A stretch of 64,000 nt of DNA, taken from NCBI RefSeq assembly GCF_040274945.1, contig NZ_JBEMAR010000003.1, positions 88,994 to 152,993 on the forward strand. The letters are read 5' to 3'. This document shows positions 1-64,000 of the stretch, piece after piece (within the stretch, counting starts at the first letter, position 1; every line of letters begins with the position of its first letter). Under the pieces are notes generated by a model, which was given only the letters and a program-made list of their open reading frames with translations, was not told the DNA's origin and ran no database searches. A program made the position numbers and the translations under genes. This DNA comes from Carnobacterium sp. Lineage in GTDB: Bacteria > Bacillota > Bacilli > Lactobacillales > Carnobacteriaceae.

Positions 1-681
1 TTTTCTTGAGCGACTGAGCAGTATATACAAATGCGAAAAAATGTTTACATTATACGGATAGGGAATGGTTATTTCTAGATCTTTTTCAATGATCCTTAAT
101 TGATCCAATATAAACAAAACATCGTACTTATTGAAATTAAGTTCTTGATTACTTTTCAAATCGTCAATATCAATAATATTAAATATTTCAATACTATCTT
201 TGATGGCCTTTCTAATATTAACTTCTTCCCCTAATATAGCTAACGTTCTGTTTTTTCTTTCTAAAACCAAGTTATAATTTTTAAGTTCTTCGCTCATAAT
301 TTGTTCATCATTGAAAATAACTGAATCTCCTACATAATAGTTGCTAAATAATTGGTAGATATTTAAAGGTTTTGGCGAAGACAACAATAGTTCTTCCATG
401 ATTCGTTTACGTCTCTCGTTAGTAGAAAATTGATTTTCCTTGTATTTCTTGCTGCTTTTTTGATAGTTTATAAACTTTTCGTGATCTAGTTTATACCCTC
501 TTCCTTTTTCAGATAGAACTAAAGGACCTTCCACATATTCATCGTTGATTTTTTTGATCAAACGATAGACTGTTTTTTTAGAAACACTTAATATTTCTGT
601 TAAATCTTCTGAAGTAACGTAATCTTGATTTTTAGAAAGAAACAGTAACAACTTTTGTTCACGACTATTGGTTGAACTCAA
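1..681 (-). CDS. BglG/PRD-type transcriptional regulator (N-terminal HTH), runs off the window start
   Basis: Not in the ORF track. Read manually from TTG at 681 with RBS AAGGAGGGG: MSSTNSREQKLLLFLSKNQDYVTSEDLTEILSVSKKTVYRLIKKIN...SEKGRGYKL, typical of the MtlR/LicR/BglG N-terminal HTH. Confidence 0.75.
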   Translation of the reverse strand, partial: MSSTNSREQKLLLFLSKNQDYVTSEDLTEILSVSKKTVYRLIKKINDEYVEGPLVLSEKGRGYKLDHEKFINYQKSSKKYKENQFSTNERRKRIMEELLLSSPKPLNIYQLFSNYYVGDSVIFNDEQIMSEELKNYNLVLERKNRTLAILGEEVNIRKAIKDSIEIFNIIDIDDLKSNQELNFNKYDVLFILDQLRIIEKDLEITIPYPYNVNIFSHLYILLSRSRK

Positions 682-721
682 AGCCACCCCTCCTTGTTAT
701 ATTTATATTAACTCACATTAA

Positions 722-735
722 AGAAAACGCTTCCC
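722..735. promoter_or_regulatory. cre-like (CcpA) site upstream of the PRD regulator
   Basis: AGAAAACGCTTCCC resembles the cre consensus WGNAANCGNWWNCW and lies about 40 nt upstream of a PTS-type regulator. Confidence 0.4.
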
Positions 736-807
736 TTAAATATGACCATTGCAGTGGTCATTTATTCTTTACTACTATTCTGAGATAATTGGAATTGAAA
801 TTAATAA

Positions 808-830
808 AGACAAGGAAAGTTTCCTTGTCT
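808..830. terminator. Intrinsic terminator hairpin
   Basis: AGACAAGGAAA-G-TTTCCTTGTCT inverted repeat downstream of the DUF3021 gene. Confidence 0.55.
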
Positions 831-915
831 ACATTTCTTACTTATTTAATTATTTAATCTGAAAAGCAATTATCTACAAATCGCTAACGAACTGTTTAAT
901 GGATAGGAGCAGTTT

Positions 916-1296
916 TTAACTTTGTTTGCTAATCCCTCTACGTATCTTAGAAATGATAAAAGTTGCGACAAAAAGCATAATCCCTACTTTGTTAAAAAGT
1001 AAAAATACATTTAGCAAATTTCCAAAAGAAGTCAACGGGTAATAACCACTCAACAAAAGAATGGGGAAAACGGTAAGCAACATTGTTATGTAGTGAATCA
1101 TAATTTGTTTAGGAAAGTTCCAACGGTTAATTTCGTATATCACACTCGCTATTCCCAAAAATAAAATGATCAATCCGTTAAAAAAGAATGTTCTAGCATC
1201 CATTGTTGATCCTTGAAAGTAATTCCATAAAGACATCATGAACATAATACTAAATGGAATAGTTCCTCTAATTAACCCTTTAAATAAAAGCTTCAT
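916..1296 (-). CDS. DUF3021-family membrane protein
   Basis: 126 aa, four hydrophobic segments, motif YEINRWNFPKQIMIHY typical of DUF3021. Confidence 0.7.
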   Translation of the reverse strand: MKLLFKGLIRGTIPFSIMFMMSLWNYFQGSTMDARTFFFNGLIILFLGIASVIYEINRWNFPKQIMIHYITMLLTVFPILLLSGYYPLTSFGNLLNVFLLFNKVGIMLFVATFIISKIRRGISKQS

Positions 1297-1340
1297 TTAA
1301 ATCTCCTTTCGTGCCCCTATTAATTTTCTTTTATACTTAC

Positions 1341-1631
1341 TTAATCTTGAATGCTTAGCCAATACTGACTACCATCGCTGGTCCTTTTGAAAAAATTAAA
1401 GGTAATCAAATATCTCCTCTGTTCAACGTACTCACCTGCTGGATAAACATTAAGTAATTCCGCATTAATTTCTTTCTCTGTATATATCTTTCCTTGTTCG
1501 AATCTGGTTATAAATTCAGCTAACAAAATATTTTTTTTTTTTTCTTTTGCAGGCACTTTAGTTACTTTATCATTTTTCATAAAGTTCGTGACTACATTTT
1601 CTTTTTCCTGTTCTGTGTATTGATACCTCAT
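1341..1631 (-). CDS. DUF2087-family protein
   Basis: Motifs VPAKEKKK, YTEKEIN, RRYLI..F.RTSDGSQYW. Confidence 0.75.
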   Translation of the reverse strand: MRYQYTEQEKENVVTNFMKNDKVTKVPAKEKKKNILLAEFITRFEQGKIYTEKEINAELLNVYPAGEYVEQRRYLITFNFFKRTSDGSQYWLSIQD

Positions 1632-1835
1632 AAGCCATTTCTCCTTCTTAAAATTTCCTTTTTGATTTAAAAATAAGCGAATTTCATAGTAACTGTATCA
1701 TTAAAAAATGGTGAGAGTCAATATCCTAAACAATTTTATTCAAACTTATAAAGTAACGTTCCACCTAAAATTTGCTTTTGCGAATGTCTAATTTGTGAGA
1801 TACTGATAAGCGTGACTGAAAACGGAGGGAACAAG

Positions 1836-2837
1836 ATGATTTATATAAAAGAAGCCATTTTACACATATTTGATTTGAACAGCAACGAACCTATTTTCTC
1901 TTTTGCCGGCTTAGATCTTACAGAAAAATTCACATTTGATTATCTTCATGCCATGATTGAAAAAGTAGAAGACTCAGACAATATGAAGACTGGGGTATTA
2001 ACCGAAAGTAATCCTTTAAACAAAACTTTTTCTTCTATTCAAGAAGACTTTATTGAGACGACCAAAAAGCTGACCGAAAAATTCTTTTCCATTACAAAAC
2101 TCAATCCAGAAATACCGCCAGCTGATTTATTATTTGTTTATTTTACTTTAGACGAAGTGCCGCATTTAGGGCTGTTCAAATTAAATTATTCTGACAGCAT
2201 CACTCACTATGTCTCTTATGAAGAAGACACGTTGACGAATCAGTTGATCATTAACCGTTCCATCTTACCGAGTGCACGTCAAGCGATTCAAGAAGGAATG
2301 GTGTTGAATTCGAACACCATGGAATACCATGTGATTGAGAAAAAGCACCTAATTGATGAATTAGCAGAGAAAATTTATTATTTTACAGAACTATTTTTAG
2401 AAGATAAACCTCAACCCAGTCTTAAAGAGAACATTTCAATCATTAAAAAAGCCGTTCAAAAAACAAGCGAAGCGTTTGATGATGAAGAATTCCAAGTATT
2501 GGCTGATACGAAAGATGCACTTGTCCATAGTATGACAGAAGAAAACGTCATTGATAACCAAGTGATCGCTGAGACTCTATACGGGGACAATCATGCGAAA
2601 AAAGAAAAGTTTTTTGAAGAAATCAAAGAATTAGGTTACGTAGATCGTGCTCCTGCTGAAGTAGCCGTTGCTGGACCAAAATATTCCAAACAAAAATTCC
2701 GTTTAGATAACGGAATCGAGATCAGCATTCCTATTGAACTTTACAGAGACCCAGATGTTGTCGAGTTTATCAATAATCCAGATGGAACGACTTCTGTTAT
2801 GATTAAAAACATTGAAAAAATTAAAAACTTATTTTAA
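1836..2837 (+). CDS. Nucleoid-associated protein (YejK/NA37-like)
   Basis: Starts MIYIKEAILHIFD. Start moved to ATG 1836 because GGAGG lies upstream. Acidic protein of about 333 aa ending NPDGTTSVMIKNI. Confidence 0.7.
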   Translation: MIYIKEAILHIFDLNSNEPIFSFAGLDLTEKFTFDYLHAMIEKVEDSDNMKTGVLTESNPLNKTFSSIQEDFIETTKKLTEKFFSITKLNPEIPPADLLFVYFTLDEVPHLGLFKLNYSDSITHYVSYEEDTLTNQLIINRSILPSARQAIQEGMVLNSNTMEYHVIEKKHLIDELAEKIYYFTELFLEDKPQPSLKENISIIKKAVQKTSEAFDDEEFQVLADTKDALVHSMTEENVIDNQVIAETLYGDNHAKKEKFFEEIKELGYVDRAPAEVAVAGPKYSKQKFRLDNGIEISIPIELYRDPDVVEFINNPDGTTSVMIKNIEKIKNLF

Positions 2838-2888
2838 AAAATCTTCCTTTGTATGAGCCTGTCAATGCTCAGTACAAAGGAAGATTTT
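2838..2888. terminator. Bidirectional terminator
   Basis: AAAATCTTCCTTTGTA ... TACAAAGGAAGATTTT arms between convergent genes. Confidence 0.75.
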
Positions 2889-2914
2889 CGCTTATGTCAA
2901 CGATTATTTAACCA

Positions 2915-3613
2915 CTATTGAATAGTACGAACTTTCGTATTCCCATTATCCATACAAATGGAAGCATCAGTTGTGTCAGTAGGATCTACTTCTTCTAAAT
3001 TCTCATACAACTGTGGATAATCATGACACTTCATATTTCTAGGTGTACATATTTCTTTTCCGAATGAGATCATGGATTGATGTGCTCTTCCCCAATATTT
3101 TGCCGGGATAATTTCTGTCACGCGTTCTTCAATTTGTTTAGGCGTGGCATTTTTTTCTACTATTTTGTGATGTTTGCAGATTCGTGCGACATGTGTGTCC
3201 ACTGCAAAAGCATCTTGGTTAAAGGCAACATTCAATAGTATATTAGCTGATTTAGGTCCAATTCCAGTTAATGATTGCAATTCTTTGCGTGTATTTGGTA
3301 CTTTCCCATCAAATTTTTCAAGTAATTGACAGCTGCTTTTATAAATATACTTTGCTTTATTCCGGTAGAGTCCGACTGTTTTTATGTATAATTCAATTTC
3401 TTCAGGTGAAGATTCGATAACAGCTTGAGGATTTGGATAGCGTTCGAATAACTTGTCTTTCACCTTAGCGACTGATACGTCTGTTGCCTGAGCACTTAAT
3501 ATAACGACCATCAACAATTGAAATGGATTTTGATATCGCATCGTTGGGACAGCATTGGGATAAAGCTTCATAATTTCATAGATAACGTGTTGCGCGGCTT
3601 CTTTTGTCAGCAT
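2915..3613 (-). CDS. nth: Endonuclease III (HhH-GPD glycosylase)
   Basis: LSAQATD, GLYRNKAK, HhH motif LTGIGPKSA with catalytic Lys, and AVDTHV with catalytic Asp. Confidence 0.9.
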   Translation of the reverse strand: MLTKEAAQHVIYEIMKLYPNAVPTMRYQNPFQLLMVVILSAQATDVSVAKVKDKLFERYPNPQAVIESSPEEIELYIKTVGLYRNKAKYIYKSSCQLLEKFDGKVPNTRKELQSLTGIGPKSANILLNVAFNQDAFAVDTHVARICKHHKIVEKNATPKQIEERVTEIIPAKYWGRAHQSMISFGKEICTPRNMKCHDYPQLYENLEEVDPTDTTDASICMDNGNTKVRTIQ

Positions 3614-3856
3614 AAGCTTTCCTTTCTTTTATTTAGTTTTTTTTAATATAACATACTTTCAATAACACTAAAATCAAGTTTATCAGTATCTTATTTTCTA
3701 TAAAGCCAGAATCTAAGTATAGCTTTACTTAGAATCATGTCATTCTGACCTTTTAATGTTTAAAATAAAGTTTCAACAGTTCTTTAGCACTGATGGTTGA
3801 GGTATAATAAATTAAAGAATTGTTCCTCAAAAACATACCTACGGAGGGTCTTTAAT

Positions 3857-4696
3857 ATGAGACAAAATGACGAAGAAACGCTCAATGATTTATATAATTT
3901 GATCCTCAATCCTGCTACTCGGGACTGGGAACGGTCATCATTATTGTCGACCAAAAACGCCTTAGAAGAAGGTGGAAGTATTGGCGACCAATTTTCAAAG
4001 CTTGAAGCTAAATTACGTCCACTCGCATTAAGAAACAACTTAACGCCTGATGTGACGGATTTTTATAACAGTATAACTGGAAATGCTAGCTCCAACGCTC
4101 AATTTGATTTTGCGAAACATTCCATTGATGATCTGACTTACCAAGATTCTGCGGTATTTGCAGGCGGCTGTTTCTGGTGTATGGTAGAACCTTTTGAAAC
4201 CCGAAATGGAATCATTTCAGTCTTATCGGGTTACACCGGAGGGCATATGAACCATCCCACTTACGACCAAGTGAGTGGCCAGTATACAGGGCATGTCGAA
4301 GCGGTTGAGATTATTTTTGATACACGGATCATACAGTATAAAGACTTGGTGGAGCTTTATTGGCAGCTGACTGATCCCACTGATGCGTTTGGACAATTTC
4401 AAGACCGAGGCAGTCAGTACCGCCCGATTATTTTTGTTCGAAATGAAGAACAACGGAAAATTACTGAAAAGTCAAAACAGCGATTAATAGAATCCGGCAA
4501 ATACAAGCGTCCAATCGTTACATTAATTGAGCCAACATCTGTATTTTGGCCGGCAGAAAACTTCCACCAGCAATTTTATAAGAAAAATCGAAAAAGATAC
4601 AAAAGGATTGAGCGGTCCCGTCAACAATTTTTAGCATTCCAACATTTGCAAGGTAAAATCCGGACAGAGCTTAATCATTTTACACGAAAACATTAA
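3857..4696 (+). CDS. msrA: Peptide methionine sulfoxide reductase MsrA with an N-terminal extra helical domain
   Basis: [29 protein letters not shown]. Start moved to ATG 3857 (GGAGG at 3843-3847). About 95 extra N-terminal residues. Confidence 0.9.
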
Positions 4697-4802
4697 TGGA
4701 CTGTGCCATGATAGCTACTCTTCTCTACCATATTGAATAGCTATTTTTACTTTTTCAATGAAGAATGACTAAAACGTCATTTATCTTTTCACTGAATTGA
4801 TT

Positions 4803-4820
4803 TTGTTTAAAAATTCACAA
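4803..4820. promoter_or_regulatory. Rex-like operator upstream of the lipid operon
   Basis: TTGTTTA-AAAA-TTCACAA versus the Rex consensus TTGTGAA-N4-TTCACAA (2 mismatches). Confidence 0.4.
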
Positions 4821-4878
4821 AAATAGTTTACCATAAAGAGAAACCTTTATATTTTTATAAGAGAAAGAGGAAAAAACT

Positions 4879-5472
4879 GTGTTGGAAACAATTTTAAGTT
4901 TATACGTTACATTAATGTCAGTGATTTTTGCAGGTGTTGCCAATATGGTATTTTGTAAATACCCTACTTATCAATGTTTAAATATCCCAATGGATGCCGG
5001 TAGGATATTAGCAGACGGCAAGCGATTGTTTGGTCAAAACAAAACTTGGAAAGGCTTTATTGGCATGATTCTTTTTGGCGGACTCTCTCAAATGATCTGG
5101 GGACTCATTCTAAAAACTAGCCCTTCTCTTGAATCGCTGAATCTCTTCTATGACGTCTATGCAAATTCTATCCTAAACAATCTTTGGATTGGTTTTTTAT
5201 TAGGGTTAGCTTATGTCGTTTTTGAATTGCCCAATAGTTTTATGAAACGACGGCTAGAAATAAAACCTGGTAAACCAGCAAACAATCAATGGAAATGGTT
5301 CTTTATTTTTATTGATCAAGCAGATTCATTGCTAGGTTGTGCTCTAGTTGTAGCCGTTTTGGTTCCAATAAGTTTGGCTCAATTTTTCGAGTTTATCCTT
5401 TTGGGAGCTGGTACTCATGTCGTAGTCAATCAATTATTGTATTGGTTTAAATTAAGAAAAAATCCATTCTAA
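4879..5472 (+). CDS. CDP-archaeol synthase (CarS/DUF46)-like membrane cytidylyltransferase
   Basis: PMDAGRILADGKRLFGQNKTWKG, PNSFMKRRLEIKPG and IDQADS match CarS-like motifs; multiple TM segments. Confidence 0.75.
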   Translation: MLETILSLYVTLMSVIFAGVANMVFCKYPTYQCLNIPMDAGRILADGKRLFGQNKTWKGFIGMILFGGLSQMIWGLILKTSPSLESLNLFYDVYANSILNNLWIGFLLGLAYVVFELPNSFMKRRLEIKPGKPANNQWKWFFIFIDQADSLLGCALVVAVLVPISLAQFFEFILLGAGTHVVVNQLLYWFKLRKNPF

Positions 5473-5504
5473 TTATTTTAGATGTACAAAGAGGTGTATA
5501 GAAA

Positions 5505-8027
5505 ATTTATTGGACTTTAATAGAAACTGCAGAAACAAATCTGCGGTATGGCGGTAAAATAAACGCGTTGATCAATTTGTCTCAGTTAGGCCTTCAGGTA
5601 CCTAAAGGCTATTTCATTTCAGAAGATAAACTCACTTCACTATGGACTGAAGCAATCCCAGAACTAGTAGGATTAGAAACAACCGTTCATCCTAATCTGC
5701 CAACTTATGAAACGATTGTTCAACGCTTGGATCAGCTGAGTTTCCCAGCGGAATTAAATGCAGAAATAAGTGATCTGATATCTCTTAATAAAACCTATAT
5801 TGTGCGAAGCAGTGGCTTGATGGAAGACCAAGCATCTACTTCTTTTGCTGGACAATACGACACAATTGCAAACTGCACGACGACTGACGACATTATTGCT
5901 GCATTAAAACAATGTATCGCGTCTCTTTTTAAGCCAGCTGCCATAACTTATTGGCAGACGCATCAGTTGGACGTTCAAAATCTAAGAATGTCTGTCATTA
6001 TTCAAGAACAAGTTTCAGCAGTGTCCAGTGGTATTTCGTTTACTCTCAATCCTTTGACAAATAATGATCGTCAATTAACCCTTGAAGTAGTGAAGGGCGC
6101 AGGTGAACAGCTTGTTAGTGGATTGGTTACTCCTGAACAATTAACGATTGATTGGTTTTCAACAATCGGACCAACAAATTGCTCAAAAATTTTATCTTCA
6201 GGTCAGTTAAAGCAGCTTCAAGAACAGTTGCTTTTGATTGCGACCTTTTATGGCTATCCTGTCGATGTGGAATTTTGTTTCAGCAAAGATTCCTTATTCT
6301 TCTTACAAGCTCGCCCGATCACAACGATTCGCCGAAAAATCAATGAAGGCAATTGGACAACAACGAATTTTCGTGATGGCGGTGTCGCTGCGCAGCCTTG
6401 TCCAGGATTGATGTGGAGTTTATACCGCGAATCATGGCAGACTACGTTAGAAAAATTCTTGATTCAAAACAAGTTATACGATTCAACAAACATCAACCAG
6501 CTATCTATCAATCATTTTGCAAGACCTTATTGGAATATTGGGGTTGTAAAAGAAGCCATGTCACGGATACCTGGCTATATTGAACGCGAATTTGATGACG
6601 AGCTTGGCGTGTATAAAAATTATCAAGGAGATGGCTATAAAAGCAAGCTGACAGTTAAGACGCTCAGCCATTTACTAACTGTGGCGACTCGTATCACTAA
6701 AACGACTCAGCAACAGCGTCAAACAGCAGCACAGCAACACAAACAACTATTAGAAACGTATCAATCAATCGATAAAAAAATCCAATCGCTATCTTCCGCG
6801 ACAGATCAGCATAAAATTGAAGCGTTATGGGAAACTATCATTAACGATGCTTATTTGCAAAGTGAACAGACTTATTTCTGGCAAGTCTATGTCAATACGG
6901 TGCAGCTTTCAATGAAAAAAACCGCCTTATTGAAAAAATTGCCTTTAGATACTTTTTTTCAGCTTATCTCAAAATTAGGTGCAGTCTCACATATCCAACC
7001 GCTACGTGATCTGTATGAGATCGTTGATATTATCTTGGCAAACGATAAATTCAAGCAGGAATGGATGACAAACAGTCCAGTAGACATCAATACGCTGCTA
7101 ACCAAACAACCCCATCGTCTAGATGCGCAGCGGATTAAAGCTTTTCAAGCAATATTTGGCTATCATTCAAATCGTGAATTGAATTTATTGGTGCCAAGTT
7201 ATAGCGAAGACCAGCAGCTAGTTGTTGATCTGTTGAAAGACTATGTGGATCATCCAGAGAAACTCAAGGCAGCTCAACACTCCTTCTCACAAATACAGAC
7301 AGAAGAACAAATGGGAAAACTAATTGAACCCTATGTCTCTAAATGGCAACGTACTAAAGTAATGAAGGATATCAAGATGCTGCGTGACTTATTATGGTGG
7401 CGTGAAGAATTTAAAGATGTATCAACTCGTTTTTATCATTTGATTCGTCAAATCACTTTGAAATTAGGCGAAAGGTATTCCCAACTAGGGTATATTGATC
7501 AAACAGAAGACCTCTTCTATCTTGAAAAAGAAACGATACACTCTTTTATTACTAACCAACTTTCTCAAGAAAGTCTTCAAAAATCCGTACAAGACAATCG
7601 TATGTATTGTCAGGCTTATCGCCACTTTGTTCCTCCAGGAGATTTAATGGAGACAAGTATTTCCCCAGAGATGGAAAATCTTTTGGTAGATACTCCATCC
7701 AGTTTATCTGGAATCGGTGCTAACGATGGAATTGTTTCTGGAAAAGTAAGAATCCTGCTAGACCCTAAAGACATCCATCAGTTGCAAGCTGGCGAAATCT
7801 TGGTGACTCGTTTTACAGATACAGGTTGGAGTCACGCTTTTGGTTCCATTGAGGGTCTGATTACAGAAACTGGCGGTGTTTTATGCCATGCCTCAATTGT
7901 TGCCAGAGAATTCGGGATTCCAACGATCGTCTGTGCAACACACGCTACTGAAAACTTAAAAACAGGTATGACCGTTACAATGAATGGAACCACGGGTGAC
8001 ATTACAATTCAAAAAGGTGGATGCTAA
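5505..8027 (+). CDS. PEP-synthase/rifampin-phosphotransferase-like dikinase A (ATP-grasp, central domain, C-terminal phospho-His domain)
   Basis: YGGK..L..L...G..VP, VRSSGLMED..STSFAGQY, DVEF, LQARPIT, and C-terminal TDTGW and GGVLCHASIVAREFGIP. The reading frame is open from 5502. The ORF track starts at TTG 5568; the probable start is ATT 5505. Confidence 0.85.
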   Translation: MYWTLIETAETNLRYGGKINALINLSQLGLQVPKGYFISEDKLTSLWTEAIPELVGLETTVHPNLPTYETIVQRLDQLSFPAELNAEISDLISLNKTYIVRSSGLMEDQASTSFAGQYDTIANCTTTDDIIAALKQCIASLFKPAAITYWQTHQLDVQNLRMSVIIQEQVSAVSSGISFTLNPLTNNDRQLTLEVVKGAGEQLVSGLVTPEQLTIDWFSTIGPTNCSKILSSGQLKQLQEQLLLIATFYGYPVDVEFCFSKDSLFFLQARPITTIRRKINEGNWTTTNFRDGGVAAQPCPGLMWSLYRESWQTTLEKFLIQNKLYDSTNINQLSINHFARPYWNIGVVKEAMSRIPGYIEREFDDELGVYKNYQGDGYKSKLTVKTLSHLLTVATRITKTTQQQRQTAAQQHKQLLETYQSIDKKIQSLSSATDQHKIEALWETIINDAYLQSEQTYFWQVYVNTVQLSMKKTALLKKLPLDTFFQLISKLGAVSHIQPLRDLYEIVDIILANDKFKQEWMTNSPVDINTLLTKQPHRLDAQRIKAFQAIFGYHSNRELNLLVPSYSEDQQLVVDLLKDYVDHPEKLKAAQHSFSQIQTEEQMGKLIEPYVSKWQRTKVMKDIKMLRDLLWWREEFKDVSTRFYHLIRQITLKLGERYSQLGYIDQTEDLFYLEKETIHSFITNQLSQESLQKSVQDNRMYCQAYRHFVPPGDLMETSISPEMENLLVDTPSSLSGIGANDGIVSGKVRILLDPKDIHQLQAGEILVTRFTDTGWSHAFGSIEGLITETGGVLCHASIVAREFGIPTIVCATHATENLKTGMTVTMNGTTGDITIQKGGC

Positions 8028-8638
8028 AAATGTTTATTGGAGAATATGGAAAATTTATCTATTTAACTTACTTTGGGACAGCCCTGTCGTTAGTAGCGAT
8101 GCATTTTATCATTCAAGGTGAAATGATCTGGGCGATGAGCTGCTTTATTGTGAGCGGACTTTGTGATTTATTTGATGGCATGGTTGCGCGTTCTTTTGAA
8201 AGAACAAAAGCGCAAGAACAATTTGGTGTGGAGATCGATACCCTTTGCGATATGATCAGTTTTGCGGCATTGCCCGCAGTTTTATTGATCGCACAAGGCC
8301 GGTTTCCTTTAATGAACATTTTTTTAGCTATTATTTATGTCATCACTGCGGTTACAAGACTGGCTTATTTCAATCGTGAAACGAAAGAAAATTTAGCAGA
8401 AAGAGCTACTTATTTCCGGGGAGTTCCGGTTACCTATGGTGCACTTGTTTTTCCGGTCGGTTACTTGGTAAGTGAAGGATTTTCAAGTGGCAGTTTTCAA
8501 TCTGTTCTTCTACTGCTTGCTCCTATAATGGCTTTTCTATTCATCTGGGACATTAAGATTCCTAAACCCAATCGTGTAATGTACCTCTTTTTCCTAGGAC
8601 TAGCGCTTGTAACGTTGTTCGGATTATGGAGATTGTAG
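8021..8638 (+). CDS. CDP-alcohol phosphatidyltransferase (PssA-like)
   Basis: Signature CDLFDGMVAR...FGVEIDTLCD and RLAYFN...FRGVP. Confidence 0.85.
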   Translation: MLKMFIGEYGKFIYLTYFGTALSLVAMHFIIQGEMIWAMSCFIVSGLCDLFDGMVARSFERTKAQEQFGVEIDTLCDMISFAALPAVLLIAQGRFPLMNIFLAIIYVITAVTRLAYFNRETKENLAERATYFRGVPVTYGALVFPVGYLVSEGFSSGSFQSVLLLLAPIMAFLFIWDIKIPKPNRVMYLFFLGLALVTLFGLWRL

Positions 8639-8639
8639 T

Positions 8640-9506
8640 ATGCCAAAAGTCTATCAACGTGAAACGAAATCGATTACTGAACCTAAGGAATATCAAGCAG
8701 CATGGTTAAAACGATTGTATTTAACAAAGTGGGGAAACATTTTGCTTTTCGTAGTCACTTCCCCATTCTTTTCCATCGTATGGACGGCTATTGACCATAC
8801 CCGATTTTCTAAAAATAAAGTTGCTCGGTTCACCAAAGAGTACGGTATCAACATAAACGATTACGAATCTGCAAACTATAGATCTTTTGCAGCATTCTTT
8901 ATCCGCAAATTAAAAGCGGCAAACATTCAAGTAAGTCCGTCTTATCGCGTTTGCGCTGTTGCGCAAGCGAAACTATTAGTCGTCCCCATTCAGAGTGATC
9001 AGACCTTTGCCATCAAAGGGCAGAATTATCGTTTAGAAGACATTCTTCAAGACCGTTCTTCAGCTGATTATTACGAAGGCGGAACCTTATTTATTTATCG
9101 CTTAGCGGTCGATGATTATCATCGTTATTTATCAAGTGAAACAGGCACGGTTATTCATCGACGTAAAATCCGCGGAAAACTGCATACGGTCAGAGAAATC
9201 GCGCAACAACACTTTCAATTATTCAAAGAAAATAAAAGAGAGTATTGTCTAATCGAAACAAAGAAATTGGGAACGATCATGCAGATGGAAGTCGGAGCAC
9301 TTTTGGTTGGCAAGATTTATAATCAACCATTCAATAATTATCAGCGAGGGAAAGAAAAAGGTTGGTTTAGCCTGGGAGGTTCAACCATACTAGTAGCTTA
9401 TCCAAAAGACAAGATAAATGTTGATCCAGATATTCACCATTATTCTAGTCTAAATATAGAAACACAAGTCAACATAGGGGAAGGAATTGGTCTGAAAACA
9501 TGTTAA
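8640..9506 (+). CDS. psd: Phosphatidylserine decarboxylase proenzyme family
   Basis: FFIRKLK, RLAVDDYHRY, EVGALLVGKI, RGKEKGWFSLGGST (self-cleavage GST). Confidence 0.85.
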   Translation: MPKVYQRETKSITEPKEYQAAWLKRLYLTKWGNILLFVVTSPFFSIVWTAIDHTRFSKNKVARFTKEYGININDYESANYRSFAAFFIRKLKAANIQVSPSYRVCAVAQAKLLVVPIQSDQTFAIKGQNYRLEDILQDRSSADYYEGGTLFIYRLAVDDYHRYLSSETGTVIHRRKIRGKLHTVREIAQQHFQLFKENKREYCLIETKKLGTIMQMEVGALLVGKIYNQPFNNYQRGKEKGWFSLGGSTILVAYPKDKINVDPDIHHYSSLNIETQVNIGEGIGLKTC

Positions 9507-10405
9507 CCAGATTATTAACTTATTATAAAGAGATGTACCCACTGATTCCGCGATTACTATTAGCGATCATCTACTTTTTTGAAATCTACTTTATCTTACT
9601 CCTCAACGTAGGAAAGTCAGATTTTTCAATAGGAATACAAGAATGGACCGGAGTTTGGACAATATTTACTTTTTTGATGGCACTTAGGATCGCAGATGAT
9701 TTTAAAGACTACGAACACGATCAACGACTATTTCCAGATCGGGCATTGCCTTCTGGGAGAGTTAAGAAACGTGATTTAGCTATTGCTTTAGCTGTCATGG
9801 TCACGATCACTGTTGTGCTCAATGTCTTCTTTATGAATAATATAGGCTGGTTTCTCTTTTTATTCATTTATGGAACCTTGATGTCGCTGTGGTTTTTCAG
9901 CAAAGTCAAAATTCAAAAATCATTGCCTTTAGCACTGGTTACCCATAATCCTGTGATGATGGTCATGAATATCTATATCATCACATTCGTTTGTTACAAA
10001 TATCAATTGCCATTGCTGTCATTACCTACTGTCCTGCTGGCATTTACGATGTATTTCCCAAGCTTGATATGGGAAATCAGCCGTAAAATAAGAGCACCCA
10101 AAGACGAGACAGAATATGTGACTTATTCTCAACTCTTCACTTATCAAAAAGCCACACGTTTCGTTCAAGTGCTGACAATCATTGATATTTTAACGAATTT
10201 TATTCTTCTTTGGAATATTTCAAAAATCGGTGTTGTTGTTCTATTGGCAAATGTCATCTGGATGACGATTCAATTTCAACAGTTCATTCATGATCCGACT
10301 CGTTTCAGTATCAAAGATCGAGTGGAACGCTATACCTATATTACAGAAACAACGATGGTTCTTTCGGTTGCAGCTCATCTATTTATCCAGGGGTTTGTCC
10401 GATGA
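9500..10405 (+). CDS. UbiA-prenyltransferase-like membrane protein
   Basis: Asp-rich RIADDFKDYEHD...PDRALPSG motif and about 8 TM segments. Confidence 0.75.
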   Translation: MLTRLLTYYKEMYPLIPRLLLAIIYFFEIYFILLLNVGKSDFSIGIQEWTGVWTIFTFLMALRIADDFKDYEHDQRLFPDRALPSGRVKKRDLAIALAVMVTITVVLNVFFMNNIGWFLFLFIYGTLMSLWFFSKVKIQKSLPLALVTHNPVMMVMNIYIITFVCYKYQLPLLSLPTVLLAFTMYFPSLIWEISRKIRAPKDETEYVTYSQLFTYQKATRFVQVLTIIDILTNFILLWNISKIGVVVLLANVIWMTIQFQQFIHDPTRFSIKDRVERYTYITETTMVLSVAAHLFIQGFVR

Positions 10406-12903
10406 AACAACTCACTCACTTAAGTCGTCATTTAGTAGGTTCAAAAGCGTATAATTTACATCTAATGAAAAAGCAGGGTCTCGTTGTTCCTCCTTTTTCA
10501 GTTTTTTCGTTTGATCTCTTTGATCAAACAGATGTACATACCTTCTTGAAGGAACAACAAGCAGCAGATCAAACAGGAAACGATACATTGAATAAATTGA
10601 GTCAACGATTGCAGCAGGAGTTTAAGGCGAAATTTTTGCAAGAGGATTTTTCAGCTATCCATGAATTTAGCAGGAACGCTTCTGACAACCATACTTACTC
10701 TGTACGCTCTTCAGCAAACGTTGAAGATGAGGCCTCTGCCTCATTCGCAGGACAATTCTCTACGCGTTTGTTTGTTGAAGCGAACGATTTAGTTGAAGCT
10801 GTAGAAGAAACTCTTTTGTCGTTGTATCAGCCCTCTGCACTGAGTTACTACTTGGAACAGGGCATTTCGTTAGAAGCTGTTAAATTATACGTCATTCTCC
10901 AAGATATGATTGCGGGAGATCTATCTGGGGTCTATTTTACTGCAAATCCTCAAGGGTTGTTGAACGAACACTTAATTGTTGTCGGCTTTGGCGTTGGCAG
11001 CGGCATTGTGGAAGATAAAGTGGATACAACGATGGTTACGATCCATTCGGATGATCAATTGTCTTACTTTGAAACATCTGGTGCGTCTCCAACCTTAACA
11101 GAGAAACAACAAGTAGATTTAGAAGCCATGGCGAAAAAAGCCACCGATATTTTTGGTCCGCGAATGGATATCGAATTTACATTTTTAGATGACCAACTCT
11201 ATGTTTTACAAGCAAGACCTATCACAAAAATGCCTACAGAACCGGTCATTATTTTAGACAACAGCAATATTGTGGAGAGTTATCCCGGAACAACGACTCC
11301 TTTGACTTTTAGTTTTATTCAAGAAGCCTATGGGAGTATTTTTAGAGGTCTGGCCAAACGCATGCTGAAAAATGATACACAGACACTTCAATCATTTGAG
11401 CCCACTTTTCAAAATATGATCGCTCAAGTCAATAGCCGGGTCTATTATCAAATCACTAATTGGTACAAATTACTTCATCTTCTGCCCTTTTCTAAGCAGA
11501 TCATCCCTATTTGGCAAGATATGTTAGGTGTTCAAGCCACCGATATCTCTGCAATTACAGTAAAAATCAGTCGCTCAACTCGACTGAAAATCATGGGACG
11601 CATCATTAAGAGTTTCATCCAAGCGCCTCGTTCAATGAAACAACTCGATTCGGATTTTGAAGCGATTTCTGAACATTTCAATCAAACGTATACGCGAGAG
11701 GCTTCATTTGAAGAACTTCATCAATTATTTGAGCAGATCAAACGACAAGTATTGGAACAATGGGATGTCACTTTGATCAATGATCTCTATGCGTTTGTTT
11801 ATACTGGGCTGTTAAAAAAAGTCTGTCCGCCTGAAGAAGTTCAAGAGGAAATAGCCGGGATCGAACAAATTGAAAGTATGAAGCCAGTGTTTGAACTTAA
11901 TAAAATCATTTATACCATTCAGGAAGAACAACATAGCGACTATCGAAAAATAATTGAAAGCATTTCTTCGGAACTTGCAGCTGATTTTATTGAGACAGAT
12001 TTGCATCCAATCACACAAGATATCCGACGTTTCATTCAACAATTTGGAGATCGAGCTCCAGAAGAATTAAAATTAGAGACGGCAACCTTTCGTAGTCATC
12101 CTTTTTCATTAATTCAACTGATCCAACAGCAATTGGAATTGCCGCAAACAGCGATGCGTACCGAATCTAAAGCAACGGCAACAAACAAATCACGGAATCC
12201 ATTGGTGAATGGGCTGAAGAAACGCGCTATGACAGGGATCAAATACAGAGAAAGTTCTCGCTTGAATCGTACGCGAATTTACGGAATGATGCGACTCATC
12301 TTTATCACTATGGGCGAGCAGTTGGTAAAAGAAAACCGTCTTGAGCAATCAGAGGATGTGTTTTATTTAACGATGACTGAACTTTTCGATTTGGCTAGCC
12401 ATAGAGATCTTTCAAATATGCAAACAGAGATACAAAAACGGAAGCATAAACGATTAGTAGATCAGCAATTACCTGCATTCAGCCGGTTGATCTATGCTGG
12501 AAGTATTTTCGAAAAATATCCACAAACGATCAATCAGCAGCAGACAGTCTCGACCAACCAGCAGGACTTCCAAGGAATCGGTTGTTCAAAAGGCATAGTT
12601 CGAGGGCAAGTTTTAGTTGTCGAAGATATTCAAGCCGTTAATGTTCAGCAATCCTATAATAAAATTATCGTCACAAAAATGACGGATCCAGGATGGGTGT
12701 ATTTACTGACCCAAGCAAAAGGGATCATTGCGGAAAAAGGCTCGTTATTATCTCATACAGCAATCATCTCTCGCGAATTAGGTATTCCTTCTGTCGTCAA
12801 TGTCCAACAAGCCACACAACAACTAACGACTGGAGAATGGATTGAAATAAACGGACAGACCGGCCTGATCAAACGTTTGGAGGATGAAAATGATTACTCA
12901 TAA
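10402..12903 (+). CDS. PEP-synthase/rifampin-phosphotransferase-like dikinase B
   Basis: VGSKAYNL, VRSSANVED..SASFAGQF, DIEF, LQARPIT, NIVESYPG, TDPGW, GSLLSHTAIISRELGIP. Confidence 0.85.
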   Translation: MKQLTHLSRHLVGSKAYNLHLMKKQGLVVPPFSVFSFDLFDQTDVHTFLKEQQAADQTGNDTLNKLSQRLQQEFKAKFLQEDFSAIHEFSRNASDNHTYSVRSSANVEDEASASFAGQFSTRLFVEANDLVEAVEETLLSLYQPSALSYYLEQGISLEAVKLYVILQDMIAGDLSGVYFTANPQGLLNEHLIVVGFGVGSGIVEDKVDTTMVTIHSDDQLSYFETSGASPTLTEKQQVDLEAMAKKATDIFGPRMDIEFTFLDDQLYVLQARPITKMPTEPVIILDNSNIVESYPGTTTPLTFSFIQEAYGSIFRGLAKRMLKNDTQTLQSFEPTFQNMIAQVNSRVYYQITNWYKLLHLLPFSKQIIPIWQDMLGVQATDISAITVKISRSTRLKIMGRIIKSFIQAPRSMKQLDSDFEAISEHFNQTYTREASFEELHQLFEQIKRQVLEQWDVTLINDLYAFVYTGLLKKVCPPEEVQEEIAGIEQIESMKPVFELNKIIYTIQEEQHSDYRKIIESISSELAADFIETDLHPITQDIRRFIQQFGDRAPEELKLETATFRSHPFSLIQLIQQQLELPQTAMRTESKATATNKSRNPLVNGLKKRAMTGIKYRESSRLNRTRIYGMMRLIFITMGEQLVKENRLEQSEDVFYLTMTELFDLASHRDLSNMQTEIQKRKHKRLVDQQLPAFSRLIYAGSIFEKYPQTINQQQTVSTNQQDFQGIGCSKGIVRGQVLVVEDIQAVNVQQSYNKIIVTKMTDPGWVYLLTQAKGIIAEKGSLLSHTAIISRELGIPSVVNVQQATQQLTTGEWIEINGQTGLIKRLEDENDYS

Positions 12904-13975
12904 TTCTTTAAAAATCATTCCAGTGTTTTCAGGTGAAAAATCAGAAACCGATTTCCTGCAATTCCCACAACGAATTTATAAAAAAGAGGAATTGATGCAA
13001 TCCGTCTCAGAGGAACAAGCACAGATCAGTGGACAGCATCCGTTGAGTCCAACCTATACTTTCCAAGCATTCAATGGTTACCAAGAGGGTCAAATGGTAA
13101 TTCGCGGGGCTCTAATAAAACCGCATCACTTGGAAGACTATTACTTAGGGTATTTTGAAGCAGTAGATGATGTAACCGTCATGATTCAGTTTATCCAAAC
13201 ACTGAGTGAAAAAGTACGAGACAAAAATGTGCAGCGCATCATTGGTCCTGTTCAAGGAAGTTTCTGGCTAGGCTATCGAATGAAAGTTAAAGGATTTGAA
13301 CGAGCACCATTTACGAGTGAACCGCACAATCCATCGTATTATCCGAAGTTATGGCAAGCGGCCGGTTTTAAAGAGGTCGAACACTACACGTCAAATTTTT
13401 ATCGTTCGATTCCACCTCAATATGAATCAAAAAAACTAGCCAAACGTTATCATTTATTTGTGGAAAAAGGTTATCGTTTTGTTTCTCCTAAACCAGAAGA
13501 TTGGCCAACCGTTTCGCTTGAAGTCTTTAAACTTTTAAGAGTACTCTACAAAGACTTTCCATTGTATCAAGAGGTTACAGCTGAACAATTCAGTCAAATT
13601 TTTGCCGATTTAAAACAAGTGATCGATTTTTCTATGGTGAAGTTGGCCTATAAAGATCAGCAGCTCGTTGGCTTTTTGATTACTTTGCCGGATTATGGCA
13701 ATTTGATTTATCAAAAAATGAATCTACTAAATCTAGCGAAAATTATCTATAAAAAATGGCGTGCTAAACGTTATATCATTCTGTATTTAGGTGTAGACTC
13801 TAAGCATCTGGGTTTGGGATTGGCGATGTCCTATCCGGTTTTCAAACAGGTAAAACAACGCAAAGCAGAAGTAGTTGCTGCATTGATCCATGAAAATACG
13901 GTAACAAACCGATATGTGACAGAGATGCAGGAAGATTCTCATGCTTACAGCTTATGGATGCTGGAATTAAAGTAA
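12890..13975 (+). CDS. GNAT-fold (YghO-like) protein
   Basis: IIGP, PFTSEPHNPSYYPKLWQAAGF, YLGVDSKHLGLG (motif A-like). Start at ATG 12890 with GGAGG 6 nt upstream. Confidence 0.6.
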   Translation: MITHNSLKIIPVFSGEKSETDFLQFPQRIYKKEELMQSVSEEQAQISGQHPLSPTYTFQAFNGYQEGQMVIRGALIKPHHLEDYYLGYFEAVDDVTVMIQFIQTLSEKVRDKNVQRIIGPVQGSFWLGYRMKVKGFERAPFTSEPHNPSYYPKLWQAAGFKEVEHYTSNFYRSIPPQYESKKLAKRYHLFVEKGYRFVSPKPEDWPTVSLEVFKLLRVLYKDFPLYQEVTAEQFSQIFADLKQVIDFSMVKLAYKDQQLVGFLITLPDYGNLIYQKMNLLNLAKIIYKKWRAKRYIILYLGVDSKHLGLGLAMSYPVFKQVKQRKAEVVAALIHENTVTNRYVTEMQEDSHAYSLWMLELK

Positions 13976-14044
13976 ACAAAGCTGGGGCGAAATTTAGAAA
14001 AATCAAACAATCTCACCAATCATATGATGTGCTTTACTGCATAA

Positions 14045-14077
14045 AAAGACCCCAAAAGCTAAGCTTTTGGGGTCTTT
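14045..14077. terminator. Bidirectional terminator ending the lipid operon
   Basis: AAAGACCCCAAAAGC-TAA-GCTTTTGGGGTCTTT. Confidence 0.85.
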
Positions 14078-14084
14078 GGCTTAA

Positions 14085-14738
14085 TTATTTTAAATTACGG
14101 ACAGCTTCTTCAACAGCTGTATTACCAGATAGAACTTCAAATTCTTGTTTGATCGTGTTGTCATTATGAAGTACCGAAATCAACGTTTTAGCTATATCTT
14201 GGCGTGGAACTTCATTAATGTCTTGTCCCATACCAACTTTTATTTGATTAGTACCAGGTTCATCAACTAGTATACCAGGATGCACAATCGTCCAATCTAG
14301 ATCTGTACGATTTTTTAACCATTCATCCGCATAGTTTTTTGCGATGGTGTAAATTTGTAAATCCTGTTCTTGAGACATGGCTTCACGTCCAGTACGGAAT
14401 GTGCTGACCATAACAAAACGTTTAACGCCAGCTTGTTCTGCAGCCGTCATTGCTTTAATGGCTCCATCTAAGTCAATCAAAATGGTTTTGTCCAAACCAC
14501 TTCCACCAGCTCCAGCACTGAAGATAACTGCATCGACATTTTTCATAGCGTCTGCCAATTCATCTACTGAATTTTTAACAAGATCTAAGAGAACCGTTTC
14601 AATTCCTCGTTCTTCGAAGAAACTAACTTGTTCAGCCTTACGGATCATTGCGATTTCTTCAATAGCAGAATCCTCTTTAGCAAAATCTGCAAAATGACGA
14701 GCTACTTTCCCATTGGCACCTACAACTAATACTTTCAT
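14085..14738 (-). CDS. NAD(P)H-binding atypical SDR (YhfK-like)
   Basis: VLVVGANGKVA, DAVIFSAGAG, IDLDGA, KRFVMVS, WTIVHPG. Confidence 0.85.
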   Translation of the reverse strand: MKVLVVGANGKVARHFADFAKEDSAIEEIAMIRKAEQVSFFEERGIETVLLDLVKNSVDELADAMKNVDAVIFSAGAGGSGLDKTILIDLDGAIKAMTAAEQAGVKRFVMVSTFRTGREAMSQEQDLQIYTIAKNYADEWLKNRTDLDWTIVHPGILVDEPGTNQIKVGMGQDINEVPRQDIAKTLISVLHNDNTIKQEFEVLSGNTAVEEAVRNLK

Positions 14739-14793
14739 TAAAAAACTCCTCTCAATAAATAATTCAACTTACAATTAGTATAACGCATATCAC

Positions 14794-15492
14794 TTACTTT
14801 TTGTTGTATTGTGAACTAAACACTGGCATAACCTGATCGTCACCATAAGTTTCGATAAGCGGCAACTCGTTTAACATATTCATATCCTCTTCAGAGATTG
14901 TAAAGTCGATATCAGCATTCGATTTCATATGATCCTTATTCGTCGTTTTAGGTAAAGCAACTGTGCCTAATTGCAAGACATAGCGAATACTTAATTGAGC
15001 AGGTGAAGCCTGATACTTTTCAGCCATCGCTTTAACAACTGGATGATCAAGAATAGCTCCGTGAGCAATTGGTGAGTATGCTTCGACAATGATGTCTTGA
15101 CTTTGACAATACTCAATGACGTCAGTTGGAACATTTGTAATGTGTGCAAGAACTTGGTTTACCATTGGTGTGACTTTTCCGTTAGTGATCAAGTTTTCCA
15201 AGTCTACTTGCTCGAAATTAGATACACCGATTGCACGTAATTTTCCTGCTTCATACGCTTCTTCTAAGGCGCGCCAAGCTTCTAAGTTTCCTTCGAAGTA
15301 ATGGTTGCCATCACGGAAATTTGCCCAAGGCTGCGGACTATGAATAATCATTAAGTCGATATAATCCACATTTAAACGTTCAAGTGATTTCTCGATTGCT
15401 TTGACTGCTTCATTATCTATCATCCAAGTTCCTAAACCTAATTTAGGAATTTCAACTCCATTTGCTAATGTATACGTTTCGTTTACTACCAT
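14794..15492 (-). pseudogene. Aldo/keto reductase with an in-frame internal deletion
   Basis: AKR start (NGVEIPKLGLGTW) is joined directly to AIEKSLERLNVDYIDLMIIHSP. The segment carrying GYRHIDTA..Y..E and the catalytic Lys is missing; only 232 aa. Confidence 0.7.
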
Positions 15493-15533
15493 TTTCAGTT
15501 CCTTCTTTCTATCTCTTTTTATTTTTCAACAGA

Positions 15534-16097
15534 TTAATGAAAGACGATTTCTTTAGTGATTCTCGCAGGTGTACCCGCAACAATCACATTGTCTGGTACA
15601 TCTTTAGTGACTGTAGCATCTGCTGCAACAATAGCATTTTTGCCAATCGTTACGCCAGCCAGAACGGTTGCGTTTGCTCCGATCCAAGCATTCTCTTTAA
15701 TTCGAATCGAATCTACGATGATTCCTCTTCTTTTTGCTGGATCCACCAAATGATTCACTGTGAGCAAACGCGCGCCAGGTCCAATCAAGACGTTATCTTC
15801 AAGAAAAATACCGCCTAAATCGACAAACGTGACGTTTTGATTGATAAAAATATTTTTCCCAAATGAAATGTGTTTTCCAAAGTCTGTGTAAAAAGGCAAC
15901 GATACAGTAACCGAAGAATCAATCGATTCCCCCGTAATTTTTTCAAGAGAAGTTCGAACCTCTGCGGGAGTATGGTAACCGGTATTCAATTCCATGACTA
16001 ACCTTTCGTTTCCTGCCTTCTGCTCATGTATTTCTTCAAAATAAGAGGATCCTTTCACTATTTCTTTCCTAATAATTCGGCTTAATAAGTCTTTCAT
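15534..16097 (-). CDS. Sugar O-acetyltransferase (maltose/galactoside acetyltransferase family)
   Basis: PFYTDFGKHI, hexapeptide repeats, WIGANATVLAGVTIG, VAGTPAR. Confidence 0.85.
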   Translation of the reverse strand: MKDLLSRIIRKEIVKGSSYFEEIHEQKAGNERLVMELNTGYHTPAEVRTSLEKITGESIDSSVTVSLPFYTDFGKHISFGKNIFINQNVTFVDLGGIFLEDNVLIGPGARLLTVNHLVDPAKRRGIIVDSIRIKENAWIGANATVLAGVTIGKNAIVAADATVTKDVPDNVIVAGTPARITKEIVFH

Positions 16098-16221
16098 AGC
16101 TCTTCACCACCTATATCGTTATTTCTTGTTAAACCCATCATACTAAGATAAACTGAATCTGACTAATACTTATATAGCATACGCAGCTATGCTTTTTAAC
16201 TATACATAGGAGGGATACATA

Positions 16222-17097
16222 TTGGATTTTCGTGTATTAAATTATTTTTTGACGGTGGCTCAAGAAAAAACAATTAGTAAAGCAGCAGAATCCTTACATT
16301 TGTCTCAACCGACCTTATCTAAGCAACTAAAAGAACTGGAAGAAGAATTAGGCGTTCGATTATTTACTCGCGGAAACCGCGAAATAACCTTAACTGAAGA
16401 TGGACACTATTTGGTGAACCGTGGTAAAGAGATCCTTTCATTAGTCGACACCACAATGACAAACTTATCGAGTAAAGAAACGATCAGCGGGAAAATCGTT
16501 GTTGGCGGTGGCGAAACCAAAGCCATGCAATTTATAGCTGAAAGTGTACGTGTCTTAACTGAAGAATATCCTGATGTAAAAATCCATTTATATAGTGGAA
16601 ATGCAGACGATGTTTCTGAGAAATTGGACAAAGGGATCTTGGATTTTGGGATCGTCATAGATCCAGTAGAAAAGAAAAAATACGATTACTTAAGACTGCC
16701 TAGAACCGATCAATGGGGTATTTTATTCTACAAAGACCATCCTTATGCAAAAAAAGAAGCTATCTTACCTGAAGATCTAAAGTCTCTTTCGCTCTTTGTT
16801 TCAAGCCAATCTTTAGTTGATGATCAAATCGGTGAATGGCTAGGGAAAAATCTCGACAGTCAACAAATCATCGGCACCTATAACCTTTTGTATAATGCCT
16901 CGATCATGATAAAAGAAGGTATAGGTTGCGCACTATGTATTGATGGGATCATAAACACTCAAGGAACAGATTTAACATTTGTTCCACTAAAACCCAATTT
17001 GGAGGCTAGCTTAAATATAATATGGAAAAAGAATGCTATTCTTTCAAAAGCAGCAGCTGTATTCATAAAAACGATTCAAACTTCTATCCGTTTGTAG
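16222..17097 (+). CDS. LysR-family regulator
   Basis: ISKAAESLHLSQPTLSKQLKELEEELGVRLF HTH; divergent from the acetyltransferase/AKR/SDR genes. Confidence 0.95.
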   Translation: MDFRVLNYFLTVAQEKTISKAAESLHLSQPTLSKQLKELEEELGVRLFTRGNREITLTEDGHYLVNRGKEILSLVDTTMTNLSSKETISGKIVVGGGETKAMQFIAESVRVLTEEYPDVKIHLYSGNADDVSEKLDKGILDFGIVIDPVEKKKYDYLRLPRTDQWGILFYKDHPYAKKEAILPEDLKSLSLFVSSQSLVDDQIGEWLGKNLDSQQIIGTYNLLYNASIMIKEGIGCALCIDGIINTQGTDLTFVPLKPNLEASLNIIWKKNAILSKAAAVFIKTIQTSIRL

Positions 17098-17161
17098 CAG
17101 CCTTCCAATATACTATCGTCATTCTATTACCCATTCCTAATTAGAAAGGATCTATTCAAAA

Positions 17162-17731
17162 ATGGAAATCGAAAATGCGCTTACTATTACGAACAGACAA
17201 GACTTAAGAAATTGGCTTGCGGTACACTCATCTACAGAAAGCTTTTGTTGGGTAGTTATCAATAAGACTGAAACCTCAGAAGTTGTTCAGTATCTAGACA
17301 TCGTTGAAGAAGCTTTATGTTTTGGTTGGATCGATGGCATCAAGAAAAAAATCTCCGAGAAGGAATCTGCTCAACGAATTTCTCCAAGAAGGAAAAAAAG
17401 CAACTGGACAGAATTAAATAAAGAGCGTGTAAGAAGATTAGAAAAACTGGGTTTAATGACAGAAGCAGGCTTGAAAGTTCTTCCGGATATGCGTCCTGAA
17501 TCATTTATCATCGATCAAATAATTGAAACTCGTTTAAAAGAAGATGACCAAGTTTATCAGAATTTTCTTAGCTTCCCTGAACTCTACAGAAGAATCAGAA
17601 TCGACAACATTCAAGGCTATAAAAATGATCCAGAACTTTTTAATAGACGATTGGATAAATTTATTGAAAGTACCAGAGCAAATAAACTTTATGGACAGTG
17701 GCATGACAATGGTCGGCTGCTCAATTATTGA
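17162..17731 (+). CDS. YdeI/OmpD-associated (OmdA) family protein
   Basis: EALCFGWIDG, SPRRKKSNWTELNKERV..L...GLMTEAG. Confidence 0.85.
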   Translation: MEIENALTITNRQDLRNWLAVHSSTESFCWVVINKTETSEVVQYLDIVEEALCFGWIDGIKKKISEKESAQRISPRRKKSNWTELNKERVRRLEKLGLMTEAGLKVLPDMRPESFIIDQIIETRLKEDDQVYQNFLSFPELYRRIRIDNIQGYKNDPELFNRRLDKFIESTRANKLYGQWHDNGRLLNY

Positions 17732-17737
17732 TAAAAT

Positions 17738-17772
17738 AAAAAACGCAGACAATAAAATCATCTGCGTTTTTT
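17738..17772. terminator. Bidirectional terminator
   Basis: AAAAAACGCAGA ... TCTGCGTTTTTT. Confidence 0.7.
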
Positions 17773-17814
17773 AGATAATTGCCATTTTTATGTTTAACGA
17801 ACAGATAAACAGTG

Positions 17815-18966
17815 TTAACTTGGTTTGGATAATATACGTACTCGTTTAACAGAAGGAATATCCTGAATTTTTTTTGCAACAGGTTCTATTCGGTCAAAAC
17901 TTTCTTCTAAATCAATCAGCATATAGTCGTATCCATCTTTTCCATTACTGGTCATGTTTCCAATTTTAAGGTTTTCTTGGTCCAAATAGTTCATGATTTT
18001 GGACCATGCTTTTCTAGTTTTTTGATAAAAAATGGTAAGACGGTATGGGGACTGAAACACAAGACGAGTAGCTGGAAAGTTGACAGATTCTCTAACCGTT
18101 CCAAATAATAAAAAATTACGCAATGCTCTTACAGCGAGTCGGTCTCCACCCTTTAGAGCTTCCTGAGTAGTTCCACCAATATGGGGAAGCATTAAGATAT
18201 TCGGGTGTCCAATATATTCTTCTTGAGGAAAATCAGTAATGTACCCGGCTATGATTTCATCCTGCAAGACTTTCAATATTCCTGTATTGTTCACGATCGG
18301 GTCACGTCCAAAATTGAGCAAATAGGCTCCTTTTTTCATTTGACTCAATTTTTCTTCCGTTAGTAAATCTCTGGTTTCATTAGTCAACGGCAGAACAACG
18401 ACGACAAAATCTGAAAGATGAAGCAATTCATCTAAATCGACTTGATTTACATAATCAATATCATGTTCCCGTCTAGCGTAGCCCAATACTTCCATTCCTA
18501 AATCATAACAGCTTCTAGCAATTTGGGTGCCGATAGCCCCCATTCCTAGTAAGCCAATTGTTTTTCCTTGAAGTTCTTGCCCAACGTAGTCTGAGCGTTT
18601 GGATTCTGCTTGTCCAAGTATATCCGGACCTTTAAGTGTGCGAACCATTTCCGCTGCTGTCGCAACAGGACGTACCGTTAAAAAGAGGCAAGCCAAAACC
18701 AATTCTTTAACTGCATTTGCATTGACCCCTGGCGTGTTCAAAACAGCTGTTCCATTTTCAGTAGCAGCTTCTAGATTGATTGTATTGACACCGACACCTG
18801 ATCGAGAAATAACCAATAGTTCTTCTGTGATCGCTTCATCAGGAACGTTGGAACTTCGAACTAAGATTCCTTCAGTCTCTTTCTCTTGGCTAATTTCAAA
18901 GTTTGGTTGCTGCAATCTAGCGATAAGTCCATCAGGAATTGAATCAATCAGTCGTAACTTATACAT
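17815..18966 (-). CDS. 3-phosphoglycerate dehydrogenase-like 2-hydroxyacid dehydrogenase with C-terminal ACT-like domain
   Basis: RSGVGVN, NTPGVNANAVKEL, GLLGMGAIG, NFGR, PHIGGTTQEA, SVNFP. Start moved to ATG 18966 because the ORF-track extension overlaps the divergent gene. Confidence 0.8.
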   Translation of the reverse strand: MYKLRLIDSIPDGLIARLQQPNFEISQEKETEGILVRSSNVPDEAITEELLVISRSGVGVNTINLEAATENGTAVLNTPGVNANAVKELVLACLFLTVRPVATAAEMVRTLKGPDILGQAESKRSDYVGQELQGKTIGLLGMGAIGTQIARSCYDLGMEVLGYARREHDIDYVNQVDLDELLHLSDFVVVVLPLTNETRDLLTEEKLSQMKKGAYLLNFGRDPIVNNTGILKVLQDEIIAGYITDFPQEEYIGHPNILMLPHIGGTTQEALKGGDRLAVRALRNFLLFGTVRESVNFPATRLVFQSPYRLTIFYQKTRKAWSKIMNYLDQENLKIGNMTSNGKDGYDYMLIDLEESFDRIEPVAKKIQDIPSVKRVRILSKPS

Positions 18967-19090
18967 ATAGCTCTGCCCCGTTTCTTCTACTGTCTCGTTC
19001 TCGTAGTCATGCAATGAATCATATTTTGAACTGTTGCTTTTTATTTTATCATTCGATACACTAAAAGAAAAGATGGAGAGGTTTGAGGCT

Positions 19091-19717
19091 ATGCATATTG
19101 AACCAACAAAACTATACCCAGATCGTCCTGTCATTGGAAAAGACAGTCAAATCAAAGACACCCTCTTTGGTGAATATAACGAAATTGGCAAACAAAATGC
19201 GGTTGATCACTCAGAATTCGGCAGCTATACGTATACTGGAGATTATTGCTTCATCCAAAATTCAAAATTAGGCCGTTTTAACAGTATTGCCGATATGGTT
19301 CGAATTGGTCCCACAAATCATCCTTATGAACGTCCTTCTCAACATATATTTGCCTACAATGGTAGCGGCTATGGTTTCCCTGAAAATGATACAGATTTCT
19401 TGGGAAAAAGACGGGAGAACTATACAACTATTGGCAATGATGTCTGGATCGGCCATGGCGTGATCATTCAGTCTGGTGTTACTGTGGGAGATGGAGTGGT
19501 CATTGGAAGCGGCGCTGTCGTGACTAAAGATATACCACCCTATACTATTGTTGGGGGAGTACCTGCAAAACACATAAAAGATCGTTTTCCAGAAGCTATC
19601 AAAGAAAAACTTGCTCAAATTGCATGGTGGAATTGGACCCGTCAAGAATTAGAAGAACGCTATGAAGAGTTAAAATTGCCCATTGAACTATTTGTTGAAA
19701 AATGGTCAAAAGAATAA
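19091..19717 (+). CDS. Hexapeptide-repeat O-acetyltransferase (CatB/Vat-like, resembling phosphonate-associated transferases)
   Basis: GSYTY, IGPTNHP, IGNDVWIGHG, VGDGVVIGSGAVVTKDIPPYTIVGGVPA, WWNW. Start at ATG 19091. Confidence 0.75.
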   Translation: MHIEPTKLYPDRPVIGKDSQIKDTLFGEYNEIGKQNAVDHSEFGSYTYTGDYCFIQNSKLGRFNSIADMVRIGPTNHPYERPSQHIFAYNGSGYGFPENDTDFLGKRRENYTTIGNDVWIGHGVIIQSGVTVGDGVVIGSGAVVTKDIPPYTIVGGVPAKHIKDRFPEAIKEKLAQIAWWNWTRQELEERYEELKLPIELFVEKWSKE

Positions 19718-19800
19718 AAATAACCTTTTAATTAGTTGATACAAAATAAGTTAATGTCTTATTTAAGATGAAGAAGATCACTCAAACCTATTTTTATAAA

Positions 19801-19831
19801 AAAAAGCGTGAGCCAGCTGCTCACGCTTTTT
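19801..19831. terminator. Terminator hairpin
   Basis: AAAAAGCGTGAGC-CAGCT-GCTCACGCTTTTT. Confidence 0.75.
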
Positions 19832-19905
19832 AAATTTACTGAAATTTTTGACTCCTCCTATTTTATACATAGTATTCGACAAGGAGTTTTTTTAATTGCT
19901 ATTTG

Positions 19906-20115
19906 TTAAAATGCTTCTTTTAATGGTTGGCAAACTTCGCACTTGCGTTGATTTTTATTTTTAAATTTTGTAAAGGATTTCTCGAATGTATTACCGCATG
20001 CACATTCAAATTGTAGTTTTTGAGAAAAACCACGGTATTCTGTTGTTAACAACTTGCTATCCGAATTTTTTTCAACAAATTCCTTGATTGAATCGATTGT
20101 CCATTGTTTATTCAT
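19906..20115 (-). CDS. Small zinc-ribbon-type protein (69 aa)
   Basis: CxC...CxxC (ECACG...KCEVC). Start at ATG 20115 with GGAGGTG RBS. Confidence 0.7.
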   Translation of the reverse strand: MNKQWTIDSIKEFVEKNSDSKLLTTEYRGFSQKLQFECACGNTFEKSFTKFKNKNQRKCEVCQPLKEAF

Positions 20116-20241
20116 TTTCTTACACCTCCATAGTTTATTGATAGGCGGAGGCTTTCTTTGCATCCGTTCTAAGTAAACCTTAAGCTATTCATTATAGCAC
20201 GAATAGATACAATTAAATAGATAGAAGGTATCTCTTTAAGT

Positions 20242-20362
20242 TAGCTCGAAGCACATCCAACTGCAGAAAGATTCTGTCAGGTAATCATCAATCTGACTGA
20301 AACCTCAGAAGTTGCTAAATATTTAAGTCTCGTTGCGGAAAAATCTTGTTATAGTTAGATCA
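20242..20362 (+). pseudogene. Decayed fragment of a YdeI/OmdA paralog
   Basis: Collinear with 17213-17333 at offset 3029. Shares the exact 20-mer GACTGAAACCTCAGAAGTTG; Trp codons have become stops. Confidence 0.75.
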
Positions 20363-20581
20363 GAGAAAATCTATATATATAATTGTATCAACTTCTCTAA
20401 ACTTTCTTTCATAATATGTTTAATTGATAAAATACGAAAAGCGTCCTGTAACAGAATTTGCAGCAGAATGATCCTGCCTCAATAAAAAAATATTTGCGAA
20501 TTTGAATCTTTTTTACTTACTAAATATAAGTGTTATACTCAACTTGTACTTCAAAAAAGACATTATAGGGGGAAAATAAAC

Positions 20582-21157
20582 ATGGCAACCATTACAATTT
20601 TTGGTAAAGGAAATATGGGTTCAGCAATTGGCGGTAACTTCGAAACAGCAGGAAACGTTGTGTCTTACATCGGTAGCGGTGAATCATCAGATCAATTAGG
20701 CGATATCGTAGTATTGGCTGTTCCTTATTCAGCACTTTCTTCTATCGTGGAAGAAAATTCAGAAAAATTAGCCGGAAAAGTTGTTATTGATATTACAAAC
20801 CCGCTTGATTTTGCTACATTTGATTCTTTGGTTGTTCCTTCTGACAGTTCAGCAGCAGCTGAAGTTCAAAAAGCACTTCCAAACTCTAAAGTATTGAAAG
20901 CTTTCAACACAACATTTGCTGGAACTTTGACAAGCAAAACTATTGGTGATTCACATCCAACAACTGTTTTAGTTGCAGGTGACGACACAGATGCTAAGAA
21001 TCAAGTTTTTGATGCTTTAGATGGTAGTGGTTTAGCGACTCTTGATGCTGGTTCTTTGAAGAGAGCACGCGAATTGGAAGCTTTAGGATTCCTACAATTG
21101 ACTCTAGCTGGTTCTGAAAAAATTAGCTGGAATGGTGGATTTGGACTTTTCAATTAA
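20582..21157 (+). CDS. NADPH-dependent F420-reductase-like (dinucleotide-binding) oxidoreductase
   Basis: IFGKGNMGSAI, VVLAVPY, DITNPLD, KAFNTTFA, DAGSL..ARELE. Confidence 0.85.
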   Translation: MATITIFGKGNMGSAIGGNFETAGNVVSYIGSGESSDQLGDIVVLAVPYSALSSIVEENSEKLAGKVVIDITNPLDFATFDSLVVPSDSSAAAEVQKALPNSKVLKAFNTTFAGTLTSKTIGDSHPTTVLVAGDDTDAKNQVFDALDGSGLATLDAGSLKRARELEALGFLQLTLAGSEKISWNGGFGLFN

Positions 21158-21227
21158 TTATAAATAATTGAACTGTGCTCCATTTACGTTCCTTAAATAT
21201 ACTAGTAAAAATTAAATAGTTAGTATT

Positions 21228-21274
21228 AAATAAGATCTTGAAAACTCTATTAAAGAGTGCTCAAGGTCTTATTT
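21228..21274. terminator. Terminator hairpin
   Basis: AAATAAGATCTTGA ... TCAAGGTCTTATTT. Confidence 0.55.
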
Positions 21275-21490
21275 GAAGGTTATCCTGACTTAGATTGTTT
21301 GTATTATTGAGTATATTTTATAGTTTAAAAACAGCTAACTGACAAGTATAAATCCGGTAGTAAACCAGACTCCTAATTGTCAATTAGCTGTTAAAGAGAA
21401 CTATTTAAATGCTAACAATTCTTTACAATAATTGAAGTATCAACAAAAATAGTGTTAACTTATTATTTGATTTTTGTAAAAAGAGAATCC

Positions 21491-22072
21491 TTATACTTGT
21501 AACGTACCCTTTAGTTCCGCAGCTTTAGTAGCAATTAAATCCATTAACTCAGGAGACAAGGTATCGTAAGTCGGTAGTCCCAGATTATTTAATTCTTTAC
21601 GAACATCCGCCATTTTAGAAGCTGGTGTACCTGTTTCGATTACAGATGAAACAAAGGCTGCGAATTTTGGTGCAGACCATCCTTTTTCTTCTGATAATTC
21701 TGTATGAATAAAGTCTAATCCGTAAAATGCATGATTTTTATTTTCTATACGACCATACATATGTGCACCACAATCTCTACAATAATGTCTTTGGATTGCC
21801 GCTGTTTCATCAACTACTTCTAACTTATCTTCATTGTTAATGACTTCAACTGTTTCACGAGAAACTACAGCTACTAAAGAAAACCTAGCGTCTTCTGGTT
21901 TCCAACACTGAGAACAGCCACATGCGTGGTTGTGTAGCGTTTGTGAGCTTACTTTGACCTCTACTTTATTCGATTCACAAAGACACGTTAATGTGCCCCC
22001 ACCGAATCCTTCTACTTCAGGGTAATCTTGGATTCCGTTATCTAATCTTGGGTGTAATTTAATGTTTGTCAT
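21491..22072 (-). CDS. gfa: Glutathione-dependent formaldehyde-activating enzyme
   Basis: [65 protein letters not shown]. Start at ATG 22072 with AAGGAG. Confidence 0.92.
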
Positions 22073-22312
22073 ATACTTCACTCCTTGGATTTATTGTTTT
22101 TGATTCAGCGATATGAAACTCTAACTGTTCTTTTATAAATGATGAAATCATCTAATAGTTCTAAACATGTCCACTTGATATCCAAACAATCAAAAGATGA
22201 TTCTTTTATTTCACGACTGCAGTTAGCTTAATCGTCTCCAATTCCTTTTTTTAGAATGGATTTGCATCGCTGATTGTTTTTCTAAAAAATTATTTGCGAA
22301 AAAAAACAATTC

Positions 22313-23437
<1,125 letters not shown>

Positions 23438-23588
23438 TTAGATGTCGATCATTTTTAACAAATTCAGTGTAATACATAATGTAATAAAAGTTAATACTGA
23501 TATATTTGTCACTATAGATTTAATTAAGTAGTTTAGTTGACGGAGCAACAAAGCGAACTAGCTTATATCCACATATCTAATGTGACAT

Positions 23589-23633
23589 AGAAAGAAGATA
23601 ATCTCGATTCATTAGCGAGATCATCTTCTTTCT
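23589..23633. terminator. Terminator downstream of the PHP gene
   Basis: AGAAAGAAGATAATCTCG ... CGAGATCATCTTCTTTCT. Confidence 0.7.
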
Positions 23634-23650
23634 GTTTTATAAATTATAGA

Positions 23651-24439
23651 TTAAAGTTTAACTTTAGCAAGGTTGATATCGTAACGCCCGCCTACTTTTT
23701 GTAATTCTTTTAACGCTTTTTTCAGTAGCGTTGCTGCTTCGACTTTCTGACTGATGCCCTTATCGATTTCGACAGTATAAGCTTTTTTTTCAATTTCATA
23801 TTTCAGTGCATCAATGGTATTCACGTCTTTGTCAAAGTCATTATACAACACACCATATTGGAGATACTGATGTGTATCACTTCCCGCTAAAACCGGCTTA
23901 TTGTACTTAGCAGCTATGGCTTCAATATTTTTTCTATTACTCAATCCCATCAATCCTGTATCTTTTCCATTCAAGTCAAAGAAGTCATAACAGTCGATCA
24001 AATCATCCGATAATGCTAGATTGTTGCATCCACTTCGGTAAACATGCGCAGCTCCAAAAAGCACATTGTATTCTTTGATGATAGAAAACAAGTCTTCTGC
24101 GGGTAGAAATGCTTCATCTGGTTCTGGTAAAACGCGACGACGGATCTCCAAAATATCTTCAAATCGTCCGATAACTAAATTATGGCCACCTTCTTGAATA
24201 TCTACTTCTAATCCAGGAAATACACGTACACCTTCTACTAAATAAGTGTCTCCATCTTTTGGGTAGTGCTCTGTAATGTAGCCATAAATTTTTTCGAATT
24301 CCTGAGTGTTGAAATGCTCCGTCAGACAGAGTGCATCCAAACCTCTTGCTTTTGCCTCTTTAAATAACTGTACAGTATATTCTTCTGAGAATGGTAAGTT
24401 TTTAGCTAATTTACCATGTGTGTGAAAATCTATTTTCAA
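23651..24439 (-). CDS. PHP-domain phosphoesterase
   Basis: DFHTHG, LCLTEH, AAH and GSDTH metal-ligand motifs. Confidence 0.85.
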   Translation of the reverse strand: MKIDFHTHGKLAKNLPFSEEYTVQLFKEAKARGLDALCLTEHFNTQEFEKIYGYITEHYPKDGDTYLVEGVRVFPGLEVDIQEGGHNLVIGRFEDILEIRRRVLPEPDEAFLPAEDLFSIIKEYNVLFGAAHVYRSGCNNLALSDDLIDCYDFFDLNGKDTGLMGLSNRKNIEAIAAKYNKPVLAGSDTHQYLQYGVLYNDFDKDVNTIDALKYEIEKKAYTVEIDKGISQKVEAATLLKKALKELQKVGGRYDINLAKVKL

Positions 24440-24454
24440 AATAAGTTCCTCCGT

Positions 24455-25291
24455 TTAAACTAATTTAGGTGCGATAAGCGCTGCCGTAACGACTAAAGCA
24501 AAATACAAAACTGAACTTGCTAAAAATGCAAGATCTTTTGAAGTGAAGTTTAATGTTTTCAATTTCATTTTTTTCACCCTAGGATCGGTCATTGAATTAC
24601 GATAGCCTTTTATTTCCAGTGCTTCTACTGTTGTTCGGCTTCGTTTAGCCATATTCAGCATCAAGGGATAGAATGAACGCATGACGATTTTTAACTGATA
24701 CATAATAAAACGGATCTTACCCATAAAGCCATTTGAATCGGGTTGTACGCCTCTCAATCTATAGGAAAGATTGACACTCTGGAATTCTTCCATAATGATC
24801 GGTAAGATTCGGTAACCATAAGAAATACTGAATGCGAACTGATCAGGTAAACCAATCGATAAGAGTCCATTAGATAATTTATCAGGATCCATCCCCGCAA
24901 AGGTCGTAATCGAAGCTAATGAGACAACGCCGATTTTCAATGTCAGCTGGAGCACTGGAATCAGTGCAGACCAATCACCACCGAATAATAAGATGAATAG
25001 AAACAGAAAACCTGTTTCTGACAAAAGTCCGATACAAAAGACGAATAAAATAAGGGGCACTGTTCGTGCTAACTTAGTCGTGATGGCTACAAAAATAAAT
25101 AAGCCGGCTAATACCCAATAATTTGTAATGAACCAGGGAATGATCCCAAAGAGAACATACCAGATGAATAATGTACGTGGATCTAGTGAGGCAACAAAAG
25201 TTTCGTCATTTCCGTAAGCATTTTTCAACACTTGATTTTTCAAGGACGTGATCGTAAATTTATCTAAGAAATTTTCATTCACTTTCATCAT
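24455..25291 (-). CDS. ECF transporter T component
   Basis: LDPRT, conserved ARG-type motifs (SYRLRG, ALEIKGY), CbiQ-like hydrophobic pattern. Confidence 0.85.
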   Translation of the reverse strand: MMKVNENFLDKFTITSLKNQVLKNAYGNDETFVASLDPRTLFIWYVLFGIIPWFITNYWVLAGLFIFVAITTKLARTVPLILFVFCIGLLSETGFLFLFILLFGGDWSALIPVLQLTLKIGVVSLASITTFAGMDPDKLSNGLLSIGLPDQFAFSISYGYRILPIIMEEFQSVNLSYRLRGVQPDSNGFMGKIRFIMYQLKIVMRSFYPLMLNMAKRSRTTVEALEIKGYRNSMTDPRVKKMKLKTLNFTSKDLAFLASSVLYFALVVTAALIAPKLV

Positions 25292-27000
25292 GACAAGACC
25301 CCTTCTTTCTTCTGTAACTGATCCACAAATTGATCAACTGTATAGATAGAAGCATCCGAATTCATCGATTTTGCCAATTTAAAGATTTCTGGCGGATCGA
25401 TTCCAGCTAACTGAAGTAATGTTTCATCATGAAAAATCTCTTCTCTTGTACCGTTTCCAATAACTTTCCCTTCATGAAGAACAACAATTCGATTCGCCCA
25501 CTCTGCTACCAACTGCATATCATGTGTGGCAATAATAGTCGTTTCCAAGCTATCTTTCAGATCATCAAGCGTTTTCGTAATACTTTTTCTTGTTGCAATA
25601 TCCAGATTGGCTGTGGGTTCATCCAATAGCATGATTTGCGGATTCAACGCTACCCCGATCGCTAGAGAAGCTCTGCGCATCTGTCCTCCACTAAGTAGCC
25701 GTCCATCTCTTTCAGCTAGCTCTACTAAATCAAACTGGCGTAACAGAGCCTCTGTTCGTTCTTTATAGTCTTTTATATTTCTTGCTTTCATTGAAAAAGC
25801 AATATCGCGTTTGATGCTGTCATCGATAAACATATTCTCAGGATTCTGATAAACATAACTGATTGTATCTGAGATCTGCTCCGGTTTTAACCGGATAATG
25901 TCTTTACCATCCAACTCTATTTCTCCGCTGTCTGGTTTGATTAGTCCTGTCAGTAACTTAAGCAGCGTTGATTTACCTGCACCGTTATTTCCAATCAGTG
26001 CTACTCTCTCTCCCTTGTTGATTGTAAGATTCAATGAATCAAAGATGGGTTTTTTATCTCCTTTGATCATATCGTAGCTGAGCGAAACGTCTTTTAAATA
26101 AATCATGGCATCATCCTGTTTTGAACGAACACTAGGCATGGTTTTTTCAACAGTCTGTAGTGCATACTCTTTGAAATAATCTTTCCCTTGATCGTGATTG
26201 ATTGGCAGGGTTAAAGCATTCCTTTCAGAAATTTGAGCTAACTGATGTGCTGCTTGAGTAATTTGTGGTGGAAAGATCGAGCCTTCCATCAATTCTTCTA
26301 CTCTAACGAGCGCTTCTTTTACAGGTAATTTCCACTGAATTCGATTGTCTTTCATGAAAATAACCGAATCGCAATATTTACCAATAAAGTCTGTATGGTG
26401 TTCAATCACAACAATCGTCTTGCCTAATTCTTTATTAAATCGCTTCAGTACATCATACGTTTTGAGTGCATGATAAGGATCCAGTTGCGCTATCGGTTCA
26501 TCCAAAATCAAGATATCTGGTCTTAAAGCTGTCATTCCTGCTAACGCCAGTAAATGCTTCTGACCACCAGATAGCTGCCAGATATACTCATCCGATTGTT
26601 CTTCTAACCCCGTTAACTCTAAGGCTTCCATCCCACGTTCAACATAGTCTTCCAAACCATTGTTCAGACATGAAAAGGCAGCATCATCCAACACTTTTGG
26701 ACGAATCAACTGGTTTTCAAAATCTTGATAGACATAGCCAATCGTATGTGCCAAGTCTGAAACGGTTGAATCCACAGTTTCCACTCCATTTATTTTAAGG
26801 GATCCGCTCACATCGCCATCGATAAAATGTGGAATCACTCCATTCAACAATTTGCATAGAGTTGATTTACCCGTTCCATTGTTTCCAACGATAGCTACGA
26901 ACTCTCCATCTTCAATCGTTAAATTGATCTCTTCCAGTTGATAGTTTTCCTGACTTGGATAATTAAAGTAGAGATTTTTGATCTCAATCAAATTACTCAC
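25288..27000 (-). CDS. ECF transporter fused double ATPase
   Basis: Two Walker A motifs (GNNGTGKST, GNNGAGKST), two LSGGQ signatures, DEP motifs. Confidence 0.92.
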   Translation of the reverse strand: MSNLIEIKNLYFNYPSQENYQLEEINLTIEDGEFVAIVGNNGTGKSTLCKLLNGVIPHFIDGDVSGSLKINGVETVDSTVSDLAHTIGYVYQDFENQLIRPKVLDDAAFSCLNNGLEDYVERGMEALELTGLEEQSDEYIWQLSGGQKHLLALAGMTALRPDILILDEPIAQLDPYHALKTYDVLKRFNKELGKTIVVIEHHTDFIGKYCDSVIFMKDNRIQWKLPVKEALVRVEELMEGSIFPPQITQAAHQLAQISERNALTLPINHDQGKDYFKEYALQTVEKTMPSVRSKQDDAMIYLKDVSLSYDMIKGDKKPIFDSLNLTINKGERVALIGNNGAGKSTLLKLLTGLIKPDSGEIELDGKDIIRLKPEQISDTISYVYQNPENMFIDDSIKRDIAFSMKARNIKDYKERTEALLRQFDLVELAERDGRLLSGGQMRRASLAIGVALNPQIMLLDEPTANLDIATRKSITKTLDDLKDSLETTIIATHDMQLVAEWANRIVVLHEGKVIGNGTREEIFHDETLLQLAGIDPPEIFKLAKSMNSDASIYTVDQFVDQLQKKEGVLS

Positions 27001-27847
27001 CTACACCAATCGTTTTATTTTTTCTGATAACAAGTATGATGCCTACGATCAAAACTAACGTAAGGACAATGCCTGCAAAGACTGCTTCAGGACTTTCTGC
27101 CCAACTTGCTTCCCAGTCAATAAAGTTAATCCCTGTTTCCGCCATGAATTCAGTTATTACGGCTATTAGGAATAAACCTACTGCCATCAAGATGGCTTTA
27201 ACGTTTAGTACTGCTCCAAAGGATGGTCTATTTTTAGGAGTTCTTGGACGCATCCCTAATAACGGTTCAATTTTTTTATATAGTCTTGGGACTAAAAATA
27301 ACGTTGGGAGCACACAGAATAAGATTCCAGAGAATAGCAAATCATTGACTATGGCAAATCCTTCAGTGAAAAACACTGATTCAGGTAACCCTTGAACAGC
27401 TTCAAAGTCTTCAACCGCAAACACCACTTTTGAAATGTCGACTAACCCCCCTAAAAATTGGTGAATGAAGATGCCCGTAAACGAAGCGATGGCAACTTGG
27501 ACTTTATTAAGAGGATCATTGACCATCATTCCAGCGATATAGATGCCTAAAGAGAAAAGAACAAATTTTTCAACTTCTCCGACACCACCGAATTGGCCTA
27601 ACATAATTTCACTAAAAATCACTTCTCCAGTAGCTGCACCTAATGCAGCTGATAGTGGATCAAATAAAATTGCTAACGTTAAGGGAATAAAAGCAAAATA
27701 CTCAACTGATAATTCAACGATACCCAATTGAACAGATGGAATCAATTCTGTGAACAATGTAGCCAGACCGTATAAAGACATAGATAAGACGAAAATCATC
27801 ATCTTTTGTGCTTGCGTAAGTTCCGTTCGTTTTCCTTTTAAATGCAA
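26993..27847 (-). CDS. Probable ECF S component (long, 284 aa)
   Basis: All-hydrophobic protein that is the first gene of the ECF operon; N-terminal IP..LAILFDP..AALGAA.GE pattern resembles S components. Confidence 0.7.
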   Translation of the reverse strand: MHLKGKRTELTQAQKMMIFVLSMSLYGLATLFTELIPSVQLGIVELSVEYFAFIPLTLAILFDPLSAALGAATGEVIFSEIMLGQFGGVGEVEKFVLFSLGIYIAGMMVNDPLNKVQVAIASFTGIFIHQFLGGLVDISKVVFAVEDFEAVQGLPESVFFTEGFAIVNDLLFSGILFCVLPTLFLVPRLYKKIEPLLGMRPRTPKNRPSFGAVLNVKAILMAVGLFLIAVITEFMAETGINFIDWEASWAESPEAVFAGIVLTLVLIVGIILVIRKNKTIGVGE

Positions 27848-28050
27848 AGTAATTCCTCCAATAGTTTATGTTTTATTTAGTACACGGTTATCTTACCGAA
27901 CGAATGTAAATTACCCGCAAATTTAAAGTAAAAATGTAGTATTTTTTTTCATTAAAATAAGTAAAAGAAAATTAATTTTCATTAACGAACTCATTAAACC
28001 AGAAAAATTATGCTACAATAAATGATAAGTAACCCTTAAAGGAGGAAAAC

Positions 28051-28890
28051 ATGGCTACACATACCTTTACCATTCCTAAGGATTCCCTGACCAAAAGTCA
28101 GCTTGTAATATTGGAATATATCTACTCGAATATTGAAACGATTCCTTTTTTAACCATAACAGAGATCTCTAATGAACTAGGAATCAGCGATGCAACCATT
28201 ACTCGTTTTTCAAAAAAAGTTGGTTATCCGTCATTTAAAGAAATGAAAATGGCCATTTTATCTGACATACAAGTCTCTCCTGCTAAAAAACTCCAAAATA
28301 GTTTTGAAGAAGGTGACTTGAATGCTAAAGACAATTTACTCATTTTCAAAGAAATTCAGCATTTGATAGAAACCGTCTCTCATCTGGATATGCAAACATT
28401 GAATCAGGCGATTCACTTACTGTTAAAAGCTAAAAAAATCTATGTATTTGCCAAAGGTGCTGCTAAAAGTCCTGCTGACTTACTCGTTTTCCGTTTGAAT
28501 CGCTTTGACTTGGATATCCAGTTCGTTACTGCAAGTGGTTCAGAACTTTTTGAGAAATTAAATAACCTTTCGCAAGAAGATGCCATTGTTCTTTTTGGGT
28601 TCGGTTCTGTCCCTAGAGAAATCAAACTGGTAGAAGACTATGGAAAAAAAATCAAAGTTCCTATTCTGTCTTTTGCAGACAGGCATTATAACTCTACTTC
28701 TGAAGAAGGCATTACAACTTTTTTTGTAGCACGAGGCATACCCGATGACTACCATTCCATGACGTCGGTCGTAGCCCTGATTGATACGTTGATCGTTGAA
28801 ATGGCGAAACAAATGCCTGAAGAAAGAAAACAACATCTTGAAAATTTATTTTCACTTAAAGAGTCCTACAAGCATAATGTTCCAAGATAA
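28051..28890 (+). CDS. MurR/RpiR-family regulator (HTH + SIS)
   Basis: LTKSQ..I..YI, SDATITRFSKKVGY..FKEMK, followed by a SIS domain. Confidence 0.92.
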   Translation: MATHTFTIPKDSLTKSQLVILEYIYSNIETIPFLTITEISNELGISDATITRFSKKVGYPSFKEMKMAILSDIQVSPAKKLQNSFEEGDLNAKDNLLIFKEIQHLIETVSHLDMQTLNQAIHLLLKAKKIYVFAKGAAKSPADLLVFRLNRFDLDIQFVTASGSELFEKLNNLSQEDAIVLFGFGSVPREIKLVEDYGKKIKVPILSFADRHYNSTSEEGITTFFVARGIPDDYHSMTSVVALIDTLIVEMAKQMPEERKQHLENLFSLKESYKHNVPR

Positions 28891-29000
28891 CTTAACATTA
28901 TCGGTATCAATGGAATCATCTTCTAGTTGCTTAATCTATTTTTATACCAGAGCAAAACTCGTGGTCAAAGTAAAATAATAAACTTTTTATATCGATTTCC

Positions 29001-29056
29001 AAAAAAAGCCACCTTGTTCTGTCATCTTTACATGACAGAACAAGGTGGCTTTTTTT
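29001..29056. terminator. Long bidirectional terminator
   Basis: AAAAAAAGCCACCTTGTTCTGTCAT-CTTTAC-ATGACAGAACAAGGTGGCTTTTTTT. Confidence 0.88.
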
Positions 29057-29064
29057 AATTTTAA

Positions 29065-29613
29065 TTATTTTTCTTCTTCTGTTAATTCTTCTTCAGAATC
29101 ATAGCCTAAATCATCTAATGTTTCAGCCAATTTATCAGCTGGAATAGTTTGATCTTCAGTTGGTTCCGCCGGCGTACCATGAACATTTCCATGAGCTGAC
29201 TCTGTTTTATCGGAAGAGCCAGTCTTATGTTCTATATCCGTTTTTTCCATGTGGTTCTCTTTCATGTCTTGAGCTTTTTCTAAGCCCTTTTCTTTCCATT
29301 CTTTCCCTTTTTCCATGCCAGTATCTTTTGCATCAGCGAACTTATCTTTTATATCTGTTCGTAAGGCTTTCCCGGATTTAGGTGCAAACAATAATCCAAC
29401 TAACGCTCCTGCTAGAGGTAAAATAATTAATTTTGCTAATCCCATTCGTTTTACTTTTTTGGGCATTACCTTAGTGACTCCCTTAGCAAGCATCTTATCT
29501 GTCTTCATCTTCGATTTAGCTAACTGATGTGTCGAAGGAAGATAATCTTTGGCCATATCAAATGCGTCATGTGCATGATCCTTACCCATATTGATTAATT
29601 TTGATGTTTTCAT
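29065..29613 (-). CDS. YtxH-domain general stress protein
   Basis: GALVGLLFAPKSGKALRTDIK. Start moved to ATG 29613 (AAGGAG RBS). Confidence 0.8.
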   Translation of the reverse strand: MKTSKLINMGKDHAHDAFDMAKDYLPSTHQLAKSKMKTDKMLAKGVTKVMPKKVKRMGLAKLIILPLAGALVGLLFAPKSGKALRTDIKDKFADAKDTGMEKGKEWKEKGLEKAQDMKENHMEKTDIEHKTGSSDKTESAHGNVHGTPAEPTEDQTIPADKLAETLDDLGYDSEEELTEEEK

Positions 29614-29802
29614 TTTATTCGTGCTCCTTTCAATTTTTGTTTCTCTACTGTGCCATCTACCTGTTGTATAGATATCTCTATAGACATCATATAACACAAA
29701 AGGCATTGTCCAAAACAAAAGGCATTAAAAATAAAAGAAAATCACAATAAAACTATTCCTTCCAACTACTTCAGAAACTGCATCTTTTCCCCCTCAGTAC
29801 TC

Positions 29803-31074
29803 TTATTTTGTAAACTGGATGGCTTTTTCTCCGATATCAAAACGATAGAACGTATGCGCTATCGGATTATTCGTTAAGTAGTGGTAAGCCTTGTCTTGGG
29901 CTTCTTGTAACGTTGAACCTTGTGCTGCAACAAATAAAATACGCCCTCCATCAGAAATAAGACTGCTTTTCTCTTTCTTCATACCCGCAGTATAAATGGT
30001 ACAACCTAAATCTGCGGTAGTCATCTGTGGTAACGGAATATCTTTTATCGTATTTTCTGGGTAACCTTCAGCTGCAACAACAACACCTAGTGTATAGCGG
30101 TCCGTGTGCATTTTAATAACTGGATCTTTTTCATTTAAGATATCATCAATCACTTGTGCCAAATCAGAATCTAGCTGGTTCAAAATAACTTGGGTTTCGG
30201 GATCACCAAAACGAGCATTAAATTCGATGACCCTCAGACCATTTTTTGTCATCATCAATCCAGCGTAAATGACCCCTTTGAAAGGACGTGATTCAGCAAC
30301 CATTGCATTCACAGTTGGTTTTATGACCGTCTCCAAAACTTCTTGAATCACCGATTCAGAAACTTGCGGTACTGGAGAATAAGCGCCCATACCACCTGTA
30401 TTCGGTCCTTTATCCCCATCATAGGCCCGTTTATGATCTTGGGCAACGCCGGCATAATAATAGTTCGATCCATTTACAAGCGCAAATAAAGAAAATTCTT
30501 CACCCTCGAGGTATTCTTCAATAACGACTTTGGGTTTGCCGGCTGCGTACTTCCCTTTCACTAACATATCACTTAAAGCATTTGTTGCTTCTTTCAGAGT
30601 CATCGCAACGACTACCCCTTTTCCAGCTGCTAAACCATCTGCTTTAATGACAATGGGTACGCCTTGGTTTTCCACATATGCTAAAGCGGCATTATGATCT
30701 TCAAATATTTCATACGTTGCGGTTGGAATAGCATATTTTTCCATCAATTCTTTTGCAAATTGTTTTGAACATTCTAAGTCTGCTGCTTTTTTGCTTGGTC
30801 CAAAAACCTTTAATCCAGCACTATCGAAATCATCTACTAATCCTTCAAACAGAGCTATTTCCGGTCCAATAAACGTCCAAGTAATTTTTTCTGATTTCAC
30901 AAAATGAATCAACGCTTGATGATCATTTTCTGCAATATCAACCAATTGGATGCCATCATTTTCCATCCCAATATTTCCTTTAGCACAATATACAGCTTCT
31001 ACTAATGAGCTTTCTTTGAATTTTTTTGCGATGGCATGCTCACGGCCACCACTGCCGATAACAAGAAGTTTCAT
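29803..31074 (-). CDS. purD: Phosphoribosylamine-glycine ligase
   Basis: GSGGREHA, KADGLAAGKGV, GPNTGGMGAYSP, EFNARFGDPETQ. Confidence 0.98.
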   Translation of the reverse strand: MKLLVIGSGGREHAIAKKFKESSLVEAVYCAKGNIGMENDGIQLVDIAENDHQALIHFVKSEKITWTFIGPEIALFEGLVDDFDSAGLKVFGPSKKAADLECSKQFAKELMEKYAIPTATYEIFEDHNAALAYVENQGVPIVIKADGLAAGKGVVVAMTLKEATNALSDMLVKGKYAAGKPKVVIEEYLEGEEFSLFALVNGSNYYYAGVAQDHKRAYDGDKGPNTGGMGAYSPVPQVSESVIQEVLETVIKPTVNAMVAESRPFKGVIYAGLMMTKNGLRVIEFNARFGDPETQVILNQLDSDLAQVIDDILNEKDPVIKMHTDRYTLGVVVAAEGYPENTIKDIPLPQMTTADLGCTIYTAGMKKEKSSLISDGGRILFVAAQGSTLQEAQDKAYHYLTNNPIAHTFYRFDIGEKAIQFTK

Positions 31075-31176
31075 CTACGAAATCCTCCAATTTTTTTTAT
31101 TGAATTAGGATATGTTTGAAAGCTAATAACTATTCTGATTTTTGGGCTAGCTGAGAAAGATAGGATAACTACAGTA

Positions 31177-31273
31177 AATATTGACTTTCAGTTAATCAAA
31201 CTAGCGCTTGTTGTAGCTACTCAAATGAATATCAACTTTTAGTTAATCGAACTAGCGCTCGTTGCAGCTACTC
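31177..31273. repeat. Tandem 46-nt direct repeat (period 51) in the purH-purD spacer
   Basis: 31177-31222 versus 31228-31273; 40 of 46 positions identical. Confidence 0.85.
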
Positions 31274-31365
31274 GCTGCTTAATAAGATAGTTTTAAAACA
31301 CTCCCTAGTTAGTTTTTGCTGTATTTTGGATTTGTTCAGTACTGTGTTGCATTCTAGTCTATTTC

Positions 31366-32907
31366 TTAATGTCTAAAATGACGTACACCAGTTTTCAGCA
31401 TGGTCATTCCGTATTTATTTGCCATTTCAATAGACTCTTTGTCTTTAATGCTTCCTCCTGGTTGAATGATTGCTTTGATGCCATGTTTTGCGGCATATTC
31501 CACACTATCGTTCATAGGAAAGAAAGCATCACTAGCCAGTACAGCACCTTCTATAGCGTTACTCGCTTTAGCCTGCTCAATTGCGATCTTAACAGCTCCG
31601 ATTCGGTTCATTTGACCGGCCCCAATTCCCACGGTCTGTTTGCTAGTTGCCAGCACGATAGCATTGCTCTTTACATGCTTAACTATTCTCCATGCAAAAT
31701 CCATAGCTTTCATTTCGTCTTCGGTCGGTTTACGGTCCGTCAGTACTTCCCAATTTACCACTGTATCTTCAGTACTCATATCTTGTGTTTGTTCCAATAT
31801 ACCACCCAATACAGAAACAACTTCTTTGCCGCCTACTTTTGCAGTTGAGAAATCCAAAGTCATGATACGGATATTTTTTTTCTTCGATAGCGTATCTAAC
31901 GCTTCTTTTGTATAACTTGGCGCAAGAACGATTTCTAAGAACATACTGTTCAGTTTTTCTGCTGTCACATTATCCAATTGGCGGTTGGCAACTACGATTC
32001 CTCCAAAGATTGAGACTGGATCCGCTGCGTAACAGCGATCAAAAGCCTCTTCAATCGTTTCAGCAATGCCCACTCCACATGGGTTCATATGTTTGACAGC
32101 AACCACTGCCGGTTCATCAAATTCACGTATGATACGAATAGCAGCGTCTGCGTCTTTAATGTTATTGTACGATAATTCTTTTCCATGTAATTGACGAGCA
32201 TTTGCAATCGAGAATGGGACAACAAGCGACTCTTGATAGAAAGTAGCGACTTGATGTCCATTTTCACCATAGCGTAGTTTTTGTTTCAAATCATAGGTCA
32301 ACGTTAATTTTTCAGGTTCTTCTTCACCAACACTAGTGGTCAAATATTGCGCAATCAAGGCATCATAACTTGCGGTGTGACGAAAGACTTTTGCAGCTAA
32401 AGCTTGACGTGTTTTAATCGTTGTTGCTCCTTTTTCTTCCAGCTCATCGAGGACTTTACTATAATCAGCTGGATCCGTTAAAACGGTCACACTTGCATAA
32501 TTCTTAGCCGCACTACGCAACATACTAGGGCCGCCAATATCAATATTTTCAATGGCTTCTTCTAAAGTAACATCCTTTTTGCTGATCGTTTCTTTAAATG
32601 GGTAAAGGTTTACCACCACAAAATCAATCGGTATGATGTTGTGTTTTTCCATTGCCGACATGTGTTCAGGTAGATCACGTCTCCCCAATAAACCACCATG
32701 AATAAGTGGATGCAAGGTTTTGACACGACCATCCATCATTTCTGGAAATCCAGTCACGTCTTCGACAGAAACGGTCGGGACACCTGCATCTTCTAATGCC
32801 TTTTTGGTTCCACCAGTTGAAATAATTTCGATGCCTTTTGCCACTAATGCTTGTGCGAATGGTACAATACCTGCCTTATCTGAAACGCTAATCAATGCTC
32901 TTGTCAC
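31366..32907 (-). CDS. purH: Bifunctional AICAR transformylase/IMP cyclohydrolase
   Basis: [38 protein letters not shown]. Confidence 0.98.
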
Positions 32908-32927
32908 TCTACGCCACTCCTCAATTT

Positions 32928-33512
32928 TTATTCACTCTTTTTAATGGTTTTATTTTCAATCACTTTTTGAATGACCTGCGGAAAAAGACGGTGCTCTACT
33001 TGATGTATTCTGGTCTCCAGAGAGTCTAGTGTATCTTCAGGTAAAATAGCCACCTTCTCTTGTGCGATAATGGGTCCAGTGTCTACCCCTGCATCAACAA
33101 CGTGCACCGTCACACCAGTTTCCTTTTCGTTTGCTTCAAATGCGTCTTGAATGCTGCTTTTACCAGGATAATATGGCAATAAAGAAGGATGGATATTCAA
33201 GATACGATTTGCATACGCCGTTAGCAATGTCGGCCCAATAATTCTCATGTATCCTGCCAATACAATTAAATCCACCGCGTTTAGTTCAAGCTGTTTCAAT
33301 AGTTCTGACTCATAGGCTGCTCGATTCTCATAGTTTTTCGGACTGAAGACTGTAAAAGGGATACCCATTTTTTTTGCACGCTCTATGACAGAGGCTTTCG
33401 GATTGTCGCAAAACAGGAAGCAAAGGGTTGCATCGACTTGTTTGGAGGCGATTGCCTCTGCTATCGCTTGGAAATTAGAACCATTTCCTGAAGCAAATAC
33501 AGCTATTCTCAT
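32928..33512 (-). CDS. purN: GAR transformylase
   Basis: [33 protein letters not shown]. Confidence 0.98.
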
Positions 33513-34558
33513 AGTTGCTTCTCTTTCAAAATGACCTTTTCCTCTGATTCCTTTGAAATTACCGAACCAATCACATAGCCTTTTTCGTTGTTCTCTAAAA
33601 GAACGGCCAATACTTCAGGTACTTTTTCAGGAGCAACAGAAAGAACCATGCCGATTCCCATGTTGAATATTTCATACATGTCACCTTCTGGTATTTTACC
33701 GATTGTTTGCATCGTTTGAAAAATTGGCAACACTGGCCAGCTCCCTAACTGAATGTGAGCTTGTACGTTTTCAGGAAGCATCCGTGGAATATTTTCAACA
33801 AATCCGCCCCCTGTGATATGTGCAGCACTATGAAGCAACTGTTTTTTTATCAGTGGCAGTAAAGCATTAACGTAAATTTTTGTTGGCGTCAATAAAACAT
33901 CGCCCAACTCTTGATCACCTAATTCTGGTATTTTATCCATTAATGTATACGCATGATCTTTAAAGAAAATTTTTCGTACTAACGAATAACCATTTGAATG
34001 GATTCCCGTTGAAGGTAACCCAATCAACATGTCCCCTTCTTTGACTAACGTAGCAGACAATAAAGCATCTTTTTCAGCAATACCAACCGTAAATCCAGCC
34101 AAATCAAAATCTTCCGGATCATACATATCCGGCATTTCAGCTGTTTCACCGCCAATTAAAGCCGCTCCTGATTGGACACACCCTTCTGCCACACCAGCTA
34201 CAATTTGCTCGATTTCTTCAGGATGGTTTTTCCCGACCGCAATGTAATCTAAGAAATAAAGGGGTTCTGCTCCTTGTGCCACAACATCATTGACACACAT
34301 CGCGACACAATCGATTCCAATTGTGTCCCATTTTCCAGATTCAATGGCCAACAGTAGTTTTGTACCAACGCCATCTGTCCCAGATATAAGAATGGGCTTT
34401 TTATAGTTGAGTTCACCAAGATCAAAATGACCGCCGAATCCACCGATTTCACCAAAAACACCCGGCCGTTTGGTACGTTTGACATGTTTTTTGATGCGTT
34501 CGACTGCTTCATAACCCGCTGTGACATCGACACCCGCTTTCGCATAGGCATTTCCCAT
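33509..34558 (-). CDS. purM: AIR synthetase
   Basis: [32 protein letters not shown]. Confidence 0.98.
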
Positions 34559-34560
34559 TA

Positions 34561-36015
34561 TTACCCTCCCCTAAGATTTTCTTTTTGAATTTCGGTCATA
34601 TTCTTTAGGTAGTCCTCTTCGTAGTCATACAGTCCTGCTGGATAATCCCCATTAAAACTGTCCATGCATAAACCTGAGTAAGGACTATCAAATTTCAATC
34701 CAATTGAATCAATTAAGCCTTCTTGGCTGAGAAATGACAAACTGTCTGCTCCGATAGACTCACACATTTCAGGAACTGTCATTCTTGCAGCAATCAGTTC
34801 AGCAGATTTGCTAATGTCGATTCCGTAAAAACTTGGATACATCAAGGGAGGAGAAGCGATGCGAACATGGACCTCTTTCGCTCCGGCTTCTTTCAATAAT
34901 GTGACAATTCGTTTACTTGTTGTACCTCGGACGATCGAGTCATCTACCATGACAACAATTTTCCCTTGCACGACTCCTTTTACGGCAGATAACTTCATTT
35001 TCGCACCCAATTCGCGCAGTTCTTGTGTCGGTTGGATAAATGTGCGACCTACATATTGATTCTTAATCAGACCCATTTCATAGGGGATTCCACTCTCTTC
35101 AGCAAAACCGCTAGCTGCGGATAATGACGAGTTAGGAACACCAATAACGATATCCGCATTCACCATAGGGGATTCTAGTGCCAACCGTTTTCCCATTCTT
35201 TTGCGAGCCGTATGTACATTCACACCGGCTATGTTTGAATCTGGTCGAGCAAAATAGATATATTCCATTGCCGCAATGGAAATACTGGTATCCTCTGTGT
35301 ATTTTTCAATCGTTAGGCCATTGCGATCAATAATTGCCAACTCTCCAGCGTTAACATTACGGACAAACTCTGCACCAATGGTATCTATCGCACATGTTTC
35401 ACTTGCCATCACATAGGCACCATTTGGCAATCGTCCAATCACGAGTGGGCGTAAAGAGTTCGCATCAACAGCACCGAACATTTTTTCCTCCGTCATAAGA
35501 ACATAAGTAAACCCACCTTTAACAAGGTTCAGACTTTCCTTTATTTTATTGATCAACGTGTCTTTCTGACTACGTCTAATGAGATGGATTAACACTTCCG
35601 TATCTGATGTCGAATGAAAGATCGCTCCATCTTCTTCCAGATTACGTCGCAAGCTCTTGGCATTCACCAAGTTTCCATTGTGACAGATAGCGATATCTAA
35701 ATCGTAGAAATGGTACAAGAAAGGCTGTACGTTTTCGATGCTATTCTGTCCAGATGTGGAATAGCGTACGTGTCCGATAGCACGATCTCCTGACAATCGT
35801 TTAAGATCGTCTCCATTTTTGAAGACTTCACTAATCAACCCCAGATTGCGATGAACCAATAGTTTCCCATTATCACAAGAAACGATTCCAGCACCTTCTT
35901 GTCCGCGATGCTGCAAACTATGCAATCCAAAATAAGTCAGTTGGCTAGCACTTGGATCACCCCAAATGCCAAACACCCCACACTCTTCATTTAAGCTTTT
36001 TGTTTCAGCAAACAT
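34561..36015 (-). CDS. purF: Amidophosphoribosyltransferase
   Basis: [24 protein letters not shown]. Start at ATG 36015 is likely. Confidence 0.98.
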
Positions 36016-38222
36016 GGGATAGCCTCCTGCCATTTCATTTCTACTTCTTTTATGGATAAAGCAATTGTTTCGTTTTCAGTAGCTATTTTTGCGAATCCAT
36101 TATTTTCCACTGTCCCAATCTCTGTTGCAGTCGACTTGACTAGCGCTTTGAATGCAAGGACATTTTCAGGTTTCACTGTTAAAATAAATCGCGATTGCGT
36201 TTCACTAAATAACCATGTTTTATCCATCGCAACTGTTACATCGAATCCCAATGCCGTATCGAATACGCTCTCCATCAAACCGACAGCCAATCCACCTTCT
36301 GATAAATCGTGTGCACTTTCAATCAGTCCAGCTTGGATGGCTTTCAAAACAATGTCTTGGTTCTCTTTTTCGGTCGTCAAGTCGAAGTCCATTAGTTTCC
36401 CTTCGATTTTTCCCAATTCTAATTTTTGTAATTCGGAACCATTAAAATCCGCTTTTGTGTCGCCAATGATGAAAATTCGATCATTGGCATTTTTGAATGC
36501 TTGGGTTGTGATGTGTTTGCTATCTTCGATCAGACCGACCATGCCAATCAACGGTGTCGGATAAATAGCTTCGCCATCCATTTCATTGTAGAGCGATACA
36601 TTACCCGAGATCACTGGGGTATTCAATAAACGACAGGCTTCTGATATGCCATCTGCAGAAGTGCTCAATTCCCAGAAAATTTCAGGTTTGTCAGGATTTC
36701 CGTAGTTCAGACAATCTGTGATCGCCAATGGTCTTCCTCCACTAGCCACAATATTACGAGCAGCCTCTGATACTGCCATCTGTCCACCAATCTCAGGATT
36801 TAAATAGATGTAACGACTATTACAATCCGTCGTCATCGCGATTGCTTTTTCAGTTCCACGTATGCGAATAACGGCGGCATCACTTCCTGGTCCCACAACT
36901 GTGCTCGTACGGACCATCGAATCATAGGTTTGGTAAATGTTTTTCTTTGAAGCAAGCGTTGGTTGTTGCAACAACTTAACCAGTGTTTCTGCAGCAGACG
37001 TAAAGGTTGGCTGATAGTCAGCCATTGCAGCAAATAGCGCGATGCGCTCAGGCTCTTGCATCGGTTTAAGGTATTCTGGTGCATCCTCTGCTAAAGCATC
37101 AACTGGTACATTAGCAACTTCTTTTCCATCATGAAAGAGACGATACAACCCATCATCTGTGACTTTCCCGATAGTAACAGCCTCTAATTCATATTTTTCA
37201 AATAACTCAATAATCCGTTGTTCTTCACCTTTCTTGATACACAACAACATCCGCTCTTGCGATTCAGAAAGCATGATTTCATAAGGGGTCATATGTGTTT
37301 CGCGTTGTGGGACATCATCCAAATTTAAAATCAATCCACTACCCGCTTTTGAAGCCATTTCAGCACTTGATGAAACAAGCCCTGCCGCTCCCATATCCTG
37401 GATTCCAATCAATGCATCAGAATAATCATAAATACATTCTAGACAAGCTTCCATCAATAGTTTTTCCATAAACGGATCTCCTACTTGGACAGCAGAACGT
37501 TGCGCTTCTTCTTCCTCTTTGAATTCAACAGAAGCAAACGTCGCTCCATGAATACCATCACGCCCCGTTTTTGCGCCTACATACATGATTGTGTTCCCTG
37601 TCCCTTTAGCTTGCCCTTTTTGAATATCTTTTTGGTCGATCAAGCCGACACACATGACATTCACCAAAGGATTGCCTTTGTAACAAGGATCAAAAACAGT
37701 TTCCCCACCAACCGTTGGAATACCGATACAATTACCGTAACCACTAACTCCAGCTACAACTTCTTCGAAAATATATTTTGTGCGTTCGTTGTCTAGCTCA
37801 CCGAAACGCAAAGAGTCAAGAATCGCGATTGGACGAGCTCCCATACTAAAAATATCGCGAATAATACCTCCAACACCAGTCGCTGCTCCTTCGTATGGCT
37901 CAACCGCAGATGGGTGATTATGGCTTTCCACCTTAAAAACCACCGCTTGACCATCACCAATGTCAACAATACCCGCACCTTCACCCGGTCCTTGCAACAC
38001 TTGTGTCCCTGAAGTAGGAAATTTCCGCAGAATCGATTTTGAGTTTTTATAAGAGCAATGTTCACTCCACATAACAGAGAACAGACCCGTCTCGGTGTAG
38101 TTTGGTAAACGGTGCAAGATATCTTCACTGATGATTGCGTACTCTTCGTCAGTCAACCCCCATTCACGATAGACTTCCAACTCTTTTACTTGTTCGGGTG
38201 TTGGTTCCAAAAAAACCATCAT
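35991..38222 (-). CDS. purL: FGAM synthase subunit PurL
   Basis: [33 protein letters not shown] 38222 overlaps the purQ stop (ATGA). Confidence 0.98.
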
Positions 38223-38899
38223 TGGCACAGCTCCTTCTGATAATTTTTATACATAGACTGGAATAATTTTAATCCATCATCTGAACCCAGTAATGCTTCA
38301 ACAGCTCGTTCAGGATGAGGCATCATACCCAATACATTTCCTTGCTTATTGATAATGCCCGCTATATTTTCGATGCTTCCGTTTGGATTATCATTCGCAT
38401 ACGTAAAAACAATTTGATTGTTGTCCTTCAATTGCTGTAACGTTTCTTTATCACAATAGTAATTCCCCTCACCGTGTGCGACAGGTACAGTAATGATTTC
38501 TCCATGTCCGTAGCCTGATGTAAATGATGTATGTACGTTTTCTACTTTTAGATTTTGCTGCTTAGAGATGAATTTCAGTGATTCATTGCGCCGTAATGCT
38601 CCCGGTAATAAACCCGCTTCTGTCAAAATTTGAAATCCATTACACGCTCCAAAAACAGGTTTTCCCTCTTCAGCAAATCGAATCACTTCAGCCATAATAG
38701 TGGAAAATCGGGCAATAGACCCCGTACGTAAGTAATCGCCGTAAGAGAATCCTCCTGGGAGTAATACTGCATCGAACCCTTGCAAGCTGTTTTCATAGTG
38801 CTGAACATATTCCGCGTCTTCCCCAAGACTATCTTTTACAGCTGTATACATGTCTAAGTCGCAATTGGATCCAGGAAAAACAATGATGGCAAATTTCAT
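38219..38899 (-). CDS. purQ: FGAM synthase glutaminase subunit
   Basis: [32 protein letters not shown]. Confidence 0.98.
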
Positions 38900-39150
38900 T
38901 ACATTCCAACCTCCTGAATATCATACCGGTATGTTTCCATTACTACATTTGCTAAAAGTTTGTCACAGATTTCTTCAATTACGTGCTCGATATCCTTTTC
39001 ATCTTTAGAAACTTGGATTTCAAAATATTTTCCAATACGAATATTTTCGATTGACTCATATCCCATGCGATGAACCGCACCCTTGACTGCTTCCCCTTGC
39101 GGATCTAGAACGGAGTCTTTATAAGTGACATAAACGGTTACCTTATACAC
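38899..39150 (-). CDS. purS: FGAM synthase subunit PurS
   Basis: [21 protein letters not shown]. Confidence 0.97.
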
Positions 39151-39236
39151 GATTGAAACGCCTCACTTTTCTCTTTTGATTTATAGTGGTTGATTTTTCA
39201 TTAGTCTGTATCTAGATGAAAGGATAATTCGTTTAT

Positions 39237-39947
39237 TCAGATGTTGTTCAGCCGCTTCAATACTTCTGCGTAAACAGGAATGATATCTCCTATATCACGG
39301 CGATAAAGATCTTTGTCCAAATGTTCTTTCGTATTTATATCCCACAAACGACAAGTATCTGGAGAGATTTCATCAGCGAGGATGATTTTCCCATCCGCCG
39401 TTTTTCCAAATTCAATTTTAAAATCAATTAAGCGAATAGCGATTTTTTTGAACATTTCCACTAAGGCAGCATTGATCTCTAAGGCTTGTTTTTTTATTTC
39501 GCTCAGTTCTTCGTCTTTCGCAACATTTAGCATTTTAACGTGCGAGTCATTGATAAATGGATCATCCAGCTTATCATTTTTGTAATAAAACTCAAGAATC
39601 GGAAAAGGCAAATCGATTCCTTCCTCCATACCAAATCGTTTTGTAAAACTGCCGGCCGACGTGTTACGGACAACGACTTCTAAAGGAATCATTTCAACTT
39701 TACTTATTAATTGTTCGGTTTTTGACACTTCTTGGATATAATGACTTGAAAAGCCTTTTTCAGCTAAGTACGTGAATATCAAGCCCGTTATTTGGTTGTT
39801 CAGTTCTCCTTTCCCTTCAACATTTTCTTTTTTAGCACCATTTAACGAAGTTACTTGGTTTAAATACTCTGCTAAAAGAACGTTTTTTTGATTTGTCGCA
39901 TACATCTTTTTAGCTTTCCCAGTATAGAGCAATTCTTTCCTTTCCAT
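39237..39947 (-). CDS. purC: SAICAR synthetase
   Basis: LYTGKAK, IPLEVVVRN, DFKIEFG, LADEISPDTCRLWD. Start moved to ATG 39947. Confidence 0.97.
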   Translation of the reverse strand: MERKELLYTGKAKKMYATNQKNVLLAEYLNQVTSLNGAKKENVEGKGELNNQITGLIFTYLAEKGFSSHYIQEVSKTEQLISKVEMIPLEVVVRNTSAGSFTKRFGMEEGIDLPFPILEFYYKNDKLDDPFINDSHVKMLNVAKDEELSEIKKQALEINAALVEMFKKIAIRLIDFKIEFGKTADGKIILADEISPDTCRLWDINTKEHLDKDLYRRDIGDIIPVYAEVLKRLNNI

Positions 39948-39962
39948 TATCTCTTCCTTTCT

Positions 39963-40034
39963 ATTTACGAACATTAATTTACCATACCGTTTAATCATTC
40001 GTTTTAATTGTAGCACTCAACTTTTGATTGTCAA
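39963..40034 (-). promoter_or_regulatory. purC promoter with paired PurBoxes
   Basis: Minus-strand TTGACA (40029-40034), 16 nt, TG-C-TACAAT (40007-40012). CGAA (39968-39971) is followed by exactly 26 nt and then TTCG (39998-40001). Confidence 0.75.
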
Positions 40035-40091
40035 TGGAATATCCACTATTTTTTCAAATGATAAACGAACGAAACCTATCTTATTTCATCG

Positions 40092-40122
40092 AAAAAAGAC
40101 CGGAACAATAGCTCCAGTCTTT
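40092..40122. terminator. Hairpin between purK and purC
   Basis: AAAGACCGGA ... TCCAGTCTTT, with an A-run that reads as a U-tail on the minus strand. Confidence 0.55.
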
Positions 40123-40127
40123 CTAGG

Positions 40128-41285
40128 TTAATTCAGATTTAATTTTCTGTATGATTCATTCCAAATCCCGGTATTCTCTATTTCTATCAAGGTTTCTTCT
40201 ACATCGTTTGTCAAGATCGTGACGTGTCCGACTTTTCTGTTTGTATGTAAGTCTTCTTTCCCATAGTAATGAAACGACCATTCCGCTTTTTTATCACGGA
40301 ACGCTAAACTCCCTTCCATATGTTGCCCAAGAATATTGACCATAACGACACTCGAAAGCAAGCGTGCTTTTGGCATCGTCAGCCCAGCTACCGCTCGGAT
40401 ATGTGCATCAAACTGCGAAAGAGACATTGCTTCAATCGTGTAATGTCCTGAATTATGCGGACGAGGTGCCAGTTCATTGACGAAGATGACATCGTCTTTT
40501 GTCAAAAACAATTCGATTCCTAACGTTCCAATCAATTGCAACGCATCAGCAATCTGTTGAGCGGCTTCTACCGCTTTTTCGCTCACTTCTGGAGAAATCC
40601 GAGCGGGTACAATGGATTCATGTAAAATATTAGCGATATGGATATTCTCAGAAACAGGAAAAATGGTCGTTTCTCCTTTTTGGTTGCGAACAATCATGAC
40701 CGATAATTCTTTCGAAAAAGGTACCCAAGCTTCGAGAATACAGCTATTAGCAGCAATCAGCGCTTCTGTTGCTCCTTTATCCGCTTCTGATTTCAAGACA
40801 ACTTGCCCTTTGCCATCGTATCCAAAACGTGTGGTTTTCAAGACGCAAGGATAGCCAATTTTTTCAACGGCAGTATTCAGTTGGTCTATTGTTTCCACAA
40901 CCTCAAAGGGTGCAATCGAAACCCCACTAGACTCTAAAAACCGTTTTTCTTTGATTCGGTCTTGCGTAATAGCTACTACTTCGCTACCTTGCGGGATAGC
41001 TACCAACTCTTCCATCTCTTGTAATGCTTCTGCATCAATATTCTCAAATTCAAACGTTAAGACAGTTGCTCTTCTCGCAAACTCACGCAAAGCTTTTTTG
41101 TCTGCATAATCGGCACAGATGTTCCAATCAGACACTTGAGCTGCTGGACAATTTTGATTAGGATCCAAGATTCCAACAGTAAACCCCATCTTTTTTGCTG
41201 ATTGAGCCATCATCTTTCCTAATTGTCCGCCTCCAATAATTCCAATAGTATCTCTTGGTTTAAGTGTTTTATACAAGATTTTCAC
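40128..41285 (-). CDS. purK: N5-CAIR synthetase
   Basis: [38 protein letters not shown]. Confidence 0.98.
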
Positions 41286-41757
41286 TACTTTCTATTACAC
41301 TTTTTTTAAGCCGATCACGTCTTACTTCCAATTTTTTTGCCAATTTTTCATCTTCAATAGAAAGAATCTGAACCGCAAGCAGTCCTGCATTCGCAGCTCC
41401 TGCTTTTCCAATCGCCACAGTAGCAACAGGTACACCCGCCGGCATTTGTACAATAGACAATAATGAATCCATTCCATTAAGTGCTCGAGTTTGTATCGGT
41501 ACGCCTATGACTGGCAACGTGGTTTTCGCTGCAATCATGCCCGGTAAATGAGCTGCACCTCCAGCTCCTGCAATGATTATTTTTATTCCCAATTCCCTTG
41601 CTTGTTCCGCAAAACTAAACATCAAATCGGGTGTCCGATGGGCTGATACCACCTTTTTTTCATACGCTACATCAAATTCATCCAAAATCGCACAGCAGTC
41701 TTTCATCGTTTCCCAATCCGAAGTGCTTCCCATAACAACGGAGACAATGGCATTCAT
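41269..41757 (-). CDS. purE: N5-CAIR mutase
   Basis: [34 protein letters not shown]. Confidence 0.98.
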
Positions 41758-41788
41758 TCATTTTCCTCCACTCTATTTTCTCACGTTC

Positions 41789-41849
41789 AATATAGCATAA
41801 CCCACCATTATTTTACAAACATTTAATAAATATAATCGTTTTTCGTTCG
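41789..41849 (-). promoter_or_regulatory. purE promoter with paired PurBoxes
   Basis: Extended -10 TG-C-TATATT (41789-41797) and -35 TTGTAA (41813-41818). CAAA (41816-41819), 26 nt, TTCG (41846-41849). Confidence 0.6.
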
Positions 41850-41951
41850 TTATTAAAGCTGTTAACGTTCATTGAAACGGCTTTTATAGTTACTTTTGCT
41901 AGATTATACGTATTTTTTTAGCGTTCACATTTTTAGTTCTATCAGAATATG

Positions 41952-41992
41952 AAAAAAGTTAAGGTCTGCTTACAGCATCCCTTAACTTTTTT
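41952..41992. terminator. Terminator downstream of the OYE-FMN-bind gene
   Basis: AAAAAAGTTAAGG ... CCTTAACTTTTTT. Confidence 0.8.
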
Positions 41993-42012
41993 GGTTAACT
42001 CAATGAGTATCT

Positions 42013-43506
42013 TTATCCCACTACTGTGCTTTCCCACTGAACGGCATCTTTTGAACGGACACGTAAAGCTTCAGAATTCCCATTTGCTTTTTCCACTGCA
42101 TCTGCCACTCCATCAATTAGGCTTTTTGAGGTCATCGTTGCTCCTGAGATAACATCCACTTGCAACGTTTGCCCGCTGATTATTTCCTCCGGTAACCGCT
42201 TGAAAACGGAAGTTGCAACGGCATCTGGCTGCTCTTGGCCGTCCAATTCTATTGCCAAAATTTTAGTATCCGAGAAGGTTACTTTCATCAGGATACCACT
42301 CCCATCATGACCTTCAACAGAAGCTTCATAGGTTCCAGGATTGAAAGTAATTTTTGTATTTTGCAATTCTTTCAAATATTCATATTTTTCTTCTTCTGCT
42401 TTCACATCTTTAATCATGAAATCCATCACGTCCCATAAAGGTTCAGGGATCTGTAACCGATCTTGTTCGTTGATGTCTGCAAAGTCTTTGATTTCTTCAT
42501 CAGATTTTGTTTTTTCAACCCAATTCGGTTCGACCAAAAAGGCTTTCCCGACCGCAACTAGATCATAGCCCGCTTCAAGTGCAGCTTCCGCATCGCTGCG
42601 TTGACCAATTCCCCCTACACCGATAAGAGCAATTTGAGCTAACTCTTCCGATTGTTGCTCGATATACTTCTCTAGTAGTGGCTGACTGTCTTCTTTATCT
42701 ATGATTGATGTTCGGTTCCAACTGCCCATTGAAACATGGAAGTAATCCGGCTTTAATTTAGCTAAGCGGTTCAATAAGTACATCGTATCTTCAAATCGAA
42801 TCCCTGGTTCTTCAATTTCTTCCGGAGAGAATCGGTAACCTACAATGAAATGTTCTGCTTGCTGTTTCTTGACTTCTTCTTGCACAGCTTTCATCACGGC
42901 TTCCGGAAATTTAGCGCGTGCTTCTCGGCTGCCGCCCCATTTGTCTTCACGGCGGTTAGAATGAGGAGAGAAAAATTGTTGAATCAAGTATGTATTGGCA
43001 CCATGAATTTCAACTCCATCAAATCCAGCTTCAATCGCGCGTCTGGTAGCATCTGCAAAACTTTGAATCATTCTATCAATATCCACTGGCATCATTTGTC
43101 GCGGTGTAACAGCTTCCGGTCTCAATGCTGCCACAGGACTAGCTGAGATTGGCGCAGCTCCACCATTGAGTTCTGGAGCAGCCATCCGTCCGGCATGATA
43201 AATTTGTAAAATAGCTTTAGATCCTTTTTCTTTAATCGCACGAGCTAGTTTACGCAATTCTTTCACTTGAGAATCTTTATTGTTCCCTAAAGCCCCGGCA
43301 AATCCTCGACCTTTATCTTCCACAAATGAACTCTCCACAATAATTGCGCCAGCTTCTCCAGAACGATGGGCATAATAATCAATCATTTCTTGTGTGACCG
43401 TTCCATCAAAATAGGCTGCTTGAATCGTCATTGGTGCCATCATGATACGATTTTTTAATAGTACTCCCGATTTAAGTTCCATTTCCTCAAATAGTTTTTT
43501 TAACAT
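42013..43506 (-). CDS. Old-yellow-enzyme-type NADH:flavin oxidoreductase fused to an FMN-bind domain, probably C-terminally truncated
   Basis: NRIMMAPMT, QIYHAGR, EIHGANTYLIQQF, FMN-bind motif DVISGATMTS. Start at ATG 43506. Confidence 0.85.
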   Translation of the reverse strand: MLKKLFEEMELKSGVLLKNRIMMAPMTIQAAYFDGTVTQEMIDYYAHRSGEAGAIIVESSFVEDKGRGFAGALGNNKDSQVKELRKLARAIKEKGSKAILQIYHAGRMAAPELNGGAAPISASPVAALRPEAVTPRQMMPVDIDRMIQSFADATRRAIEAGFDGVEIHGANTYLIQQFFSPHSNRREDKWGGSREARAKFPEAVMKAVQEEVKKQQAEHFIVGYRFSPEEIEEPGIRFEDTMYLLNRLAKLKPDYFHVSMGSWNRTSIIDKEDSQPLLEKYIEQQSEELAQIALIGVGGIGQRSDAEAALEAGYDLVAVGKAFLVEPNWVEKTKSDEEIKDFADINEQDRLQIPEPLWDVMDFMIKDVKAEEEKYEYLKELQNTKITFNPGTYEASVEGHDGSGILMKVTFSDTKILAIELDGQEQPDAVATSVFKRLPEEIISGQTLQVDVISGATMTSKSLIDGVADAVEKANGNSEALRVRSKDAVQWESTVVG

Positions 43507-43548
43507 GTTGGTAGTCCTTTCCAGCAATTTAATGTATGTATTTTTTCT

Positions 43549-43938
43549 TCATTCATTTTTAAGTTGATCTTTACGATTTGGAATAACGAATACTAGTGCT
43601 ATCGTTAAACCAATGGTCAAAAACACTAGCATGACTTTAACTAGTTGAAACGGCGCAAAATATATTGAAATGCCCATCAGAATATAACTATTAACGAGTA
43701 TTTTCCATTTTTTATTTTTAGGAATAGATTTCGTTTCAGCGTAATCTGATACGTATAGATGATACAATTTAGTCTTTTTTAGCCAATCATTAAACTTGTT
43801 GGAACTGTGTGCAAAACAGTAGCCAGATAACAATAAAAAAGGTGTGGTTGGCAGCACGGGTAAAATTGCACCTGCTGAACCCAAAAGAAAAGAAAGAATC
43901 CCAACACTAATTAAAAAATGGCGTTTCATCTGCATCAT
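43549..43938 (-). CDS. YbaN/DUF454 membrane protein
   Basis: GAILPVLPTTPFLLLSGYCFAHSS. The true start may be ATG 43929. Confidence 0.9.
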   Translation of the reverse strand: MMQMKRHFLISVGILSFLLGSAGAILPVLPTTPFLLLSGYCFAHSSNKFNDWLKKTKLYHLYVSDYAETKSIPKNKKWKILVNSYILMGISIYFAPFQLVKVMLVFLTIGLTIALVFVIPNRKDQLKNE

Positions 43939-43982
43939 TCCTTTTCTTCAACTAAGCTATATGTGAATTTATCCCGATTATT

Positions 43983-45068
43983 TCAATTCCATTTTTCGCG
44001 GGCAAACGGATTCGGTTCAGCTGGATTACTAAATTCACCACGGCGGGTCGGTTCATCGATTGTCTCAATAAAGGGCGTTCCATTTTGGACGTATTCCATG
44101 AACCCAATACTTTCACCTCTGCGATTAAAAACAGGAACATAAGAAATGAAAATTTTACGACCGTCATCTTTTCGTGTGAACCAATGCGTTTCGCTCTTGC
44201 GTGTCCCATCTGCCAGTTCTCCAGCTAATTTCCCAACAAATTCGCGCACATGAGGCGGATGACAATCAATAAAGTGGCTTCCTAAACTCGCTTGGGAACG
44301 GTGAAACTCATGATGATCTTCATTGAAATATTGAAAGCGTAAATCCGGCCCAACAAACGTAATTTCAACTGGTAGCGCATTCAAAACAGCTTCAATTTGT
44401 TCAATGGTTAGGGATCCTCCTTTAAACTGGATACGCGGTTCTAAGTCTTCTAACTTTGGTTCAGCTTCCGGATCAATCTCACCTCTAGCTACACCTAAAG
44501 CATAATCCAATGCTTCTTGTGCTCCGCGTGAAGAAAAAGTTGCACCCGAGATTGTATCAACTTGAGAAGATTGACTGCGTAAAATCTTTGCAATAATGTC
44601 TTCCATCGCTTTACCACCGATATCAGGAGTCTCTTTTCCTTGGTAGTCAATTTTTTCAATCTTATTTTCACTTACTGTTACATTCAGATTAATGTCACCT
44701 TTATACCCATCTCCGTTTCCACTGTAAGTTCCAGATGTGAAATGGTGTTCAATCTTTCCTGTCTCTTCATTAAATTCACCATCAATTGGAGCACGTTCGC
44801 CCCGTGCAACTCCTAACGCATAGTCCACAGCCCGCAAAGTTCCTTCTGAAGCATATGTCGCGCCAGAAATTGTATCAACTTCTACTGATTGTCGTTTAAT
44901 GATTTCTTCTACCATTTTCGCTACGGCTATCCCGCCTTTATTAGGTGTCTCATTTTCAGAGTAATCGATTTCTACTATTTTTCCCTCATCTACTTTTACA
45001 TCCACCGTAATATAATCATGGTACCCCGTTGCTCTTCCTTTGTACGTTCCTGGTTTAAGATTATTCAT
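43983..45068 (-). CDS. Tandem FMN-bind domains fused to a C-terminal PAS domain
   Basis: Two repeats of GTY.G...G...I.V.V...KI..I....ETP..GG with DTISGATYAS and DTISGATFSS. PAS-like LNALPVEITFV...FQYFN...DCHPP. Start at ATG 45068 (AGGAGG). Confidence 0.85.
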   Translation of the reverse strand: MNNLKPGTYKGRATGYHDYITVDVKVDEGKIVEIDYSENETPNKGGIAVAKMVEEIIKRQSVEVDTISGATYASEGTLRAVDYALGVARGERAPIDGEFNEETGKIEHHFTSGTYSGNGDGYKGDINLNVTVSENKIEKIDYQGKETPDIGGKAMEDIIAKILRSQSSQVDTISGATFSSRGAQEALDYALGVARGEIDPEAEPKLEDLEPRIQFKGGSLTIEQIEAVLNALPVEITFVGPDLRFQYFNEDHHEFHRSQASLGSHFIDCHPPHVREFVGKLAGELADGTRKSETHWFTRKDDGRKIFISYVPVFNRRGESIGFMEYVQNGTPFIETIDEPTRRGEFSNPAEPNPFAREKWN

Positions 45069-45085
45069 AATGAACCTCCTCAATA

Positions 45086-45103
45086 TTGTTATTCATTTCA
45101 CAA
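45086..45103. promoter_or_regulatory. Rex-like operator
   Basis: TTGTTAT-TCAT-TTCACAA versus TTGTGAA-N4-TTCACAA. Confidence 0.5.
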
Positions 45104-45137
45104 TTTGTTTTTACATTGTTAGTATAAGTAGAAAAAT

Positions 45138-45173
45138 AATTAAAAAAATTGATTTAAATCAATTTTTTTAATT
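45138..45173. promoter_or_regulatory. Perfect 36-bp palindrome containing an FNR-type box
   Basis: AATTAAAAAAATTGATTT|AAATCAATTTTTTTAATT, with core TTGAT-TTAA-ATCAA at 45149-45162. Confidence 0.6.
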
Positions 45174-45271
45174 GTTTTAGAAAAAATCTCACATAATTTT
45201 TAGAGTATGTTAAAATGCAAACATATACATCGTATGGACTTCTCAACTATATCGTTAGGTGGGTGAAAAAA

Positions 45272-46201
45272 ATGAAACAGAAGATTATTAATCGAATGGG
45301 GACACAAATCAGCCTTTCCATTGTGCATCCGGAAGCAGAAAAACTATTAGAAAAAGCTAGCCACATACTGGCAGATTACGAAGCACGATTCAGCGCAAAC
45401 AATTTTAACAGTGATTTAATGACCGTGAACCAACAAGCAGGATTACAGCCTGTTCATGTCGATTCAGATTTATATGAATTAATTCAAATCGGCAAGAACT
45501 ATAGTTTGTCCTCTAATCTTGCTCTAAACATCACAATAGGACCACTCGTTAAACTATGGAAAATTGGTTTTACAGAAGCGCGTTTGCCTAAACCAAAAGA
45601 AATTGACGAACGGTTAAAGCTAATTGACCCAACTGACATTGAATTGGATACGGATAAAAGAACGGTATACTTAACAAAAAAAGGCATGGAAATCGATCTT
45701 GGCGCCTTAGCAAAGGGATATTTTGCCGATAAACTCAAAAAGTTTTTTCAACATGAAGGCGTACAAAGTGGTTTAGTGGATTTGGGTGGAAATGTGCTGA
45801 CGATTGGGGAAAATCCAAAATACGAAGATGGCTATTGGCGTGTAGGGATTCAAAAGCCTTCACTGGTTCGTGGAGATTTAGTGGGCGCTGTATTGGTAAA
45901 AAACAAGTCAGTGGTAACATCTGGCATTTATGAACGGTCGCTTAAGGTAAAAGGAAAAGACTACCACCACGTTCTTGATTCCACAACAGGTTATCCAATT
46001 GAAAATGACGTGGCCAGCGTAACCATCATTTCGGATGAATCTATTGACGGAGAAATATGGACTACCCTTTTATTTATGTTCAGTCCCACTTTGGCCATCC
46101 AATATATCGACACCATCCCTGGCATAGAAGCTCTTGTTATCACAAAAGACAACGATGTACACATGACACATGGTATCACACCGTATGTTGTTTTATTTTA
46201 A
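45272..46201 (+). CDS. apbE: FAD:protein FMN transferase ApbE (no signal peptide)
   Basis: MGTQIS, IDLGALAKGY, DLGGN, SVVTSGIYER, YHHVLDSTTGYP. Start at ATG 45272; no hydrophobic N-terminus or lipobox. Confidence 0.92.
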   Translation: MKQKIINRMGTQISLSIVHPEAEKLLEKASHILADYEARFSANNFNSDLMTVNQQAGLQPVHVDSDLYELIQIGKNYSLSSNLALNITIGPLVKLWKIGFTEARLPKPKEIDERLKLIDPTDIELDTDKRTVYLTKKGMEIDLGALAKGYFADKLKKFFQHEGVQSGLVDLGGNVLTIGENPKYEDGYWRVGIQKPSLVRGDLVGAVLVKNKSVVTSGIYERSLKVKGKDYHHVLDSTTGYPIENDVASVTIISDESIDGEIWTTLLFMFSPTLAIQYIDTIPGIEALVITKDNDVHMTHGITPYVVLF

Positions 46202-46496
46202 AAAGCGATAAAGATCAAACTAAACCGTTCAGTTTCTTGAGCGGGACTCAAAGTCTTTTTGAGGTATACCAACTTGTAGGAATTGTCTAACTTAATTTAA
46301 TAACTAAAAACAGATAAAAGCTTGTCTTTATTATAAAGTATTCCGTACACTCCAAATACAGTATGGTATTATTTATATTAGTAGGTCGGTTATCTGGTTA
46401 CGGTAAAAGTTAAAAAACGGCTATCGATTCCTATTTTCGAGTTTTCTTCAATAGGTATCATACGATAACTCATCACTGAAAGGAGGTGAAAATGAA

Positions 46497-47075
46497 GTGC
46501 TCACTACAATCTTAGAAGACCCACTGTACTTACAATTTGCTTTTGCAGGCTGCATCGCATTAGCTATTTTGACATTACCACTAAAAGATATCATCAGTGT
46601 CGGTTTTTACGACATCAGCGATTTCTTTGTCACAGGAATGATTGCTTTTTTCATTACATATGGGGTTCTAGTGACCAACCTTGCAACAGTGTCTATTTGG
46701 TTGTTTGTGGGTGTCTTTCTTGCCGTAATGGTTGTCATTATGCTCATGAATATTCTCGTTATCCTGCCCTTTAAGAGCCGTGCAGAAAATTCAACTATTA
46801 CGTCCATCCATGAGTTAGAAGGCAAAGAAGCGACAGTATCTATTCCAATCACACTCAATGGAACAGGCGAAGTCATCGTCTCTACTGGTTTTACACGAGT
46901 GAATAAAATGGCTAAAATCTATGACAATACTGACAACATAACCGTAATTCCAAAAAATGAAAATGTATTGATCATGGATGTTAGCAACAACATTCTTTAT
47001 GTCCTTCCCTATACAAACAGCATTAAAGCCATTGGCAAACCAACGCCGACATGGAATAAGAAACCAAAAAAATAA
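46497..47075 (+). CDS. NfeD-like (YuaF-type) flotillin partner
   Basis: N-terminal TM segments and an OB-like C-terminus (LEGKEATVSIPI...GEV); directly upstream of flotillin. GTG start with AGGAGGTG. Confidence 0.75.
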   Translation: MLTTILEDPLYLQFAFAGCIALAILTLPLKDIISVGFYDISDFFVTGMIAFFITYGVLVTNLATVSIWLFVGVFLAVMVVIMLMNILVILPFKSRAENSTITSIHELEGKEATVSIPITLNGTGEVIVSTGFTRVNKMAKIYDNTDNITVIPKNENVLIMDVSNNILYVLPYTNSIKAIGKPTPTWNKKPKK

Positions 47076-47116
47076 TCCCACCATCAAAATAGATACGAGA
47101 AAGTAGGAATGTACAC

Positions 47117-48601
47117 ATGGATTCAGCATTATTTGGAACCGTTGGCGCAGTTGTCATCGCAGTCATTTTATTAGTCGCATTAGTTAGTCGTTACCGTACA
47201 GCTTCTCCAGCAGAAGCGTTAATTATCAGTGGTACAGCATTAGGCAGTAAGAACGTGTATGTAGACCCAAATACGGGCAATAAAATGAAAATCGTTAGCG
47301 GAGGCGGGACATTCGTTTGGCCAATCATTCAATCCGTTCATAAGTTGTCATTGCTGTCATCTAAACTAGACGTTCGTACACCAGAAGTGTATACCGAGGA
47401 AGGTGTTCCAGTCGCAGTTGACGGAACCGTTATTATTAAAATTGGATCTACATCAGAAGATATCGCAACAGCCGCTGAACAATACCTTGGTAAATCAACG
47501 GAACAATTAGAAAGCGAAGCGAAAGAAGTTCTAGAAGGACATTTGCGTTCAATTTTAGGTCGCATGACTGTTGAAGATATTTATCAAAATCGTGATAAAT
47601 TCAACCAAAACGTTCAAGATGAAGCATCTGGCGATTTAGCTAAAATGGGATTGGTTATTTTATCTTTTACAGTAAAAGAAGTAACGGACAGAAACGGTTA
47701 CCTAGACTCATTGGGCCAAGGTCGTATTGCTGAAGTGAAACGAGATGCGGATATTAAAACAGCAAATGCAGATAAAGAAACACGCATTCAACGAGCATTA
47801 GCTGAACAACTGTCTCAAGAAGCGGAATTGCAACGCCAAACAGAGATTGCGCAAGCTGAAAAAGTAAAAAGTCTACGTGTATCTGAATACGGAAGAGAAC
47901 AAAATATCGCTAAAGCCGAAGCTGAAAGTGCGTATGACTTAAAGAAAGCTGAATTAAGAAAACAAGTTATCATTGAAGAGGGTAACGCTCAAATTATTGA
48001 ACGTGAAAAACAAATCGAATTGCAAGAAAAAGAAACCATTAAGCAAGAACGCGAATACGATGCAACTGTCCGTAAGAAAGCTGATGCTGAACGTTACTCT
48101 GTTGAACAACGTGCGGAAGCCGATAAAAACAAAGCCATTGCTGAATCTGAAGCGAGAGCCAAAGAAATCGAATTAAACGGTATGGCTCAAGCCGAAAGTA
48201 TTCGTTTAATCGGTCAAGCTGAAGCAGACAGTAAGACAGCATGGGCGGAAGCCTTGAAAGAATACGGTGATGAAGCTATTGCAACCTTACTGATCGAAGC
48301 TTACCCTGCAATTGTTCGTGCTGCTGCTGAACCATTGAGTAACATTGACAAAATTACGGTTGTAGACAGCGGAAACGGAAATGGCACATCAGCCATTACC
48401 AAAACAGCCTTAAACACACTGGCAGCTTCTCAAGAAGCATTTAAAGATGCAACAGGATTAGACATCAATAATTTAATCAGTTCATTTGCGGGAACAAAGA
48501 ATGTGGGTCGTCAAATCAGCAATTTGAACGAAACATTCGCTCAAACAGCAGTCGTGGCTGAAGAACCCATCACCACAGACGATGCACAAAAAATCATTTA
48601 A
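47117..48601 (+). CDS. Flotillin (FloT/YuaG-like SPFH protein)
   Basis: GGGTFVWPIIQ, AAEQYLGK, LEGHLRSILG.MTVEDI, AEA/EA coiled-coil repeats. Confidence 0.92.
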   Translation: MDSALFGTVGAVVIAVILLVALVSRYRTASPAEALIISGTALGSKNVYVDPNTGNKMKIVSGGGTFVWPIIQSVHKLSLLSSKLDVRTPEVYTEEGVPVAVDGTVIIKIGSTSEDIATAAEQYLGKSTEQLESEAKEVLEGHLRSILGRMTVEDIYQNRDKFNQNVQDEASGDLAKMGLVILSFTVKEVTDRNGYLDSLGQGRIAEVKRDADIKTANADKETRIQRALAEQLSQEAELQRQTEIAQAEKVKSLRVSEYGREQNIAKAEAESAYDLKKAELRKQVIIEEGNAQIIEREKQIELQEKETIKQEREYDATVRKKADAERYSVEQRAEADKNKAIAESEARAKEIELNGMAQAESIRLIGQAEADSKTAWAEALKEYGDEAIATLLIEAYPAIVRAAAEPLSNIDKITVVDSGNGNGTSAITKTALNTLAASQEAFKDATGLDINNLISSFAGTKNVGRQISNLNETFAQTAVVAEEPITTDDAQKII

Positions 48602-48614
48602 ACACCTGCATCAA

Positions 48615-48657
48615 TGCACGGCTGGAGCCTTATGGTGGTTCGATTCCACCTCGTGTA
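48615..48657 (+). ncRNA. tRNA-like mini-element (acceptor stem + T arm, no anticodon arm)
   Basis: TGCACGG / TCGTGTA 7-bp stem with two G-U pairs, T stem GGTGG/CCACC, loop TTCGATT, 12-nt connector. Confidence 0.45.
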
Positions 48658-48768
48658 TTTTAATTAGATCAAAGGGGTTCCAAAAACAATCTCAATGAAG
48701 AACCTTTCGTTAAATGCTTGATTTACAATCAAGATAGAATAGAAAGAATTTTTTAAAGAGGTTGAATT

Positions 48769-49333
48769 ATGCGGATTGGTTATGCTCGAGTATCGACAGA
48801 TAACCAAGAACTCTATCGTCAATTAGACGCATTGGAAAAAGTTAGATATGATAAACTCATACCAGAGAAACTTACATGTACACAGAAAAAAGAGCGGGTC
48901 TAGATAGCTTATTTAATACCCTTCGATCAAGATATACGGTCATCATTGGATCCATTAATCGGCTGGGGAGAAAAATTCTAGATATTTTATCTACAGTTAA
49001 AGAACTAAAAGAGCAGGTATAGAAGTCATTTCGTTAAAAGAGAATTTAGATACCTCTACTCCAACCAATCAGGCCATGTTTCAGATGATGGCTGTGATTT
49101 GCTCAGTTGGAGTGTGACTTAAAGGTGGTACAGTGAGTGAATGAAGGCTTAGTATCCGCTAAAGCACGTGGAGTGAAGCTTGGCAGACCGATAATGGACA
49201 AACAAAAGGTGAAAGATGCTTTACGTTTATATGATTCGGGACATTATTCGATTAAAAACATTATACGAATCACTGATATTCTCAAGGATTATTATATCGA
49301 AAGTTAAAAGAAAGAGACTCCAAACAAATTTTA
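48769..49333 (+). pseudogene. Decayed serine recombinase (resolvase/invertase)
   Basis: MRIGYARVSTDNQ..RQLDAL, then frameshifted blocks VISLKENLDTSTPT..AMFQMMAV, EGLVSAKARGVKLGRP and DALRLYDSG. Multiple stops. Confidence 0.9.
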
Positions 49334-49623
49334 ACTTCTATAATTGAAGAGACTGAACAAAAATAAATAGACTTAATTTTATTCTAGTTGATTTGGAATA
49401 TATATATATACAGTTTGGAACCGAAAAATACCCTATGAATTATATTGAATTAGCAAGAGTTAAACATCAGGTATAACTATACAAGCAAATAAAGATATCG
49501 ATTATAGCCTCTTAAGATCATGCTGAAGAAAAAAGTTAATTGTGCTTTAGGAAAACTTCCATAATTGTATCTCTTATGTCAGGAAAACTATATTGTACTA
49601 TCAAAATACAGTAAGTAAACATC

Positions 49624-49663
49624 AAAAAAACTTTGAGATACTATAGTATCTCAAAGTTTTTTT
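49624..49663. terminator. Perfect 40-bp palindromic terminator
   Basis: AAAAAAACTTTGAGATACTA|TAGTATCTCAAAGTTTTTTT, downstream of the P-type ATPase. Confidence 0.8.
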
Positions 49664-49715
49664 TACATTATTAACAATAATTTTAGAATAGTATTCTTAT
49701 TAACTATAACTTTAT

Positions 49716-52409
49716 TTATTTTTGCATGCTTACTTTTTGATTGTAACCCTTTTGAATGGACAGTCGAATAAATTTATTGAATTCCACTACAATCAATACC
49801 GTAATCCCACATAATAATGATAATCCCCACTCTTTACTCGTCATAGCTGAAGTATGGAATGCTTCCTGCATAAAAGGTACGTAAGTTAAAATTAATTGTA
49901 GGACTAGCATGATTCCAATAATTAGGAATGCTTTAGGATTCGTGAAAAACGAACGAGAAAAAGCAAGTTTTGAAGTTCGGATACTAAAAAGATAGAAAAT
50001 TTTACTAAATACGATAATGTTAACCATCATCGTACTGGCGGTTACTTGATCAGCTCCCATATACATCAACCATTCATAAGAAATAATACTCACGATCGCC
50101 ATTAAAATAGAAACATATGTCATTTGGAAAATATCTTGTTTGTTCATAAGTCCTCTACCCGTTTTTCTAGGTGGTCTATTCATAATACCCTCTTCAGCAG
50201 GTTCAAAAATAAACGCAAATTGAATCGTAATTGCAGATACCATATTGATCCAAAGTAGTTGCGTAGCTTGAAGTGGCATATCTCGTTGCATTAAAATCGT
50301 AATCGCAATGATCAACCCTTCAGCAAATGAAGTTGGCAGCAAAAAGAGTATACTCTTTTTGATATTATCATAAATACGACGCCCTTCTTTAATAGCAACA
50401 GACATAGTTGCAAAGTTATCGTCTGCTAAAATCATGTCAGCAGAATCTTTGGCTACGTCAGTACCTTTGATTCCCATCGCAACACCAATATCAGCCTTTT
50501 TCAAGGCTGGAGCATCGTTTACACCATCCCCTGTCATGGCAGTTATCTTATCATTTGCTTGAAGCGCAGAAATAATCTCTAACTTATTTTTAGGAGTAGT
50601 TCTAGCAAAAACTTGATATTTTAGAGCAGCTTTCTTTTGTTCCTCTTCTGACATCTTATCCCATTTTGGACCCGTAATGACGCTAATGTTATCGGCCAAT
50701 CCTAACTTTTCACCAATTGTTTTAGCAGTAAGCGGATGGTCTCCAGTAATCATCTTGACTTCAACACCTGCTTTTCGCATCTCTCTTAAAGAGCCAATAA
50801 CTTCTTCACGTGGCGGATCAATAATACCAGCTAAGCCTAGGAAAGTTATACCCGAAGATAACGAATCATGAGTAATCTCATCTACCCCATCTGGAATCAA
50901 TCGGTACCCAACAGCGACTACTCGTTTTCCTTGAAGAGAAAGTTCTTCAACTCTTGAATTCCATTCAACTTGATTGAATAGCGAATCATAGGTAGTTGCC
51001 ATTGGAAACAACTTATCAGGTGATCCTTTAATAAAAAGTATCTTTTGTGCAGTCTCTGTATCTAGAACCAACTTTGCCATATAACGATAATCGGAGTCAA
51101 AAGGAATCATATCTAGTTCTTCATACTTATTTTTCTTCTCATATTCATATACTTTATGATACAACGTCAAGAATGACCCATCTGTCGGCTCCCCATTCAA
51201 TGACCAATTATTCCCTTCTTTTATAAGTGTTGTATCATTAGCTTCATATCCTGCATCTAAAAAAAGTGTTAATTTTTTATTTAGCTCAACGTGTTTTCTA
51301 AATTCTGTTATTTCTCCTTTAGGATTATACCCATCACCCGTTACTTCATAATGATGGGTATCAATGTAAATATCTTTAACCGTCATTTCATTTTTTGTTA
51401 AAGTTCCAGTTTTGTCTGTTGCAATAATATCAACCGACCCTAACGTTTCTACCGCAGGTAGCGATTTTACAATAGTATGTTTCTTTTTAGCCATGTCACT
51501 CACACCCATGGCTAAAATTACAGAAGTAGTCGCTGGAAGTCCTTCAGGTATTGAACCTACAATCATTGTTACCACTGCTAAAGAAAGAACTGACAAAGCA
51601 TGGGTTTCTAAAAGAATACCAATGATAAAAAGGATGATTGCTGCACCAATCACAACATAAGATACCCCTTTTCCTAGCCCATCTATTTCTCGCATTAAAG
51701 GGGTTTTTCTTTCTTTTACTCCTTTAACTTCTATTGATATTTTTCCAATTTCTGTTTGTTCAGCCGTTGCGACTACAACACCTAACCCACTTCCGTTTGT
51801 CACAGATGTTGAAGCAAAGGCTGTGTTTGTTTGTTCTGCTAATGCAACATCAGTAGCTGTTAGTGCCTGGATTGTCTTCTCTACTGAATCTGCTTCTCCT
51901 GTAAGAGCAGATTCTTGAATGCGTAAGTTATCTGTATCTACAATCCGTAAATCTGCTGGTACGCTGTCCCCTGCTTCTAAAAAGACAACATCGCCTACTA
52001 CTAACTCTTCTGCAGGAATGTCTAATCTTTGCCCTTCACGGTAAACGGTCGCTTGGGTCGATAGCATACTTTTTATTTTTTCTAATGCATCTGAGGCATT
52101 TACTTCTTGATAGTAACCAATCAAGGCGTTAATGATGACTACCAGGCCAATTATAAACGCATCTGACAAGTGTCCCATTAATATCGTTAACAAAGCAGCA
52201 AAAATTAAAATATATATAATCATATTATTGAATTGTCGAACAAAAAGTTTCCATTTAGGTGTTGTTTCAGTGGCCAATTGATTTGGTCCATCTAACTCAA
52301 AACGATTCTTTGCTTCTGTGTGGCTTAGTCCATTTTCAAAGTCCTCTTGTGTATAATTTTTAGATAAATTTTCAACTGTTTTTTGATAATTTTTTATATC
52401 TGTTTTCAT
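49716..52409 (-). CDS. P2-type cation-transporting ATPase
   Basis: TGEA, IPEGLP, DKTGTLT, KGSPD, MITGDH, TGDGVNDAPALK. Confidence 0.95.
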   Translation of the reverse strand: MKTDIKNYQKTVENLSKNYTQEDFENGLSHTEAKNRFELDGPNQLATETTPKWKLFVRQFNNMIIYILIFAALLTILMGHLSDAFIIGLVVIINALIGYYQEVNASDALEKIKSMLSTQATVYREGQRLDIPAEELVVGDVVFLEAGDSVPADLRIVDTDNLRIQESALTGEADSVEKTIQALTATDVALAEQTNTAFASTSVTNGSGLGVVVATAEQTEIGKISIEVKGVKERKTPLMREIDGLGKGVSYVVIGAAIILFIIGILLETHALSVLSLAVVTMIVGSIPEGLPATTSVILAMGVSDMAKKKHTIVKSLPAVETLGSVDIIATDKTGTLTKNEMTVKDIYIDTHHYEVTGDGYNPKGEITEFRKHVELNKKLTLFLDAGYEANDTTLIKEGNNWSLNGEPTDGSFLTLYHKVYEYEKKNKYEELDMIPFDSDYRYMAKLVLDTETAQKILFIKGSPDKLFPMATTYDSLFNQVEWNSRVEELSLQGKRVVAVGYRLIPDGVDEITHDSLSSGITFLGLAGIIDPPREEVIGSLREMRKAGVEVKMITGDHPLTAKTIGEKLGLADNISVITGPKWDKMSEEEQKKAALKYQVFARTTPKNKLEIISALQANDKITAMTGDGVNDAPALKKADIGVAMGIKGTDVAKDSADMILADDNFATMSVAIKEGRRIYDNIKKSILFLLPTSFAEGLIIAITILMQRDMPLQATQLLWINMVSAITIQFAFIFEPAEEGIMNRPPRKTGRGLMNKQDIFQMTYVSILMAIVSIISYEWLMYMGADQVTASTMMVNIIVFSKIFYLFSIRTSKLAFSRSFFTNPKAFLIIGIMLVLQLILTYVPFMQEAFHTSAMTSKEWGLSLLCGITVLIVVEFNKFIRLSIQKGYNQKVSMQK

Positions 52410-52459
52410 TTTTTATATTCTCTCCCTTATTCTCATTAAGTGTACGCAAAAATAGCACC

Positions 52460-52549
52460 TCATCTTTTGATGACGTACTTAGCTACTCTATTTGAATATA
52501 AGAAGTATAAAAAAAAACTGTACAAATCACCCTCGTCATCATCTGACAT
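52460..52549 (-). CDS. Putative 29-aa leader or small protein upstream of the P-type ATPase
   Basis: AAGGGGGTG RBS, 7 nt spacer, ATG; MSDDDEGDLYSFFLYFLYSNRVAKYVIKR*. Extended -10 TGGTATAAT just upstream. Confidence 0.4.
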   Translation of the reverse strand: MSDDDEGDLYSFFLYFLYSNRVAKYVIKR

Positions 52550-52958
52550 TAAAAAAACACCCCCTTTTTTTATTTATTATACCAAAGCTAACACACTAGT
52601 TCTCCATTGTCAATTACTCCATACAGAGCAGTAAATAGCATCCGTTTAATTATATTATAAAATTTTTCAAATAATTATTTACTCTGTTTAATCATGTTAC
52701 CTTCTAAATAATCGCCTTTGGTCTAATGAAATAATCTATTATCTTAACTTATTTCTTACTTTTATATACTCATAAAAAGATTTTACAAAATTTATAAATA
52801 TAAAATACCTGTTTTTCAGTTTGACGATATCATATATACGTGGACTGCTATTTATTTAGATAGATTTCACTAAATAAATTAAGTGCAAAAGAGTCTGTTG
52901 TTTACCTACTTCGAATATGGTATATTATGTTTCATAAAAAAAAGAAATAAAGGAGATA

Positions 52959-54287
52959 ATGATAAAAATGAATTCAGACCCCGATAGTCAGTCATTACTA
53001 GCACAGATTATGATTATAGTTGTGTTGACTGCTATAAATGCTTTTTTTGCAGCTTCAGAAATCGCATTTGTATCTTTAGATCAAAACAAAGTAAAAGAGA
53101 AAGCTGCAACTGGTGATAAAAAAGCATTAAATATTCTAAAGTTATTAGCTCACTCAGATAATTTCTTAGCCACTATTCAAGTAGCTATAACTTTAGCAGG
53201 TTTTTTTGCTAGTGCCTCTGCTGCTACTAGTTTTGCTACACGTTTGGAACCAATTCTCAGTAACGTTCCGGGTGGGCAACAGATTGCTACAATAATAGTA
53301 ACGATTATTCTATCGTATTTCACACTAGTATTTGGTGAACTTTACCCGAAACAAGTTGCTTTGCAACGATCAGAAGCCGTAGCTGGTTTCACAGCTGGTA
53401 CAATTCTTATTGTTCAAAAGGTGACGAAACCCTTTGTAGCCTTATTATCTTTTTCAACTAGTTTACTTAAAAAGATAACACCCATTGATTTCACTGAAAG
53501 CGAAGAAAAAATGACTCGCGATGAATTTCGTGCCTACTTAGTGAATAGCCAAAAAGAAGGTGCAATTGACCTGACGGAGTTTTCAATGCTACGCGGTGTT
53601 TTATCAATGGATACTAAAATGGCCAGAGAGATCATGGTTCCTCGTACAGATGTTTTTATGATCGATTATGAAGACGGTAATGAACTAAACATTCCTTTAT
53701 TATTAAATTGTAACCATTCACGTGTCCCGTTATATGAGGCTGAGAAAGATACTATTATCGGTATTTTACACGTGAAAAGTTTGTTAAAAGCTTCTAGAGA
53801 AACAAGTTTAGATGAAATTGATTTAAAAACAATCTTGAATGAACCACTTTATGTTCCGGAAACGATCTTCATGGATGACTTGTTGTATAATTTAAAGAAA
53901 ACACATAATCAAATAGCTATACTGAGTGATGAATACGGAGGTGTTGTAGGTATCGTCACCTTAGAGGACTTACTTGAAGAAATCGTTGGAGATATCGACG
54001 ATGAGTATGATGAAACCTATAACTTAATAGAAGAGTTACCTGATAACCGTTATTTAGTAGATGGAGCCACTCAATTATCAAAATTTAACGAATATTTTAA
54101 TACAACGATTCAATCAAATGATGTCGATTCAATTGCTGGGTATTTTATTACACAACATGGTAATATTCCACGTCCTAATGAGCAAGCTACTATTGAATAT
54201 GGTGATTATCGTTTGACTGCCCATAAGGTTGAGGGTACTCGTTTACTAAACTTGTACGTCGATCGTTTAACGGATCACAACAAATAA
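52959..54287 (+). CDS. CNNM/CorC-type hemolysin-family protein (DUF21 + CBS pair + CorC)
   Basis: FFAASEIA, FLATIQVAIT, FGELYPK, MVPRTD, HSRVPLY, DEYGGVVGIVTLEDLLEEIVG. Confidence 0.92.
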   Translation: MIKMNSDPDSQSLLAQIMIIVVLTAINAFFAASEIAFVSLDQNKVKEKAATGDKKALNILKLLAHSDNFLATIQVAITLAGFFASASAATSFATRLEPILSNVPGGQQIATIIVTIILSYFTLVFGELYPKQVALQRSEAVAGFTAGTILIVQKVTKPFVALLSFSTSLLKKITPIDFTESEEKMTRDEFRAYLVNSQKEGAIDLTEFSMLRGVLSMDTKMAREIMVPRTDVFMIDYEDGNELNIPLLLNCNHSRVPLYEAEKDTIIGILHVKSLLKASRETSLDEIDLKTILNEPLYVPETIFMDDLLYNLKKTHNQIAILSDEYGGVVGIVTLEDLLEEIVGDIDDEYDETYNLIEELPDNRYLVDGATQLSKFNEYFNTTIQSNDVDSIAGYFITQHGNIPRPNEQATIEYGDYRLTAHKVEGTRLLNLYVDRLTDHNK

Positions 54288-54342
54288 AGTAAAAGAATAA
54301 ATTTAATTCTCTGATTTATTTGTTGACTATATTTTCTAATAG

Positions 54343-54387
54343 AAAAAAGTCTTCAATACGCGTTTTAGTGTATTGAAGACTTTTTTT
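54343..54387. terminator. Bidirectional terminator
   Basis: AAAAAAGTCTTCAATAC ... GTATTGAAGACTTTTTT. Confidence 0.8.
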
Positions 54388-54489
54388 ATTATTTGTAATT
54401 GAATACATGACATTGTATCTTTCTTATTATAAAGTGTAAATAAGTTTCCACAAACCTAATACTTTTCAAGAAAACATTTTAGTCAAAAC

Positions 54490-55488
54490 CTAATTAATAG
54501 AACTCTCTATAACCTCTGAGTTATTTTCTTCATCATTATTATCTAATTCCAATTGCTCACGAAGCAAATTAGAAACTCGATTTACTTCTTCATCAGTTAC
54601 CATTTCATAATAAATATCATTCATCTTTTCTCCTGTACCGCTTAATTGTATTTGCTCAATATTTGCGGCAGCTGAACTATAGTCATTAAAGATATCTACC
54701 ATGTTTTCAAACGTTAAATTTGTCTTCATATTGTTTTCTAACGTATTTAATAACTCACGGTACTTTAAGATAGAAGAAAAGGAACTAGCTTTCTTAATGG
54801 ATGCGTCAAGTACTTGCCTCTGCCTAGCTTGTCTACCATAGTCTCCTTGAGGATCTTCATAACGCATACGTGTATATGCTAAAGTTTTTTCACCACTCAT
54901 TTTAGTTGGTTCTCCATTACTAAATTCATGTCCATCTTGTATAAAAGTTAATGGTGGGGTGATAGTAACTCCTCCAAGTGCGTCTGCTAATTCCTGCAAT
55001 CCTTTCATATTAATTTCAACATAGTAATCAATTGGAATATTTAATAAGTTTTGTACTGTATTGATTGACATCTGTACTCCGCCAAAAGCATAGGCATGAT
55101 TAATTTTATCTTTTGTTCCATGTCCAATAATTTCAGTGTATGTATCACGAGGGATACTTAAAATAGTCATTTTTTCTTTTCGTTTATTAACTGTTAATAA
55201 CATGACAGTATCCGAACGGCCCTTTTCAGTTCGACCTAAATCCCCACTATCTGTTCCTAACAGCAGCATAGAAAAAGGGTGATCCTCTACTTTGACGTCA
55301 ATAGGTTTAGAACGTTTATTTTCTGTTTCAATATTTTTAAAAACAGTATCCGAAGCATTACGAACATCTATGTACACTTTCCAACCAAATAATCCACCTG
55401 TAACTAGTAGTACAAGTGCTAAAATTAGAAGCACTCTTACTTTATGACTCCGTTTGTTTGTTTGTTTTTCAGAACGTTTATTTGGCAT
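54490..55488 (-). CDS. LCP (LytR-CpsA-Psr) family wall-polymer transferase
   Basis: One TM segment; LLLGTD, GRSDTVM, SIPRDT, KINHAYAFGG, GDYGRQARQ. Confidence 0.95.
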   Translation of the reverse strand: MPNKRSEKQTNKRSHKVRVLLILALVLLVTGGLFGWKVYIDVRNASDTVFKNIETENKRSKPIDVKVEDHPFSMLLLGTDSGDLGRTEKGRSDTVMLLTVNKRKEKMTILSIPRDTYTEIIGHGTKDKINHAYAFGGVQMSINTVQNLLNIPIDYYVEINMKGLQELADALGGVTITPPLTFIQDGHEFSNGEPTKMSGEKTLAYTRMRYEDPQGDYGRQARQRQVLDASIKKASSFSSILKYRELLNTLENNMKTNLTFENMVDIFNDYSSAAANIEQIQLSGTGEKMNDIYYEMVTDEEVNRVSNLLREQLELDNNDEENNSEVIESSIN

Positions 55489-55804
55489 AGAACTTCTCCC
55501 TTTTGTTTATAATAGTTTCTACTTAAAATGTACTTTCGGCTAAAGAAAGATCTATAAAGCTAATTTTTACTGAGCAAATGGTACAAATTTTTTATTATCT
55601 TAACTTACTCCTCCAATTCCTTGAACACTTTCTCAACGAGCTCTATCCAAATTCTTAAATACTTCACTAAAGTCAAAAACGGCATTCATAAAAATCTACT
55701 TATTGTAGATATCTAATGATATTCTGTTGCTTTAATAGAATATCAAAATTTCCTTAAATTTTCCTATGGTTTTCCATAAAAAATATTTTTACGTATCTTA
55801 TAAA

Positions 55805-55848
55805 GTAAAGAAGTACATTCAATAGACTTATTGAATGTACTTCTTTAC
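55805..55848. terminator. Terminator hairpin downstream of uppP
   Basis: GTAAAGAAGTACATTCAATA ... TATTGAATGTACTTCTTTAC. Confidence 0.7.
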
Positions 55849-55925
55849 AGATAACGTTGATTCTTATATTTCCTCTTATTTAATATTTAATAGGAAATAT
55901 CAATATCGTTTAAAGCATTATTGTC

Positions 55926-56747
55926 TTAAAAGAAAATTAGAAGTAAGATACCTAAAATAAAACAATAATAGGAAAAATAAACTAATTTCCCTTTTTTCAT
56001 AATTCCCATAAACCACTTCATAGCAAAATAGGACATTACAAGAGCTGCAATAAATGCAGCTAAATACGGAATGGCTAAGTCGGTTTTATTTGGTTCATTT
56101 AAAAAATCAGAAAAACCTAATATCACTCCTCCGAGACTTACAGGAATATATAGCATAAATGAAAATCGAAGTGCGGTATCTTGTTTCATTCCTACAGCAA
56201 TAGCTGAAATAATGGTTGCTCCAGAACGACTAATTCCCGGAGTCAAGGCTACAGCTTGTCCTAATCCTACTATTAAAGCATCCTTTATAGTAATATCACT
56301 CTCGCTTTTATTACCCTTTATATTTCGAATCAACCATAAAGCAGTACCTGTCGCAAATAGCATTAAAGCTATTACTATCATACTAACATTGTCTGCTATA
56401 TAGTCCTTTAATAATAATCCGAGAACACCTGCCGGAATGCTCCCAATAATAATAAATAAAACAAAGAAAAAGTCACTCTTATAGCGAGCATTTTTCGTTT
56501 TCAAATAATGAATTGAATTTGTTGCAAGTCTTAAAATGTCCTTCCTATAAATAAAAACAATAGCAACTAACGAAGCTGTATTGGTTAGTATAGCAAATGT
56601 AAATCCCTGTTCACCTAGTCCTAATATTTCGCTAGCAATCATTACATGTCCACTAGATGACACAGGAATTGGTTCTGTAAATCCTTGAACCAACCCAATA
56701 ATTATCATTTTTATTATCAATATAATATCCAAAACTTCTATACACAT
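55926..56747 (-). CDS. uppP: Undecaprenyl-diphosphate phosphatase (BacA)
   Basis: VQGFTEPIPVSSSGH, GQAVALTPGISRSGAT. Confidence 0.95.
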   Translation of the reverse strand: MCIEVLDIILIIKMIIIGLVQGFTEPIPVSSSGHVMIASEILGLGEQGFTFAILTNTASLVAIVFIYRKDILRLATNSIHYLKTKNARYKSDFFFVLFIIIGSIPAGVLGLLLKDYIADNVSMIVIALMLFATGTALWLIRNIKGNKSESDITIKDALIVGLGQAVALTPGISRSGATIISAIAVGMKQDTALRFSFMLYIPVSLGGVILGFSDFLNEPNKTDLAIPYLAAFIAALVMSYFAMKWFMGIMKKGKLVYFSYYCFILGILLLIFF

Positions 56748-56859
56748 CTCCTTATCATTGCTTCAATTGTTAGCACTCGAATACTTAACTATTATGTTCT
56801 ATTCAAAAAGTAACTAGTATGCAATTCATAATTACAATCATTTACTTATAAGCGATTTA

Positions 56860-58614
56860 CTACTCTTCTACCATAAACTGAGCTTTGTGAAGGCTAGCAT
56901 AACTTCCACCTTTTTCTAACAACTCTTCGTGTGTACCAACTTCTAGGATATGTCCTTGATCTAAAACAATAATTTGATCAGCATTCTTAATCGTCGACAA
57001 TCGGTGAGCAATGACAAAACTGGTGTGCCCTTCCATCATTTGTAAGAAAGCAGATTGAATTTTTTGTTCCGTTAATGTATCTACAGAACTCGTTGCTTCG
57101 TCTAAAATCAACATGTCTGGATTAGAAATCATGGTACGCGCAATTGTCAATAATTGTCTTTGTCCTTCTGAAATCTTTATCCCACTTGATCCAATATTTG
57201 TATCTAGTTTTTCAGGTAATCGAACTACATAGTCATACATGTATGTTTTCTTCAATGCATCATAAATTATCTCATCTGTTGCATCTTTATTTCCATATTG
57301 AAGATTTGCTCGTAAAGATCCATCAAAAAGCCAAGTATCCTGTAAAACCATACCAAAACTCTGCCGTAAACTATCTTTAGTTATAGTACGAATATCAGTT
57401 CCATCAATAGATATGCTTCCTGAGTCAACGTCATAAAAACGCATGAGCAAATTGATCAACGTGGATTTCCCAGCACCCGTTTTCCCTACAATTGCAACTG
57501 TTTCTCCCGCATAAACTTTTAAACTAAAATCAGTAATTAAAGGTTCATCTTTCATGTAGGCAAAATCAACCTGCTTAAATTCTACTACTCCTTTAGCGTT
57601 TGTTAGAACTTTCGCATCGGTTTCATCCGGTTTTTCAATAGTTTGTTTCATGATATCATACGTTCGATCAAGTCCAGCTATTGCCAATTGAATTTCTGTG
57701 GTAATTCCAGAAATCTCAATGAATGGTTTGGTGAATTGTGTCGAGTAAATCGTAAAACTAGTAATAATTCCAATCGTAACATCAGTATTGCCATATAAAA
57801 TCAACAGTCCACCTACTAAACCAACTGCAATATACGCTAAATGGTCCACAACCCTTGAAAGAGGATTGGTTAAAGAAGACGCAAATTGAGCTTTTTGCCC
57901 TTCTGTATATAACTGTTGATTGATAGCTTCAAATTTTTCTTGAGTAGAGCTTTCTTGTTGAAAAGCTTTGACAATTTTTTGATTTAAAATCCGTTCATTA
58001 ATAAACCCAGACAATTCTCCCGTTATCTTTTGTTGGCTTTTAAAACGATACTGAGAAGTTTTAGCTACAAACCACATAACAAAAAAGATAATCGGTGCTG
58101 CAACCAATACAACCATTGTCAGTATCGGACTTAACACGATCATAAAAATAAAGGCCGCAACCAATGTCGGTATACCCGAAAATAACTGCATCAATAAAGA
58201 AGCAACAGCTACCGATACATTATCCATATCATTTGTAAATCGACTGACAATATTACCATGAGCTGTTTGATCATAGTAGTTTAGCGGAAGTTTATTTAAA
58301 TGGATAAACGCATCCTTACGTAGTTCTGCAATCGACTTGTAAGCAATACGATTGGCTAAAATTTGAATTAGCCATTGGCTGATTACTGTAACAACTAAAA
58401 TACCTGCTAATAAAATTAGTATTCGATACAACACATAAAAATTAACTTCACCTGCTCCAATCAGCAAGTCTACTCCGACTCCTATATAGTAAGTCATCAA
58501 AACAACCGATGCACCACTAAACAAGCCAAATATACTGGCGAATATTAATTCTTTTCGATATTTAGTAAGGTATGGCCAAAATAAATTAAATCCTTTGGAA
58601 GATATTTTTTTCAT
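56860..58614 (-). CDS. Heterodimeric multidrug-type ABC exporter, subunit 2
   Basis: TMD plus GKTGAGKST, ISEGQRQ, ILDEATSSVD, IAHRLST. Confidence 0.92.
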   Translation of the reverse strand: MKKISSKGFNLFWPYLTKYRKELIFASIFGLFSGASVVLMTYYIGVGVDLLIGAGEVNFYVLYRILILLAGILVVTVISQWLIQILANRIAYKSIAELRKDAFIHLNKLPLNYYDQTAHGNIVSRFTNDMDNVSVAVASLLMQLFSGIPTLVAAFIFMIVLSPILTMVVLVAAPIIFFVMWFVAKTSQYRFKSQQKITGELSGFINERILNQKIVKAFQQESSTQEKFEAINQQLYTEGQKAQFASSLTNPLSRVVDHLAYIAVGLVGGLLILYGNTDVTIGIITSFTIYSTQFTKPFIEISGITTEIQLAIAGLDRTYDIMKQTIEKPDETDAKVLTNAKGVVEFKQVDFAYMKDEPLITDFSLKVYAGETVAIVGKTGAGKSTLINLLMRFYDVDSGSISIDGTDIRTITKDSLRQSFGMVLQDTWLFDGSLRANLQYGNKDATDEIIYDALKKTYMYDYVVRLPEKLDTNIGSSGIKISEGQRQLLTIARTMISNPDMLILDEATSSVDTLTEQKIQSAFLQMMEGHTSFVIAHRLSTIKNADQIIVLDQGHILEVGTHEELLEKGGSYASLHKAQFMVEE

Positions 58615-58615
58615 T

Positions 58616-60331
58616 TTAGACCTCCTCCTGTGAAGTAACTAATTCTTGATAAGCTGTAGAATGTTTCATCAATTCGTCATGTGTTCCGCTAGCGACAATT
58701 CGTCCACTGTCCATTAGTAAAATTTGATTAGCTTGTTGTAATGACCGGATTCGTTGCGAAATAATGATGACGGTACCGTTTAAATTGTTTTTCAAAGCTT
58801 CTCGCAAATCCAAATCAGTTTGATAATCTAAAGCAGATAATGAATCATCCAATATCAATACTTTTGGCTTATTAACAATTGCACGAGCAATCGTTAACCT
58901 TTGGCGTTGACCACCAGAAAAATTCTTCCCATTTTCCATTATAAGAGTATCCAACTTATTGGGTAGTTTTTGAACAAAATCTAAACACTGTGCTATTTTT
59001 AATGCTTCCCAACACTCGTCATCCGTTGCATCTGCTTTACCCCACTGTAAATTCTCTCGAATTGTTCCGTGAAACAACACTGCTATTTGAGGCACCATTT
59101 TAATCTGATTACGCAATTCTTCTAAATCCCATTCTTTGACATTTAATCCAAGAAAGTTAACATTACCAGCACTAGCATCATAAAAGCGCGGAATCAACTG
59201 TGTCAAAGTCGTTTTTCCACTTCCGGTTCCCCCAGTGATCCCAATAACTGTGTTATCCGCTACGGAGAAATTAATATCCGTTAACGAAAGTCCAGCATCT
59301 CTACTATACCGAAAATCAACCTGATTAAATTCAATTAATGGCTGATTGATTTGGTTCACATTTTTACTGTTTTGTGGAGAAGTTAAGCTTGGATCAGTGT
59401 CCAATACCTCGTTCACTCGCTGCCCCGAAGCATACGCACGAGTAAAAACAACTATGAGGTTTGATACGACAATCAAAGCAAGCAACATTTGATTCATATA
59501 GCTAATTAATGCCAATATTTGACCTTGTTGTAGTGTCCCATCATTAACTGAAAAACCACCTAAGTATAATAAAGTAATCACGCCTATGTTCATAATCAAT
59601 GTCGTGCTTGGAGACATTAATGCCGAAATATTAGATACTTTTTCGTTTATTGTTGCTAATTCATCTGTTGTTTCAGAAAATACTTTGGTATCTGTTTCTT
59701 TTCTCGCATACGCACGAATCACACGCACTCCACTCAAGTTCTGAGCAACTAGTTTATTTAATCTATCTAAACGTTGTTGTACCTTTTGATACAAAGGAAC
59801 CGCATATCGAATGATTAAATATAGAATGACGCAGAAAATGGGCAACAATAAAAGAAAAATCAGCCCTAAACGCTTATCAATAATAAAGGCCATTACAACT
59901 GATCCTACACTTAAAAAGGGTGCACGCACAACAAGGCGAATCAACATAGCCAATGCCAGTTGTAATTGATTAACATCGTTAGTCATTCTAGTCACTAACG
60001 TATCTGTTCCAAAAAGATTTAAATCCTCATGGGAAAACTGATTGATTTTTCTCATCAATCGATTCCGCAACTCCGTTCCAAAACCTTGTGATGCAATGGA
60101 TGAAAAATATTGACAGATTATAGCGCAAACTCCCCCAGCTACCGTCAACAATACCATCCATCCTGCTATTTGCCATATGCGTGTACTATTCCCAACCTTA
60201 ATTCCTTCATCAATCAATTTTGCCATCATTAACGGCAAAATTAATTCAAAAAATGCTTCTAAAAACTTAAAAAATGGCCCCAATATAATTTGTTTCCGAT
60301 AATTTTTAGCATAACTCAATAAGCGTACCAA
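58616..60331 (-). CDS. Heterodimeric multidrug-type ABC exporter, subunit 1 (degenerate site)
   Basis: GGTGSGKTT, FSGGQRQR, degenerate ILDDSLSALD and SQR switch. Confidence 0.92.
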   Translation of the reverse strand: MVRLLSYAKNYRKQIILGPFFKFLEAFFELILPLMMAKLIDEGIKVGNSTRIWQIAGWMVLLTVAGGVCAIICQYFSSIASQGFGTELRNRLMRKINQFSHEDLNLFGTDTLVTRMTNDVNQLQLALAMLIRLVVRAPFLSVGSVVMAFIIDKRLGLIFLLLLPIFCVILYLIIRYAVPLYQKVQQRLDRLNKLVAQNLSGVRVIRAYARKETDTKVFSETTDELATINEKVSNISALMSPSTTLIMNIGVITLLYLGGFSVNDGTLQQGQILALISYMNQMLLALIVVSNLIVVFTRAYASGQRVNEVLDTDPSLTSPQNSKNVNQINQPLIEFNQVDFRYSRDAGLSLTDINFSVADNTVIGITGGTGSGKTTLTQLIPRFYDASAGNVNFLGLNVKEWDLEELRNQIKMVPQIAVLFHGTIRENLQWGKADATDDECWEALKIAQCLDFVQKLPNKLDTLIMENGKNFSGGQRQRLTIARAIVNKPKVLILDDSLSALDYQTDLDLREALKNNLNGTVIIISQRIRSLQQANQILLMDSGRIVASGTHDELMKHSTAYQELVTSQEEV

Positions 60332-60438
60332 ACAAACACATCCCTTAATTCTAAAGATTCTTTTTTATAAACTTCACCTTATTTAGACCTTAATAGCTAG
60401 TGAGAGTACTGACTCATTCTTAGTGTACTTAATATTGT

Positions 60439-62808
60439 TTAAGATTTTATAAACGGTGTAACCTCATTTATCTTTTCAGAAGGAGAAATGAGGTGATTAA
60501 GAATCATTTTTTCATAAATGATACGAAGAATTAATGAAATAACGATCAAATATATAAATGGTGAGAAGGTGTTCGCTGTTAACGTCCCAATTTCTAAAAT
60601 TGATTTAAATAAATAAGCTGCTACATAGAAACCTACAGAAGTTGTAACAGCGATAAATACTCTATACCAATTGAACGGCATACACGCTTTGATTACAGCA
60701 AAAATGCTGATTCCTGCAAGAACATAGTACATCAATGTAGTAGTTTCCAATTGAGACCACCCTTGAGACTGGCTTATAAAATAAATTACGATTGTATTTA
60801 ATACGACTAATAGTGCATTGGGTAAAGCATTGTTTAATACTGTATATAAAAAGTTGTGCGTGACTCGTTCTTTATTGGCTTCAAAAGATAAGAAGAAAGA
60901 TGAATACCCTTCAATCACTAAATCGATTAAGGTAATTTGTATGGGTATAAATGGAAATGCTAATAAACTGATTGCACAAATAACAGCCATTATAAAAGAA
61001 TAAATTGTTTTAATAAAGAATATGGAAGCTACCTTCGTCAAATTATTCACTACTCGACGGCCTTCAAATAAAACAGCTGGCAAGGAGGTAAAGTCAGATT
61101 CTAGTAGTACAAGATTAGCAATTTGTCTTGTTGCACTGTCTCCTTCAGCCATTGCAATGCTACAGTCTGCTTCTCTCAAAGCTAAGATATCGTTCACACC
61201 ATCACCGGTCATAGCTACTGTGTGTCCATTATCTTTTAATTCTTTAACCAATAGTCGCTTTTGTTGAGGAGACACTCGTCCAAATACACTATATTGGTGA
61301 ACAGCTCTGCGTACTTCTGCTTCTTCAGTTAGTTTAGACAAATCTATATATTTATCATAATTTTCAAGCCCAGCCTGCTTAGCAACTGTTGAAACTGTCA
61401 GTGGATTATCACCAGAAATAATTTTCAAATCAATACCTTGTTTTTTTAAATAGTCGAGTGTTTGATTGGCATTTTTTCTAATTGGATCCCTTAGCTCAAT
61501 AATAGCCATTGGAGAAGGATTTTTTAAGGCAGGGTATTTGTCTGACTCCATTTCTGTTTTACCAAACATTAAAACACGATTGCCTCTCTCTTGAGCACGA
61601 AGAACAGCCTCCGGCATATCTTCATCAACTGTAATAATTCTTTCGGGAGCTCCTATTACAAACGTTCCTTGATTTTCAAATGTGATAGCTCCCCACTTTT
61701 TTTCAGATGAAAAAGGAAAAACCTTTTTTATATCATAAATTTGTCCCTTATTGAAATGCTTGCGGAGTGCTTGCATGGTGTTGTTGTTATCTTCACTTGC
61801 AGAAATATAATTACCAATCAAATGATTTAATTCAGTTAGGTCCATTCCATTCAATGGACTTACTTGCTGAACTTTCATTTTTCCTTCAGTGATGGTTCCA
61901 GTTTTGTCCAAGCAAAGCACGTCAACATGTGCCAGCATTTCTACAGAATGCATTTCTTGGACCAGTATTTTTTTCTTACCGAGGGTAATTACAGCTGTAG
62001 CTAACGATAATACAATCAACAATGCTAGACCTTTAGGCAACATTCCAAGTAGAGCTGCAGTAGATGAAATGACCGCAATAGACATGCTATCCCCACGTAC
62101 AGCATAGGCTTCAATAAATAGAATAATACCGATAGGAATAATGATATAACTTGTAAACTTAGCAATTTTTCGAATAGCACCTAATAATTCAGATTTCACT
62201 GGTTTGTGTGTTTTCACTTCATTAACCAATTGATTCCCATAATTATCTTTTCCAACATGATGAACTTGTGCGTAGCATTTCCCACTTGAAATGAAACTAC
62301 CTGACAGTAATTCATCACCTACTTCTTTCTCAACTAAATCTGATTCCCCTGTTAAAAGGGACTCATTGGCCTCTACCTTATCCTTTATAACTATAGCATC
62401 AGCTGGAATCTGTTCGCCGGCACTCAGTATTAAAATATCATCTAATACAATGTCTTCAGAATCAATCAGCTTGTTTACGCCATCTCTAACTACTGTTACT
62501 TGAGCTTTCGTAACAATTGACAGCTGTTCCACCGTATTTCTTGCCCGTATCTCAATTGTAATCCCAATAAGAACGTTCATAATAATAATAAGAATAAAGA
62601 ACATATTAGAGAAAGCACCAACTAAAGATAAAGAAATCGCAATACTAAAATTGAGCATATTAAACAACGTAAATAAGTTATCCTTAATAATTTGAGTATT
62701 TGTCTTAGTAACTTTTGTTGTATATTGATTCGTTTGTCCCTGACTACCGCGTATTTCTACCTCTTGGCGACTTAAACCTTTTAATTTTTCGTTTGGCAAA
62801 CTGCCCAT
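60439..62808 (-). CDS. CtpE-like P-type ATPase
   Basis: LTGES, DKTGTITEG, ISGDNP, TGDGVND. Start moved to ATG 62808. Confidence 0.9.
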   Translation of the reverse strand: MGSLPNEKLKGLSRQEVEIRGSQGQTNQYTTKVTKTNTQIIKDNLFTLFNMLNFSIAISLSLVGAFSNMFFILIIIMNVLIGITIEIRARNTVEQLSIVTKAQVTVVRDGVNKLIDSEDIVLDDILILSAGEQIPADAIVIKDKVEANESLLTGESDLVEKEVGDELLSGSFISSGKCYAQVHHVGKDNYGNQLVNEVKTHKPVKSELLGAIRKIAKFTSYIIIPIGIILFIEAYAVRGDSMSIAVISSTAALLGMLPKGLALLIVLSLATAVITLGKKKILVQEMHSVEMLAHVDVLCLDKTGTITEGKMKVQQVSPLNGMDLTELNHLIGNYISASEDNNNTMQALRKHFNKGQIYDIKKVFPFSSEKKWGAITFENQGTFVIGAPERIITVDEDMPEAVLRAQERGNRVLMFGKTEMESDKYPALKNPSPMAIIELRDPIRKNANQTLDYLKKQGIDLKIISGDNPLTVSTVAKQAGLENYDKYIDLSKLTEEAEVRRAVHQYSVFGRVSPQQKRLLVKELKDNGHTVAMTGDGVNDILALREADCSIAMAEGDSATRQIANLVLLESDFTSLPAVLFEGRRVVNNLTKVASIFFIKTIYSFIMAVICAISLLAFPFIPIQITLIDLVIEGYSSFFLSFEANKERVTHNFLYTVLNNALPNALLVVLNTIVIYFISQSQGWSQLETTTLMYYVLAGISIFAVIKACMPFNWYRVFIAVTTSVGFYVAAYLFKSILEIGTLTANTFSPFIYLIVISLILRIIYEKMILNHLISPSEKINEVTPFIKS

Positions 62809-63281
62809 AATAAAAATAACCCCTTGTATATTTTGAACTAATCTAATGTTAGATTTATGTCCTTTTAGCAGTATACCTGAAAACATTTATATGGTGCAAA
62901 TTGTTACCAGCGTCAGTTACGGTGTCTGTAATTTGAATAATCAAGTATTCCCACAAGAAATACAGAATAAAAAAAGAATCAAAAGCAATAAAAATAAAGA
63001 AGTATCTCACTGAAGACACCTACAATGATAGTGAATGAACTATGAATTATTCAAACTAATTTGTACCATTTCAGTTATCTTAATAGCTAAATGTAGGTTT
63101 AGCTTTTAGCATCTATGTTATTATGAAGTTAGCTGTTGCCTTATATAAGATATGTAAACAAAGAAATATTTATGCTATTAATGTTCATTCTTTGTTGCTT
63201 CTAATTATTTATAAAACTCAATTTTATTTGAATACAGCTATACAAATATATTAAACAAACTGACTTAAGAAGGAGATTTCC

Positions 63282-64000
63282 ATGTATTATTTTAAACATT
63301 CTAAACTATTTTTATGGACCATTTGGCTTTTAGCCTTAGTCCTCATTATTTACTTTTCAACTCAAATCAGCTTTGTTTTTCAGCCAATAATTGTTTTATT
63401 TTCGACACTTTTCATTCCAATTCTAAGTGCAGGATTTTTATTTTACTTACTAAATCCATTAATCAGTGTCATGCAAAAATTAAAAATCCAACGTAGTTAC
63501 GCTATTATCTTAGTCATGGTTTTTTTTCTTGGTGTATCCACTATTTTTGCTATTAAAACTTTTCCACTCCTAATGGATCAGCTATCCGATTTAGTGGCTA
63601 ACATTCCTAATATTCTCTCGGATATTGATATTCAAACTAAAGATTTTGCCTTATTTCCTGCATTAGATAATATTAATTTAGAAGAAACTTTGAAGCAATT
63701 AAATATTTCTCTTGATACTTTTGCAAAAACAATTTTAAGTAGCTTCACAACTAGCTTTAGTTCAATAATTGCCGGAGTTGCAAACTTAACAGTTGTTTTG
63801 TTCACGGTACCTATTATACTGTTCTATATGTTCCATGACGGTGAAAAATTACAACTATCTATTACACATTTATTTCCTGATAAATATAAAAAACATATAT
63901 TTGAATTGTTACATCAAACAAATGAAGTTATTACTGCTTATATCAGCGGAAAAGGCTTAGCAAGTATTGTAGTCGCTGTCTTAATTTATTTTGGACTTTT
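63282..64000 (+). CDS. AI-2E family transporter, runs off the window end
   Basis: Not in the ORF track. AAGGAG RBS then MYYFKHSKLFLW...FIPILSAGFLFYLLNPL...P.ILFYMFHDGEK...AYISGK; the frame is open to the window end. Confidence 0.85.
   Translation, partial: MYYFKHSKLFLWTIWLLALVLIIYFSTQISFVFQPIIVLFSTLFIPILSAGFLFYLLNPLISVMQKLKIQRSYAIILVMVFFLGVSTIFAIKTFPLLMDQLSDLVANIPNILSDIDIQTKDFALFPALDNINLEETLKQLNISLDTFAKTILSSFTTSFSSIIAGVANLTVVLFTVPIILFYMFHDGEKLQLSITHLFPDKYKKHIFELLHQTNEVITAYISGKGLASIVVAVLIYFGL

Follow-up and report, generated by a model that had tools for sequence, protein, structure and literature searches.

The back half of archaeal lipid synthesis relies on DGGGP synthase, CarS, and archaetidylserine synthase and decarboxylase. 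For purified archaeal CarS, isoprenoid phosphatidates are the preferred substrates, and for bacterial CdsA, diacyl ones; CarS also has two lipid-binding grooves, fit for two chains (review PMC9385802). We analyze here a Carnobacterium operon that brings the same four families together, but adds two His-swivel dikinases (DikA and DikB) and a tandem GNAT, in bacteria that otherwise make diacyl lipids. We found no characterization of this operon in the literature.

The added enzymes recall other known systems. DikA and DikB resemble rifampin phosphotransferase (RPH), the prodigiosin ligases PigC/RedH, and the flavonoid phosphate synthetase family of Bacillus subtilis in combining an ATP-grasp (PPDK_N) domain with a central substrate domain and a swiveling His domain. 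In plants and cyanobacteria, phytol is salvaged by the phytol kinase VTE5 and the phytyl-phosphate kinase VTE6, followed by the UbiA-type VTE2/ChlG. The operon may work by analogy with this route, with two successive phosphorylations feeding a UbiA-family enzyme, and in sister clusters UbiA is fused to, or lies next to, a dolichol/phytol-kinase-like protein. However, the second phosphorylation would fall to a His-swivel dikinase instead of a VTE6-type enzyme, and the first would here fall to DikA. Finally, archaeal-type prenyl-glycerol ether lipids with later acylation have a precedent among Firmicutes in the pathway of PcrB and YvoF of B. subtilis, in which heptaprenylglyceryl phosphate is made, dephosphorylated, and acetylated. 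The enzymes differ, as a TIM-barrel GGGPS homologue and a hexapeptide acetyltransferase act where the operon has a UbiA enzyme and a tandem GNAT, and the pathway involves neither CDP activation nor a head group.

Our preferred reading, which we hold tentatively and rate a little short of probable, is that the operon makes an isoprenoid-bearing lipid with an amino-acid head group that would be decarboxylated and probably N-acylated.

Organization and conservation of the operon

The window (the whole analyzed stretch of 64,000 nucleotides) carries seven co-oriented, tightly packed, and overlapping genes at positions 4879-13975, all on the plus strand (Table 1). The ORF coordinates agree with the co-orientation and junctions given in the original prediction, and the seven enzyme families named there were recovered with Pfam and NCBIfam or, for the GNAT, with the predicted fold. 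Every gene from DikA through the GNAT is translationally coupled. The overlaps measure 7 nt (DikA and transferase), 7 nt (decarboxylase and UbiA), 4 nt (UbiA and DikB), and 20 nt (DikB and GNAT, or 14 nt if ATG 12890 is the GNAT start), and a gap of 1 nt separates the transferase from the decarboxylase. The CarS-like gene has a GTG start with an AAGAGG ribosome-binding site 8 nt upstream. The conserved YGGKIN motif of DikA lies upstream of the listed TTG start. In other genera, an ATG or GTG start is found 13-14 residues before this motif, and Carnobacterium and Desemzia have ATT or ATC at that position, with a GGAGG-type site upstream. The true start in the window is most likely this upstream ATT.

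Table 1. Genes of the operon and the hairpin downstream of it
Feature	Position	Strand	Length	Remark
CarS-like cytidylyltransferase	4879-5472	+	197 aa	
DikA	5568-8027 (ORF list, TTG)	+	840 aa from 5505	Probable start ATT 5505
CDP-alcohol phosphatidyltransferase	8021-8638	+	205 aa	Serine-type
PS-decarboxylase homologue	8640-9506	+	288 aa	Pyruvoyl-type
UbiA-superfamily prenyltransferase	9500-10405	+	301 aa	Own subfamily
DikB	10402-12903	+	833 aa	
Tandem (double) GNAT-fold acyltransferase	12884-13975	+	363 aa	
Intrinsic-terminator hairpin	14045-14077	.		Common to the operon and the convergent minus-strand gene

The strong terminator noted at the end of the operon corresponds to a hairpin with a 15-bp stem and a 3-nt loop (-23.9 kcal/mol, z = -5.1, none of 200 shuffles as stable), which was not among the matches of a simple terminator scan. 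It sits between convergent genes, and its T-run is better suited to the minus-strand gene. As originally noted, the archaeal front half was not found in the window: a scan of 46 of its 50 ORFs of 150 aa or more gave no match to a Pfam family of GGGP synthase (PcrB) or G1P dehydrogenase.

Of 59 Lactobacillales loci drawn from six genera, 55 have all seven genes syntenic and in the same order, and the other four run off the contig end. The flanking genes are unrelated and differ between genera, in line with a conserved, self-contained unit, and the catalytic motifs are intact in nearly all orthologues. The operon is kept in lactic acid bacteria, oral streptococci, and gut Clostridia. As the transferase and the decarboxylase are the standard pair of PE synthesis, the locus might simply make ordinary PS and PE from phosphatidic acid beside functionally unrelated genes. 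We consider this highly improbable, given the coupling from DikA to the GNAT, the co-inheritance of the seven genes as a block into different genomic contexts, a cytidylyltransferase of the CarS and not the CdsA type, and the recurrence of the core with the decarboxylase in distant lineages (see below).

Archaeal-type enzymes and the tandem GNAT

The likeness to the archaeal back half that was originally noticed holds at the level of family and structure matches. The CarS-like protein, a multi-pass membrane protein of the CTP-dependent type, matches PF01864 (68 bits, GA 22, E=1.3e-18), and its best solved relative is CarS of A. pernix (5guf, E=8.5e-5). It scores 75 bits against the CarS equivalog NF003114 (cutoff 148). 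The motifs NKTxxG, SFxKR, and DQxD are retained in 64-69 of 69 orthologues. The CDP-alcohol transferase matches PF01066 (52.9 bits), and its best NCBIfam models, archaetidylserine synthase (79 bits) and PssA (70.8 bits), are both below cutoff. These top matches are all serine-type synthases, the other head-group types score at most 31 bits, and 66 of 69 orthologues have the motif DGxxAR...GxxxDxxxD. The decarboxylase matches PF02666 (PS_Dcarbxylase, 140.8 bits, 5.7e-41) and scores 220 bits against NF001941 (cutoff 371), with the self-processing (pyruvoyl) motif GGST in 68 of 70 orthologues. All three, and the UbiA-like protein as well, stay below the NCBIfam equivalog cutoffs of their archaeal or bacterial namesakes. 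The four are relatives, not orthologues. Considering the preference of CarS for isoprenoid phosphatidates and the presence of a housekeeping CdsA as well, a dedicated CarS points to an isoprenoid substrate.

The UbiA-like protein is the most conserved of the cluster (63-95% identity across 80 loci), and its partners in Clostridia are 32-41% identical. It scores 497 bits against NF010118 (cutoff 443) and 25.5 bits against Pfam UbiA, below the GA of 34.2, and the DxxxDxxxD motif is present in all 80 orthologues. Its best match by both sequence and structure is the DGGGP synthase of M. jannaschii: the top Foldseek matches of the predicted model (pLDDT 81) are the DGGGPS structures 6m31 and 7bpu (TM 0.66-0.70), followed by the A. 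pernix UbiA-homologue structures 4od4/4od5 (TM 0.52-0.58). Its acceptor is a guess, because no analogue of GGGP synthase or G1P dehydrogenase is present.

The seventh protein has no Pfam or NCBIfam match. Its AlphaFold model (pLDDT 90.6) has the fold of a tandem GNAT, as first suspected, with the tandem GNATs 2wpw, 5kf1, and MshD 1ozp as top Foldseek matches (E 1e-13 to 1e-8) and FemX, MprF, and Sbb17 also among the fold matches. The C-terminal half has a K-H-L-G-L-G motif between strand 4 and helix 3, in which G310 and L311 are invariant, and distant homologues are detected with an hhalign probability of 99.8%. The enzyme is probably acyl-CoA dependent, and it could also carry out O-acylation or use aminoacyl-tRNA.

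Two non-equivalent dikinases

DikA is a rifampin-phosphotransferase/PigC-type enzyme with a swiveling catalytic histidine. Both dikinases match PPDK_N (3.6e-48 for DikA and 2.8e-41 for DikB) and PEP-utilizers (1.6e-21 and 2.2e-22), and neither matches any pyruvate/PEP-binding barrel family in the Pfam/NCBIfam scan. The catalytic His motif is intact in both, and its DikA form, LCHASIVARE, occurs in 52 of 54 orthologues. DikB scores 999 bits against NF004882 (cutoff 850), and the solved structures closest to it are 5hv1/5fbs, of the rifampin phosphotransferase of Listeria (about 1e-40). Against the RPH, PigC, and RedH models, the dikinases score about 208-256 bits, where the cutoffs are 999-1350. 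Because they are encoded within a lipid operon, they probably act on a lipid alcohol or prenyl phosphate and not on an antibiotic or pigment precursor.

The two had been described as twins, but they are not equivalent. They are colinear and 27% identical. Wherever the contig extends far enough, DikB directly follows UbiA in nearly all of the 80 loci (a 3.4-kb insertion separates them in L064), and the dikinases of distant clusters give scores against DikB that are about double those against DikA. Judged from these comparisons, DikB is the ancestral partner of UbiA and the tandem GNAT, a His-swivel phosphotransferase found with them in distant lineages, and DikA is a Lactobacillales-specific paralogue that fills a variable lipid-kinase slot. 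The slot is taken by DgkA in Clostridia and by dolichol-kinase-like or DAGK_cat proteins in distant clusters, which lends indirect support to the proposal of a lipophilic alcohol as the substrate phosphorylated by a dikinase. For DikB, the constraint goes no further than phosphorylating or activating an oxygen.

The dikinases score equally well against the PigC/RedH ligases and rifampin phosphotransferase, and the models with the best scores for an acyl-CoA ligase of Clostridial clusters are those of o-succinylbenzoate-CoA ligase (MenE) and fatty-acid-CoA ligase. The product might then be a small-molecule natural product, in which the GNAT joins an activated carboxylic acid to an amine, UbiA prenylates, the PigC/flavonoid-kinase-like dikinases phosphorylate or condense, and the lipid-type genes give only an ethanolamine unit. 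This is very unlikely, since CarS, the CDP-alcohol transferase, the decarboxylase, and DgkA belong to membrane-lipid families, as do the BtaA-like, DAGK_cat, dolichol-kinase-like, and MMPL proteins of the distant clusters, and no carrier protein, thioesterase, or other tailoring gene is conserved in the cluster.

Sister clusters in Firmicutes and beyond

In Clostridia, the gene of the acyl-CoA ligase precedes that of the GNAT. Seven loci (L062, L063, L064, L066, L072, L074, and L076) have the core UbiA-DikB-(acyl-CoA ligase)-GNAT alone, and L071 and L073 add DgkA-CarS to it, without transferase or decarboxylase. Eleven further Firmicutes loci also have the serine transferase, ten of them with the decarboxylase. 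In L065 and L075, the order DgkA-CarS-transferase-decarboxylase-UbiA-DikB-GNAT reproduces the set of the window with DgkA replacing DikA. No Firmicutes locus of the set has the transferase or the decarboxylase without CarS. These nested architectures fit a linear order of core, activation, and head group, an argument that involves few independent events, as the seven core-only loci have flanks in common and probably represent a single lineage.

Limiting the family to Firmicutes would be too narrow, as sister clusters exist in other lineages. The more distant clusters (L081-L091) again have UbiA, a DikB-type dikinase, and the GNAT, in most cases with the decarboxylase (that of L081 is 28% identical to the window homologue, E 4e-33), and a BtaA-family (DUF3419) enzyme replaces CarS and the serine transferase. 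A dolichol-kinase-like protein (the JGI name for the fusions), either fused to UbiA or encoded directly 5' of it, or a DAGK_cat kinase accompanies UbiA. The gene of the GNAT lies next to that of the decarboxylase in L081, L083, L086, and L089. An MMPL exporter and HMG-CoA reductase are frequent neighbors, the exporter adjoining the cluster in L081, L083, L085, L087, and L089. By gene content, the conserved core of the family is a DGGGPS-like UbiA, DikB, and a tandem GNAT, usually with a PS-decarboxylase homologue.

BtaA matches DUF3419 (PMC6642084), and no BtaA-like gene is found in the window. The BtaA-type route, in which a lipid alcohol receives the head group, and the route through CarS and the serine transferase both put an alpha-amino-acid head group onto a lipid. 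In contrast to the betaine-lipid system, the sister clusters lack the methyltransferase BtaB and have a PS-decarboxylase homologue instead, which would point to a decarboxylated (aminopropyl) head group and not to DGTS.

The core-only loci are found in Lachnospiraceae, which make their own PE. It is conceivable, though unlikely, that an ordinary diacyl amino-lipid is made by the decarboxylase together with the transferase (or with the BtaA-like enzyme) and that the core decorates its amine or head group. The GNAT would acylate and UbiA prenylate, and DikA, DgkA, or the dolichol-kinase-like protein, then DikB, would serve only to salvage a prenol to prenyl-PP. This agrees with the position of the dolichol-kinase-like protein, with the adjacency of GNAT and decarboxylase, and with two kinases and a UbiA enzyme following the logic of plant phytol salvage. 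Yet it leaves unexplained a dedicated CarS-type enzyme beside the housekeeping CdsA, as well as L071 and L073. Moreover, the closest structure, DGGGPS, prenylates a glycerol hydroxyl, and we know of no UbiA enzyme that prenylates a nitrogen or a head group.

In Gram-positive bacteria, DgkA is an undecaprenol kinase. Together with the dolichol-kinase-like partner and the MMPL exporter of the distant clusters, this is compatible with a polyprenyl-phosphate-linked carrier: DgkA or DikA would phosphorylate a polyprenol (e.g., undecaprenol), and CDP activation, serylation, and decarboxylation would lead to polyprenyl-phospho-ethanolamine, which would be exported (by MMPL in other phyla) to donate phosphoethanolamine or a related group to envelope polymers. 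We find this doubtful, somewhat more so than a decorated diacyl lipid. CarS does prefer isoprenoid lipids, but its two grooves suit two chains (PMC9385802), and BtaA is known on diacylglycerol-type acceptors only (PMC6642084). In addition, the cluster has no conserved transferase to deliver the head group to a polymer, and its most conserved genes, UbiA, DikB, and GNAT, are left without a role.

A possible pathway

Under our preferred reading of an isoprenoid-bearing amino-lipid, we infer the substrates, the order of the steps, and the product as follows. The UbiA-like enzyme would transfer an isoprenoid chain to a glycerol-based (lysophosphatidate-like) acceptor, and the two phosphotransferases would supply phosphorylated intermediates. 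As in plant phytol salvage, DikA might convert a prenol to prenyl-P and DikB the latter to prenyl-PP as the UbiA donor. Alternatively, DikA might phosphorylate a diradylglycerol-like lipid alcohol, then used by CarS. The dolichol-kinase::UbiA fusions suggest that the variable kinase serves UbiA and not CarS, so that the kinase assignments are ambiguous. The CarS-like enzyme would turn the isoprenoid phosphatidate analogue and CTP into a CDP-lipid, which the CDP-alcohol transferase would combine with L-serine to give lipid-phosphoserine and CMP. The pyruvoyl decarboxylase would then convert the serine head group to ethanolamine, and the tandem GNAT would acylate the new amine with acetyl-CoA or another acyl-CoA, a step that the dedicated acyl-CoA ligase would serve in Clostridia. 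The product would be an N-acyl, isoprenoid-containing analogue of phosphatidylethanolamine.

The best explanation for the operon is that it is a branch of a widespread, uncharacterized family of lipid-biosynthesis clusters. Lipidomics of a panel of oral microbes including S. sanguinis ATCC 10556 reported PE only at very low levels across the panel (PMC11052126), which counts against this explanation, in a study not designed for such lipids. The strain name ATCC 10556 also appears for L007, one of the loci that bear the cluster.

Layout of the operon

We confirmed that seven co-oriented open reading frames lie where the original prediction had placed them (table below), and every junction from DikA (dikinase A) onwards is an overlap or an abutment. 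Gene 1 starts with GTG behind an AAGAGG site. At the start of DikA, a conserved YGGKIN motif is encoded upstream of the first TTG, ATG, or GTG codon, and the equivalent start position is ATT in a Carnobacterium MAG, ATC in Desemzia, and ATG or GTG in other genera. The gene seems to begin at a non-canonical ATT behind a GGAGG-type ribosome-binding site. A -1 frameshift was rejected as the cause, the candidate slippery site not being conserved in locus L001.

The strong terminator proposed to close the operon was borne out by a perfect 15-bp hairpin between gene 7 and a convergent minus-strand gene (-23.9 kcal/mol, z = -5.1; none of 200 shuffles folds as well), which would serve both converging transcription units. 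A simple terminator scan did not pick up this hairpin, a simple promoter scan of the window gave no signal above chance, and an Rfam scan of the whole window revealed no riboswitch or other RNA element. The GC content of the cluster (0.37-0.40) shows no contrast with the flanks. We searched for RNA-seq runs with the window sequence and found none, only metagenomic DNA runs, one bovine gut metagenome containing every sampled word.

Coordinates of the operon and of other features in the window
Feature	Position	Strand	Remark
Enterocin-A-immunity/MsrA ORF	3797-4696	+	
Gene 1, CarS-like	4879-5472	+	
YGGKIN-containing region	5473-5570		
Gene 2, DikA	5568-8027	+	ORF list; probable start ATT 5505
Gene 3, CDP-alcohol transferase	8021-8638	+	
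Gene 4, decarboxylase	8640-9506	+	
Gene 5, UbiA-like	9500-10405	+	
Gene 6, DikB	10402-12903	+	
Gene 7, tandem GNAT	12884-13975	+	
Hairpin	14045-14077		
Purine biosynthesis operon	29803-41757	-	
Flavin-related genes	42013-46201		
LCP ligase and BacA/UppP	54490-56747	-	~40 kb from operon

Conservation in Lactobacillales

Representative genomes were scanned with the UbiA-like protein, which identified 80 loci. The protein of the window is 95% identical to that of a Carnobacterium MAG and 93% to that of a Desemzia isolate, and the identity across the 80 loci (63-95%) is far above that of the partner proteins. Between Lactobacillales and Clostridia, partners share 32-41% identity and the CarS-like protein 42-52%. 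Of the 59 Lactobacillales loci, 55 have the complete set of seven genes in one order, and the remaining ones (L020, L023, L032, L037) are cut by a contig end. The neighbourhood check thus showed a conserved gene set, the order being kept across six genera: Carnobacterium, Desemzia, Candidatus Enterococcus, Streptococcus (sanguinis, cristatus, gordonii, sinensis, moroccensis, panodentis), Abiotrophia, and Fundicoccus. All seven proteins keep their signature motifs in nearly every orthologue. Besides the seven, no gene was common to the flanks of different genera in the loci compared, which indicates that the operon has moved from genome to genome as a self-contained unit. In three Streptococcus loci (L015, L034, L048), the tblastn matches to DikA, DikB (dikinase B), or the GNAT are partial, which could reflect frameshifts, masked stretches, or pseudogenisation.

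Enzymes encoded by the operon

Each protein belongs to a known superfamily, and none scores high enough for the equivalog model of any characterised enzyme. Gene 1 passes the threshold of PF01864 (68 bits, GA 22, E=1.3e-18) and has A. pernix CarS as its closest solved relative (best PDB match, E=8.5e-5). At 75 bits against a cutoff of 148, it falls short of orthology to the archaeal CarS equivalog NF003114, and these scores place it in a bacterial sister subfamily of archaeal CarS. The motifs NKTxxG, SFxKR, and DQxD are kept in 64-69 of 69 orthologues of this putative CTP:isoprenoid-phosphatidate cytidylyltransferase.

Gene 3 matches PF01066 (52.9 bits, GA 22) and its motif D-G-x2-A-R-x(n)-G-x3-D-x3-D is kept in 66 of 69 orthologues. 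Serine-specific synthases make up its top four NCBIfam matches (79, 70.8, 62.6, and 42 bits, all below cutoff), other head-group types scoring at most 31 bits. Serine is thus the candidate acceptor, and the adjoining decarboxylase gene speaks for it. The latter, gene 4, is a PS-decarboxylase homologue both by family (PF02666, 140.8 bits) and by its GGST self-processing site, kept in 68 of 70 orthologues, and scores 220 bits against the equivalog NF001941, below the cutoff of 371.

The UbiA-like protein of gene 5 carries a first Asp-rich motif, DDFKDYEHD (DxxxDxxxD), found in 80 of 80 orthologues. Its AlphaFold model is all-helical (pLDDT 81), and all Foldseek matches at a probability >=0.99 are structures of the UbiA superfamily. 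The best of these is the DGGGP synthase (DGGGPS) of M. jannaschii (TM 0.66-0.70, 15-17% identity), other UbiA structures reaching at most about 0.62, and the same enzyme is the sole, weak PDB sequence match (E 0.011). The protein remains below the GA of PF01040 (25.5 bits, GA 34.2), is no orthologue by the DGGGPS equivalog NF009521 (16 bits, cutoff 296), and falls within its own family NF010118 (497 bits, cutoff 443). Gene 5 encodes a divergent member of the UbiA superfamily, DGGGPS being just the nearest solved structure.

DikA and DikB are colinear paralogues with 27% identity and the same architecture, in which a long central region separates a PPDK_N ATP-grasp domain from a mobile His domain. 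The catalytic His motif occurs in 52 of 54 DikA and 74 of 75 DikB orthologues, and both proteins have the full make-up of His-swivel phosphotransferases of the rifampin-phosphotransferase type. A Pfam search gave no match in either to any PEP/pyruvate-binding barrel family, the C-terminal TIM barrel expected of PEP synthase and pyruvate phosphate dikinase, so that they are not PEP synthases and the database name 'phosphoenolpyruvate synthase' is a misnomer; the other names given to the proteins of the operon, such as 'prenyltransferase' and 'hypothetical protein', are likewise generic or wrong. The solved relatives are Listeria rifampin phosphotransferase structures (5hv1/5fbs, ~1e-40). Since they score 208-249 bits against RPH equivalogs with a cutoff of 999, DikA and DikB are not rifampin kinases, and they score equally against PigC/RedH ligase models. 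DikB exceeds the cutoff of its own curated family NF004882 (999 bits against 850), whereas DikA passes none.

Gene 7 has no match to any Pfam or NCBIfam family, and a profile search of its family against PDB sequences gave nothing significant, so that a fold search was required. The model (pLDDT 90.6) shows two GNAT folds in tandem (Foldseek probability 1.0, TM 0.55-0.66, E down to 3e-13), the leading matches being the clavulanate tandem GNAT, glucosamine N-acetyltransferase, and mycothiol synthase. We assigned proteins to the GNATs by fold together with the acyl-CoA pyrophosphate-binding motif (Q/R-x-x-G-x-G/A). Gene 7 has both, with a loop K-H-L-G-L-G between strand 296-304 and helix 311-325 in which G310 and L311 are invariant. 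In the model, this K-x-x-G-x-G loop takes the position at which the pyrophosphate of CoA is bound in GNATs, and the donor may be acyl-CoA or aminoacyl-tRNA.

Modular variants in Clostridia

The remaining 21 of the 80 loci come mostly from MAGs of Lachnospiraceae and Oscillospiraceae/Ruminococcaceae, with several unclassified Clostridia or bacteria and one labelled Muribaculum. The suggestion that similar clusters may occur in other Firmicutes proved right, in the variant forms seen in Clostridia. The fullest form, found in most CarS-bearing loci, is DgkA-CarS-transferase-decarboxylase-UbiA-DikB-acyl-CoA ligase-GNAT, in which DgkA was confirmed by PF01219 and the ligase is similar to FadD and MenE. 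The same order without the ligase occurs in L065 and L075, whose gene set is that of the window with DgkA substituting for DikA. Two loci (L071, L073) lack the head-group genes (DgkA-CarS-UbiA-DikB-ligase-GNAT), and the core alone, UbiA-DikB-ligase-GNAT, is present in L062-64, 66, 72, 74, and 76. These seven core-only loci have flanking genes in common and probably represent a single lineage.

In the 21 loci, DgkA tracks CarS exactly, both being present or both absent, and no locus has the transferase or the decarboxylase without CarS. These co-occurrences define nested architectures: core, core plus activation, and core plus activation plus head group. DikA was found in none of the 21. Its role as a replacement of the Clostridial acyl-CoA ligase was considered and rejected, given that L065 and L075 have neither ligase nor DikA and do have DgkA.

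Distant sister clusters

We searched 1.8 billion cluster representatives with the UbiA subfamily and obtained 486 representatives at E <=1e-10. Some of these relatives come, by their source names, from Alphaproteobacteria and Nitrospiraceae MAGs, and the subfamily reaches well beyond Firmicutes. We then compared the contexts of UbiA relatives with 28-35% identity (L081-L091), on metagenomic and MAG contigs. What recurs is UbiA together with a dikinase of 860-890 aa and a protein of 375 aa, in most cases joined by a PS-decarboxylase homologue. Over its full length, the 375-aa protein is homologous to the GNAT of the window (hhalign probability 99.8%, E 3e-28), as is the decarboxylase to that of the window, and the complete dikinases are of DikB type (314-392 bits against DikB, 120-189 bits against DikA). 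The twin dikinases of the original prediction are thus not an ancestral pair: DikB is the partner of UbiA and GNAT across lineages, whereas DikA is a late recruit restricted to Lactobacillales.

CarS and the CDP-alcohol transferase are absent from these contexts. Many encode a BtaA-family (DUF3419) enzyme (L081, L085-L088, L091), BtaA being a SAM:diacylglycerol 3-amino-3-carboxypropyl transferase (PMC6642084). An MMPL exporter (L081, L083-L085, L087-L089) and HMG-CoA reductase (L081, L083-L085, L087, L088) are also recurrent, and the GNAT gene abuts the decarboxylase gene in L081, L083, L086, and L089. In the BtaA-type cluster L087, the GNAT is followed directly by an Exo_endo_phos gene (phosphatase/phospholipase C-type, 11305-12393), and a fragment of such a gene lies near another cluster (L082, 3843-4202). 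Such an enzyme could provide the dephosphorylated lipid alcohol required by BtaA.

A lipid kinase is fused to UbiA or lies directly upstream of it, of the dolichol-kinase-like type in L081, L083-L085, L087, L088, and L091, and of the DAGK_cat type at the UbiA of L086. The fusions (550-590 aa) have a ~250-aa N-terminal domain followed by the UbiA domain (proteins P0243, P0275, P0302; L081 8001-9659; L083 9001-10422). JGI names them 'dolichol kinase' or 'dolichol kinase/4-hydroxybenzoate polyprenyltransferase', and their N-terminal domain, without a match in Pfam or NCBIfam, is one that we take to be dolichol-kinase-like from a motif beside the JGI names. It showed no relation to the CarS-like family by hhalign, which argues that the CarS-like protein is not simply the same domain. 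Hence, a single lipid-kinase slot is filled by DikA, DgkA, dolichol-kinase-like, or DAGK_cat enzymes, a sign of non-orthologous displacement. This sharing of a slot with three unrelated kinase families is the best available evidence that DikA may phosphorylate a lipid alcohol.

Proposed pathway

The operon can be likened to phospholipid synthesis of the CDP-alcohol type, with archaeal-type enzymes. We give just under an even chance to the reading that it makes an isoprenoid-bearing lipid that would be activated, serylated, decarboxylated, and probably acylated; our confidence in any specific product structure is much lower. The gene set of the window does not amount to a complete archaeal ether-lipid pathway: in line with the original prediction, the Pfam scan, which covered 46 of the 50 ORFs of the window with 150 aa or more, gave no G1P dehydrogenase or GGGP synthase family for the front half. 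The UbiA-like enzyme would etherify a glycerol-based acceptor with a prenyl diphosphate, the most economical candidate acceptor being lysophosphatidate, in parallel to DGGGPS, whose acceptor is GGGP. CarS would convert the resulting phosphatidate analogue to a CDP-lipid, to which the transferase would add serine; the decarboxylase would then give the ethanolamine form, and the GNAT would N-acylate it. N-acylation of the new amine fits with the GNAT adjoining the decarboxylase in sister clusters and with the acyl-CoA ligase preceding the GNAT in Clostridia.

Four features point to an isoprenoid chain: the DGGGPS-like prenyltransferase, its polyprenol-kinase-like partner, HMG-CoA reductase, and the CarS-type enzyme, given that CarS favours isoprenoid phosphatidates and CdsA diacyl ones (review PMC9385802). 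Rival readings are that the head groups of ordinary diacyl lipids are decorated, that the product is a carrier linked to polyprenyl phosphate or a small molecule, or that the operon serves ordinary PE synthesis. Oral-microbe lipidomics that included S. sanguinis ATCC 10556, a strain named in the title of the cluster-bearing locus L007, found PE very low across the whole panel and did not seek lipids of the proposed kind (PMC11052126).

For the kinases of the proposed isoprenoid pathway, two options fit the data about equally well. In one, like plant phytol salvage, DikA, DgkA, or the dolichol-kinase-like enzyme would phosphorylate a prenol to prenyl-P and DikB would convert this to prenyl-PP, the donor for UbiA, which explains the fusions of kinase and UbiA and the constant adjacency of UbiA and DikB. 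In the other, which follows the idea of the original prediction, DikA or DgkA would phosphorylate a diradylglycerol-type alcohol for CarS, an option supported by the strict adjacency of DgkA and CarS in Clostridia. The head-group slot is occupied by CarS and the serine transferase here and by a BtaA-like enzyme elsewhere, with the decarboxylase after both. We infer a chemical theme common to the window and the sister clusters, from lipid to lipid-amino acid to lipid-amine.

Our literature search found no paper on the cluster and no described counterpart of the gene combination, and neither the lipocone paper nor that of Coleman et al. covers it. The conserved trio of UbiA, DikB, and GNAT has a substantial chance of defining a new lipid class. 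A broader reading, possible but somewhat less likely than the pathway of the operon itself, is that of a widespread unrecognised pathway in which the invariant trio, usually with a PS-decarboxylase homologue, would make a new class of bacterial isoprenoid (archaeal-like) amino-lipids, their head group added via CDP/serine in Firmicutes or by a BtaA-like SAM-dependent enzyme elsewhere, with decarboxylation and N-acylation to follow. For oral streptococci and Abiotrophia, this could mean a short-acyl, ether-linked ethanolamine phospholipid with the potential to signal to the host. If true, this would be the first His-swivel dikinase in membrane-lipid synthesis and the first lipid role for the large 'PEP synthase-like' family. 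A hybrid lipid made by archaeal-type enzymes in common commensals and opportunists would bear on the 'lipid divide' and would give the oral and gut microbiomes a further lipid, for membranes or for signalling. The hosts concerned are Streptococcus sanguinis, gordonii, and cristatus, Abiotrophia, many gut Lachnospiraceae/Oscillospiraceae, and dairy and gut Carnobacteriaceae. The sister clusters offer a natural experiment, CarS and serine transferase against a BtaA-like enzyme and four unrelated kinase families in one slot, and this modularity makes the pathway directly testable.

Surroundings of the operon

The neighbours of the operon in the window have no relation to it and encode a nucleoid protein, a DNA glycosylase, MsrA, reductases, and a LysR regulator. 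The ORF just upstream has two domains, one for enterocin-A immunity (residues 26-93) and one of methionine sulfoxide reductase A (119-269), with no evident terminator to separate it from the operon. Further away, the window has a complete purine biosynthesis operon, in which the scanned ORFs belong by Pfam to the purE, K, C, Q, L, F, M, N, H, and D families. Two undecaprenyl-related envelope genes, for an LCP (LytR-CpsA-Psr) ligase and a BacA/UppP undecaprenyl-diphosphate phosphatase, share the window with the operon. A group of flavin-related genes encodes an NADH:flavin oxidoreductase with FMN_bind, an FMN_bind and PAS protein, and an ApbE flavin transferase, and resembles the extracellular or flavin-based electron-transfer modules of Gram-positive bacteria.

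Follow-up and report, generated by a model that had tools for sequence, protein, structure and literature searches.

Two divergent dikinases, here called A and B, are encoded by one operon of Carnobacterium sp. within a 64,000-nucleotide stretch of DNA (the window). By sequence, both belong to the superfamily with the architecture of rifampin phosphotransferase (RPH): an ATP-grasp domain, an Rph-type central domain and a C-terminal swivel His domain. Their catalytic residues are intact, they fall into separate clades, and they are conserved together with lipid genes. We think it somewhat probable that A and B are two non-redundant AMP-forming kinases acting on different substrates in one operon-encoded isoprenoid phospholipid pathway, and that they are neither PEP synthases nor specific for rifampin or prodiginines. 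We infer the lipid substrates, the order of the steps and an interaction between A and B, the lipid assignment being made by gene context (guilt by association).

The operon comprises seven genes in the order carS-like, A, pssA-like, psd, ubiA-like, B and tandem GNAT. The genes and the catalytic motifs of the two dikinases are:

4879..5472, + strand: CarS-like integral membrane cytidylyltransferase, 197 aa, first gene (PF01864, E 1.3e-18)
5505..8027, + strand: dikinase A, 840 aa counted from ATT 5505 (Pfam, motifs, AF2, Foldseek)
5550..5570, + strand: A motif GGKINAL with the ATP gamma-phosphate lysine K18, equivalent of RPH Lys22, aligned with RPH GGKG
7395..7418, + strand: A motif WWREEFKD, central-domain phosphate site, equivalent of RPH Arg666-Glu667-x-x-Lys670 (HMMER alignment to 5hv2, multiple alignment)
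7872..7910, + strand: A motif GGVLCHASIVARE, residues 790-802, with the phospho-carrier His795
8021..8638, + strand: CDP-alcohol phosphatidyltransferase, serine-synthase-like (pssA-like), 205 aa (PF01066, E 7e-14)
8640..9506, + strand: phosphatidylserine decarboxylase-like protein (psd), 288 aa (PF02666, E 5.7e-41)
9500..10405, + strand: atypical UbiA-family prenyltransferase, 301 aa (NF010118 PRK13592, 497 bits, above the cut-off of 443)
10402..12903, + strand: dikinase B, 833 aa (Pfam, NF004882, PDB match, motifs)
12244..12276, + strand: B motif YRESSRLNRTR, phosphate site R616-E617-x-x-R620 with the additional conserved Arg623 and Arg625
12739..12777, + strand: B motif GSLLSHTAIISRE, residues 780-792, with the phospho-carrier His785, conserved in orthologues
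12884..13975, + strand: tandem-GNAT acyltransferase, 363 aa, last gene (AF2 pLDDT 96.2; Foldseek)

The span from 5505 to 12903, described by a sequence-only reading as holding the two dikinases, also contains the pssA-like, psd and ubiA-like genes, which that reading did not mention.

An ORF finder starts A at TTG 5568, giving a protein of 819 aa. We place the start at ATT 5505, because a start at TTG 5568 would leave out the invariant GGK lysine K18, which is encoded upstream of it, and the frame is open from 5502. The Shine-Dalgarno sequence AAAGAGGTG lies at 5488-5496, 8 nt before this ATT, and orthologues use ATT (a Carnobacterium MAG) or ATC (Desemzia) at the same place and ATG in other lineages. 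G16 and K18 are invariant in 40 A-type sequences.

From the N terminus, the ATP-grasp, Rph-type helical central and swivel His domains of A span residues ~1-275, ~276-735 and ~736-840, and the corresponding domains of B ~1-280, ~281-725 and ~726-833. Pfam places PPDK_N (PF01326) at 16-215 of A with a second stretch (E 2e-50) and at 10-279 of B (E 3e-41), followed by PEP-utilizers (PF00391) at 761-831 and 753-821, respectively; PF27448 (Rph_4th) is found on A in precomputed matches to identical or orthologous proteins and on B orthologues. This order confirms what the sequence-only reading had described, namely two ORFs of about 830 aa having their ATP-grasp domain at the N terminus, a helical center and a C-terminal His domain, and the phospho-His motifs it had called intact are indeed so. 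H795 is invariant in A-type sequences, and conservation of H795 and H785 extends over 30-42 orthologues. Neither protein has transmembrane segments. Taking the roles of RPH residues from PMC4844700, we found that K18 and R101 of A and K15 and R102 of B align with the ATP-site residues Lys22 and Arg117 of RPH, and that both proteins keep the equivalents of Lys22, Arg117, DxEF and QxRPIT, the central R-E-x-x-K/R and the carrier His. At the phosphate site, WWREEFK of A and YRESSR of B align with YREYPK of RPH, and W632 and R633 are invariant in the A-type alignment.

Several lines of evidence place both proteins with RPH and apart from PEP synthase, as had been proposed. The best PDB sequence matches of both are Listeria RPH entries (for B, 5hv2, E 1.3e-40). 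In Foldseek, the model that AF2 gives for A (pLDDT 90.5) aligns with RPH structures from end to end (5hv1, E 8e-37, about 920 columns); PEP synthase and PPDK match its ATP-grasp part only (~360 columns), and HpeI (9goj) is among the structural matches. In the control, E. coli PpsA, Pfam finds PPDK_N at 22-349, PEP-utilizers at 386-457 and PEP-utilizers_C (PF02896) at 478-789. A and B share with PpsA and PPDK homologous ATP-grasp and swivel His domains and the dikinase chemistry that converts ATP to AMP. Unlike PpsA, however, they have neither a central His domain nor a C-terminal PEP-binding TIM barrel, PF02896 giving no Pfam match at E <= 0.01 in either protein. Their TIGR01418 (PpsA) scores are 217.5 bits for A and 173.5 for B against a cut-off of 739.75. 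We reject a true PEP synthase identity on domain order, and the sequence-only reading is supported in its warning against that annotation, even though this is the public name assigned through NF004882 ('phosphoenolpyruvate synthase'), on which B passes with 999.4 bits against a cut-off of 850. Judged by sequence, NF004882 covers the B orthologue group and only its name says PEP synthase, contradicted by the architecture. A and B are the only PPDK_N proteins in the whole genome, and no true PpsA or PPDK was found in it.

With RPH of Listeria (RPH-Lm; PDB 5HV1, 5FBS-5FBU; NF041857) A and B share the domain order, the ATP-site Lys and Arg, the phosphate site and the carrier His, but they are only ~20% identical to it, fall in separate clades and sit among lipid genes, whereas RPH is a stand-alone resistance gene. 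On the RPH model NF041857, A scores 254.9 and B 207.7 bits against a cut-off of 999, and bona fide Bacilli RPHs score 1360-1506. The Gln336-Gln337 rifampin-contact and phosphate block of RPH (HQQM; PMC4844700) is absent, the aligned regions reading AAQPCPGLMWSLY in A and PGTTTPLTFSF in B. HMM scores, motifs and tree together speak against a role in rifampin resistance. According to Stogios et al., rifampin is not recognised by most clades of the RPH superfamily, whose substrates are unknown (PMC4844700). The prodiginine ligases PigC, RedH and HapC likewise have an RPH-type architecture and ATP-dependent activation through phospho-His, but A (265.8 and 240.1 bits) and B (233.4 and 208.8 bits) score below the cut-offs of NF052631 (1300) and NF052632 (1350) and have no prodiginine gene context. 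HpeHI, CreHI and PpsAB (phenylphosphate synthase) are RPH homologues that charge a substrate/His module by a separate ATP-grasp protein (PMC12167813); A and B, by contrast, are single-chain in the window, and HpeHI-type enzymes act on phenolics in a catabolic context.

The two dikinases are also distinct from each other. They share 27% identity over ~780 aligned residues (E 2e-52), and their central domains, which the sequence-only reading had judged clearly different, carry different clade-specific motif sets. A FastTree phylogeny splits A, B and bona fide RPH into three clades with support of 100 each, the deep nodes being poorly supported, and the split between Lactobacillales and Clostridia is seen alike in the A and B subtrees; from PigC and RedH, A and B are set apart by HMM scores only. 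The charged central motif reads R616-E-x-x-R620-x-x-R623-x-R625 in B versus R-E-E-x-K-D in A, and the conserved charged residues of the central domain number 14 basic and 11 acidic in B versus 11 basic and 13 acidic in A, a pattern that in B might hint at an anionic acceptor. Deep separate clades, joint retention in cassettes and differing central motifs lend support to the earlier proposal that the two would act on different substrates or steps.

Of the five partners, the tandem-GNAT protein, which has no Pfam or PDB sequence match even at E 10, was identified by structure prediction only; its model matches the tandem GNATs 2wpw (E 3e-13), 7q3a, 5kf1 and MshD in Foldseek. Elsewhere a tandem GNAT is fused to an AMP-binding enzyme (P0273), and in another cluster (L010) an AMP-binding gene follows the GNAT gene. 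The CarS-like protein scores 75 bits on NF003114 (CDP-archaeol synthase; cut-off 148), the PssA-like protein has archaetidylserine synthase NF038087 as its best NCBIfam model (79 bits; cut-off 240), and the Psd-like protein scores 220 bits on NF001941 (cut-off 371), the resemblance of all three being at the family level only. The UbiA-like protein keeps the first Asp motif as D66-x-x-K-D70-x-x-x-D74, and the second is replaced by W-E-x-x-R-K-x-R ... E203; a profile of 11 orthologues matches the M. jannaschii DGGGP synthase 6m31 first (E 1.4e-6) and then chlorophyll synthase. The genes are tightly packed: A and the pssA-like gene overlap by 7 nt, the pssA-like gene and psd are 1 nt apart, psd and the ubiA-like gene overlap by 7 nt, the ubiA-like gene and B by 4 nt, and B and the GNAT gene by 20 nt. 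Inside the operon, a promoter and terminator scan found promoters not above shuffled expectation.

Among bacterial proteins, the four partners other than the tandem GNAT come closest to DGGGP synthase, CarS, archaetidylserine synthase and the decarboxylase of the archaeal archaetidylethanolamine route. That route, however, has neither dikinases nor a tandem GNAT, and all the partners with archaeal counterparts save the UbiA-like protein fall below equivalog cut-offs. Since the CarS-, PssA- and Psd-like proteins score below cut-offs and the UbiA-like motif is atypical, the chemistry may differ from the archaeal model. GGGPS/PcrB (PF01884) has no match in the 99.98%-complete genome, and a PcrB-dependent archaeal route is ruled out by this absence.

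The cassette is conserved over wide distances. Identical seven-gene order was found in Carnobacterium, Desemzia, S. suis, Enterococcus, C. felsineum, Pseudobacteroides and one metagenome, and no cassette examined in Lactobacillales or Clostridia lacks either A or B. Each of the three arrangement types with both genes keeps carS next to A, and ubiA stays next to B in three of four. A distant cluster (L020) has one A-type and one B-type protein with CarS, a CDP-alcohol transferase and UbiA. A and CarS are both missing from a Bacteroidota-like cluster (L023), in which ubiA-like, B-like and GNAT-like genes stand with genes for an HMG-CoA reductase, a CTP_transf_1 protein and an MMPL exporter. In two variants (L021 and L022) A is full-length and B has 515-518 aa, starting exactly at the central domain with no ATP-grasp, as in the layout of HpeH, which suggests that such a B may be charged in trans. 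B-type proteins number more than 4,800 database matches. For plasmid carriage of B, tblastn against PLSDB gave only matches of at most 30% identity in unrelated contexts. A full-text literature search for the gene combination found no published description of the cassette, and the Lipocone paper mentions neither dikinases nor CarS.

Based on this context, we propose that A and B are soluble His-swivel kinases in which the ATP-grasp domain would pyrophosphorylate the C-terminal His. After loss of the gamma-phosphate, the swivel domain would deliver the beta-phosphate to an acceptor, a hydroxyl (or phosphate) group bound by the central helical domain. B would serve the UbiA/DGGGPS-like step, probably by turning a prenyl phosphate into the prenyl diphosphate donor, or else by phosphorylating the acceptor. 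A would make a lipid phosphomonoester, which the CarS-like enzyme would convert with CTP to a CDP-lipid. The PssA-like enzyme would then add serine, Psd would decarboxylate it and the tandem GNAT would acylate the amine, so that the predicted product is an isoprenoid (prenyl-ether type) phospholipid whose head group is serine, then ethanolamine, and at last N-acylated. A and B would probably cooperate physically, as some lineages keep B without an ATP-grasp of its own. To our knowledge, no RPH-family enzyme phosphorylates a lipid or a phosphate monoester. The genome encodes three polyprenyl diphosphate synthases, which speaks against the lipid-pathway reading in that the host has no evident need to make prenyl diphosphate by way of a kinase, and because it lacks PcrB/GGGPS, the acceptor of the UbiA step has no evident source in the proposed pathway.

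A different division of labor, which we regard as possible with a chance of roughly one in four, would set the two kinases in sequence on one chain. A would convert a prenol (undecaprenol, farnesol, geranylgeraniol or phytol) to the prenyl phosphate and B would convert this to the diphosphate; the UbiA-like enzyme would prenylate an already phosphorylated acceptor such as lyso-phosphatidate or glycerol phosphate, and CarS, Pss and Psd would follow without a further kinase. Plant VTE5 and VTE6, which feed a UbiA-family transferase, are an analogue. Such a salvage route gives every gene a role without postulating an unknown kinase substrate, and it fits the ancient and obligatory pairing of A and B, the more cationic site of B and more neutral site of A, and the UbiA-like profile, nearest DGGGPS, an enzyme with a phosphate-bearing acceptor. 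In the Bacteroidota-like cluster, moreover, the CTP_transf_1 gene stands where A would, beside HMG-CoA reductase, and we take this family to include CTP-dependent prenol kinases. Sequential salvage leaves unexplained, however, why carS and A stay adjacent through all rearrangements; the host makes prenyl diphosphates de novo, and diphosphate formation by a His-swivel kinase would be unprecedented. An obligate A-B complex or phosphorelay, in which the ATP-grasp of A would charge its own His domain and the one in B, the ATP-grasp of B being auxiliary or regulatory in the window, appears unlikely. The B orthologues of 515 and 518 aa wholly lacking ATP-grasp, in cassettes where A is full-length, point toward it, and separate ATP-grasp and substrate/His components do act in trans in HpeHI, CreHI and PpsAB. 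These two clusters are known as contigs only, though, and a separate ATP-grasp gene may exist elsewhere in their genomes. The ATP-grasp of B is complete in the window and in most cassettes, and its nucleotide-binding residues are conserved across 42 sequences, which places B under selection for ATP use of its own. The heterodimer that the sequence-only reading had offered as an option is therefore backed by the two ATP-grasp-less variants and opposed by the complete B of the window.

Two further readings strike us as highly improbable. The closest characterised relatives, RPH and two-component phenol/hydroxyphenylethanone dikinases such as HpeHI, would allow A and B to be kinases that modify xenobiotics or antibiotics (as in RPH-like resistance, or as small-molecule kinases of phenolics), their place in a lipid operon being incidental. 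Their RPH scores are a quarter of the cut-off, however, the rifampin-contact block is missing and their clades are apart from RPH, and both genes show translational coupling to lipid genes, with which they have been inherited together over deep divergence in four arrangements. As ligases of the PigC/RedH kind, at similarly slim odds, they would use phosphorylation to turn an oxygen into a leaving group for condensation (an ether or C-N bond) rather than to form a stable phosphate ester. The architecture is shared, PigC is among the higher NCBIfam matches, and HapC/PigC chemistry is documented (PMC13534948). Against this, scores stay well short of the cut-off of 1300, A and B have no pyrrole-pathway genes around them, and the operon is already equipped for ether formation by a dedicated prenyltransferase and has a cytidylyltransferase that requires a stable phosphomonoester.

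Returning to A and B as two kinases of one lipid pathway, we tentatively extend this reading, as a speculation less probable than the reading itself, to A and B as the first lipid-directed members of the RPH superfamily. With the CarS-like and DGGGPS-like enzymes, they might equip Firmicutes with a route, driven by kinases, to a CDP-activated isoprenoid phospho-ethanolamine lipid, either archaeal-like or glycerol-free. That route would do without G1P dehydrogenase and GGGPS, and in it the ATP-grasp of A could charge the His of B in trans.

Proteins of this kind are systematically misannotated by NF004882 and its PRK06241 relatives as 'phosphoenolpyruvate synthase', a name that distorts metabolic reconstructions, since this genome has no true PpsA or PPDK. 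For two large clades of the RPH superfamily, the operon offers a concrete and testable candidate answer, that of membrane-lipid pathway kinases. If true, this would represent a new enzyme class for lipid biosynthesis and define a phospholipid so far undescribed among Lactobacillales and Clostridia (Streptococcus suis, Enterococcus and cellulolytic clostridia among them), and it would bear on the lipid-divide debate over the ways in which archaeal-type lipid enzymes are used by bacteria.

Dikinases A and B lie on the + strand in a tightly packed operon of seven genes (4879-13975), referred to here as the cassette:

4879-5472, +, CarS-like membrane protein
5505-8027, +, dikinase A
8021-8638, +, CDP-alcohol phosphatidyltransferase, serine-synthase-like (PssA-like)
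8640-9506, +, phosphatidylserine decarboxylase (Psd)
9500-10405, +, UbiA-family prenyltransferase
10402-12903, +, dikinase B
12884-13975, +, 363-aa protein with no family match by sequence

Adjacent genes overlap or abut at five of six junctions (a 7-nt overlap, a 1-nt gap, then 7-, 4- and 20-nt overlaps); a 32-nt gap separates the remaining pair, and the operon is followed by a gene on the opposite strand. Directly upstream lies a gene (3797-4696) whose product has an Enterocin A immunity-type domain (PF08951, residues 26-93, E 3.8e-17) in front of its MsrA core (PF01625, residues 119-269). The genome is Carnobacterium-like, its nearest named relatives being Carnobacterium sp. 17-4 and Desemzia.

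The sequence-only reading had started A at 5505, and this start is right: we rejected the ORF-finder start, TTG 5568, because a protein begun there would lack the invariant GGK lysine. The reading frame opens one codon before ATT 5505, with an in-frame TAG, and a strong Shine-Dalgarno sequence lies 8 nt upstream. At the same codon (L001 and L002, 9970-10075) a Carnobacterium metagenome-assembled genome (MAG) has ATT and Desemzia ATC, and orthologues from S. suis, Enterococcus and Clostridia start with ATG. The non-canonical start conserved in the Carnobacterium/Desemzia lineage probably keeps translation of A low. In one metagenome cassette (L011, 3096-5600) the A gene is called in two pieces of 82 and 737 aa, which may reflect a frameshift or an assembly error.

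By Pfam, A and B each carry an N-terminal PPDK_N and, at the very C-terminal end, the PEP-utilizers swivel domain, and neither matches PEP-utilizers_C, whereas the E. coli PpsA control shows PPDK_N (22-349), PEP-utilizers (386-457) and PEP-utilizers_C (478-789). For database proteins identical or orthologous to A and B, precomputed Pfam assignments also show PF27448 (Rph_4th) between these end domains. The best solved-structure sequence matches of A (E 5e-59) and B (E 1e-40) are Listeria rifampin phosphotransferase (RPH) entries 5hv1/5hv2/5fbs, which were deposited as 'Phosphoenolpyruvate synthase'. We modelled A with AlphaFold2 from 40 sequences (pLDDT 90.5, pTM 0.89); along about 900 columns the model matched the six RPH entries (5hv1, E 8e-37), compared with essentially only the ATP-grasp region for PEP synthase 2ols and the PPDKs (about 360 columns for the best-scoring ones). 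The RPH-type domain order read from the sequence is borne out by these comparisons, the predicted structure being that of A, and the phospho-His motifs were found intact at 790-802 in A (H795) and 780-792 in B (H785). The two proteins are 27% identical over about 780 residues. They are soluble and lack any hydrophobic segment of transmembrane strength.

For A and B we rejected RPH (NF041857; A 255 bits, B 208 bits, cut-off 999), PigC (NF052631; 266, 233, cut-off 1300), RedH (NF052632; 240, 209, cut-off 1350) and PEP synthase (TIGR01418; 217, 173, cut-off 740) as identities, all scores falling far under the curated NCBIfam cut-offs. The earlier warning that a PEP synthase annotation would be wrong is supported by the TIGR01418 scores and the missing PEP-utilizers_C domain. 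B does pass NF004882 (999 versus 850 bits), and its orthologues are called 'phosphoenolpyruvate synthase' in public records; this model evidently represents the B orthologue group itself, the enzyme title being merely its name. NCBIfam 'equivalog' models NF004882 and relatives NF004881/NF004883, so named, cover RPH-architecture proteins without the PEP-binding domain, so that B orthologues in many genomes receive an incorrect product name. The window's genome has no PPDK_N protein other than A and B, and so lacks a true PpsA or PPDK.

In a FastTree phylogeny of 140 RPH-architecture proteins (855 columns), operon A proteins, operon B proteins and bona fide RPH formed three separate clades, each with support of 100. 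A and B are not sisters in this tree, in which deep nodes are weakly supported. A Lactobacillales versus Clostridia split recurs inside each of the A and B clades, as is predicted if the two sequence lineages are co-inherited as a cassette.

We aligned A and B with four RPHs exceeding the NF041857 cut-off, using the residues that matter in Listeria RPH (RPH-Lm) established by Stogios et al. (PMC4844700). Both keep the equivalents of Lys22 and Arg117, SFAGQxxT, the ATP-grasp motifs DxEF and QxRPIT, and the carrier His; the central phosphate site Arg666-Glu667-x-x-Lys670 reads WWREEFK in A and YRESSR in B. Block 1 of RPH, which includes Gln336-Gln337 and contacts rifampin and its phosphate (PMC4844700), is kept in neither: this position reads WTTxNFxDGGV...MWSLY in A and ILDNSNIVESYPG...PLTxSF in B. 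The central domain is conserved to the same degree as the ATP-grasp domain within each clade, and the motif sets of A and B are entirely different, in agreement with the clear difference first noted between these domains. Conserved central-domain residues number 11 basic and 13 acidic in A, and 14 basic and 11 acidic in B, which include R616-E-x-x-R620-x-x-R623-x-R625. At the level of motifs, A and B are shown to be two apparently competent His-swivel dikinases of RPH architecture with differing substrate domains.

A and B are co-inherited with the five lipid-enzyme genes. The seven genes, all confirmed by tblastn, occur in identical order in the Carnobacterium MAG, Desemzia, Clostridium felsineum, Streptococcus suis, Pseudobacteroides cellulosolvens, one JGI metagenome contig and one Enterococcus. 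Distribution is sporadic: a phylum-wide sample of 401 genomes contained the cassette once, and it is present in 6 of 61 close relatives and in 5 of 8 genomes of the genus. A tblastn search of PLSDB plasmids with B did not find the cassette.

Three rearranged variants are instructive. The first, a distant cluster (L020, 8001-16813), has a B-type (31% identical to B) and an A-type protein (30% to A) with CarS, CDP-alcohol transferase, UbiA and TatD, and an ICMT/PEMT-type methyltransferase in place of the absent Psd; this carboxyl methyltransferase may replace decarboxylation of the serine head group. Retention of both dikinase types with CarS, CDP-alcohol transferase and UbiA implies that the A/B duplication is older than the L020 divergence and that the five-gene core is ancient. 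The second variant, seen in L021 and L022, is ordered pss-psd-ubiA-B-GNAT-carS-A; A is full-length in both, and B (518 aa, 4771-6327; 515 aa, 4892-6439) begins exactly at the central-domain motif ILDDSNIVESYPG, comprising central and His domains with the ATP-grasp domain wholly missing. The third, on a Bacteroidota-like contig with T9SS-type neighbours (L023, 5703-16229), lacks A and CarS; in it a ubiA-like gene (34% identity) overlaps a B-like gene. This cluster also holds genes for HMG-CoA reductase, an MMPL exporter, a CTP_transf_1 protein and a divergent, GNAT-like homologue of the 363-aa protein, and so represents a second cluster type, without A, that ties B to isoprenoid metabolism. Across arrangement types, carS-A adjacency is kept in 3 of 3 and ubiA-B in 3 of 4. 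A-like proteins of greater divergence, among them an Acidobacteria one (L005), stand alone.

The UbiA-like protein passes NF010118 and scores under the Pfam UbiA threshold (25.5 versus 34.2). With a profile of 11 orthologues, M. jannaschii DGGGP synthase 6m31 (E 1.4e-6) came out above chlorophyll synthase. The enzyme retains an intact first Asp-rich motif (invariant R63, D66, K69, D70, D74), and the usual second is replaced by invariant W191-E192-x-x-R195-K196 ... E203. The window's genome encodes three polyprenyl diphosphate synthases and two other UbiA enzymes, and no PcrB/GGGPS. Sequence comparison with Pfam and PDB gave no match for the 363-aa 'hypothetical protein'; from its predicted structure (pLDDT 96) we are confident that it is a tandem GNAT, the best Foldseek hits being 2wpw, 7q3a, 5kf1 and MshD, with FemX and MprF domains lower. 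Its family spans 2352 representative clusters at E <= 1e-3. One homologue (P0273) is fused to an AMP-binding acyl-activating enzyme, and in Pseudobacteroides a gene for such an enzyme comes after the tandem-GNAT gene.

We infer that A and B both phosphorylate lipid-pathway intermediates, yielding AMP and Pi. Judging from the gene pairs that are conserved, B would serve the prenyltransferase step, probably converting a prenyl phosphate to the prenyl diphosphate donor, which fits its more cationic site, or alternatively phosphorylating the acceptor. A would make a phosphomonoester for CTP-dependent activation by the CarS-like enzyme, and successive action of the PssA-like enzyme, Psd and the tandem GNAT would yield an N-acylated phospho-ethanolamine head group. 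The chief competing model is a two-step salvage, analogous to VTE5/VTE6, in which A would turn a prenol into prenyl-P and B would turn this into prenyl-PP; it accounts for every gene but leaves the carS-A linkage unexplained. The B variants without an ATP-grasp domain argue for an ability of A and B to cooperate physically, for which the two-component RPH homologue HpeHI (PMC12167813) is a precedent; an obligate A-B complex in the window's genome is less likely, as the ATP-grasp residues of B itself are under selection.

We found no publication on the cassette; A and B, which probably act at separate steps of lipid synthesis, would be variants of a known enzyme kind in an undescribed pathway. 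Most RPH-family clades must have non-rifampin substrates (Stogios et al., PMC4844700), and for two of these clades the cassette suggests a specific candidate function that can be tested.

Follow-up and report, generated by a model that had tools for sequence, protein, structure and literature searches.

We describe here an ECF importer of the dedicated-module (group I) type, built around a new S-component family, DUF8171, and encoded within a 64,000-nucleotide stretch of Carnobacterium sp. DNA (the window, by which we mean the whole stretch analyzed). In the explanation that we favor, at a probability of about one in two, the importer is dedicated to a small phosphorylated molecule of carbohydrate-like character (the phosphate of a sugar, of a polyol/inositol or of a nucleoside), from which a co-encoded cytoplasmic PHP metalloenzyme would strip the phosphate. 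An IMPase-family or HAD phosphatase would assist PHP in some species, and a divergently transcribed RpiR regulator, probably answering to the cargo or its product, would bind the palindrome (T)GAAAAT-N2-ATTTTC(A) upstream of the S gene. A literature search found no paper on a DUF8171 ECF-PHP system.

Organization and conservation of the operon

The four genes are tightly packed on the minus strand in the order S-AA'-T-PHP, with overlapping or near-abutting junctions and at the positions that a reading from the sequence alone had proposed. The S gene (26993..27847; 284 aa), which has a TTG start and a GGAGG ribosome-binding site, overlaps by 8 nt the gene for a fused AA' energy-coupling ATPase (25288..27000; 570 aa), and this in turn shares an ATGA overlap with the gene for a T component of divergent CbiQ/EcfT type (24455..25291; 278 aa). 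A 15-nt gap containing another GGAGG ribosome-binding site leads to the gene for a cytoplasmic PHP-family metalloenzyme, a putative phosphoesterase (23651..24439; 262 aa), and the operon ends at an 18-bp hairpin without a U tract (23589..23633, minus strand; -24.4 kcal/mol, z = -5.76 relative to shuffles). The divergent gene for an RpiR/MurR-family regulator (28051..28890, plus strand; 279 aa) and, in the S/rpiR intergenic region, a 14-bp palindrome read directly as GAAAATTAATTTTC (27967..27980), a candidate RpiR operator, are likewise both present as described in that reading.

T and PHP genes follow S in all 71 related loci that have at least 5.2 kb downstream of S, and an RpiR homologue is present in 42 of the 44 loci with enough flank, counts that overstate independence because the loci are kin, mostly from the best 80 matches. 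PHP is an obligate partner of S in these loci, and RpiR a near-constant one. The S, A and T genes are encoded together, without a binding protein and in identical order, throughout the 71 loci. The DUF8171 system occurs in roughly 400 or more species-representative genomes, many from the gut (e.g. Faecalibacterium, Roseburia, Anaerostipes, Blautia, Gemmiger, Turicibacter and Collinsella), and its hosts include the food bacteria Carnobacterium, Marinilactibacillus and Jeotgalibaca. Two ORF clusters (c5 and c7) that are antisense and lie at positions assigned by tblastn to PHP and S/ATPase were treated as artefacts.

A new S-component family with its own ECF module

The S protein has no Pfam or NCBIfam match at E-values up to 0.01 in local searches, and none to PDB sequences at E-values up to 10. 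In a phmmer search of 1.8 billion representatives – a library of sequences without names – its matches span 34–83% identity with no weaker tail, and the family is compact, forming 194 clusters at 50% identity, many of which are fragments. All of the best 120 relatives of S carry PF26509 (DUF8171). There is no sequence match to the known S families (BioY, RibU, ThiT, FolT, QueT, CbiM and others), so that S is assigned to no known vitamin or metal family and its proposed place outside them, in a dedicated ECF module, is borne out. Language-model neighbors of S (QueT, YkoE-like and ThiT) score below 0.8 and are weak leads at most.

For the predicted structure of S (pLDDT 82.7), ECF S components fill the first 17 places among the structural matches (Z 9–14.8), with 4hzu_S at the head (Z 14.8) and FolT, RibU, ThiT, BioY and PanT among them, after which the next match drops to Z 6.2. 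Residues 8–198 of the model align with whole solved S components of 164–189 aa and, as modeled, are a complete ECF S-component fold. Beyond residue 198 are two additional predicted C-terminal membrane helices, which agrees with the earlier remark that S is about 100 aa longer than typical.

The ATPase has two ABC_tran domains, with Walker A, LSGGQ and Walker B intact in each half, and scores above the cut-offs of both TIGR04520 (ECF_ATPase_1; 387 bits, cut-off 315) and TIGR04521 (ECF_ATPase_2; 374 bits, cut-off 330), with two matched stretches in each case. The T component matches Pfam CbiQ (39.8 bits, cut-off 25); the genome's only other T gene, elsewhere on the contig, encodes a canonical EcfT. 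Its YRLRG and KRSRT...E.KG motifs are conserved, with R180, G181, K216, R217 and R219 invariant in 19 relatives, and the second motif ends K-G rather than R-G.

This arrangement resembles the group I ECF systems BioMNY, CbiMNQO/NikMNQO and YkoEDC, which also encode S, A and T in one operon without an extracytoplasmic binding protein, and the likeness extends to the S fold, the CbiQ-type T and the EcfA-type ATPase domains. YkoD is a fused ATPase, as is AA' of the window. The window system differs from these in that S belongs to a separate family, PF26509, and has two extra membrane helices, and in that the operon is always accompanied by a cytoplasmic phosphatase-type enzyme and nearly always by RpiR, rather than by a riboswitch or metal regulator.

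S is unusually well conserved, with a median identity of 65% to the window's S across phyla as compared with 47% for PHP. By our own topology reading, its outward-facing loops contain many invariant Glu and Asp residues and no Lys or Arg. A bare phosphate would fit such loops less well than a ligand that is cationic or rich in hydroxyls, unless phosphate binding is done by a metal ion or by the Gly-rich loop GQFGG, which is invariant. Invariant acidic loops are what would be expected of a cargo that is not a phosphate ester but a metal chelate, a cationic compound or a cofactor precursor resembling a vitamin, an alternative that we regard as rather unlikely. PHP would then perform other metal-dependent chemistry, for example hydrolysis of an ester or carbamate in the manner of CehA/McbA, and the IMPase and HAD genes found at some loci would be unrelated or serve a later step. 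ECF transporters classically carry vitamins and metals, which favors such a cargo; S, however, matches no known vitamin or metal S family, and the loci examined showed neither a riboswitch nor a metal regulator.

The PHP enzyme

The PHP protein matches both Pfam PHP (28.5 bits, cut-off 26.4) and PHP_C (28.6 bits, cut-off 21.3), and its metal ligands – H6, H8, E41/H42, E78, H86, H132, D188 and H190 – are invariant in 21 relatives. Because the catalytic motif begins at residue 4, there is no signal peptide. The best NCBIfam match, far below its cut-off, is the CehA/McbA metallohydrolase domain. For the predicted structure (pLDDT 92.5), the best fold matches are PsfC, EndoQ, TM0559 and the PolC PHP domain, with that to PsfC (7RTY) having an E-value of 5.6e-16, TM-scores of 0.75/0.81 and 20% identity; PsfC (PDB 7RTY), EndoQ (5ZB8, 7K30) and TM0559 (2ANU) have their fold and the positions of their metal-ligand motifs in common with the window PHP.

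PsfC is a dinuclear non-haem iron enzyme that converts 2-phosphonomethylmalate to 3-oxo-4-phosphonobutanoate non-hydrolytically (bioRxiv 10.64898/2026.01.15.699783). EndoQ cleaves DNA, and neither it nor PsfC, unlike the window PHP, is encoded with a transporter. Phosphoester hydrolysis by PHP is only a superfamily expectation, the nearest solved relatives being the non-hydrolytic PsfC and, after it, endonuclease Q and unassigned proteins, and that the closest relatives are not phosphatases adds to the case for a cargo other than a phosphate ester. Many hosts are gut Clostridia and strict anaerobes, which argues against PsfC-like oxygen chemistry for PHP.

Binding of a phosphonate by PsfC, to which PHP has its best structural match, is consistent with a cargo that is a phosphonate or amino-alkyl phosphorus compound (2-aminoethylphosphonate, phosphoethanolamine or phosphocholine), the acidic pocket of S holding the amine while PHP works on the phosphorus end. 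The acidic extracellular loops suit this proposal too, and we nonetheless judge it improbable, since among about 90 loci there is no conserved transaminase or other gene of phosphonate catabolism, the RpiR and LacI regulators point to carbohydrate-like effectors, and IMPase-family enzymes are not known for C-P bond cleavage.

The presence of PHP with S in 71 of 71 loci could also reflect a structural or regulatory role for PHP as a transporter partner rather than a cargo enzyme, for example by docking on a cytoplasmic loop of S. The cytoplasmic loop that follows the last core helix of S, LYGKIEPLLGM.PR, is nearly invariant, and the C-terminal helix of PHP is conserved, as this role would have it. 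We consider it very improbable all the same, because the catalytic metal ligands of PHP are all invariant, unrelated phosphatases replace PHP in other lineages, and the same PHP clade stands behind a non-ECF ABC importer (see below). A complex prediction for S and T with PHP as partner, run without controls, scored 0.00 and weighs on neither side of the docking question.

Out-group paralogues of PHP have mixed neighborhoods that give no clear lead, with neighbors that include IclR and a metallo-beta-lactamase, TetR and a zinc phospholipase C, NadA/NadB, a glycosyltransferase, and PstS.

Phosphatases and a sister importer in other lineages

An IMPase-family gene lies directly after PHP in 18 bacterial loci, and a Cof-type HAD comes after PHP in one locus. 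PHP is missing from three haloarchaeal loci (two assemblies), where S-AA'-T is accompanied by IMPase-family genes, and in a high-GC lineage a LacI regulator and a double HAD phosphatase are encoded directly upstream of S. Phosphomonoester hydrolysis is the activity common to the PHP, IMPase and HAD superfamilies, and this apparent swapping of phosphatases, though no proof, supports a phosphate-ester cargo. The replacement of PHP by IMPase in haloarchaea and the HAD beside S are hard to explain with any other kind of cargo unless phosphatase activity matters.

A sister operon in Paenibacillaceae combines an unrelated ABC importer, of the binding-protein type, with genes behind it for a PHP of the same clade and for a distant RpiR. 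An SBP, a fused permease, an ATPase, PHP and RpiR are encoded in 8 of 8 loci examined, and the SBP was found in 14 of 121 genomes. The sister PHP matches a profile of the window PHP at 1.9e-74, as against 1e-23 to 1e-29 for other PHP paralogues. The importer has weak matches to 2-aminoethylphosphonate (PhnS), sugar-phosphate (AfuA) and iron (FbpA) binding-protein systems. The best of them, to a 2-aminoethylphosphonate binding protein and the PhnU2 permease, would suit a phosphonate cargo and the weak resemblance to iron-binding FbpA proteins a cargo other than a phosphate ester, but the family matches are all far below cut-offs (for AfuA, 4r72 at an E-value of 6e-4; for PhnS, 33.8 bits against 310). 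A fused double permease, along with these weak matches, is what links the sister operon to AfuABC (AfuA, PDB 4R72–4R75) and PhnS/PhnU, and the window system has an ECF module where both of these use a binding protein. The window motif was not found upstream of the Paenibacillaceae operon, where there is a different conserved element, ATAGTTTTTTAC.AAAA.

The suggestion in the sequence-only reading that the cargo is phosphorylated gains independent support, short of proof, from IMPase replacing PHP, from the HAD beside S and from the Paenibacillaceae sister. We infer that PHP is a phosphatase acting on the imported compound and that the cargo enters in phosphorylated form; the operon has no conserved kinase gene. 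To import a phosphate ester merely to dephosphorylate it would be unusual, and this counts against the explanation that we favor. Inositol phosphate is kept as one candidate only. Phytase-like domains are present in 2 of ~94 loci, one of these, possibly a chimera, being a phytase-like gene that in a single MAG is joined to the N-terminus of RpiR, and none of the five Carnobacterium genomes searched has IolB, so that these hosts have no classical inositol catabolism.

The RpiR regulator and its candidate operator

The regulator has an HTH_6 domain (51.2 bits, cut-off 28.3) followed by a SIS-like domain whose match of 24.4 bits is just under the cut-off of 25, an architecture in common with NanR (PDB 4IVN), MurR and HexR; the position of its gene, adjoining an uptake operon and near a palindromic site, is a further likeness to such RpiR/MurR-family regulators. 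The canonical RpiR loops GxGxS and SxSGxT, however, read AKGAAKS and GFGSVP in the window protein, and on alignment with NanR (4ivn), GVGASS is replaced by AKGAAK and SSSGSTKE by GFGSVPRE. Orthologues retain Ser in the first SIS loop and not in the second, and conserve YRGE..EYHSM and GGSE instead of the canonical SIS phosphate loops. The premise that RpiR SIS domains sense sugar phosphates appears shaky for this regulator, because neither canonical Ser/Thr phosphate loop is conserved, and the non-canonical SIS domain speaks for a cargo that is not a phosphate ester.

As a bare palindrome, GAAAATTAATTTTC is no rarer than chance, the window containing 7 perfect 14-bp palindromes where about 6 are expected by our own composition estimate. 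Within 310 nt upstream of S, GAAAATNNATTTTC is present with at most one mismatch in 35 of 86 related loci (control windows, 1.4%) and with at most two in 65 of the 86 (control windows, 5.4%), at a position about 110–170 nt upstream of S. The motif is at background level in two loci without RpiR, and the palindrome is kept in three same-genus genomes while its flanks have changed. The recurrence of GAAAAT-N2-ATTTTC upstream of S in different phyla makes this element the probable RpiR operator, with binding deduced from this pattern of conservation.

There are five exact motif sites in the 2.63-Mb genome. A second exact copy of GAAAATNNATTTTC (24424..24437) lies within the first PHP codons (M-K-I-D-F-H) and recurs in 36 loci, where the motif codons are GAT in 32/33 and TTT in 31/33, as compared with 62% and 68% elsewhere in the same genes; this copy might serve as an auxiliary operator or have arisen by coincidence from the coding sequence. 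The third, GAAAATTTATTTTC (28840..28853), is inside the 3' end of rpiR, and since this is coding sequence its within-genus conservation says little. A wider RpiR regulon was discounted, with the two other exact sites inside unrelated coding sequences and one-mismatch sites scattered. Neither the window locus nor nine loci without RpiR showed a riboswitch; the purine riboswitch of the Turicibacter locus acts on an ORF with an S1 domain that lies upstream, and a hairpin resembling a terminator stands between this riboswitch and S.

Relationship to known importers

In E. coli, UgpBAEC and UgpQ constitute an ATP-driven organophosphate importer encoded with a cytoplasmic phosphodiesterase that processes the cargo after entry, and this is the closest counterpart to the way in which the window system may work, by analogy and with no homology implied. 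Ugp, a type I ABC importer that depends on a binding protein, is subject to Pho control, and UgpQ is a GDPD-family enzyme, not a PHP. We put at somewhat below even the chances that DUF8171 systems are the first ECF organophosphate transporters – for nucleotides, inositol phosphates or unusual phosphates of sugars or polyols, to give examples – with a cargo dephosphorylated by PHP, IMPase or HAD enzymes depending on the lineage. If so, they would constitute an unrecognized uptake route for phosphorylated nutrients in many gut Clostridia, some lactic acid bacteria and haloarchaea, and an ECF transporter handling a phosphorylated carbohydrate-like compound would broaden the vitamin and trace-metal picture of this class. 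One S family, three interchangeable phosphatase superfamilies, two interchangeable importers and a conserved operator make for a sharply testable hypothesis with a short list of candidates. At present, the S protein is annotated as 'hypothetical' or, wrongly, as 'cell division protein FtsQ'.

Organization of the ECF-PHP operon

The ECF-PHP operon, its divergent RpiR-family gene and the palindrome between them lie where a sequence-only reading of the locus had placed them. Four minus-strand genes encode S, a 284-aa membrane protein (26993-27847), a fused double ABC ATPase of 570 aa (25288-27000), a CbiQ-type T component of 278 aa (24455-25291) and a 262-aa PHP/PHP_C protein (23651-24439); the RpiR-family gene (279 aa) occupies 28051-28890, and the palindrome GAAAATTAATTTTC can be read directly at 27967-27980. 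The S and ATPase genes share 8 nt, the ATPase and T genes share ATGA, and T and PHP are separated by a 15-nt gap with a GGAGG site. The ATPase exceeds the curated thresholds of the two ECF ATPase models, and the Walker A, signature and Walker B motifs are intact in each half. The genome, a Carnobacterium of the inhibens/viridans group, also encodes a canonical EcfT elsewhere, and the operon is therefore a second, dedicated module.

The best reading of the operon, to which we give a probability of about one half, is an uptake-plus-dephosphorylation system, in which the importer would take up the cargo and a dedicated cytoplasmic enzyme would then dephosphorylate it. The earlier interpretation, uptake and hydrolysis of a phosphorylated cargo, is partly supported, with several candidate cargoes.

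Immediately after PHP is an 18-bp stem (23589-23633; -24.4 kcal/mol) that lacks a U tract and could act either as a variant terminator or to stabilise the mRNA. Because this hairpin closes the ECF operon, the frmA-gfa genes just downstream form a separate unit. These (21491-23422) are glutathione-type formaldehyde genes in a Firmicute, coding for a class III alcohol dehydrogenase and Gfa, and they are not kept beside the ECF operon in other genera.

The S component and its relatives

S has no match in local copies of Pfam and NCBIfam. Its relatives belong to PF26509 (DUF8171), and their database names are either hypothetical or, in several entries, 'cell division protein FtsQ'; the FtsQ name looks like a propagated misannotation, as the structural matches show an ECF S-component fold. 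Each of the 17 top structural matches of the AlphaFold model (pLDDT 82.7) is a solved ECF S component (Z 9-14.8), and Foldseek agrees; they cover residues 8-198 of the model and each target in full, after which Z falls to 6. S had been described as about 100 aa longer than typical, which is correct and has a structural explanation in a C-terminal extension (residues ~200-284), consisting of a Lys/Arg-rich loop and two further helices with an acidic WEA.WAES loop between them.

The S family is unusually conserved, median identity to the window proteins across related loci being highest for S (65%), followed by T (56%), PHP (47%) and RpiR (33%). Invariant or near-invariant in S are E75, the loop GQFGG.GE.E, D137, E162 and the motif GKIEPLLG..PR. 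The positive-inside rule and alignment to the S fold predict that the Gly-rich loop, together with several of the invariant Glu residues, faces outward. Searched exhaustively with phmmer, 1.8 billion representatives yielded no more than 194 clusters, of which many are fragments; their identities span 34-83%, and no tail of weaker matches follows.

Scanning a single genome for each species identified at least 399 relatives, mostly in gut Clostridia (Roseburia, Anaerostipes, Blautia, Faecalibacterium, Gemmiger and Oscillospiraceae), with further hosts in Erysipelotrichaceae, Collinsella tanakaei and one Enterococcus sp. MAG; the protein relatives also include Turicibacter and Jeotgalibaca. Occurrence in Lactobacillales is patchy (13 of 301 genomes, and four of eight in the window's own genus). 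A neighbourhood script found T and PHP in all 71 related loci whose sequence extends 5.2 kb or more downstream of S, and an RpiR homologue is present in 42 of the 44 with room on both flanks; both sets comprise mutually related, best-scoring loci, and the counts are therefore descriptive and non-independent. Across ~90 DUF8171 loci there is no conserved gene for a kinase, isomerase, aldolase or dehydrogenase. We found no publication on the DUF8171/ECF-PHP system.

RpiR and its putative operator

As a bare palindrome, the site at 27967-27980 is unremarkable and no rarer than chance, there being seven perfect 14-bp palindromes in the window, about the composition expectation; what stands is a conserved element upstream of S. 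The palindrome is kept in three same-genus genomes in which the neighbouring bases differ, and the motif GAAAATNNATTTTC is found upstream of S at 35 of 86 loci when one mismatch is allowed and at 65 of 86 when two are allowed (control windows, 1.4% and 5.4%). Its position is steady, ~110-170 nt upstream of S, and it is present whether rpiR is divergent, convergent or co-directional, and is at background level in both RpiR-less loci. Judged by this comparative pattern, GAAAATNNATTTTC is probably the RpiR operator.

Three of the five exact copies of GAAAATNNATTTTC in the 2.63-Mb genome are within 4.4 kb at this locus, in the promoter (27967-27980), over the first PHP codons (24424-24437) and inside the 3' end of rpiR (28840-28853); the other two are within unrelated genes. 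The site at the PHP start recurs in 36 loci and could serve as an auxiliary operator, or it could reflect 5'-end codon bias plus shared ancestry; among 33 loci the synonymous choices there are GAT in 32 and TTT in 31, well above the usage of these codons elsewhere in the same genes (62% and 68%, respectively).

RpiR SIS domains had been taken to sense sugar phosphates. In this RpiR-family protein the SIS domain is not canonical, scoring under the Pfam threshold and missing the canonical Ser/Thr loops in alignment to NanR, so its effector may be something other than an ordinary sugar phosphate.

The spacer separating the palindrome from the S start contains TTTTTAC and TTTACA repeats (27870-27950, minus-strand sense) shared by Lactobacillales loci (also L026, L102, L104-L108 and L005). 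They may represent the -35 region of the promoter or another binding site; none of the sites listed by a simple promoter scan falls in this interval. On a Turicibacter bilis-type contig (L001:3985-4086), a purine riboswitch and terminator lie upstream of a 262-aa S1-domain ORF, ~1.9 kb before the ECF operon, with a further terminator-like hairpin between the riboswitch unit and S.

The PHP protein and the enzyme slot

The functional signal of the DUF8171 system is carried by the enzyme slot. None of the PHP metal ligands varies, and the catalytic motif begins at residue 4; the protein is therefore cytoplasmic and presumably active. The nearest fold match to its model (pLDDT 92.5) is PsfC (E 5.6e-16, 20% identity), followed by endonuclease Q, TM0559, the PolC PHP domain and RNase AM. 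This closest relative belongs to fosfomycin biosynthesis; it is a dinuclear non-haem iron enzyme and not a hydrolase (bioRxiv 10.64898/2026.01.15.699783). Many of the hosts are gut Clostridia, strict anaerobes, which argues against an oxygen-dependent PHP reaction; even so, PHP is a putative phosphoesterase. The main rival explanation, that the cargo is non-phosphorylated and possibly cationic, with PHP performing other chemistry, is in our view less likely than uptake followed by dephosphorylation.

An IMPase-family gene is immediately 3' of PHP in 18 bacterial loci. Three haloarchaeal loci in two assemblies (L158 and L159 in GCA_003610195.1, L160 in GCA_004944975.1) have S-AA'-T, where AA' is the fused ATPase, with adjoining IMPase-family genes ~37% identical to the bacterial operon-linked IMPase, and PHP is absent from all three. 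In a high-GC lineage, whose contigs stop short of the PHP position, genes for a LacI-type regulator and a double HAD phosphatase of 542-568 aa lie immediately upstream of S, and at one metagenomic locus PHP is followed 12 nt on by a Cof-type HAD. PHP, IMPase and HAD proteins have unrelated folds, and their common activity is phosphomonoester hydrolysis on small molecules.

In one Lachnospiraceae MAG (L046:14268-16085) the first 174 residues of the operon RpiR are fused to a Phytase-like (PF13449) domain, a join that may be an assembly chimera. At another locus (L093:7018-9308), the IMPase gene is followed by one for a 763-aa protein that combines lamin-tail domains with a Phytase-like domain.

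A sister system in Paenibacillaceae and candidate cargoes

A conserved five-gene operon in Paenibacillaceae encodes an SBP_bac_1 binding protein, a 612-aa fused double permease, a TOBE ATPase, a PHP protein of the same clade as the window PHP and an RpiR regulator. All eight loci examined have this arrangement (L127 and L147-L153; genomes G486, G705, G709, G714, G731, G758, G789 and G800), and the binding protein was detected in 14 of 121 genomes. Against a profile of the window PHP, the sister PHP scores 1.9e-74, compared with 1e-80 for ECF-linked members and 1e-23 to 1e-29 for other PHP paralogues; the sister RpiR is 28% identical to the window RpiR. The pairing of PHP and RpiR behind two unrelated importers argues that PHP acts on the cargo and is not an ECF accessory.

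For the cargo of the ECF-PHP system, we would first consider the phosphate of a polyol, of inositol or of an unusual sugar, then a nucleotide or bisphosphonucleotide, and then an amino-alkyl phosphate or phosphonate. The sister importer weakly matches transporter families for 2-aminoethylphosphonate (PhnS/PhnU2), sugar phosphates (AfuA) and iron (FbpA), every match being far below cut-off. Upstream of the sister operon lies a conserved element of its own, ATAGTTTTTTAC.AAAA.

Follow-up and report, generated by a model that had tools for sequence, protein, structure and literature searches.

The window analyzed here, a stretch of 64,000 nucleotides from Carnobacterium sp., contains a gene (43983..45068, minus strand) for a 361-aa protein in which two FMN_bind domains are followed by a C-terminal PAS_10 domain. 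Does such a protein sense the redox state of its flavins, as suggested by a preliminary description of this DNA that labeled it a candidate covalent-flavin redox sensor, or does it belong to an electron-transfer pathway? The analysis of its domains, gene neighborhood and relatives described below makes it most likely, in our view, that the protein is the last member of a short electron relay fed by NAD(P)H and not a classic sensor.

Two FMN_bind domains in a cytoplasmic protein

The ATG of the open reading frame lies 6 nt downstream of a GGAGG ribosome-binding site, and the dN/dS ratio of the gene relative to Carnobacterium jeotgali is 0.077, indicating that it is real and evolves under purifying selection; values of 0.05-0.13 were obtained for every domain. 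The cytoplasmic protein has neither a signal peptide nor a transmembrane segment, and its N-terminus (MNNLKPGTYKGRATGYHDY) lacks a hydrophobic leader or lipoprotein anchor. The Pfam search detected no domain beyond FMN_bind and PAS_10, whereas NCBIfam returned only sub-threshold RnfG/NqrC matches that involve the FMN_bind parts. Thus, in agreement with the preliminary description, which reported no kinase, HTH or catalytic output domain, neither database yielded an output domain of any kind, including kinase, GGDEF/EAL, MCP and HTH domains.

The FMN_bind profile (PF04205) matches two stretches of the protein (E-value 1.5e-28; 99.7 bits against a curated cut-off of 22). The first domain (44799..45053, minus strand; about residues 6-90) is similar to domain 1 of CbFMN4 in the crystal structure 8P2B both in sequence (E-value 1.3e-10) and in fold (TM 0.9). 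The second domain (44484..44732, minus strand; about residues 113-195, with the best Pfam stretch at 121-191) aligns with the first one without gaps at 49% identity and 67% similarity in a pairwise BLASTP comparison, so that the two domains noted previously are real but "near-duplicate" overstates their resemblance. A motif search located the sequence DTISGAT in both, at D65-T71 (44856..44876, minus strand) and D171-T177 (44538..44558, minus strand), and DVISGAT at D458-T464 of the protein encoded by the third gene of the operon (42136..42156, minus strand; see below). All three FMN_bind domains of the locus, which are the only ones to pass the Pfam threshold anywhere in the 2.63-Mb genome, thus contain an exact match to the ApbE target consensus Dxx[ST]GA[ST] (PMC12052999, PMC11334425). 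Judging by these motifs, both proteins are likely to carry covalent FMN, with T71 the predicted phosphoester site of the first domain.

The operon and its dedicated ApbE

The gene for the 361-aa protein is the first in a three-gene operon. The second gene (43549..43938, minus strand; Pfam DUF454, 5e-32) encodes a small membrane protein of the DUF454/YbaN family and occupies the same position in the window, in C. jeotgali and in genome G007. The third gene (42013..43527, minus strand) encodes a 504-aa protein, hereafter OYE-FMN_bind, that consists of an OYE-like NAD(P)H:flavin oxidoreductase domain (Oxidored_FMN, 4.2e-78) and one FMN_bind domain (1.1e-8). The OYE domain contains HGANTY, the full ene-reductase active-site motif; among solved structures, reductases of xenobiotics and alkenes are closest to it.

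The nearest relatives across the OYE/FMN_bind junction are ORFs of 976-1011 aa, which leaves room for a further C-terminal domain. Pfam search detected no FAD_binding_2 domain in either the 361-aa or the OYE-FMN_bind protein and no full-length match to it in the genome. The possibility that OYE-FMN_bind is a decaying relic of a reductase of roughly 1000 aa was considered and rejected because its length is conserved (499-510 aa in the window, C. jeotgali and G007), the reading frames in the other four genomes are uninterrupted (516-528 aa) and dN/dS is 0.068. An apparent pseudogene in G007 was likewise dismissed: the 499-aa ORF is uninterrupted, with the stop codons lying beyond its natural end.

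A divergently transcribed gene (45272..46201, plus strand; Pfam ApbE, 9.6e-79) encodes a flavin transferase that contains neither a signal peptide nor a lipobox, unlike the only other ApbE of this genome. The latter is a lipoprotein encoded in an extracellular-electron-transfer-type (PplA/FmnB-type) locus together with its own PplA-like lipoprotein client. The ApbE of the window is 45-54% identical to the signal-less ApbE proteins of FMN_red-PAS_10 operons, compared with 29-37% for the lipoprotein. Between the divergent genes lies a 46-nt palindrome (45133..45178, no strand assigned) centred on a Crp/Fnr-type box, TTGATTTAAATCAA (45149-45162); its core and A/T flanks are retained in C. jeotgali (locus L004) and in locus L003, whereas the surrounding DNA has diverged.

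No genes for signaling output (kinase, GGDEF/EAL, MCP or HTH) are present in the operon, and no regulator gene is conserved beside it in Carnobacterium. Searches for FMN_red (PF03358) in the 361-aa protein and its operon (Pfam), for Rfam families in 41000-49800 and for PADLOC defense systems among the four locus proteins gave no matches.

A rare architecture

The operon with its divergent apbE gene is intact in 7 of the 26 Carnobacteriaceae species genomes, with dN/dS values of 0.06-0.12, and absent from the rest; in all seven, about 2 kb separates the OYE-FMN_bind gene from that for the PAS_10 protein. In L003 (72% identity), the OYE and ApbE genes are still neighbors but rearranged, and DUF454 was found neither there nor in any locus outside Carnobacterium. 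The FMN_bind-PAS_10 relatives outside Carnobacterium have no adjoining OYE or ApbE gene, and hence the partnership with these proteins is not universal. As a whole, the architecture was recovered in about six clusters at 50% identity among 1.84 billion representatives, all from Carnobacteriaceae and Aerococcus/Hutsoniella, and a single scan of JGI metagenomes identified one contig with one such locus. The earlier remark that the architecture is unusual is therefore borne out by the frequency search, and it is also uncharacterized, given that the literature searched includes no paper linking flavinylation to the PAS_10 family.

The C-terminal extension of the protein (43986..44063, minus strand; residues 336-361) contains a subfamily-specific motif, R343..P349..P352-N353-P354..E358, and is probably flexible, judging by low model confidence; its end (...NPFAREKWN) is devoid of a Ser/Thr flavinylation motif. 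In the relatives outside Carnobacterium, PAS_10 runs on into long tails with D[ST]xS[SG]A[ST] repeats, and in those from Aerococcus and Hutsoniella, the extension contains degenerate flavinylation motifs.

The PAS_10 domain and its conserved polar core

The PAS domain with a DCHPP sequence mentioned in the preliminary description is readily identified as PAS_10 (44064..44441, minus strand; about residues 210-335). The Pfam profile PF13596 matches residues 226-329 with an E-value of 3e-14 (54 bits; threshold 22.1), and sequence searches retrieved the structures 2QKP (5.4e-20) and 3CAX (1.9e-18). These two are the only solved structures of the family, both unpublished structural-genomics entries. 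In the full-length AF2 model, the PAS region was of poor quality (pLDDT about 40-60), and it was replaced by a PAS-only model built from a 22-row alignment that spans all three PAS_10 classes (pLDDT 82.6). A Foldseek search with this model showed a PAS fold, with TM of 0.83-0.85 to 2QKP; next in structural similarity after 2QKP and 3CAX come sensor PAS domains of the heme, FAD or LOV type.

The DCHPP motif (44253..44267, minus strand; D268-P272), located by motif search and alignments, is placed by the AF2 model at the point where the short helix of the PAS fold meets the long one. The triplet C269-H270-P271 is near-invariant in the family, and the family-wide core is present in full (R257, C269, H270, P271, Y310, G322 and E325). 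Its polar part, R257, C269, H270, Y310 and E325, is common to all three PAS_10 classes, and the set of Arg, Cys-His-Pro, Tyr and Glu is preserved from archaea to lactic acid bacteria. In the model, these residues appear to lie where the two helices join, the usual cofactor site of PAS domains. Because the same polar core recurs in all classes, the coupling of flavin to a PAS-bound cofactor envisaged previously is plausible. Heme is unlikely to be the general cofactor, given that the domain is found in Pyrococcus, Thermotoga-type anaerobes, Aerococcus and streptococci, none of which, to our knowledge, makes heme.

Among the 131 nearest representatives, PAS_10 co-occurs with hemerythrin in 75, DUF438 in 51, DUF1858 in 11 and FMN_bind in 4; redox-cofactor modules are attached or PAS_10 stands alone, and not one contains a kinase, GGDEF, MCP or HTH output. 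In Lactobacillales, where PAS_10 was found in 169 of the 301 sampled genomes, it is also located C-terminal to FMN-reductase-like domains and is itself followed by tails that contain three DxxSGAS/SSAS motifs, and the respective genes adjoin genes for signal-less ApbE. The similar PAS domains mentioned previously on hemerythrin/DUF438 proteins and on flavin-reductase fusions near apbE thus indeed exist, and the rare Carnobacterium architecture, as judged from sequence, is not an isolated one. The domain is present in many anaerobes and archaea as well. A word-indexed homolog search with the PAS region only retrieved the PAS_10 family alone, and a search with the 131-sequence alignment gave 15 matches. 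DrpB of Thermus was discarded as it consists of DUF1858 and DUF2249.

Literature searches for PAS_10, DUF438, 2QKP, 3CAX and SMU_1151c led to a single published protein of this family, PG_0686 of Porphyromonas gingivalis, which is tied to the oxidative-stress response; it has been reported to be induced under oxidative stress and to act as an unconventional diguanylate cyclase, the latter claim being unmapped to PAS_10 (PMC10101095).

Relationship to known flavinylation systems

Cytoplasmic ApbE enzymes that serve soluble reductases are established (PMC12052999; Vibrio Crd), and the Carnobacterium operon can be classified as one variant of such systems. [quoted passage not shown] Taken together with their long FMN_red-PAS_10-(DxxSGAS)n forms (loci L019-L034), these proteins resemble the Carnobacterium system in having a signal-less ApbE from one and the same clade, a flavoenzyme partner that depends on NAD(P)H, PAS_10 with an identical conserved core and covalently tethered FMN (predicted in Carnobacterium), and in being restricted to Lactobacillales. 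In Carnobacterium, however, the flavin sites reside in two folded FMN_bind domains N-terminal to PAS_10 rather than in a disordered tail, the 361-aa protein has no C-terminal tail motif, and the NAD(P)H module is an OYE domain on a separate polypeptide. The Carnobacterium protein is one variant of a broader lactic-acid-bacterial set, unnoticed in the preliminary description, in which tethered FMN and PAS_10 are combined with an NAD(P)H flavin reductase and a signal-less ApbE.

The second parallel involves the partner protein. In the cytoplasmic NADH-dependent OYE-like + FMN_bind + FAD_binding_2 reductases, namely the soluble fumarate reductase of Klebsiella pneumoniae, the acrylate reductase of Vibrio harveyi and the cinnamate reductase Crd of Vibrio ruber (Bertsova, Bogachev et al.), an OYE-like domain is followed by FMN_bind with a flavinylation motif, as it is in the 504-aa protein of the window (but not in the 361-aa one). 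Both systems employ a cytoplasmic ApbE, and the nearest OYE-FMN_bind relatives are ORFs of about 1000 aa. The difference is that FAD_binding_2 is missing from the Carnobacterium operon, which instead encodes a separate protein with two FMN_bind domains and PAS_10.

With 3CAX (Pyrococcus furiosus PF0695; DUF438-hemerythrin-PAS_10), 2QKP (Streptococcus mutans SMU_1151c) and PG_0686 (hemerythrin, PAS_10 and DUF1858), the 361-aa protein shares the PAS_10 fold with its CHPP core, located C-terminally after a redox-cofactor module and lacking a signaling output, although in the DUF438-hemerythrin-PAS_10 proteins the place of the covalent flavins is taken by a non-heme di-iron domain. Finally, tandem FMN_bind domains with the ApbE motif are typical of Listeria PplA, CbFMN4 and SaFMN3 (PDB 8P2B/8P2A; Tong et al. 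2023), but those proteins are secreted or lipid-anchored and function in extracellular electron transfer, in contrast to the signal-less, PAS_10-ended protein with its cytoplasmic ApbE.

A tentative model of the electron relay and its alternatives

We propose, with a probability of about 0.42, that NAD(P)H reduces the flavin of the OYE domain, from which electrons pass through three covalent FMNs to the conserved Arg/Cys-His/Tyr/Glu site of PAS_10. Under this model, the divergent signal-less ApbE would attach FMN to T71 and T177 of the 361-aa protein and to T464 of OYE-FMN_bind, the OYE domain would oxidize NAD(P)H, and the three tethered FMNs would hand single electrons on to the C-terminal PAS_10. 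As the final acceptor, the PAS_10 pocket (R257, C269-H270-P271-P272, Y310, E325) might contain a metal, a cofactor or a small substrate, and PAS_10 would stand in, by position and role, for the FAD_binding_2 reductase domain found in the nearest relatives of OYE-FMN_bind. A Crp/Fnr-family regulator bound to the palindrome between the two promoters probably sets expression. The analysis itself establishes the domains and motifs, the cytoplasmic location of the parts, the conservation of the operon, purifying selection, the rarity of the architecture and the exclusive pairing of PAS_10 with redox modules; that the proteins are in fact flavinylated, which way the electrons run and what is bound or reduced by PAS_10 are the parts of the model that we infer. 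The combination of an NAD(P)H:flavin oxidoreductase in the operon with a dedicated cytoplasmic ApbE beside it gives the locus the look of an electron-transfer pathway rather than a signaling device. Against the relay, we know of no cofactor or ligand for any PAS_10 domain, and the OYE domain, having kept the full HGANTY motif, might be the terminal reductase instead. The typical role of PAS folds as sensors, seen also in the nearest structural neighbors after 2QKP and 3CAX, and the limits of the OYE/ApbE partnership outside Carnobacterium, as described above, likewise weigh against it.

A redox sensor in which the state of the two covalent FMNs, set by NAD(P)H/NAD(P)+ via OYE-FMN_bind or by O2, alters the conformation of PAS_10, and this domain passes the signal on through contact with a partner protein such as the OYE protein, DUF454 or a regulator, appears unlikely. 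The PAS fold with its heme, FAD and LOV sensor neighbors, the lack of a recognizable catalytic domain, the oxidative-stress link of PG_0686 (PMC10101095) and the conserved flexible C-terminal motif (R343..PNPF..E358), which could act as a docking peptide, would all suit such a device. The "sensor" label nevertheless fits poorly with the 131 nearest PAS_10 representatives because these have redox modules or stand alone, and the operon is not accompanied by a conserved regulator gene in Carnobacterium. Three covalent flavins with a dedicated transferase would moreover be a heavy investment for sensing, and the Crp/Fnr-type box appears to put the locus under outside control.

PAS domains often dimerize, and PAS_10 might accordingly serve only for dimerization or docking, with no redox chemistry of its own, while the FMN_bind pair shuttles electrons between OYE-FMN_bind and another acceptor, for instance a soluble enzyme encoded at an unlinked site or, by way of DUF454, a quinone or the membrane. 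Multi-FMN_bind proteins have been proposed as electron wires (PMC12052999, PMC11334425), and in all seven Carnobacteriaceae operons, the two flavoprotein genes flank a gene for the membrane protein DUF454. However, the latter gene is missing from L003 and from the loci outside Carnobacterium, and a structural domain would not be expected to retain an invariant polar set in organisms as distant as archaea and lactic acid bacteria and next to three unrelated kinds of partner, which makes this explanation rather improbable. Least credible is the reverse flow, in which PAS_10 draws electrons from an unnamed donor and the FMN_bind x2-PAS_10 protein feeds the OYE domain as a terminal ene- or quinone-reductase: the His/Asn/Tyr catalytic motif of substrate-reducing OYEs and the kinship with xenobiotic and alkene reductases speak for it, but OYEs accept hydride straight from NAD(P)H, making a relay unnecessary, the OYE-like domain is the NADH-oxidizing input in Vibrio ruber Crd and related enzymes, and no donor chemistry is known for PAS_10.

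Implications for the PAS_10 family

Covalent flavinylation by ApbE has long been viewed as an extracytosolic device, and its cytoplasmic clients are few and recent; the Carnobacterium operon, compact and entirely cytoplasmic, is one such case. Its only non-flavin soluble module besides the OYE input is PAS_10, which is thus seen with a redox module of a third kind while its conserved pocket is unchanged. This yields a concrete, testable claim, namely that tethered carriers give electrons to PAS_10. Given that NAD(P)H input and acceptor are separate proteins with no disordered tail, this is arguably the version easiest to reconstitute biochemically. A generalization to the entire family, which we regard as doubtful, would make PAS_10 an unrecognized redox-active acceptor domain, as opposed to a sensor, that works with tethered one-electron carriers, binds a metal or small cofactor in its Cys-His/Arg/Tyr/Glu pocket and accepts three interchangeable input modules (the hemerythrin di-iron domain, FMN_red with flavin-tagged tails, and FMN_bind). 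If this reading is true, the operon is a complete and unusually clean chain from NAD(P)H through OYE and three covalent FMNs to PAS_10, and would be well suited to finding the target of reduction by this widespread domain, which might be an oxidant or an iron centre encountered during oxidative or nitrosative stress.

Domain architecture and genomic context

The gene at 43983-45068 (minus strand) encodes a 361-residue protein, with its ATG six bases 3' of GGAGG; the opposite-strand ORFs in this interval are short shadows, and searches of the region with Rfam families and defence-system models produced no match. Pfam identifies two FMN_bind domains (E 1.5e-28) and a PAS_10 domain (residues 226-329, E 3e-14) with no further domain, which places the protein in both families; the only NCBIfam matches are to RnfG/NqrC, far below threshold and via the FMN_bind parts. 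Each FMN_bind domain contains a DTISGAT motif (residues 65-71 and 171-177) that exactly fits the flavinylation consensus Dxx[ST]GA[ST], and the PAS_10 domain contains DCHPP (residues 268-272). These domains and motifs agree with the preliminary description, except that the FMN_bind domains, there called near-duplicates, are only 49% identical in a gapless alignment and hence are, judging by their sequences, clearly tandem paralogues. Because the N-terminus has no hydrophobic leader, the protein is cytoplasmic.

The second gene, 44 nt downstream, encodes a DUF454/YbaN-type small membrane protein (43549-43938, minus strand), and the third, after a gap of about 21 nt, a 504-aa protein (42013-43527, minus strand) that combines an Old Yellow Enzyme (OYE)-type NAD(P)H:flavin oxidoreductase domain (Pfam E 4.2e-78; active-site motif HGANTY) with the third FMN_bind domain of the locus, which carries DVISGAT. 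Divergently transcribed is the gene for an ApbE flavin transferase (45272-46201, plus strand) with neither signal peptide nor lipobox. The DNA separating the two divergent genes contains a 46-nt palindrome (45133-45178; 96% self-complementary) centered on TTGATTTAAATCAA, a Crp/Fnr-type box, and the genome encodes Crp/Fnr-family regulators. The palindrome core and its A/T arms are retained, amid diverged flanking DNA, in C. jeotgali and in a metagenomic locus (L003) whose FMN_bind-PAS_10 protein shows only 72% identity. A Rex-like half-match, TTGTGAAATGAATAACAA, just upstream of the RBS, is shared with C. jeotgali and missing from L003.

Several other genes of the window were recorded. Directly downstream of apbE (46497-48601, plus strand) are genes for a 192-aa membrane protein without a Pfam match and a 494-aa flotillin (Band_7 + Flot), a pair found in the same position in C. 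jeotgali. An unusual lipid-type gene cluster (4879-13975, plus strand) encodes a CarS-like protein of the CDP-archaeol synthase family, two PPDK_N + PEP-utilizer proteins of about 820 aa, a CDP-alcohol phosphatidyltransferase, a phosphatidylserine decarboxylase, a weakly matching UbiA-like prenyltransferase and a 363-aa protein without a Pfam match. The ORF at 3797-4696 (plus strand) joins an enterocin-A-immunity domain (residues 26-93) to a methionine sulfoxide reductase A domain (residues 119-269), which may reflect either a genuine fusion or the joining of two genes by mechanical start-codon choice.

Conservation and distribution

The FMN_bind-PAS_10 protein is 88% identical to its C. jeotgali counterpart, with a dN/dS of 0.077 (0.06-0.12 per domain), and the OYE-FMN_bind gene shows a value of 0.068 in the same comparison; both genes are functional. 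They occur together, always about 2 kb apart, in 7 of 26 species genomes of the family, and the remaining 19 have neither. Two apparent stop codons in the operon of one genome proved to be an alignment overrun, and the operon is intact. In L003, the apbE gene adjoins the FMN_bind-PAS_10 gene and the OYE gene (N-terminus 74% identical) lies on the far side of apbE, so the partnership outlasts rearrangement.

The preliminary description had called the architecture unusual, and its frequency bears this out. Of the 865 PAS_10 relatives recovered by an exhaustive HMMER search with the PAS region against 1.84 billion 50%-identity representatives, only about six are PAS_10 + FMN_bind clusters, and their sources are Carnobacterium, a Carnobacteriaceae MAG, Aerococcus and Hutsoniella. 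A single contig turned up when 241 million JGI metagenome records were scanned, and no description of the architecture was found in the literature searched. The non-Carnobacterium relatives (Hutsoniella sourekii, Aerococcus spp. and the Carnobacteriaceae MAG; L005-L009 and L001) contain two or three FMN_bind domains and, past PAS_10, a long low-complexity tail in which D[ST]xS[SG]A[ST] motifs recur; one motif (DSMSSPT / DSVTQAT / DTSSSAT) can be aligned across all of the relatives. The tail motifs resemble degenerate sites for ApbE flavin tagging that lie outside any FMN_bind fold. No apbE or OYE gene is adjacent at these loci, and a TetR gene often is. H. sourekii and Aerococcus sp. Group 2 each encode two paralogues. 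In one H. sourekii locus (L007, 3260-8474), a suf-like Fe-S assembly operon (sufCDSUB, assigned by N-terminal sequence only) lies directly upstream of an AmiS/UreI-TetR-FMN_bind x3-PAS_10 block, and AmiS/UreI genes are also found near the homologs in L008 and L001; the proximity of either may be coincidental.

The PAS_10 domain

Among the 131 nearest PAS_10 representatives, the partner domains are hemerythrin (75), DUF438 (51), DUF1858 (11) and FMN_bind (4), and many proteins are stand-alone. PAS_10 is common in Lactobacillales (169 of 301 genomes), where many copies are proteins of 413-433 aa in which an N-terminal NAD(P)H-FMN-reductase-like domain is followed by PAS_10 and then by a tail bearing three flavinylation motifs in tandem (e.g., DAVSGASEK). 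The gene order signal-less ApbE, short FMN reductase, FMN reductase-PAS_10 was seen in 4 of the 6 Lactobacillales loci that were enlarged. Both hemerythrin/DUF438 proteins and flavin-reductase fusions near apbE in lactic acid bacteria had been given as background in the preliminary description, correctly in both cases. At loci L019-L034, in Lactobacillales genomes other than that of the window, the operons comprise an Rgg-like regulator and the same three genes; their FMN reductase-PAS_10 proteins have three tandem DxxSGAS/SSAS motifs, and the equivalent of CHPP is CHPE, CHPP, CHPA or, once, VHPE, so that the histidine is more conserved than the cysteine. The ApbE of the FMN reductase-PAS_10 operons is 45-54% identical to that of the window, compared with only 29-37% to the lipoprotein ApbE of the Carnobacterium genome. 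Flavinylation at such C-terminal motifs has been demonstrated experimentally for ApbE-associated FMN_red proteins of Lactococcus, in a study that does not discuss PAS_10 (Huang et al. 2024, PMC11334425). The only published PAS_10 protein found is P. gingivalis PG_0686, which oxidative stress induces and which has been reported as an unconventional diguanylate cyclase, an activity not mapped to PAS_10 (PMC10101095). The pattern is that PAS_10 recurrently adjoins one-electron redox modules, at least twice ApbE-tethered FMN.

Two solved structures from structural genomics, both unpublished, match the domain: 2QKP (C-terminal domain of S. mutans SMU_1151c; E 5e-20) and 3CAX (P. furiosus PF0695, DUF438-hemerythrin-PAS_10; E 2e-18). 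A PAS-only AlphaFold model (pLDDT 82.6), built from an alignment covering all three architecture classes, superposes on both with TM 0.83-0.85. Residues G218, P233, F238, R257, C269, H270, P271, Y310, G322 and E325 are near-invariant across the hemerythrin-, FMN_red- and FMN_bind-linked classes, and all of them are present in the Carnobacterium protein. In the model, Cys-His-Pro falls where the short helix of the PAS fold meets the long one, the region that houses the haem histidine in FixL-type domains and the cysteine in LOV domains. In the domain tree, FMN_bind-linked sequences form a monophyletic group (support 0.99), FMN_red-linked ones form another (1.0), and the two share one subtree (51 of 175 tips); the link to flavinylation may have arisen either once or twice.

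Two flavinylation systems

The only FMN_bind domains above the Pfam threshold in this 2.63-Mb genome are the three of this locus. A second ApbE, a lipoprotein (ApbE/FmnB; lipobox LIGC), is encoded about 93 kb away on the same contig (G000:C3:226000-231500; L010) in a Listeria-type extracellular-electron-transfer locus. Encoded with it are a PplA-like lipoprotein (161 aa, VSGATHS), whose FMN_bind score of 20.2 bits falls slightly short of the Pfam cut-off, a UbiA/DmkA-like prenyltransferase and a type-II NADH dehydrogenase. Given these separate loci, the lipoprotein ApbE would serve the cell surface and the signal-less ApbE both cytoplasmic FMN_bind proteins of the operon. Klebsiella and Vibrio provide established cases of cytoplasmic ApbE enzymes that act on soluble clients (PMC12052999; Crd preprint).

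A tentative model

Outside the clade, the nearest relatives across the OYE/FMN_bind junction are ORFs of 976-1011 aa (47-48% identity), a length that fits OYE-FMN_bind-FAD_binding_2 reductases. In these enzymes (Bertsova, Bogachev and colleagues), the OYE-like flavin is reduced by NADH and hands its electrons on, through the covalent FMN, to an FAD site that reduces fumarate, acrylate or cinnamate (Crd preprint). The Carnobacterium protein ends after FMN_bind, no full-length FAD_binding_2 protein was found in the genome, and where that domain is missing the operon supplies two further FMN_bind domains and then PAS_10. The simplest reading, to which we assign a probability of roughly 0.4, is a relay in which NAD(P)H would reduce the OYE FMN, electrons would pass to three predicted covalent FMNs and on to the PAS_10 pocket, and PAS_10 would stand in for the lost reductase domain. 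Its parts list, motifs, compartment, co-occurrence and selection are established.

A true redox sensor, as first suggested, working through a protein partner, is an unlikely reading. In its favor, the closest structural neighbors of the PAS-only model after 2QKP and 3CAX are ordinary sensor PAS domains of the haem, FAD and LOV types (TM about 0.5); against it, no kinase, GGDEF, MCP or HTH domain occurs among the 131 representatives. Similarly improbable is a flavin wire, possibly leading to DUF454 or the membrane, with PAS_10 serving solely for docking or dimerisation. Reverse flow, with OYE as the terminal reductase, is very unlikely. For the relay, we infer that flavinylation takes place, which way the electrons flow and what accepts them.

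The protein is not a member of the OYE-FMN_bind-FAD_binding_2 reductases, since it lacks FAD_binding_2, nor of the flavinylated FMN_red proteins, lacking both FMN_red and the tail, nor of the extracytosolic multi-flavinylated proteins, lacking a signal peptide. It probably acts like the first two, and we rate it within the broader kind of cytoplasmic ApbE-dependent flavoprotein systems. Its main value is as a clean system for learning what the widespread PAS_10 domain does.
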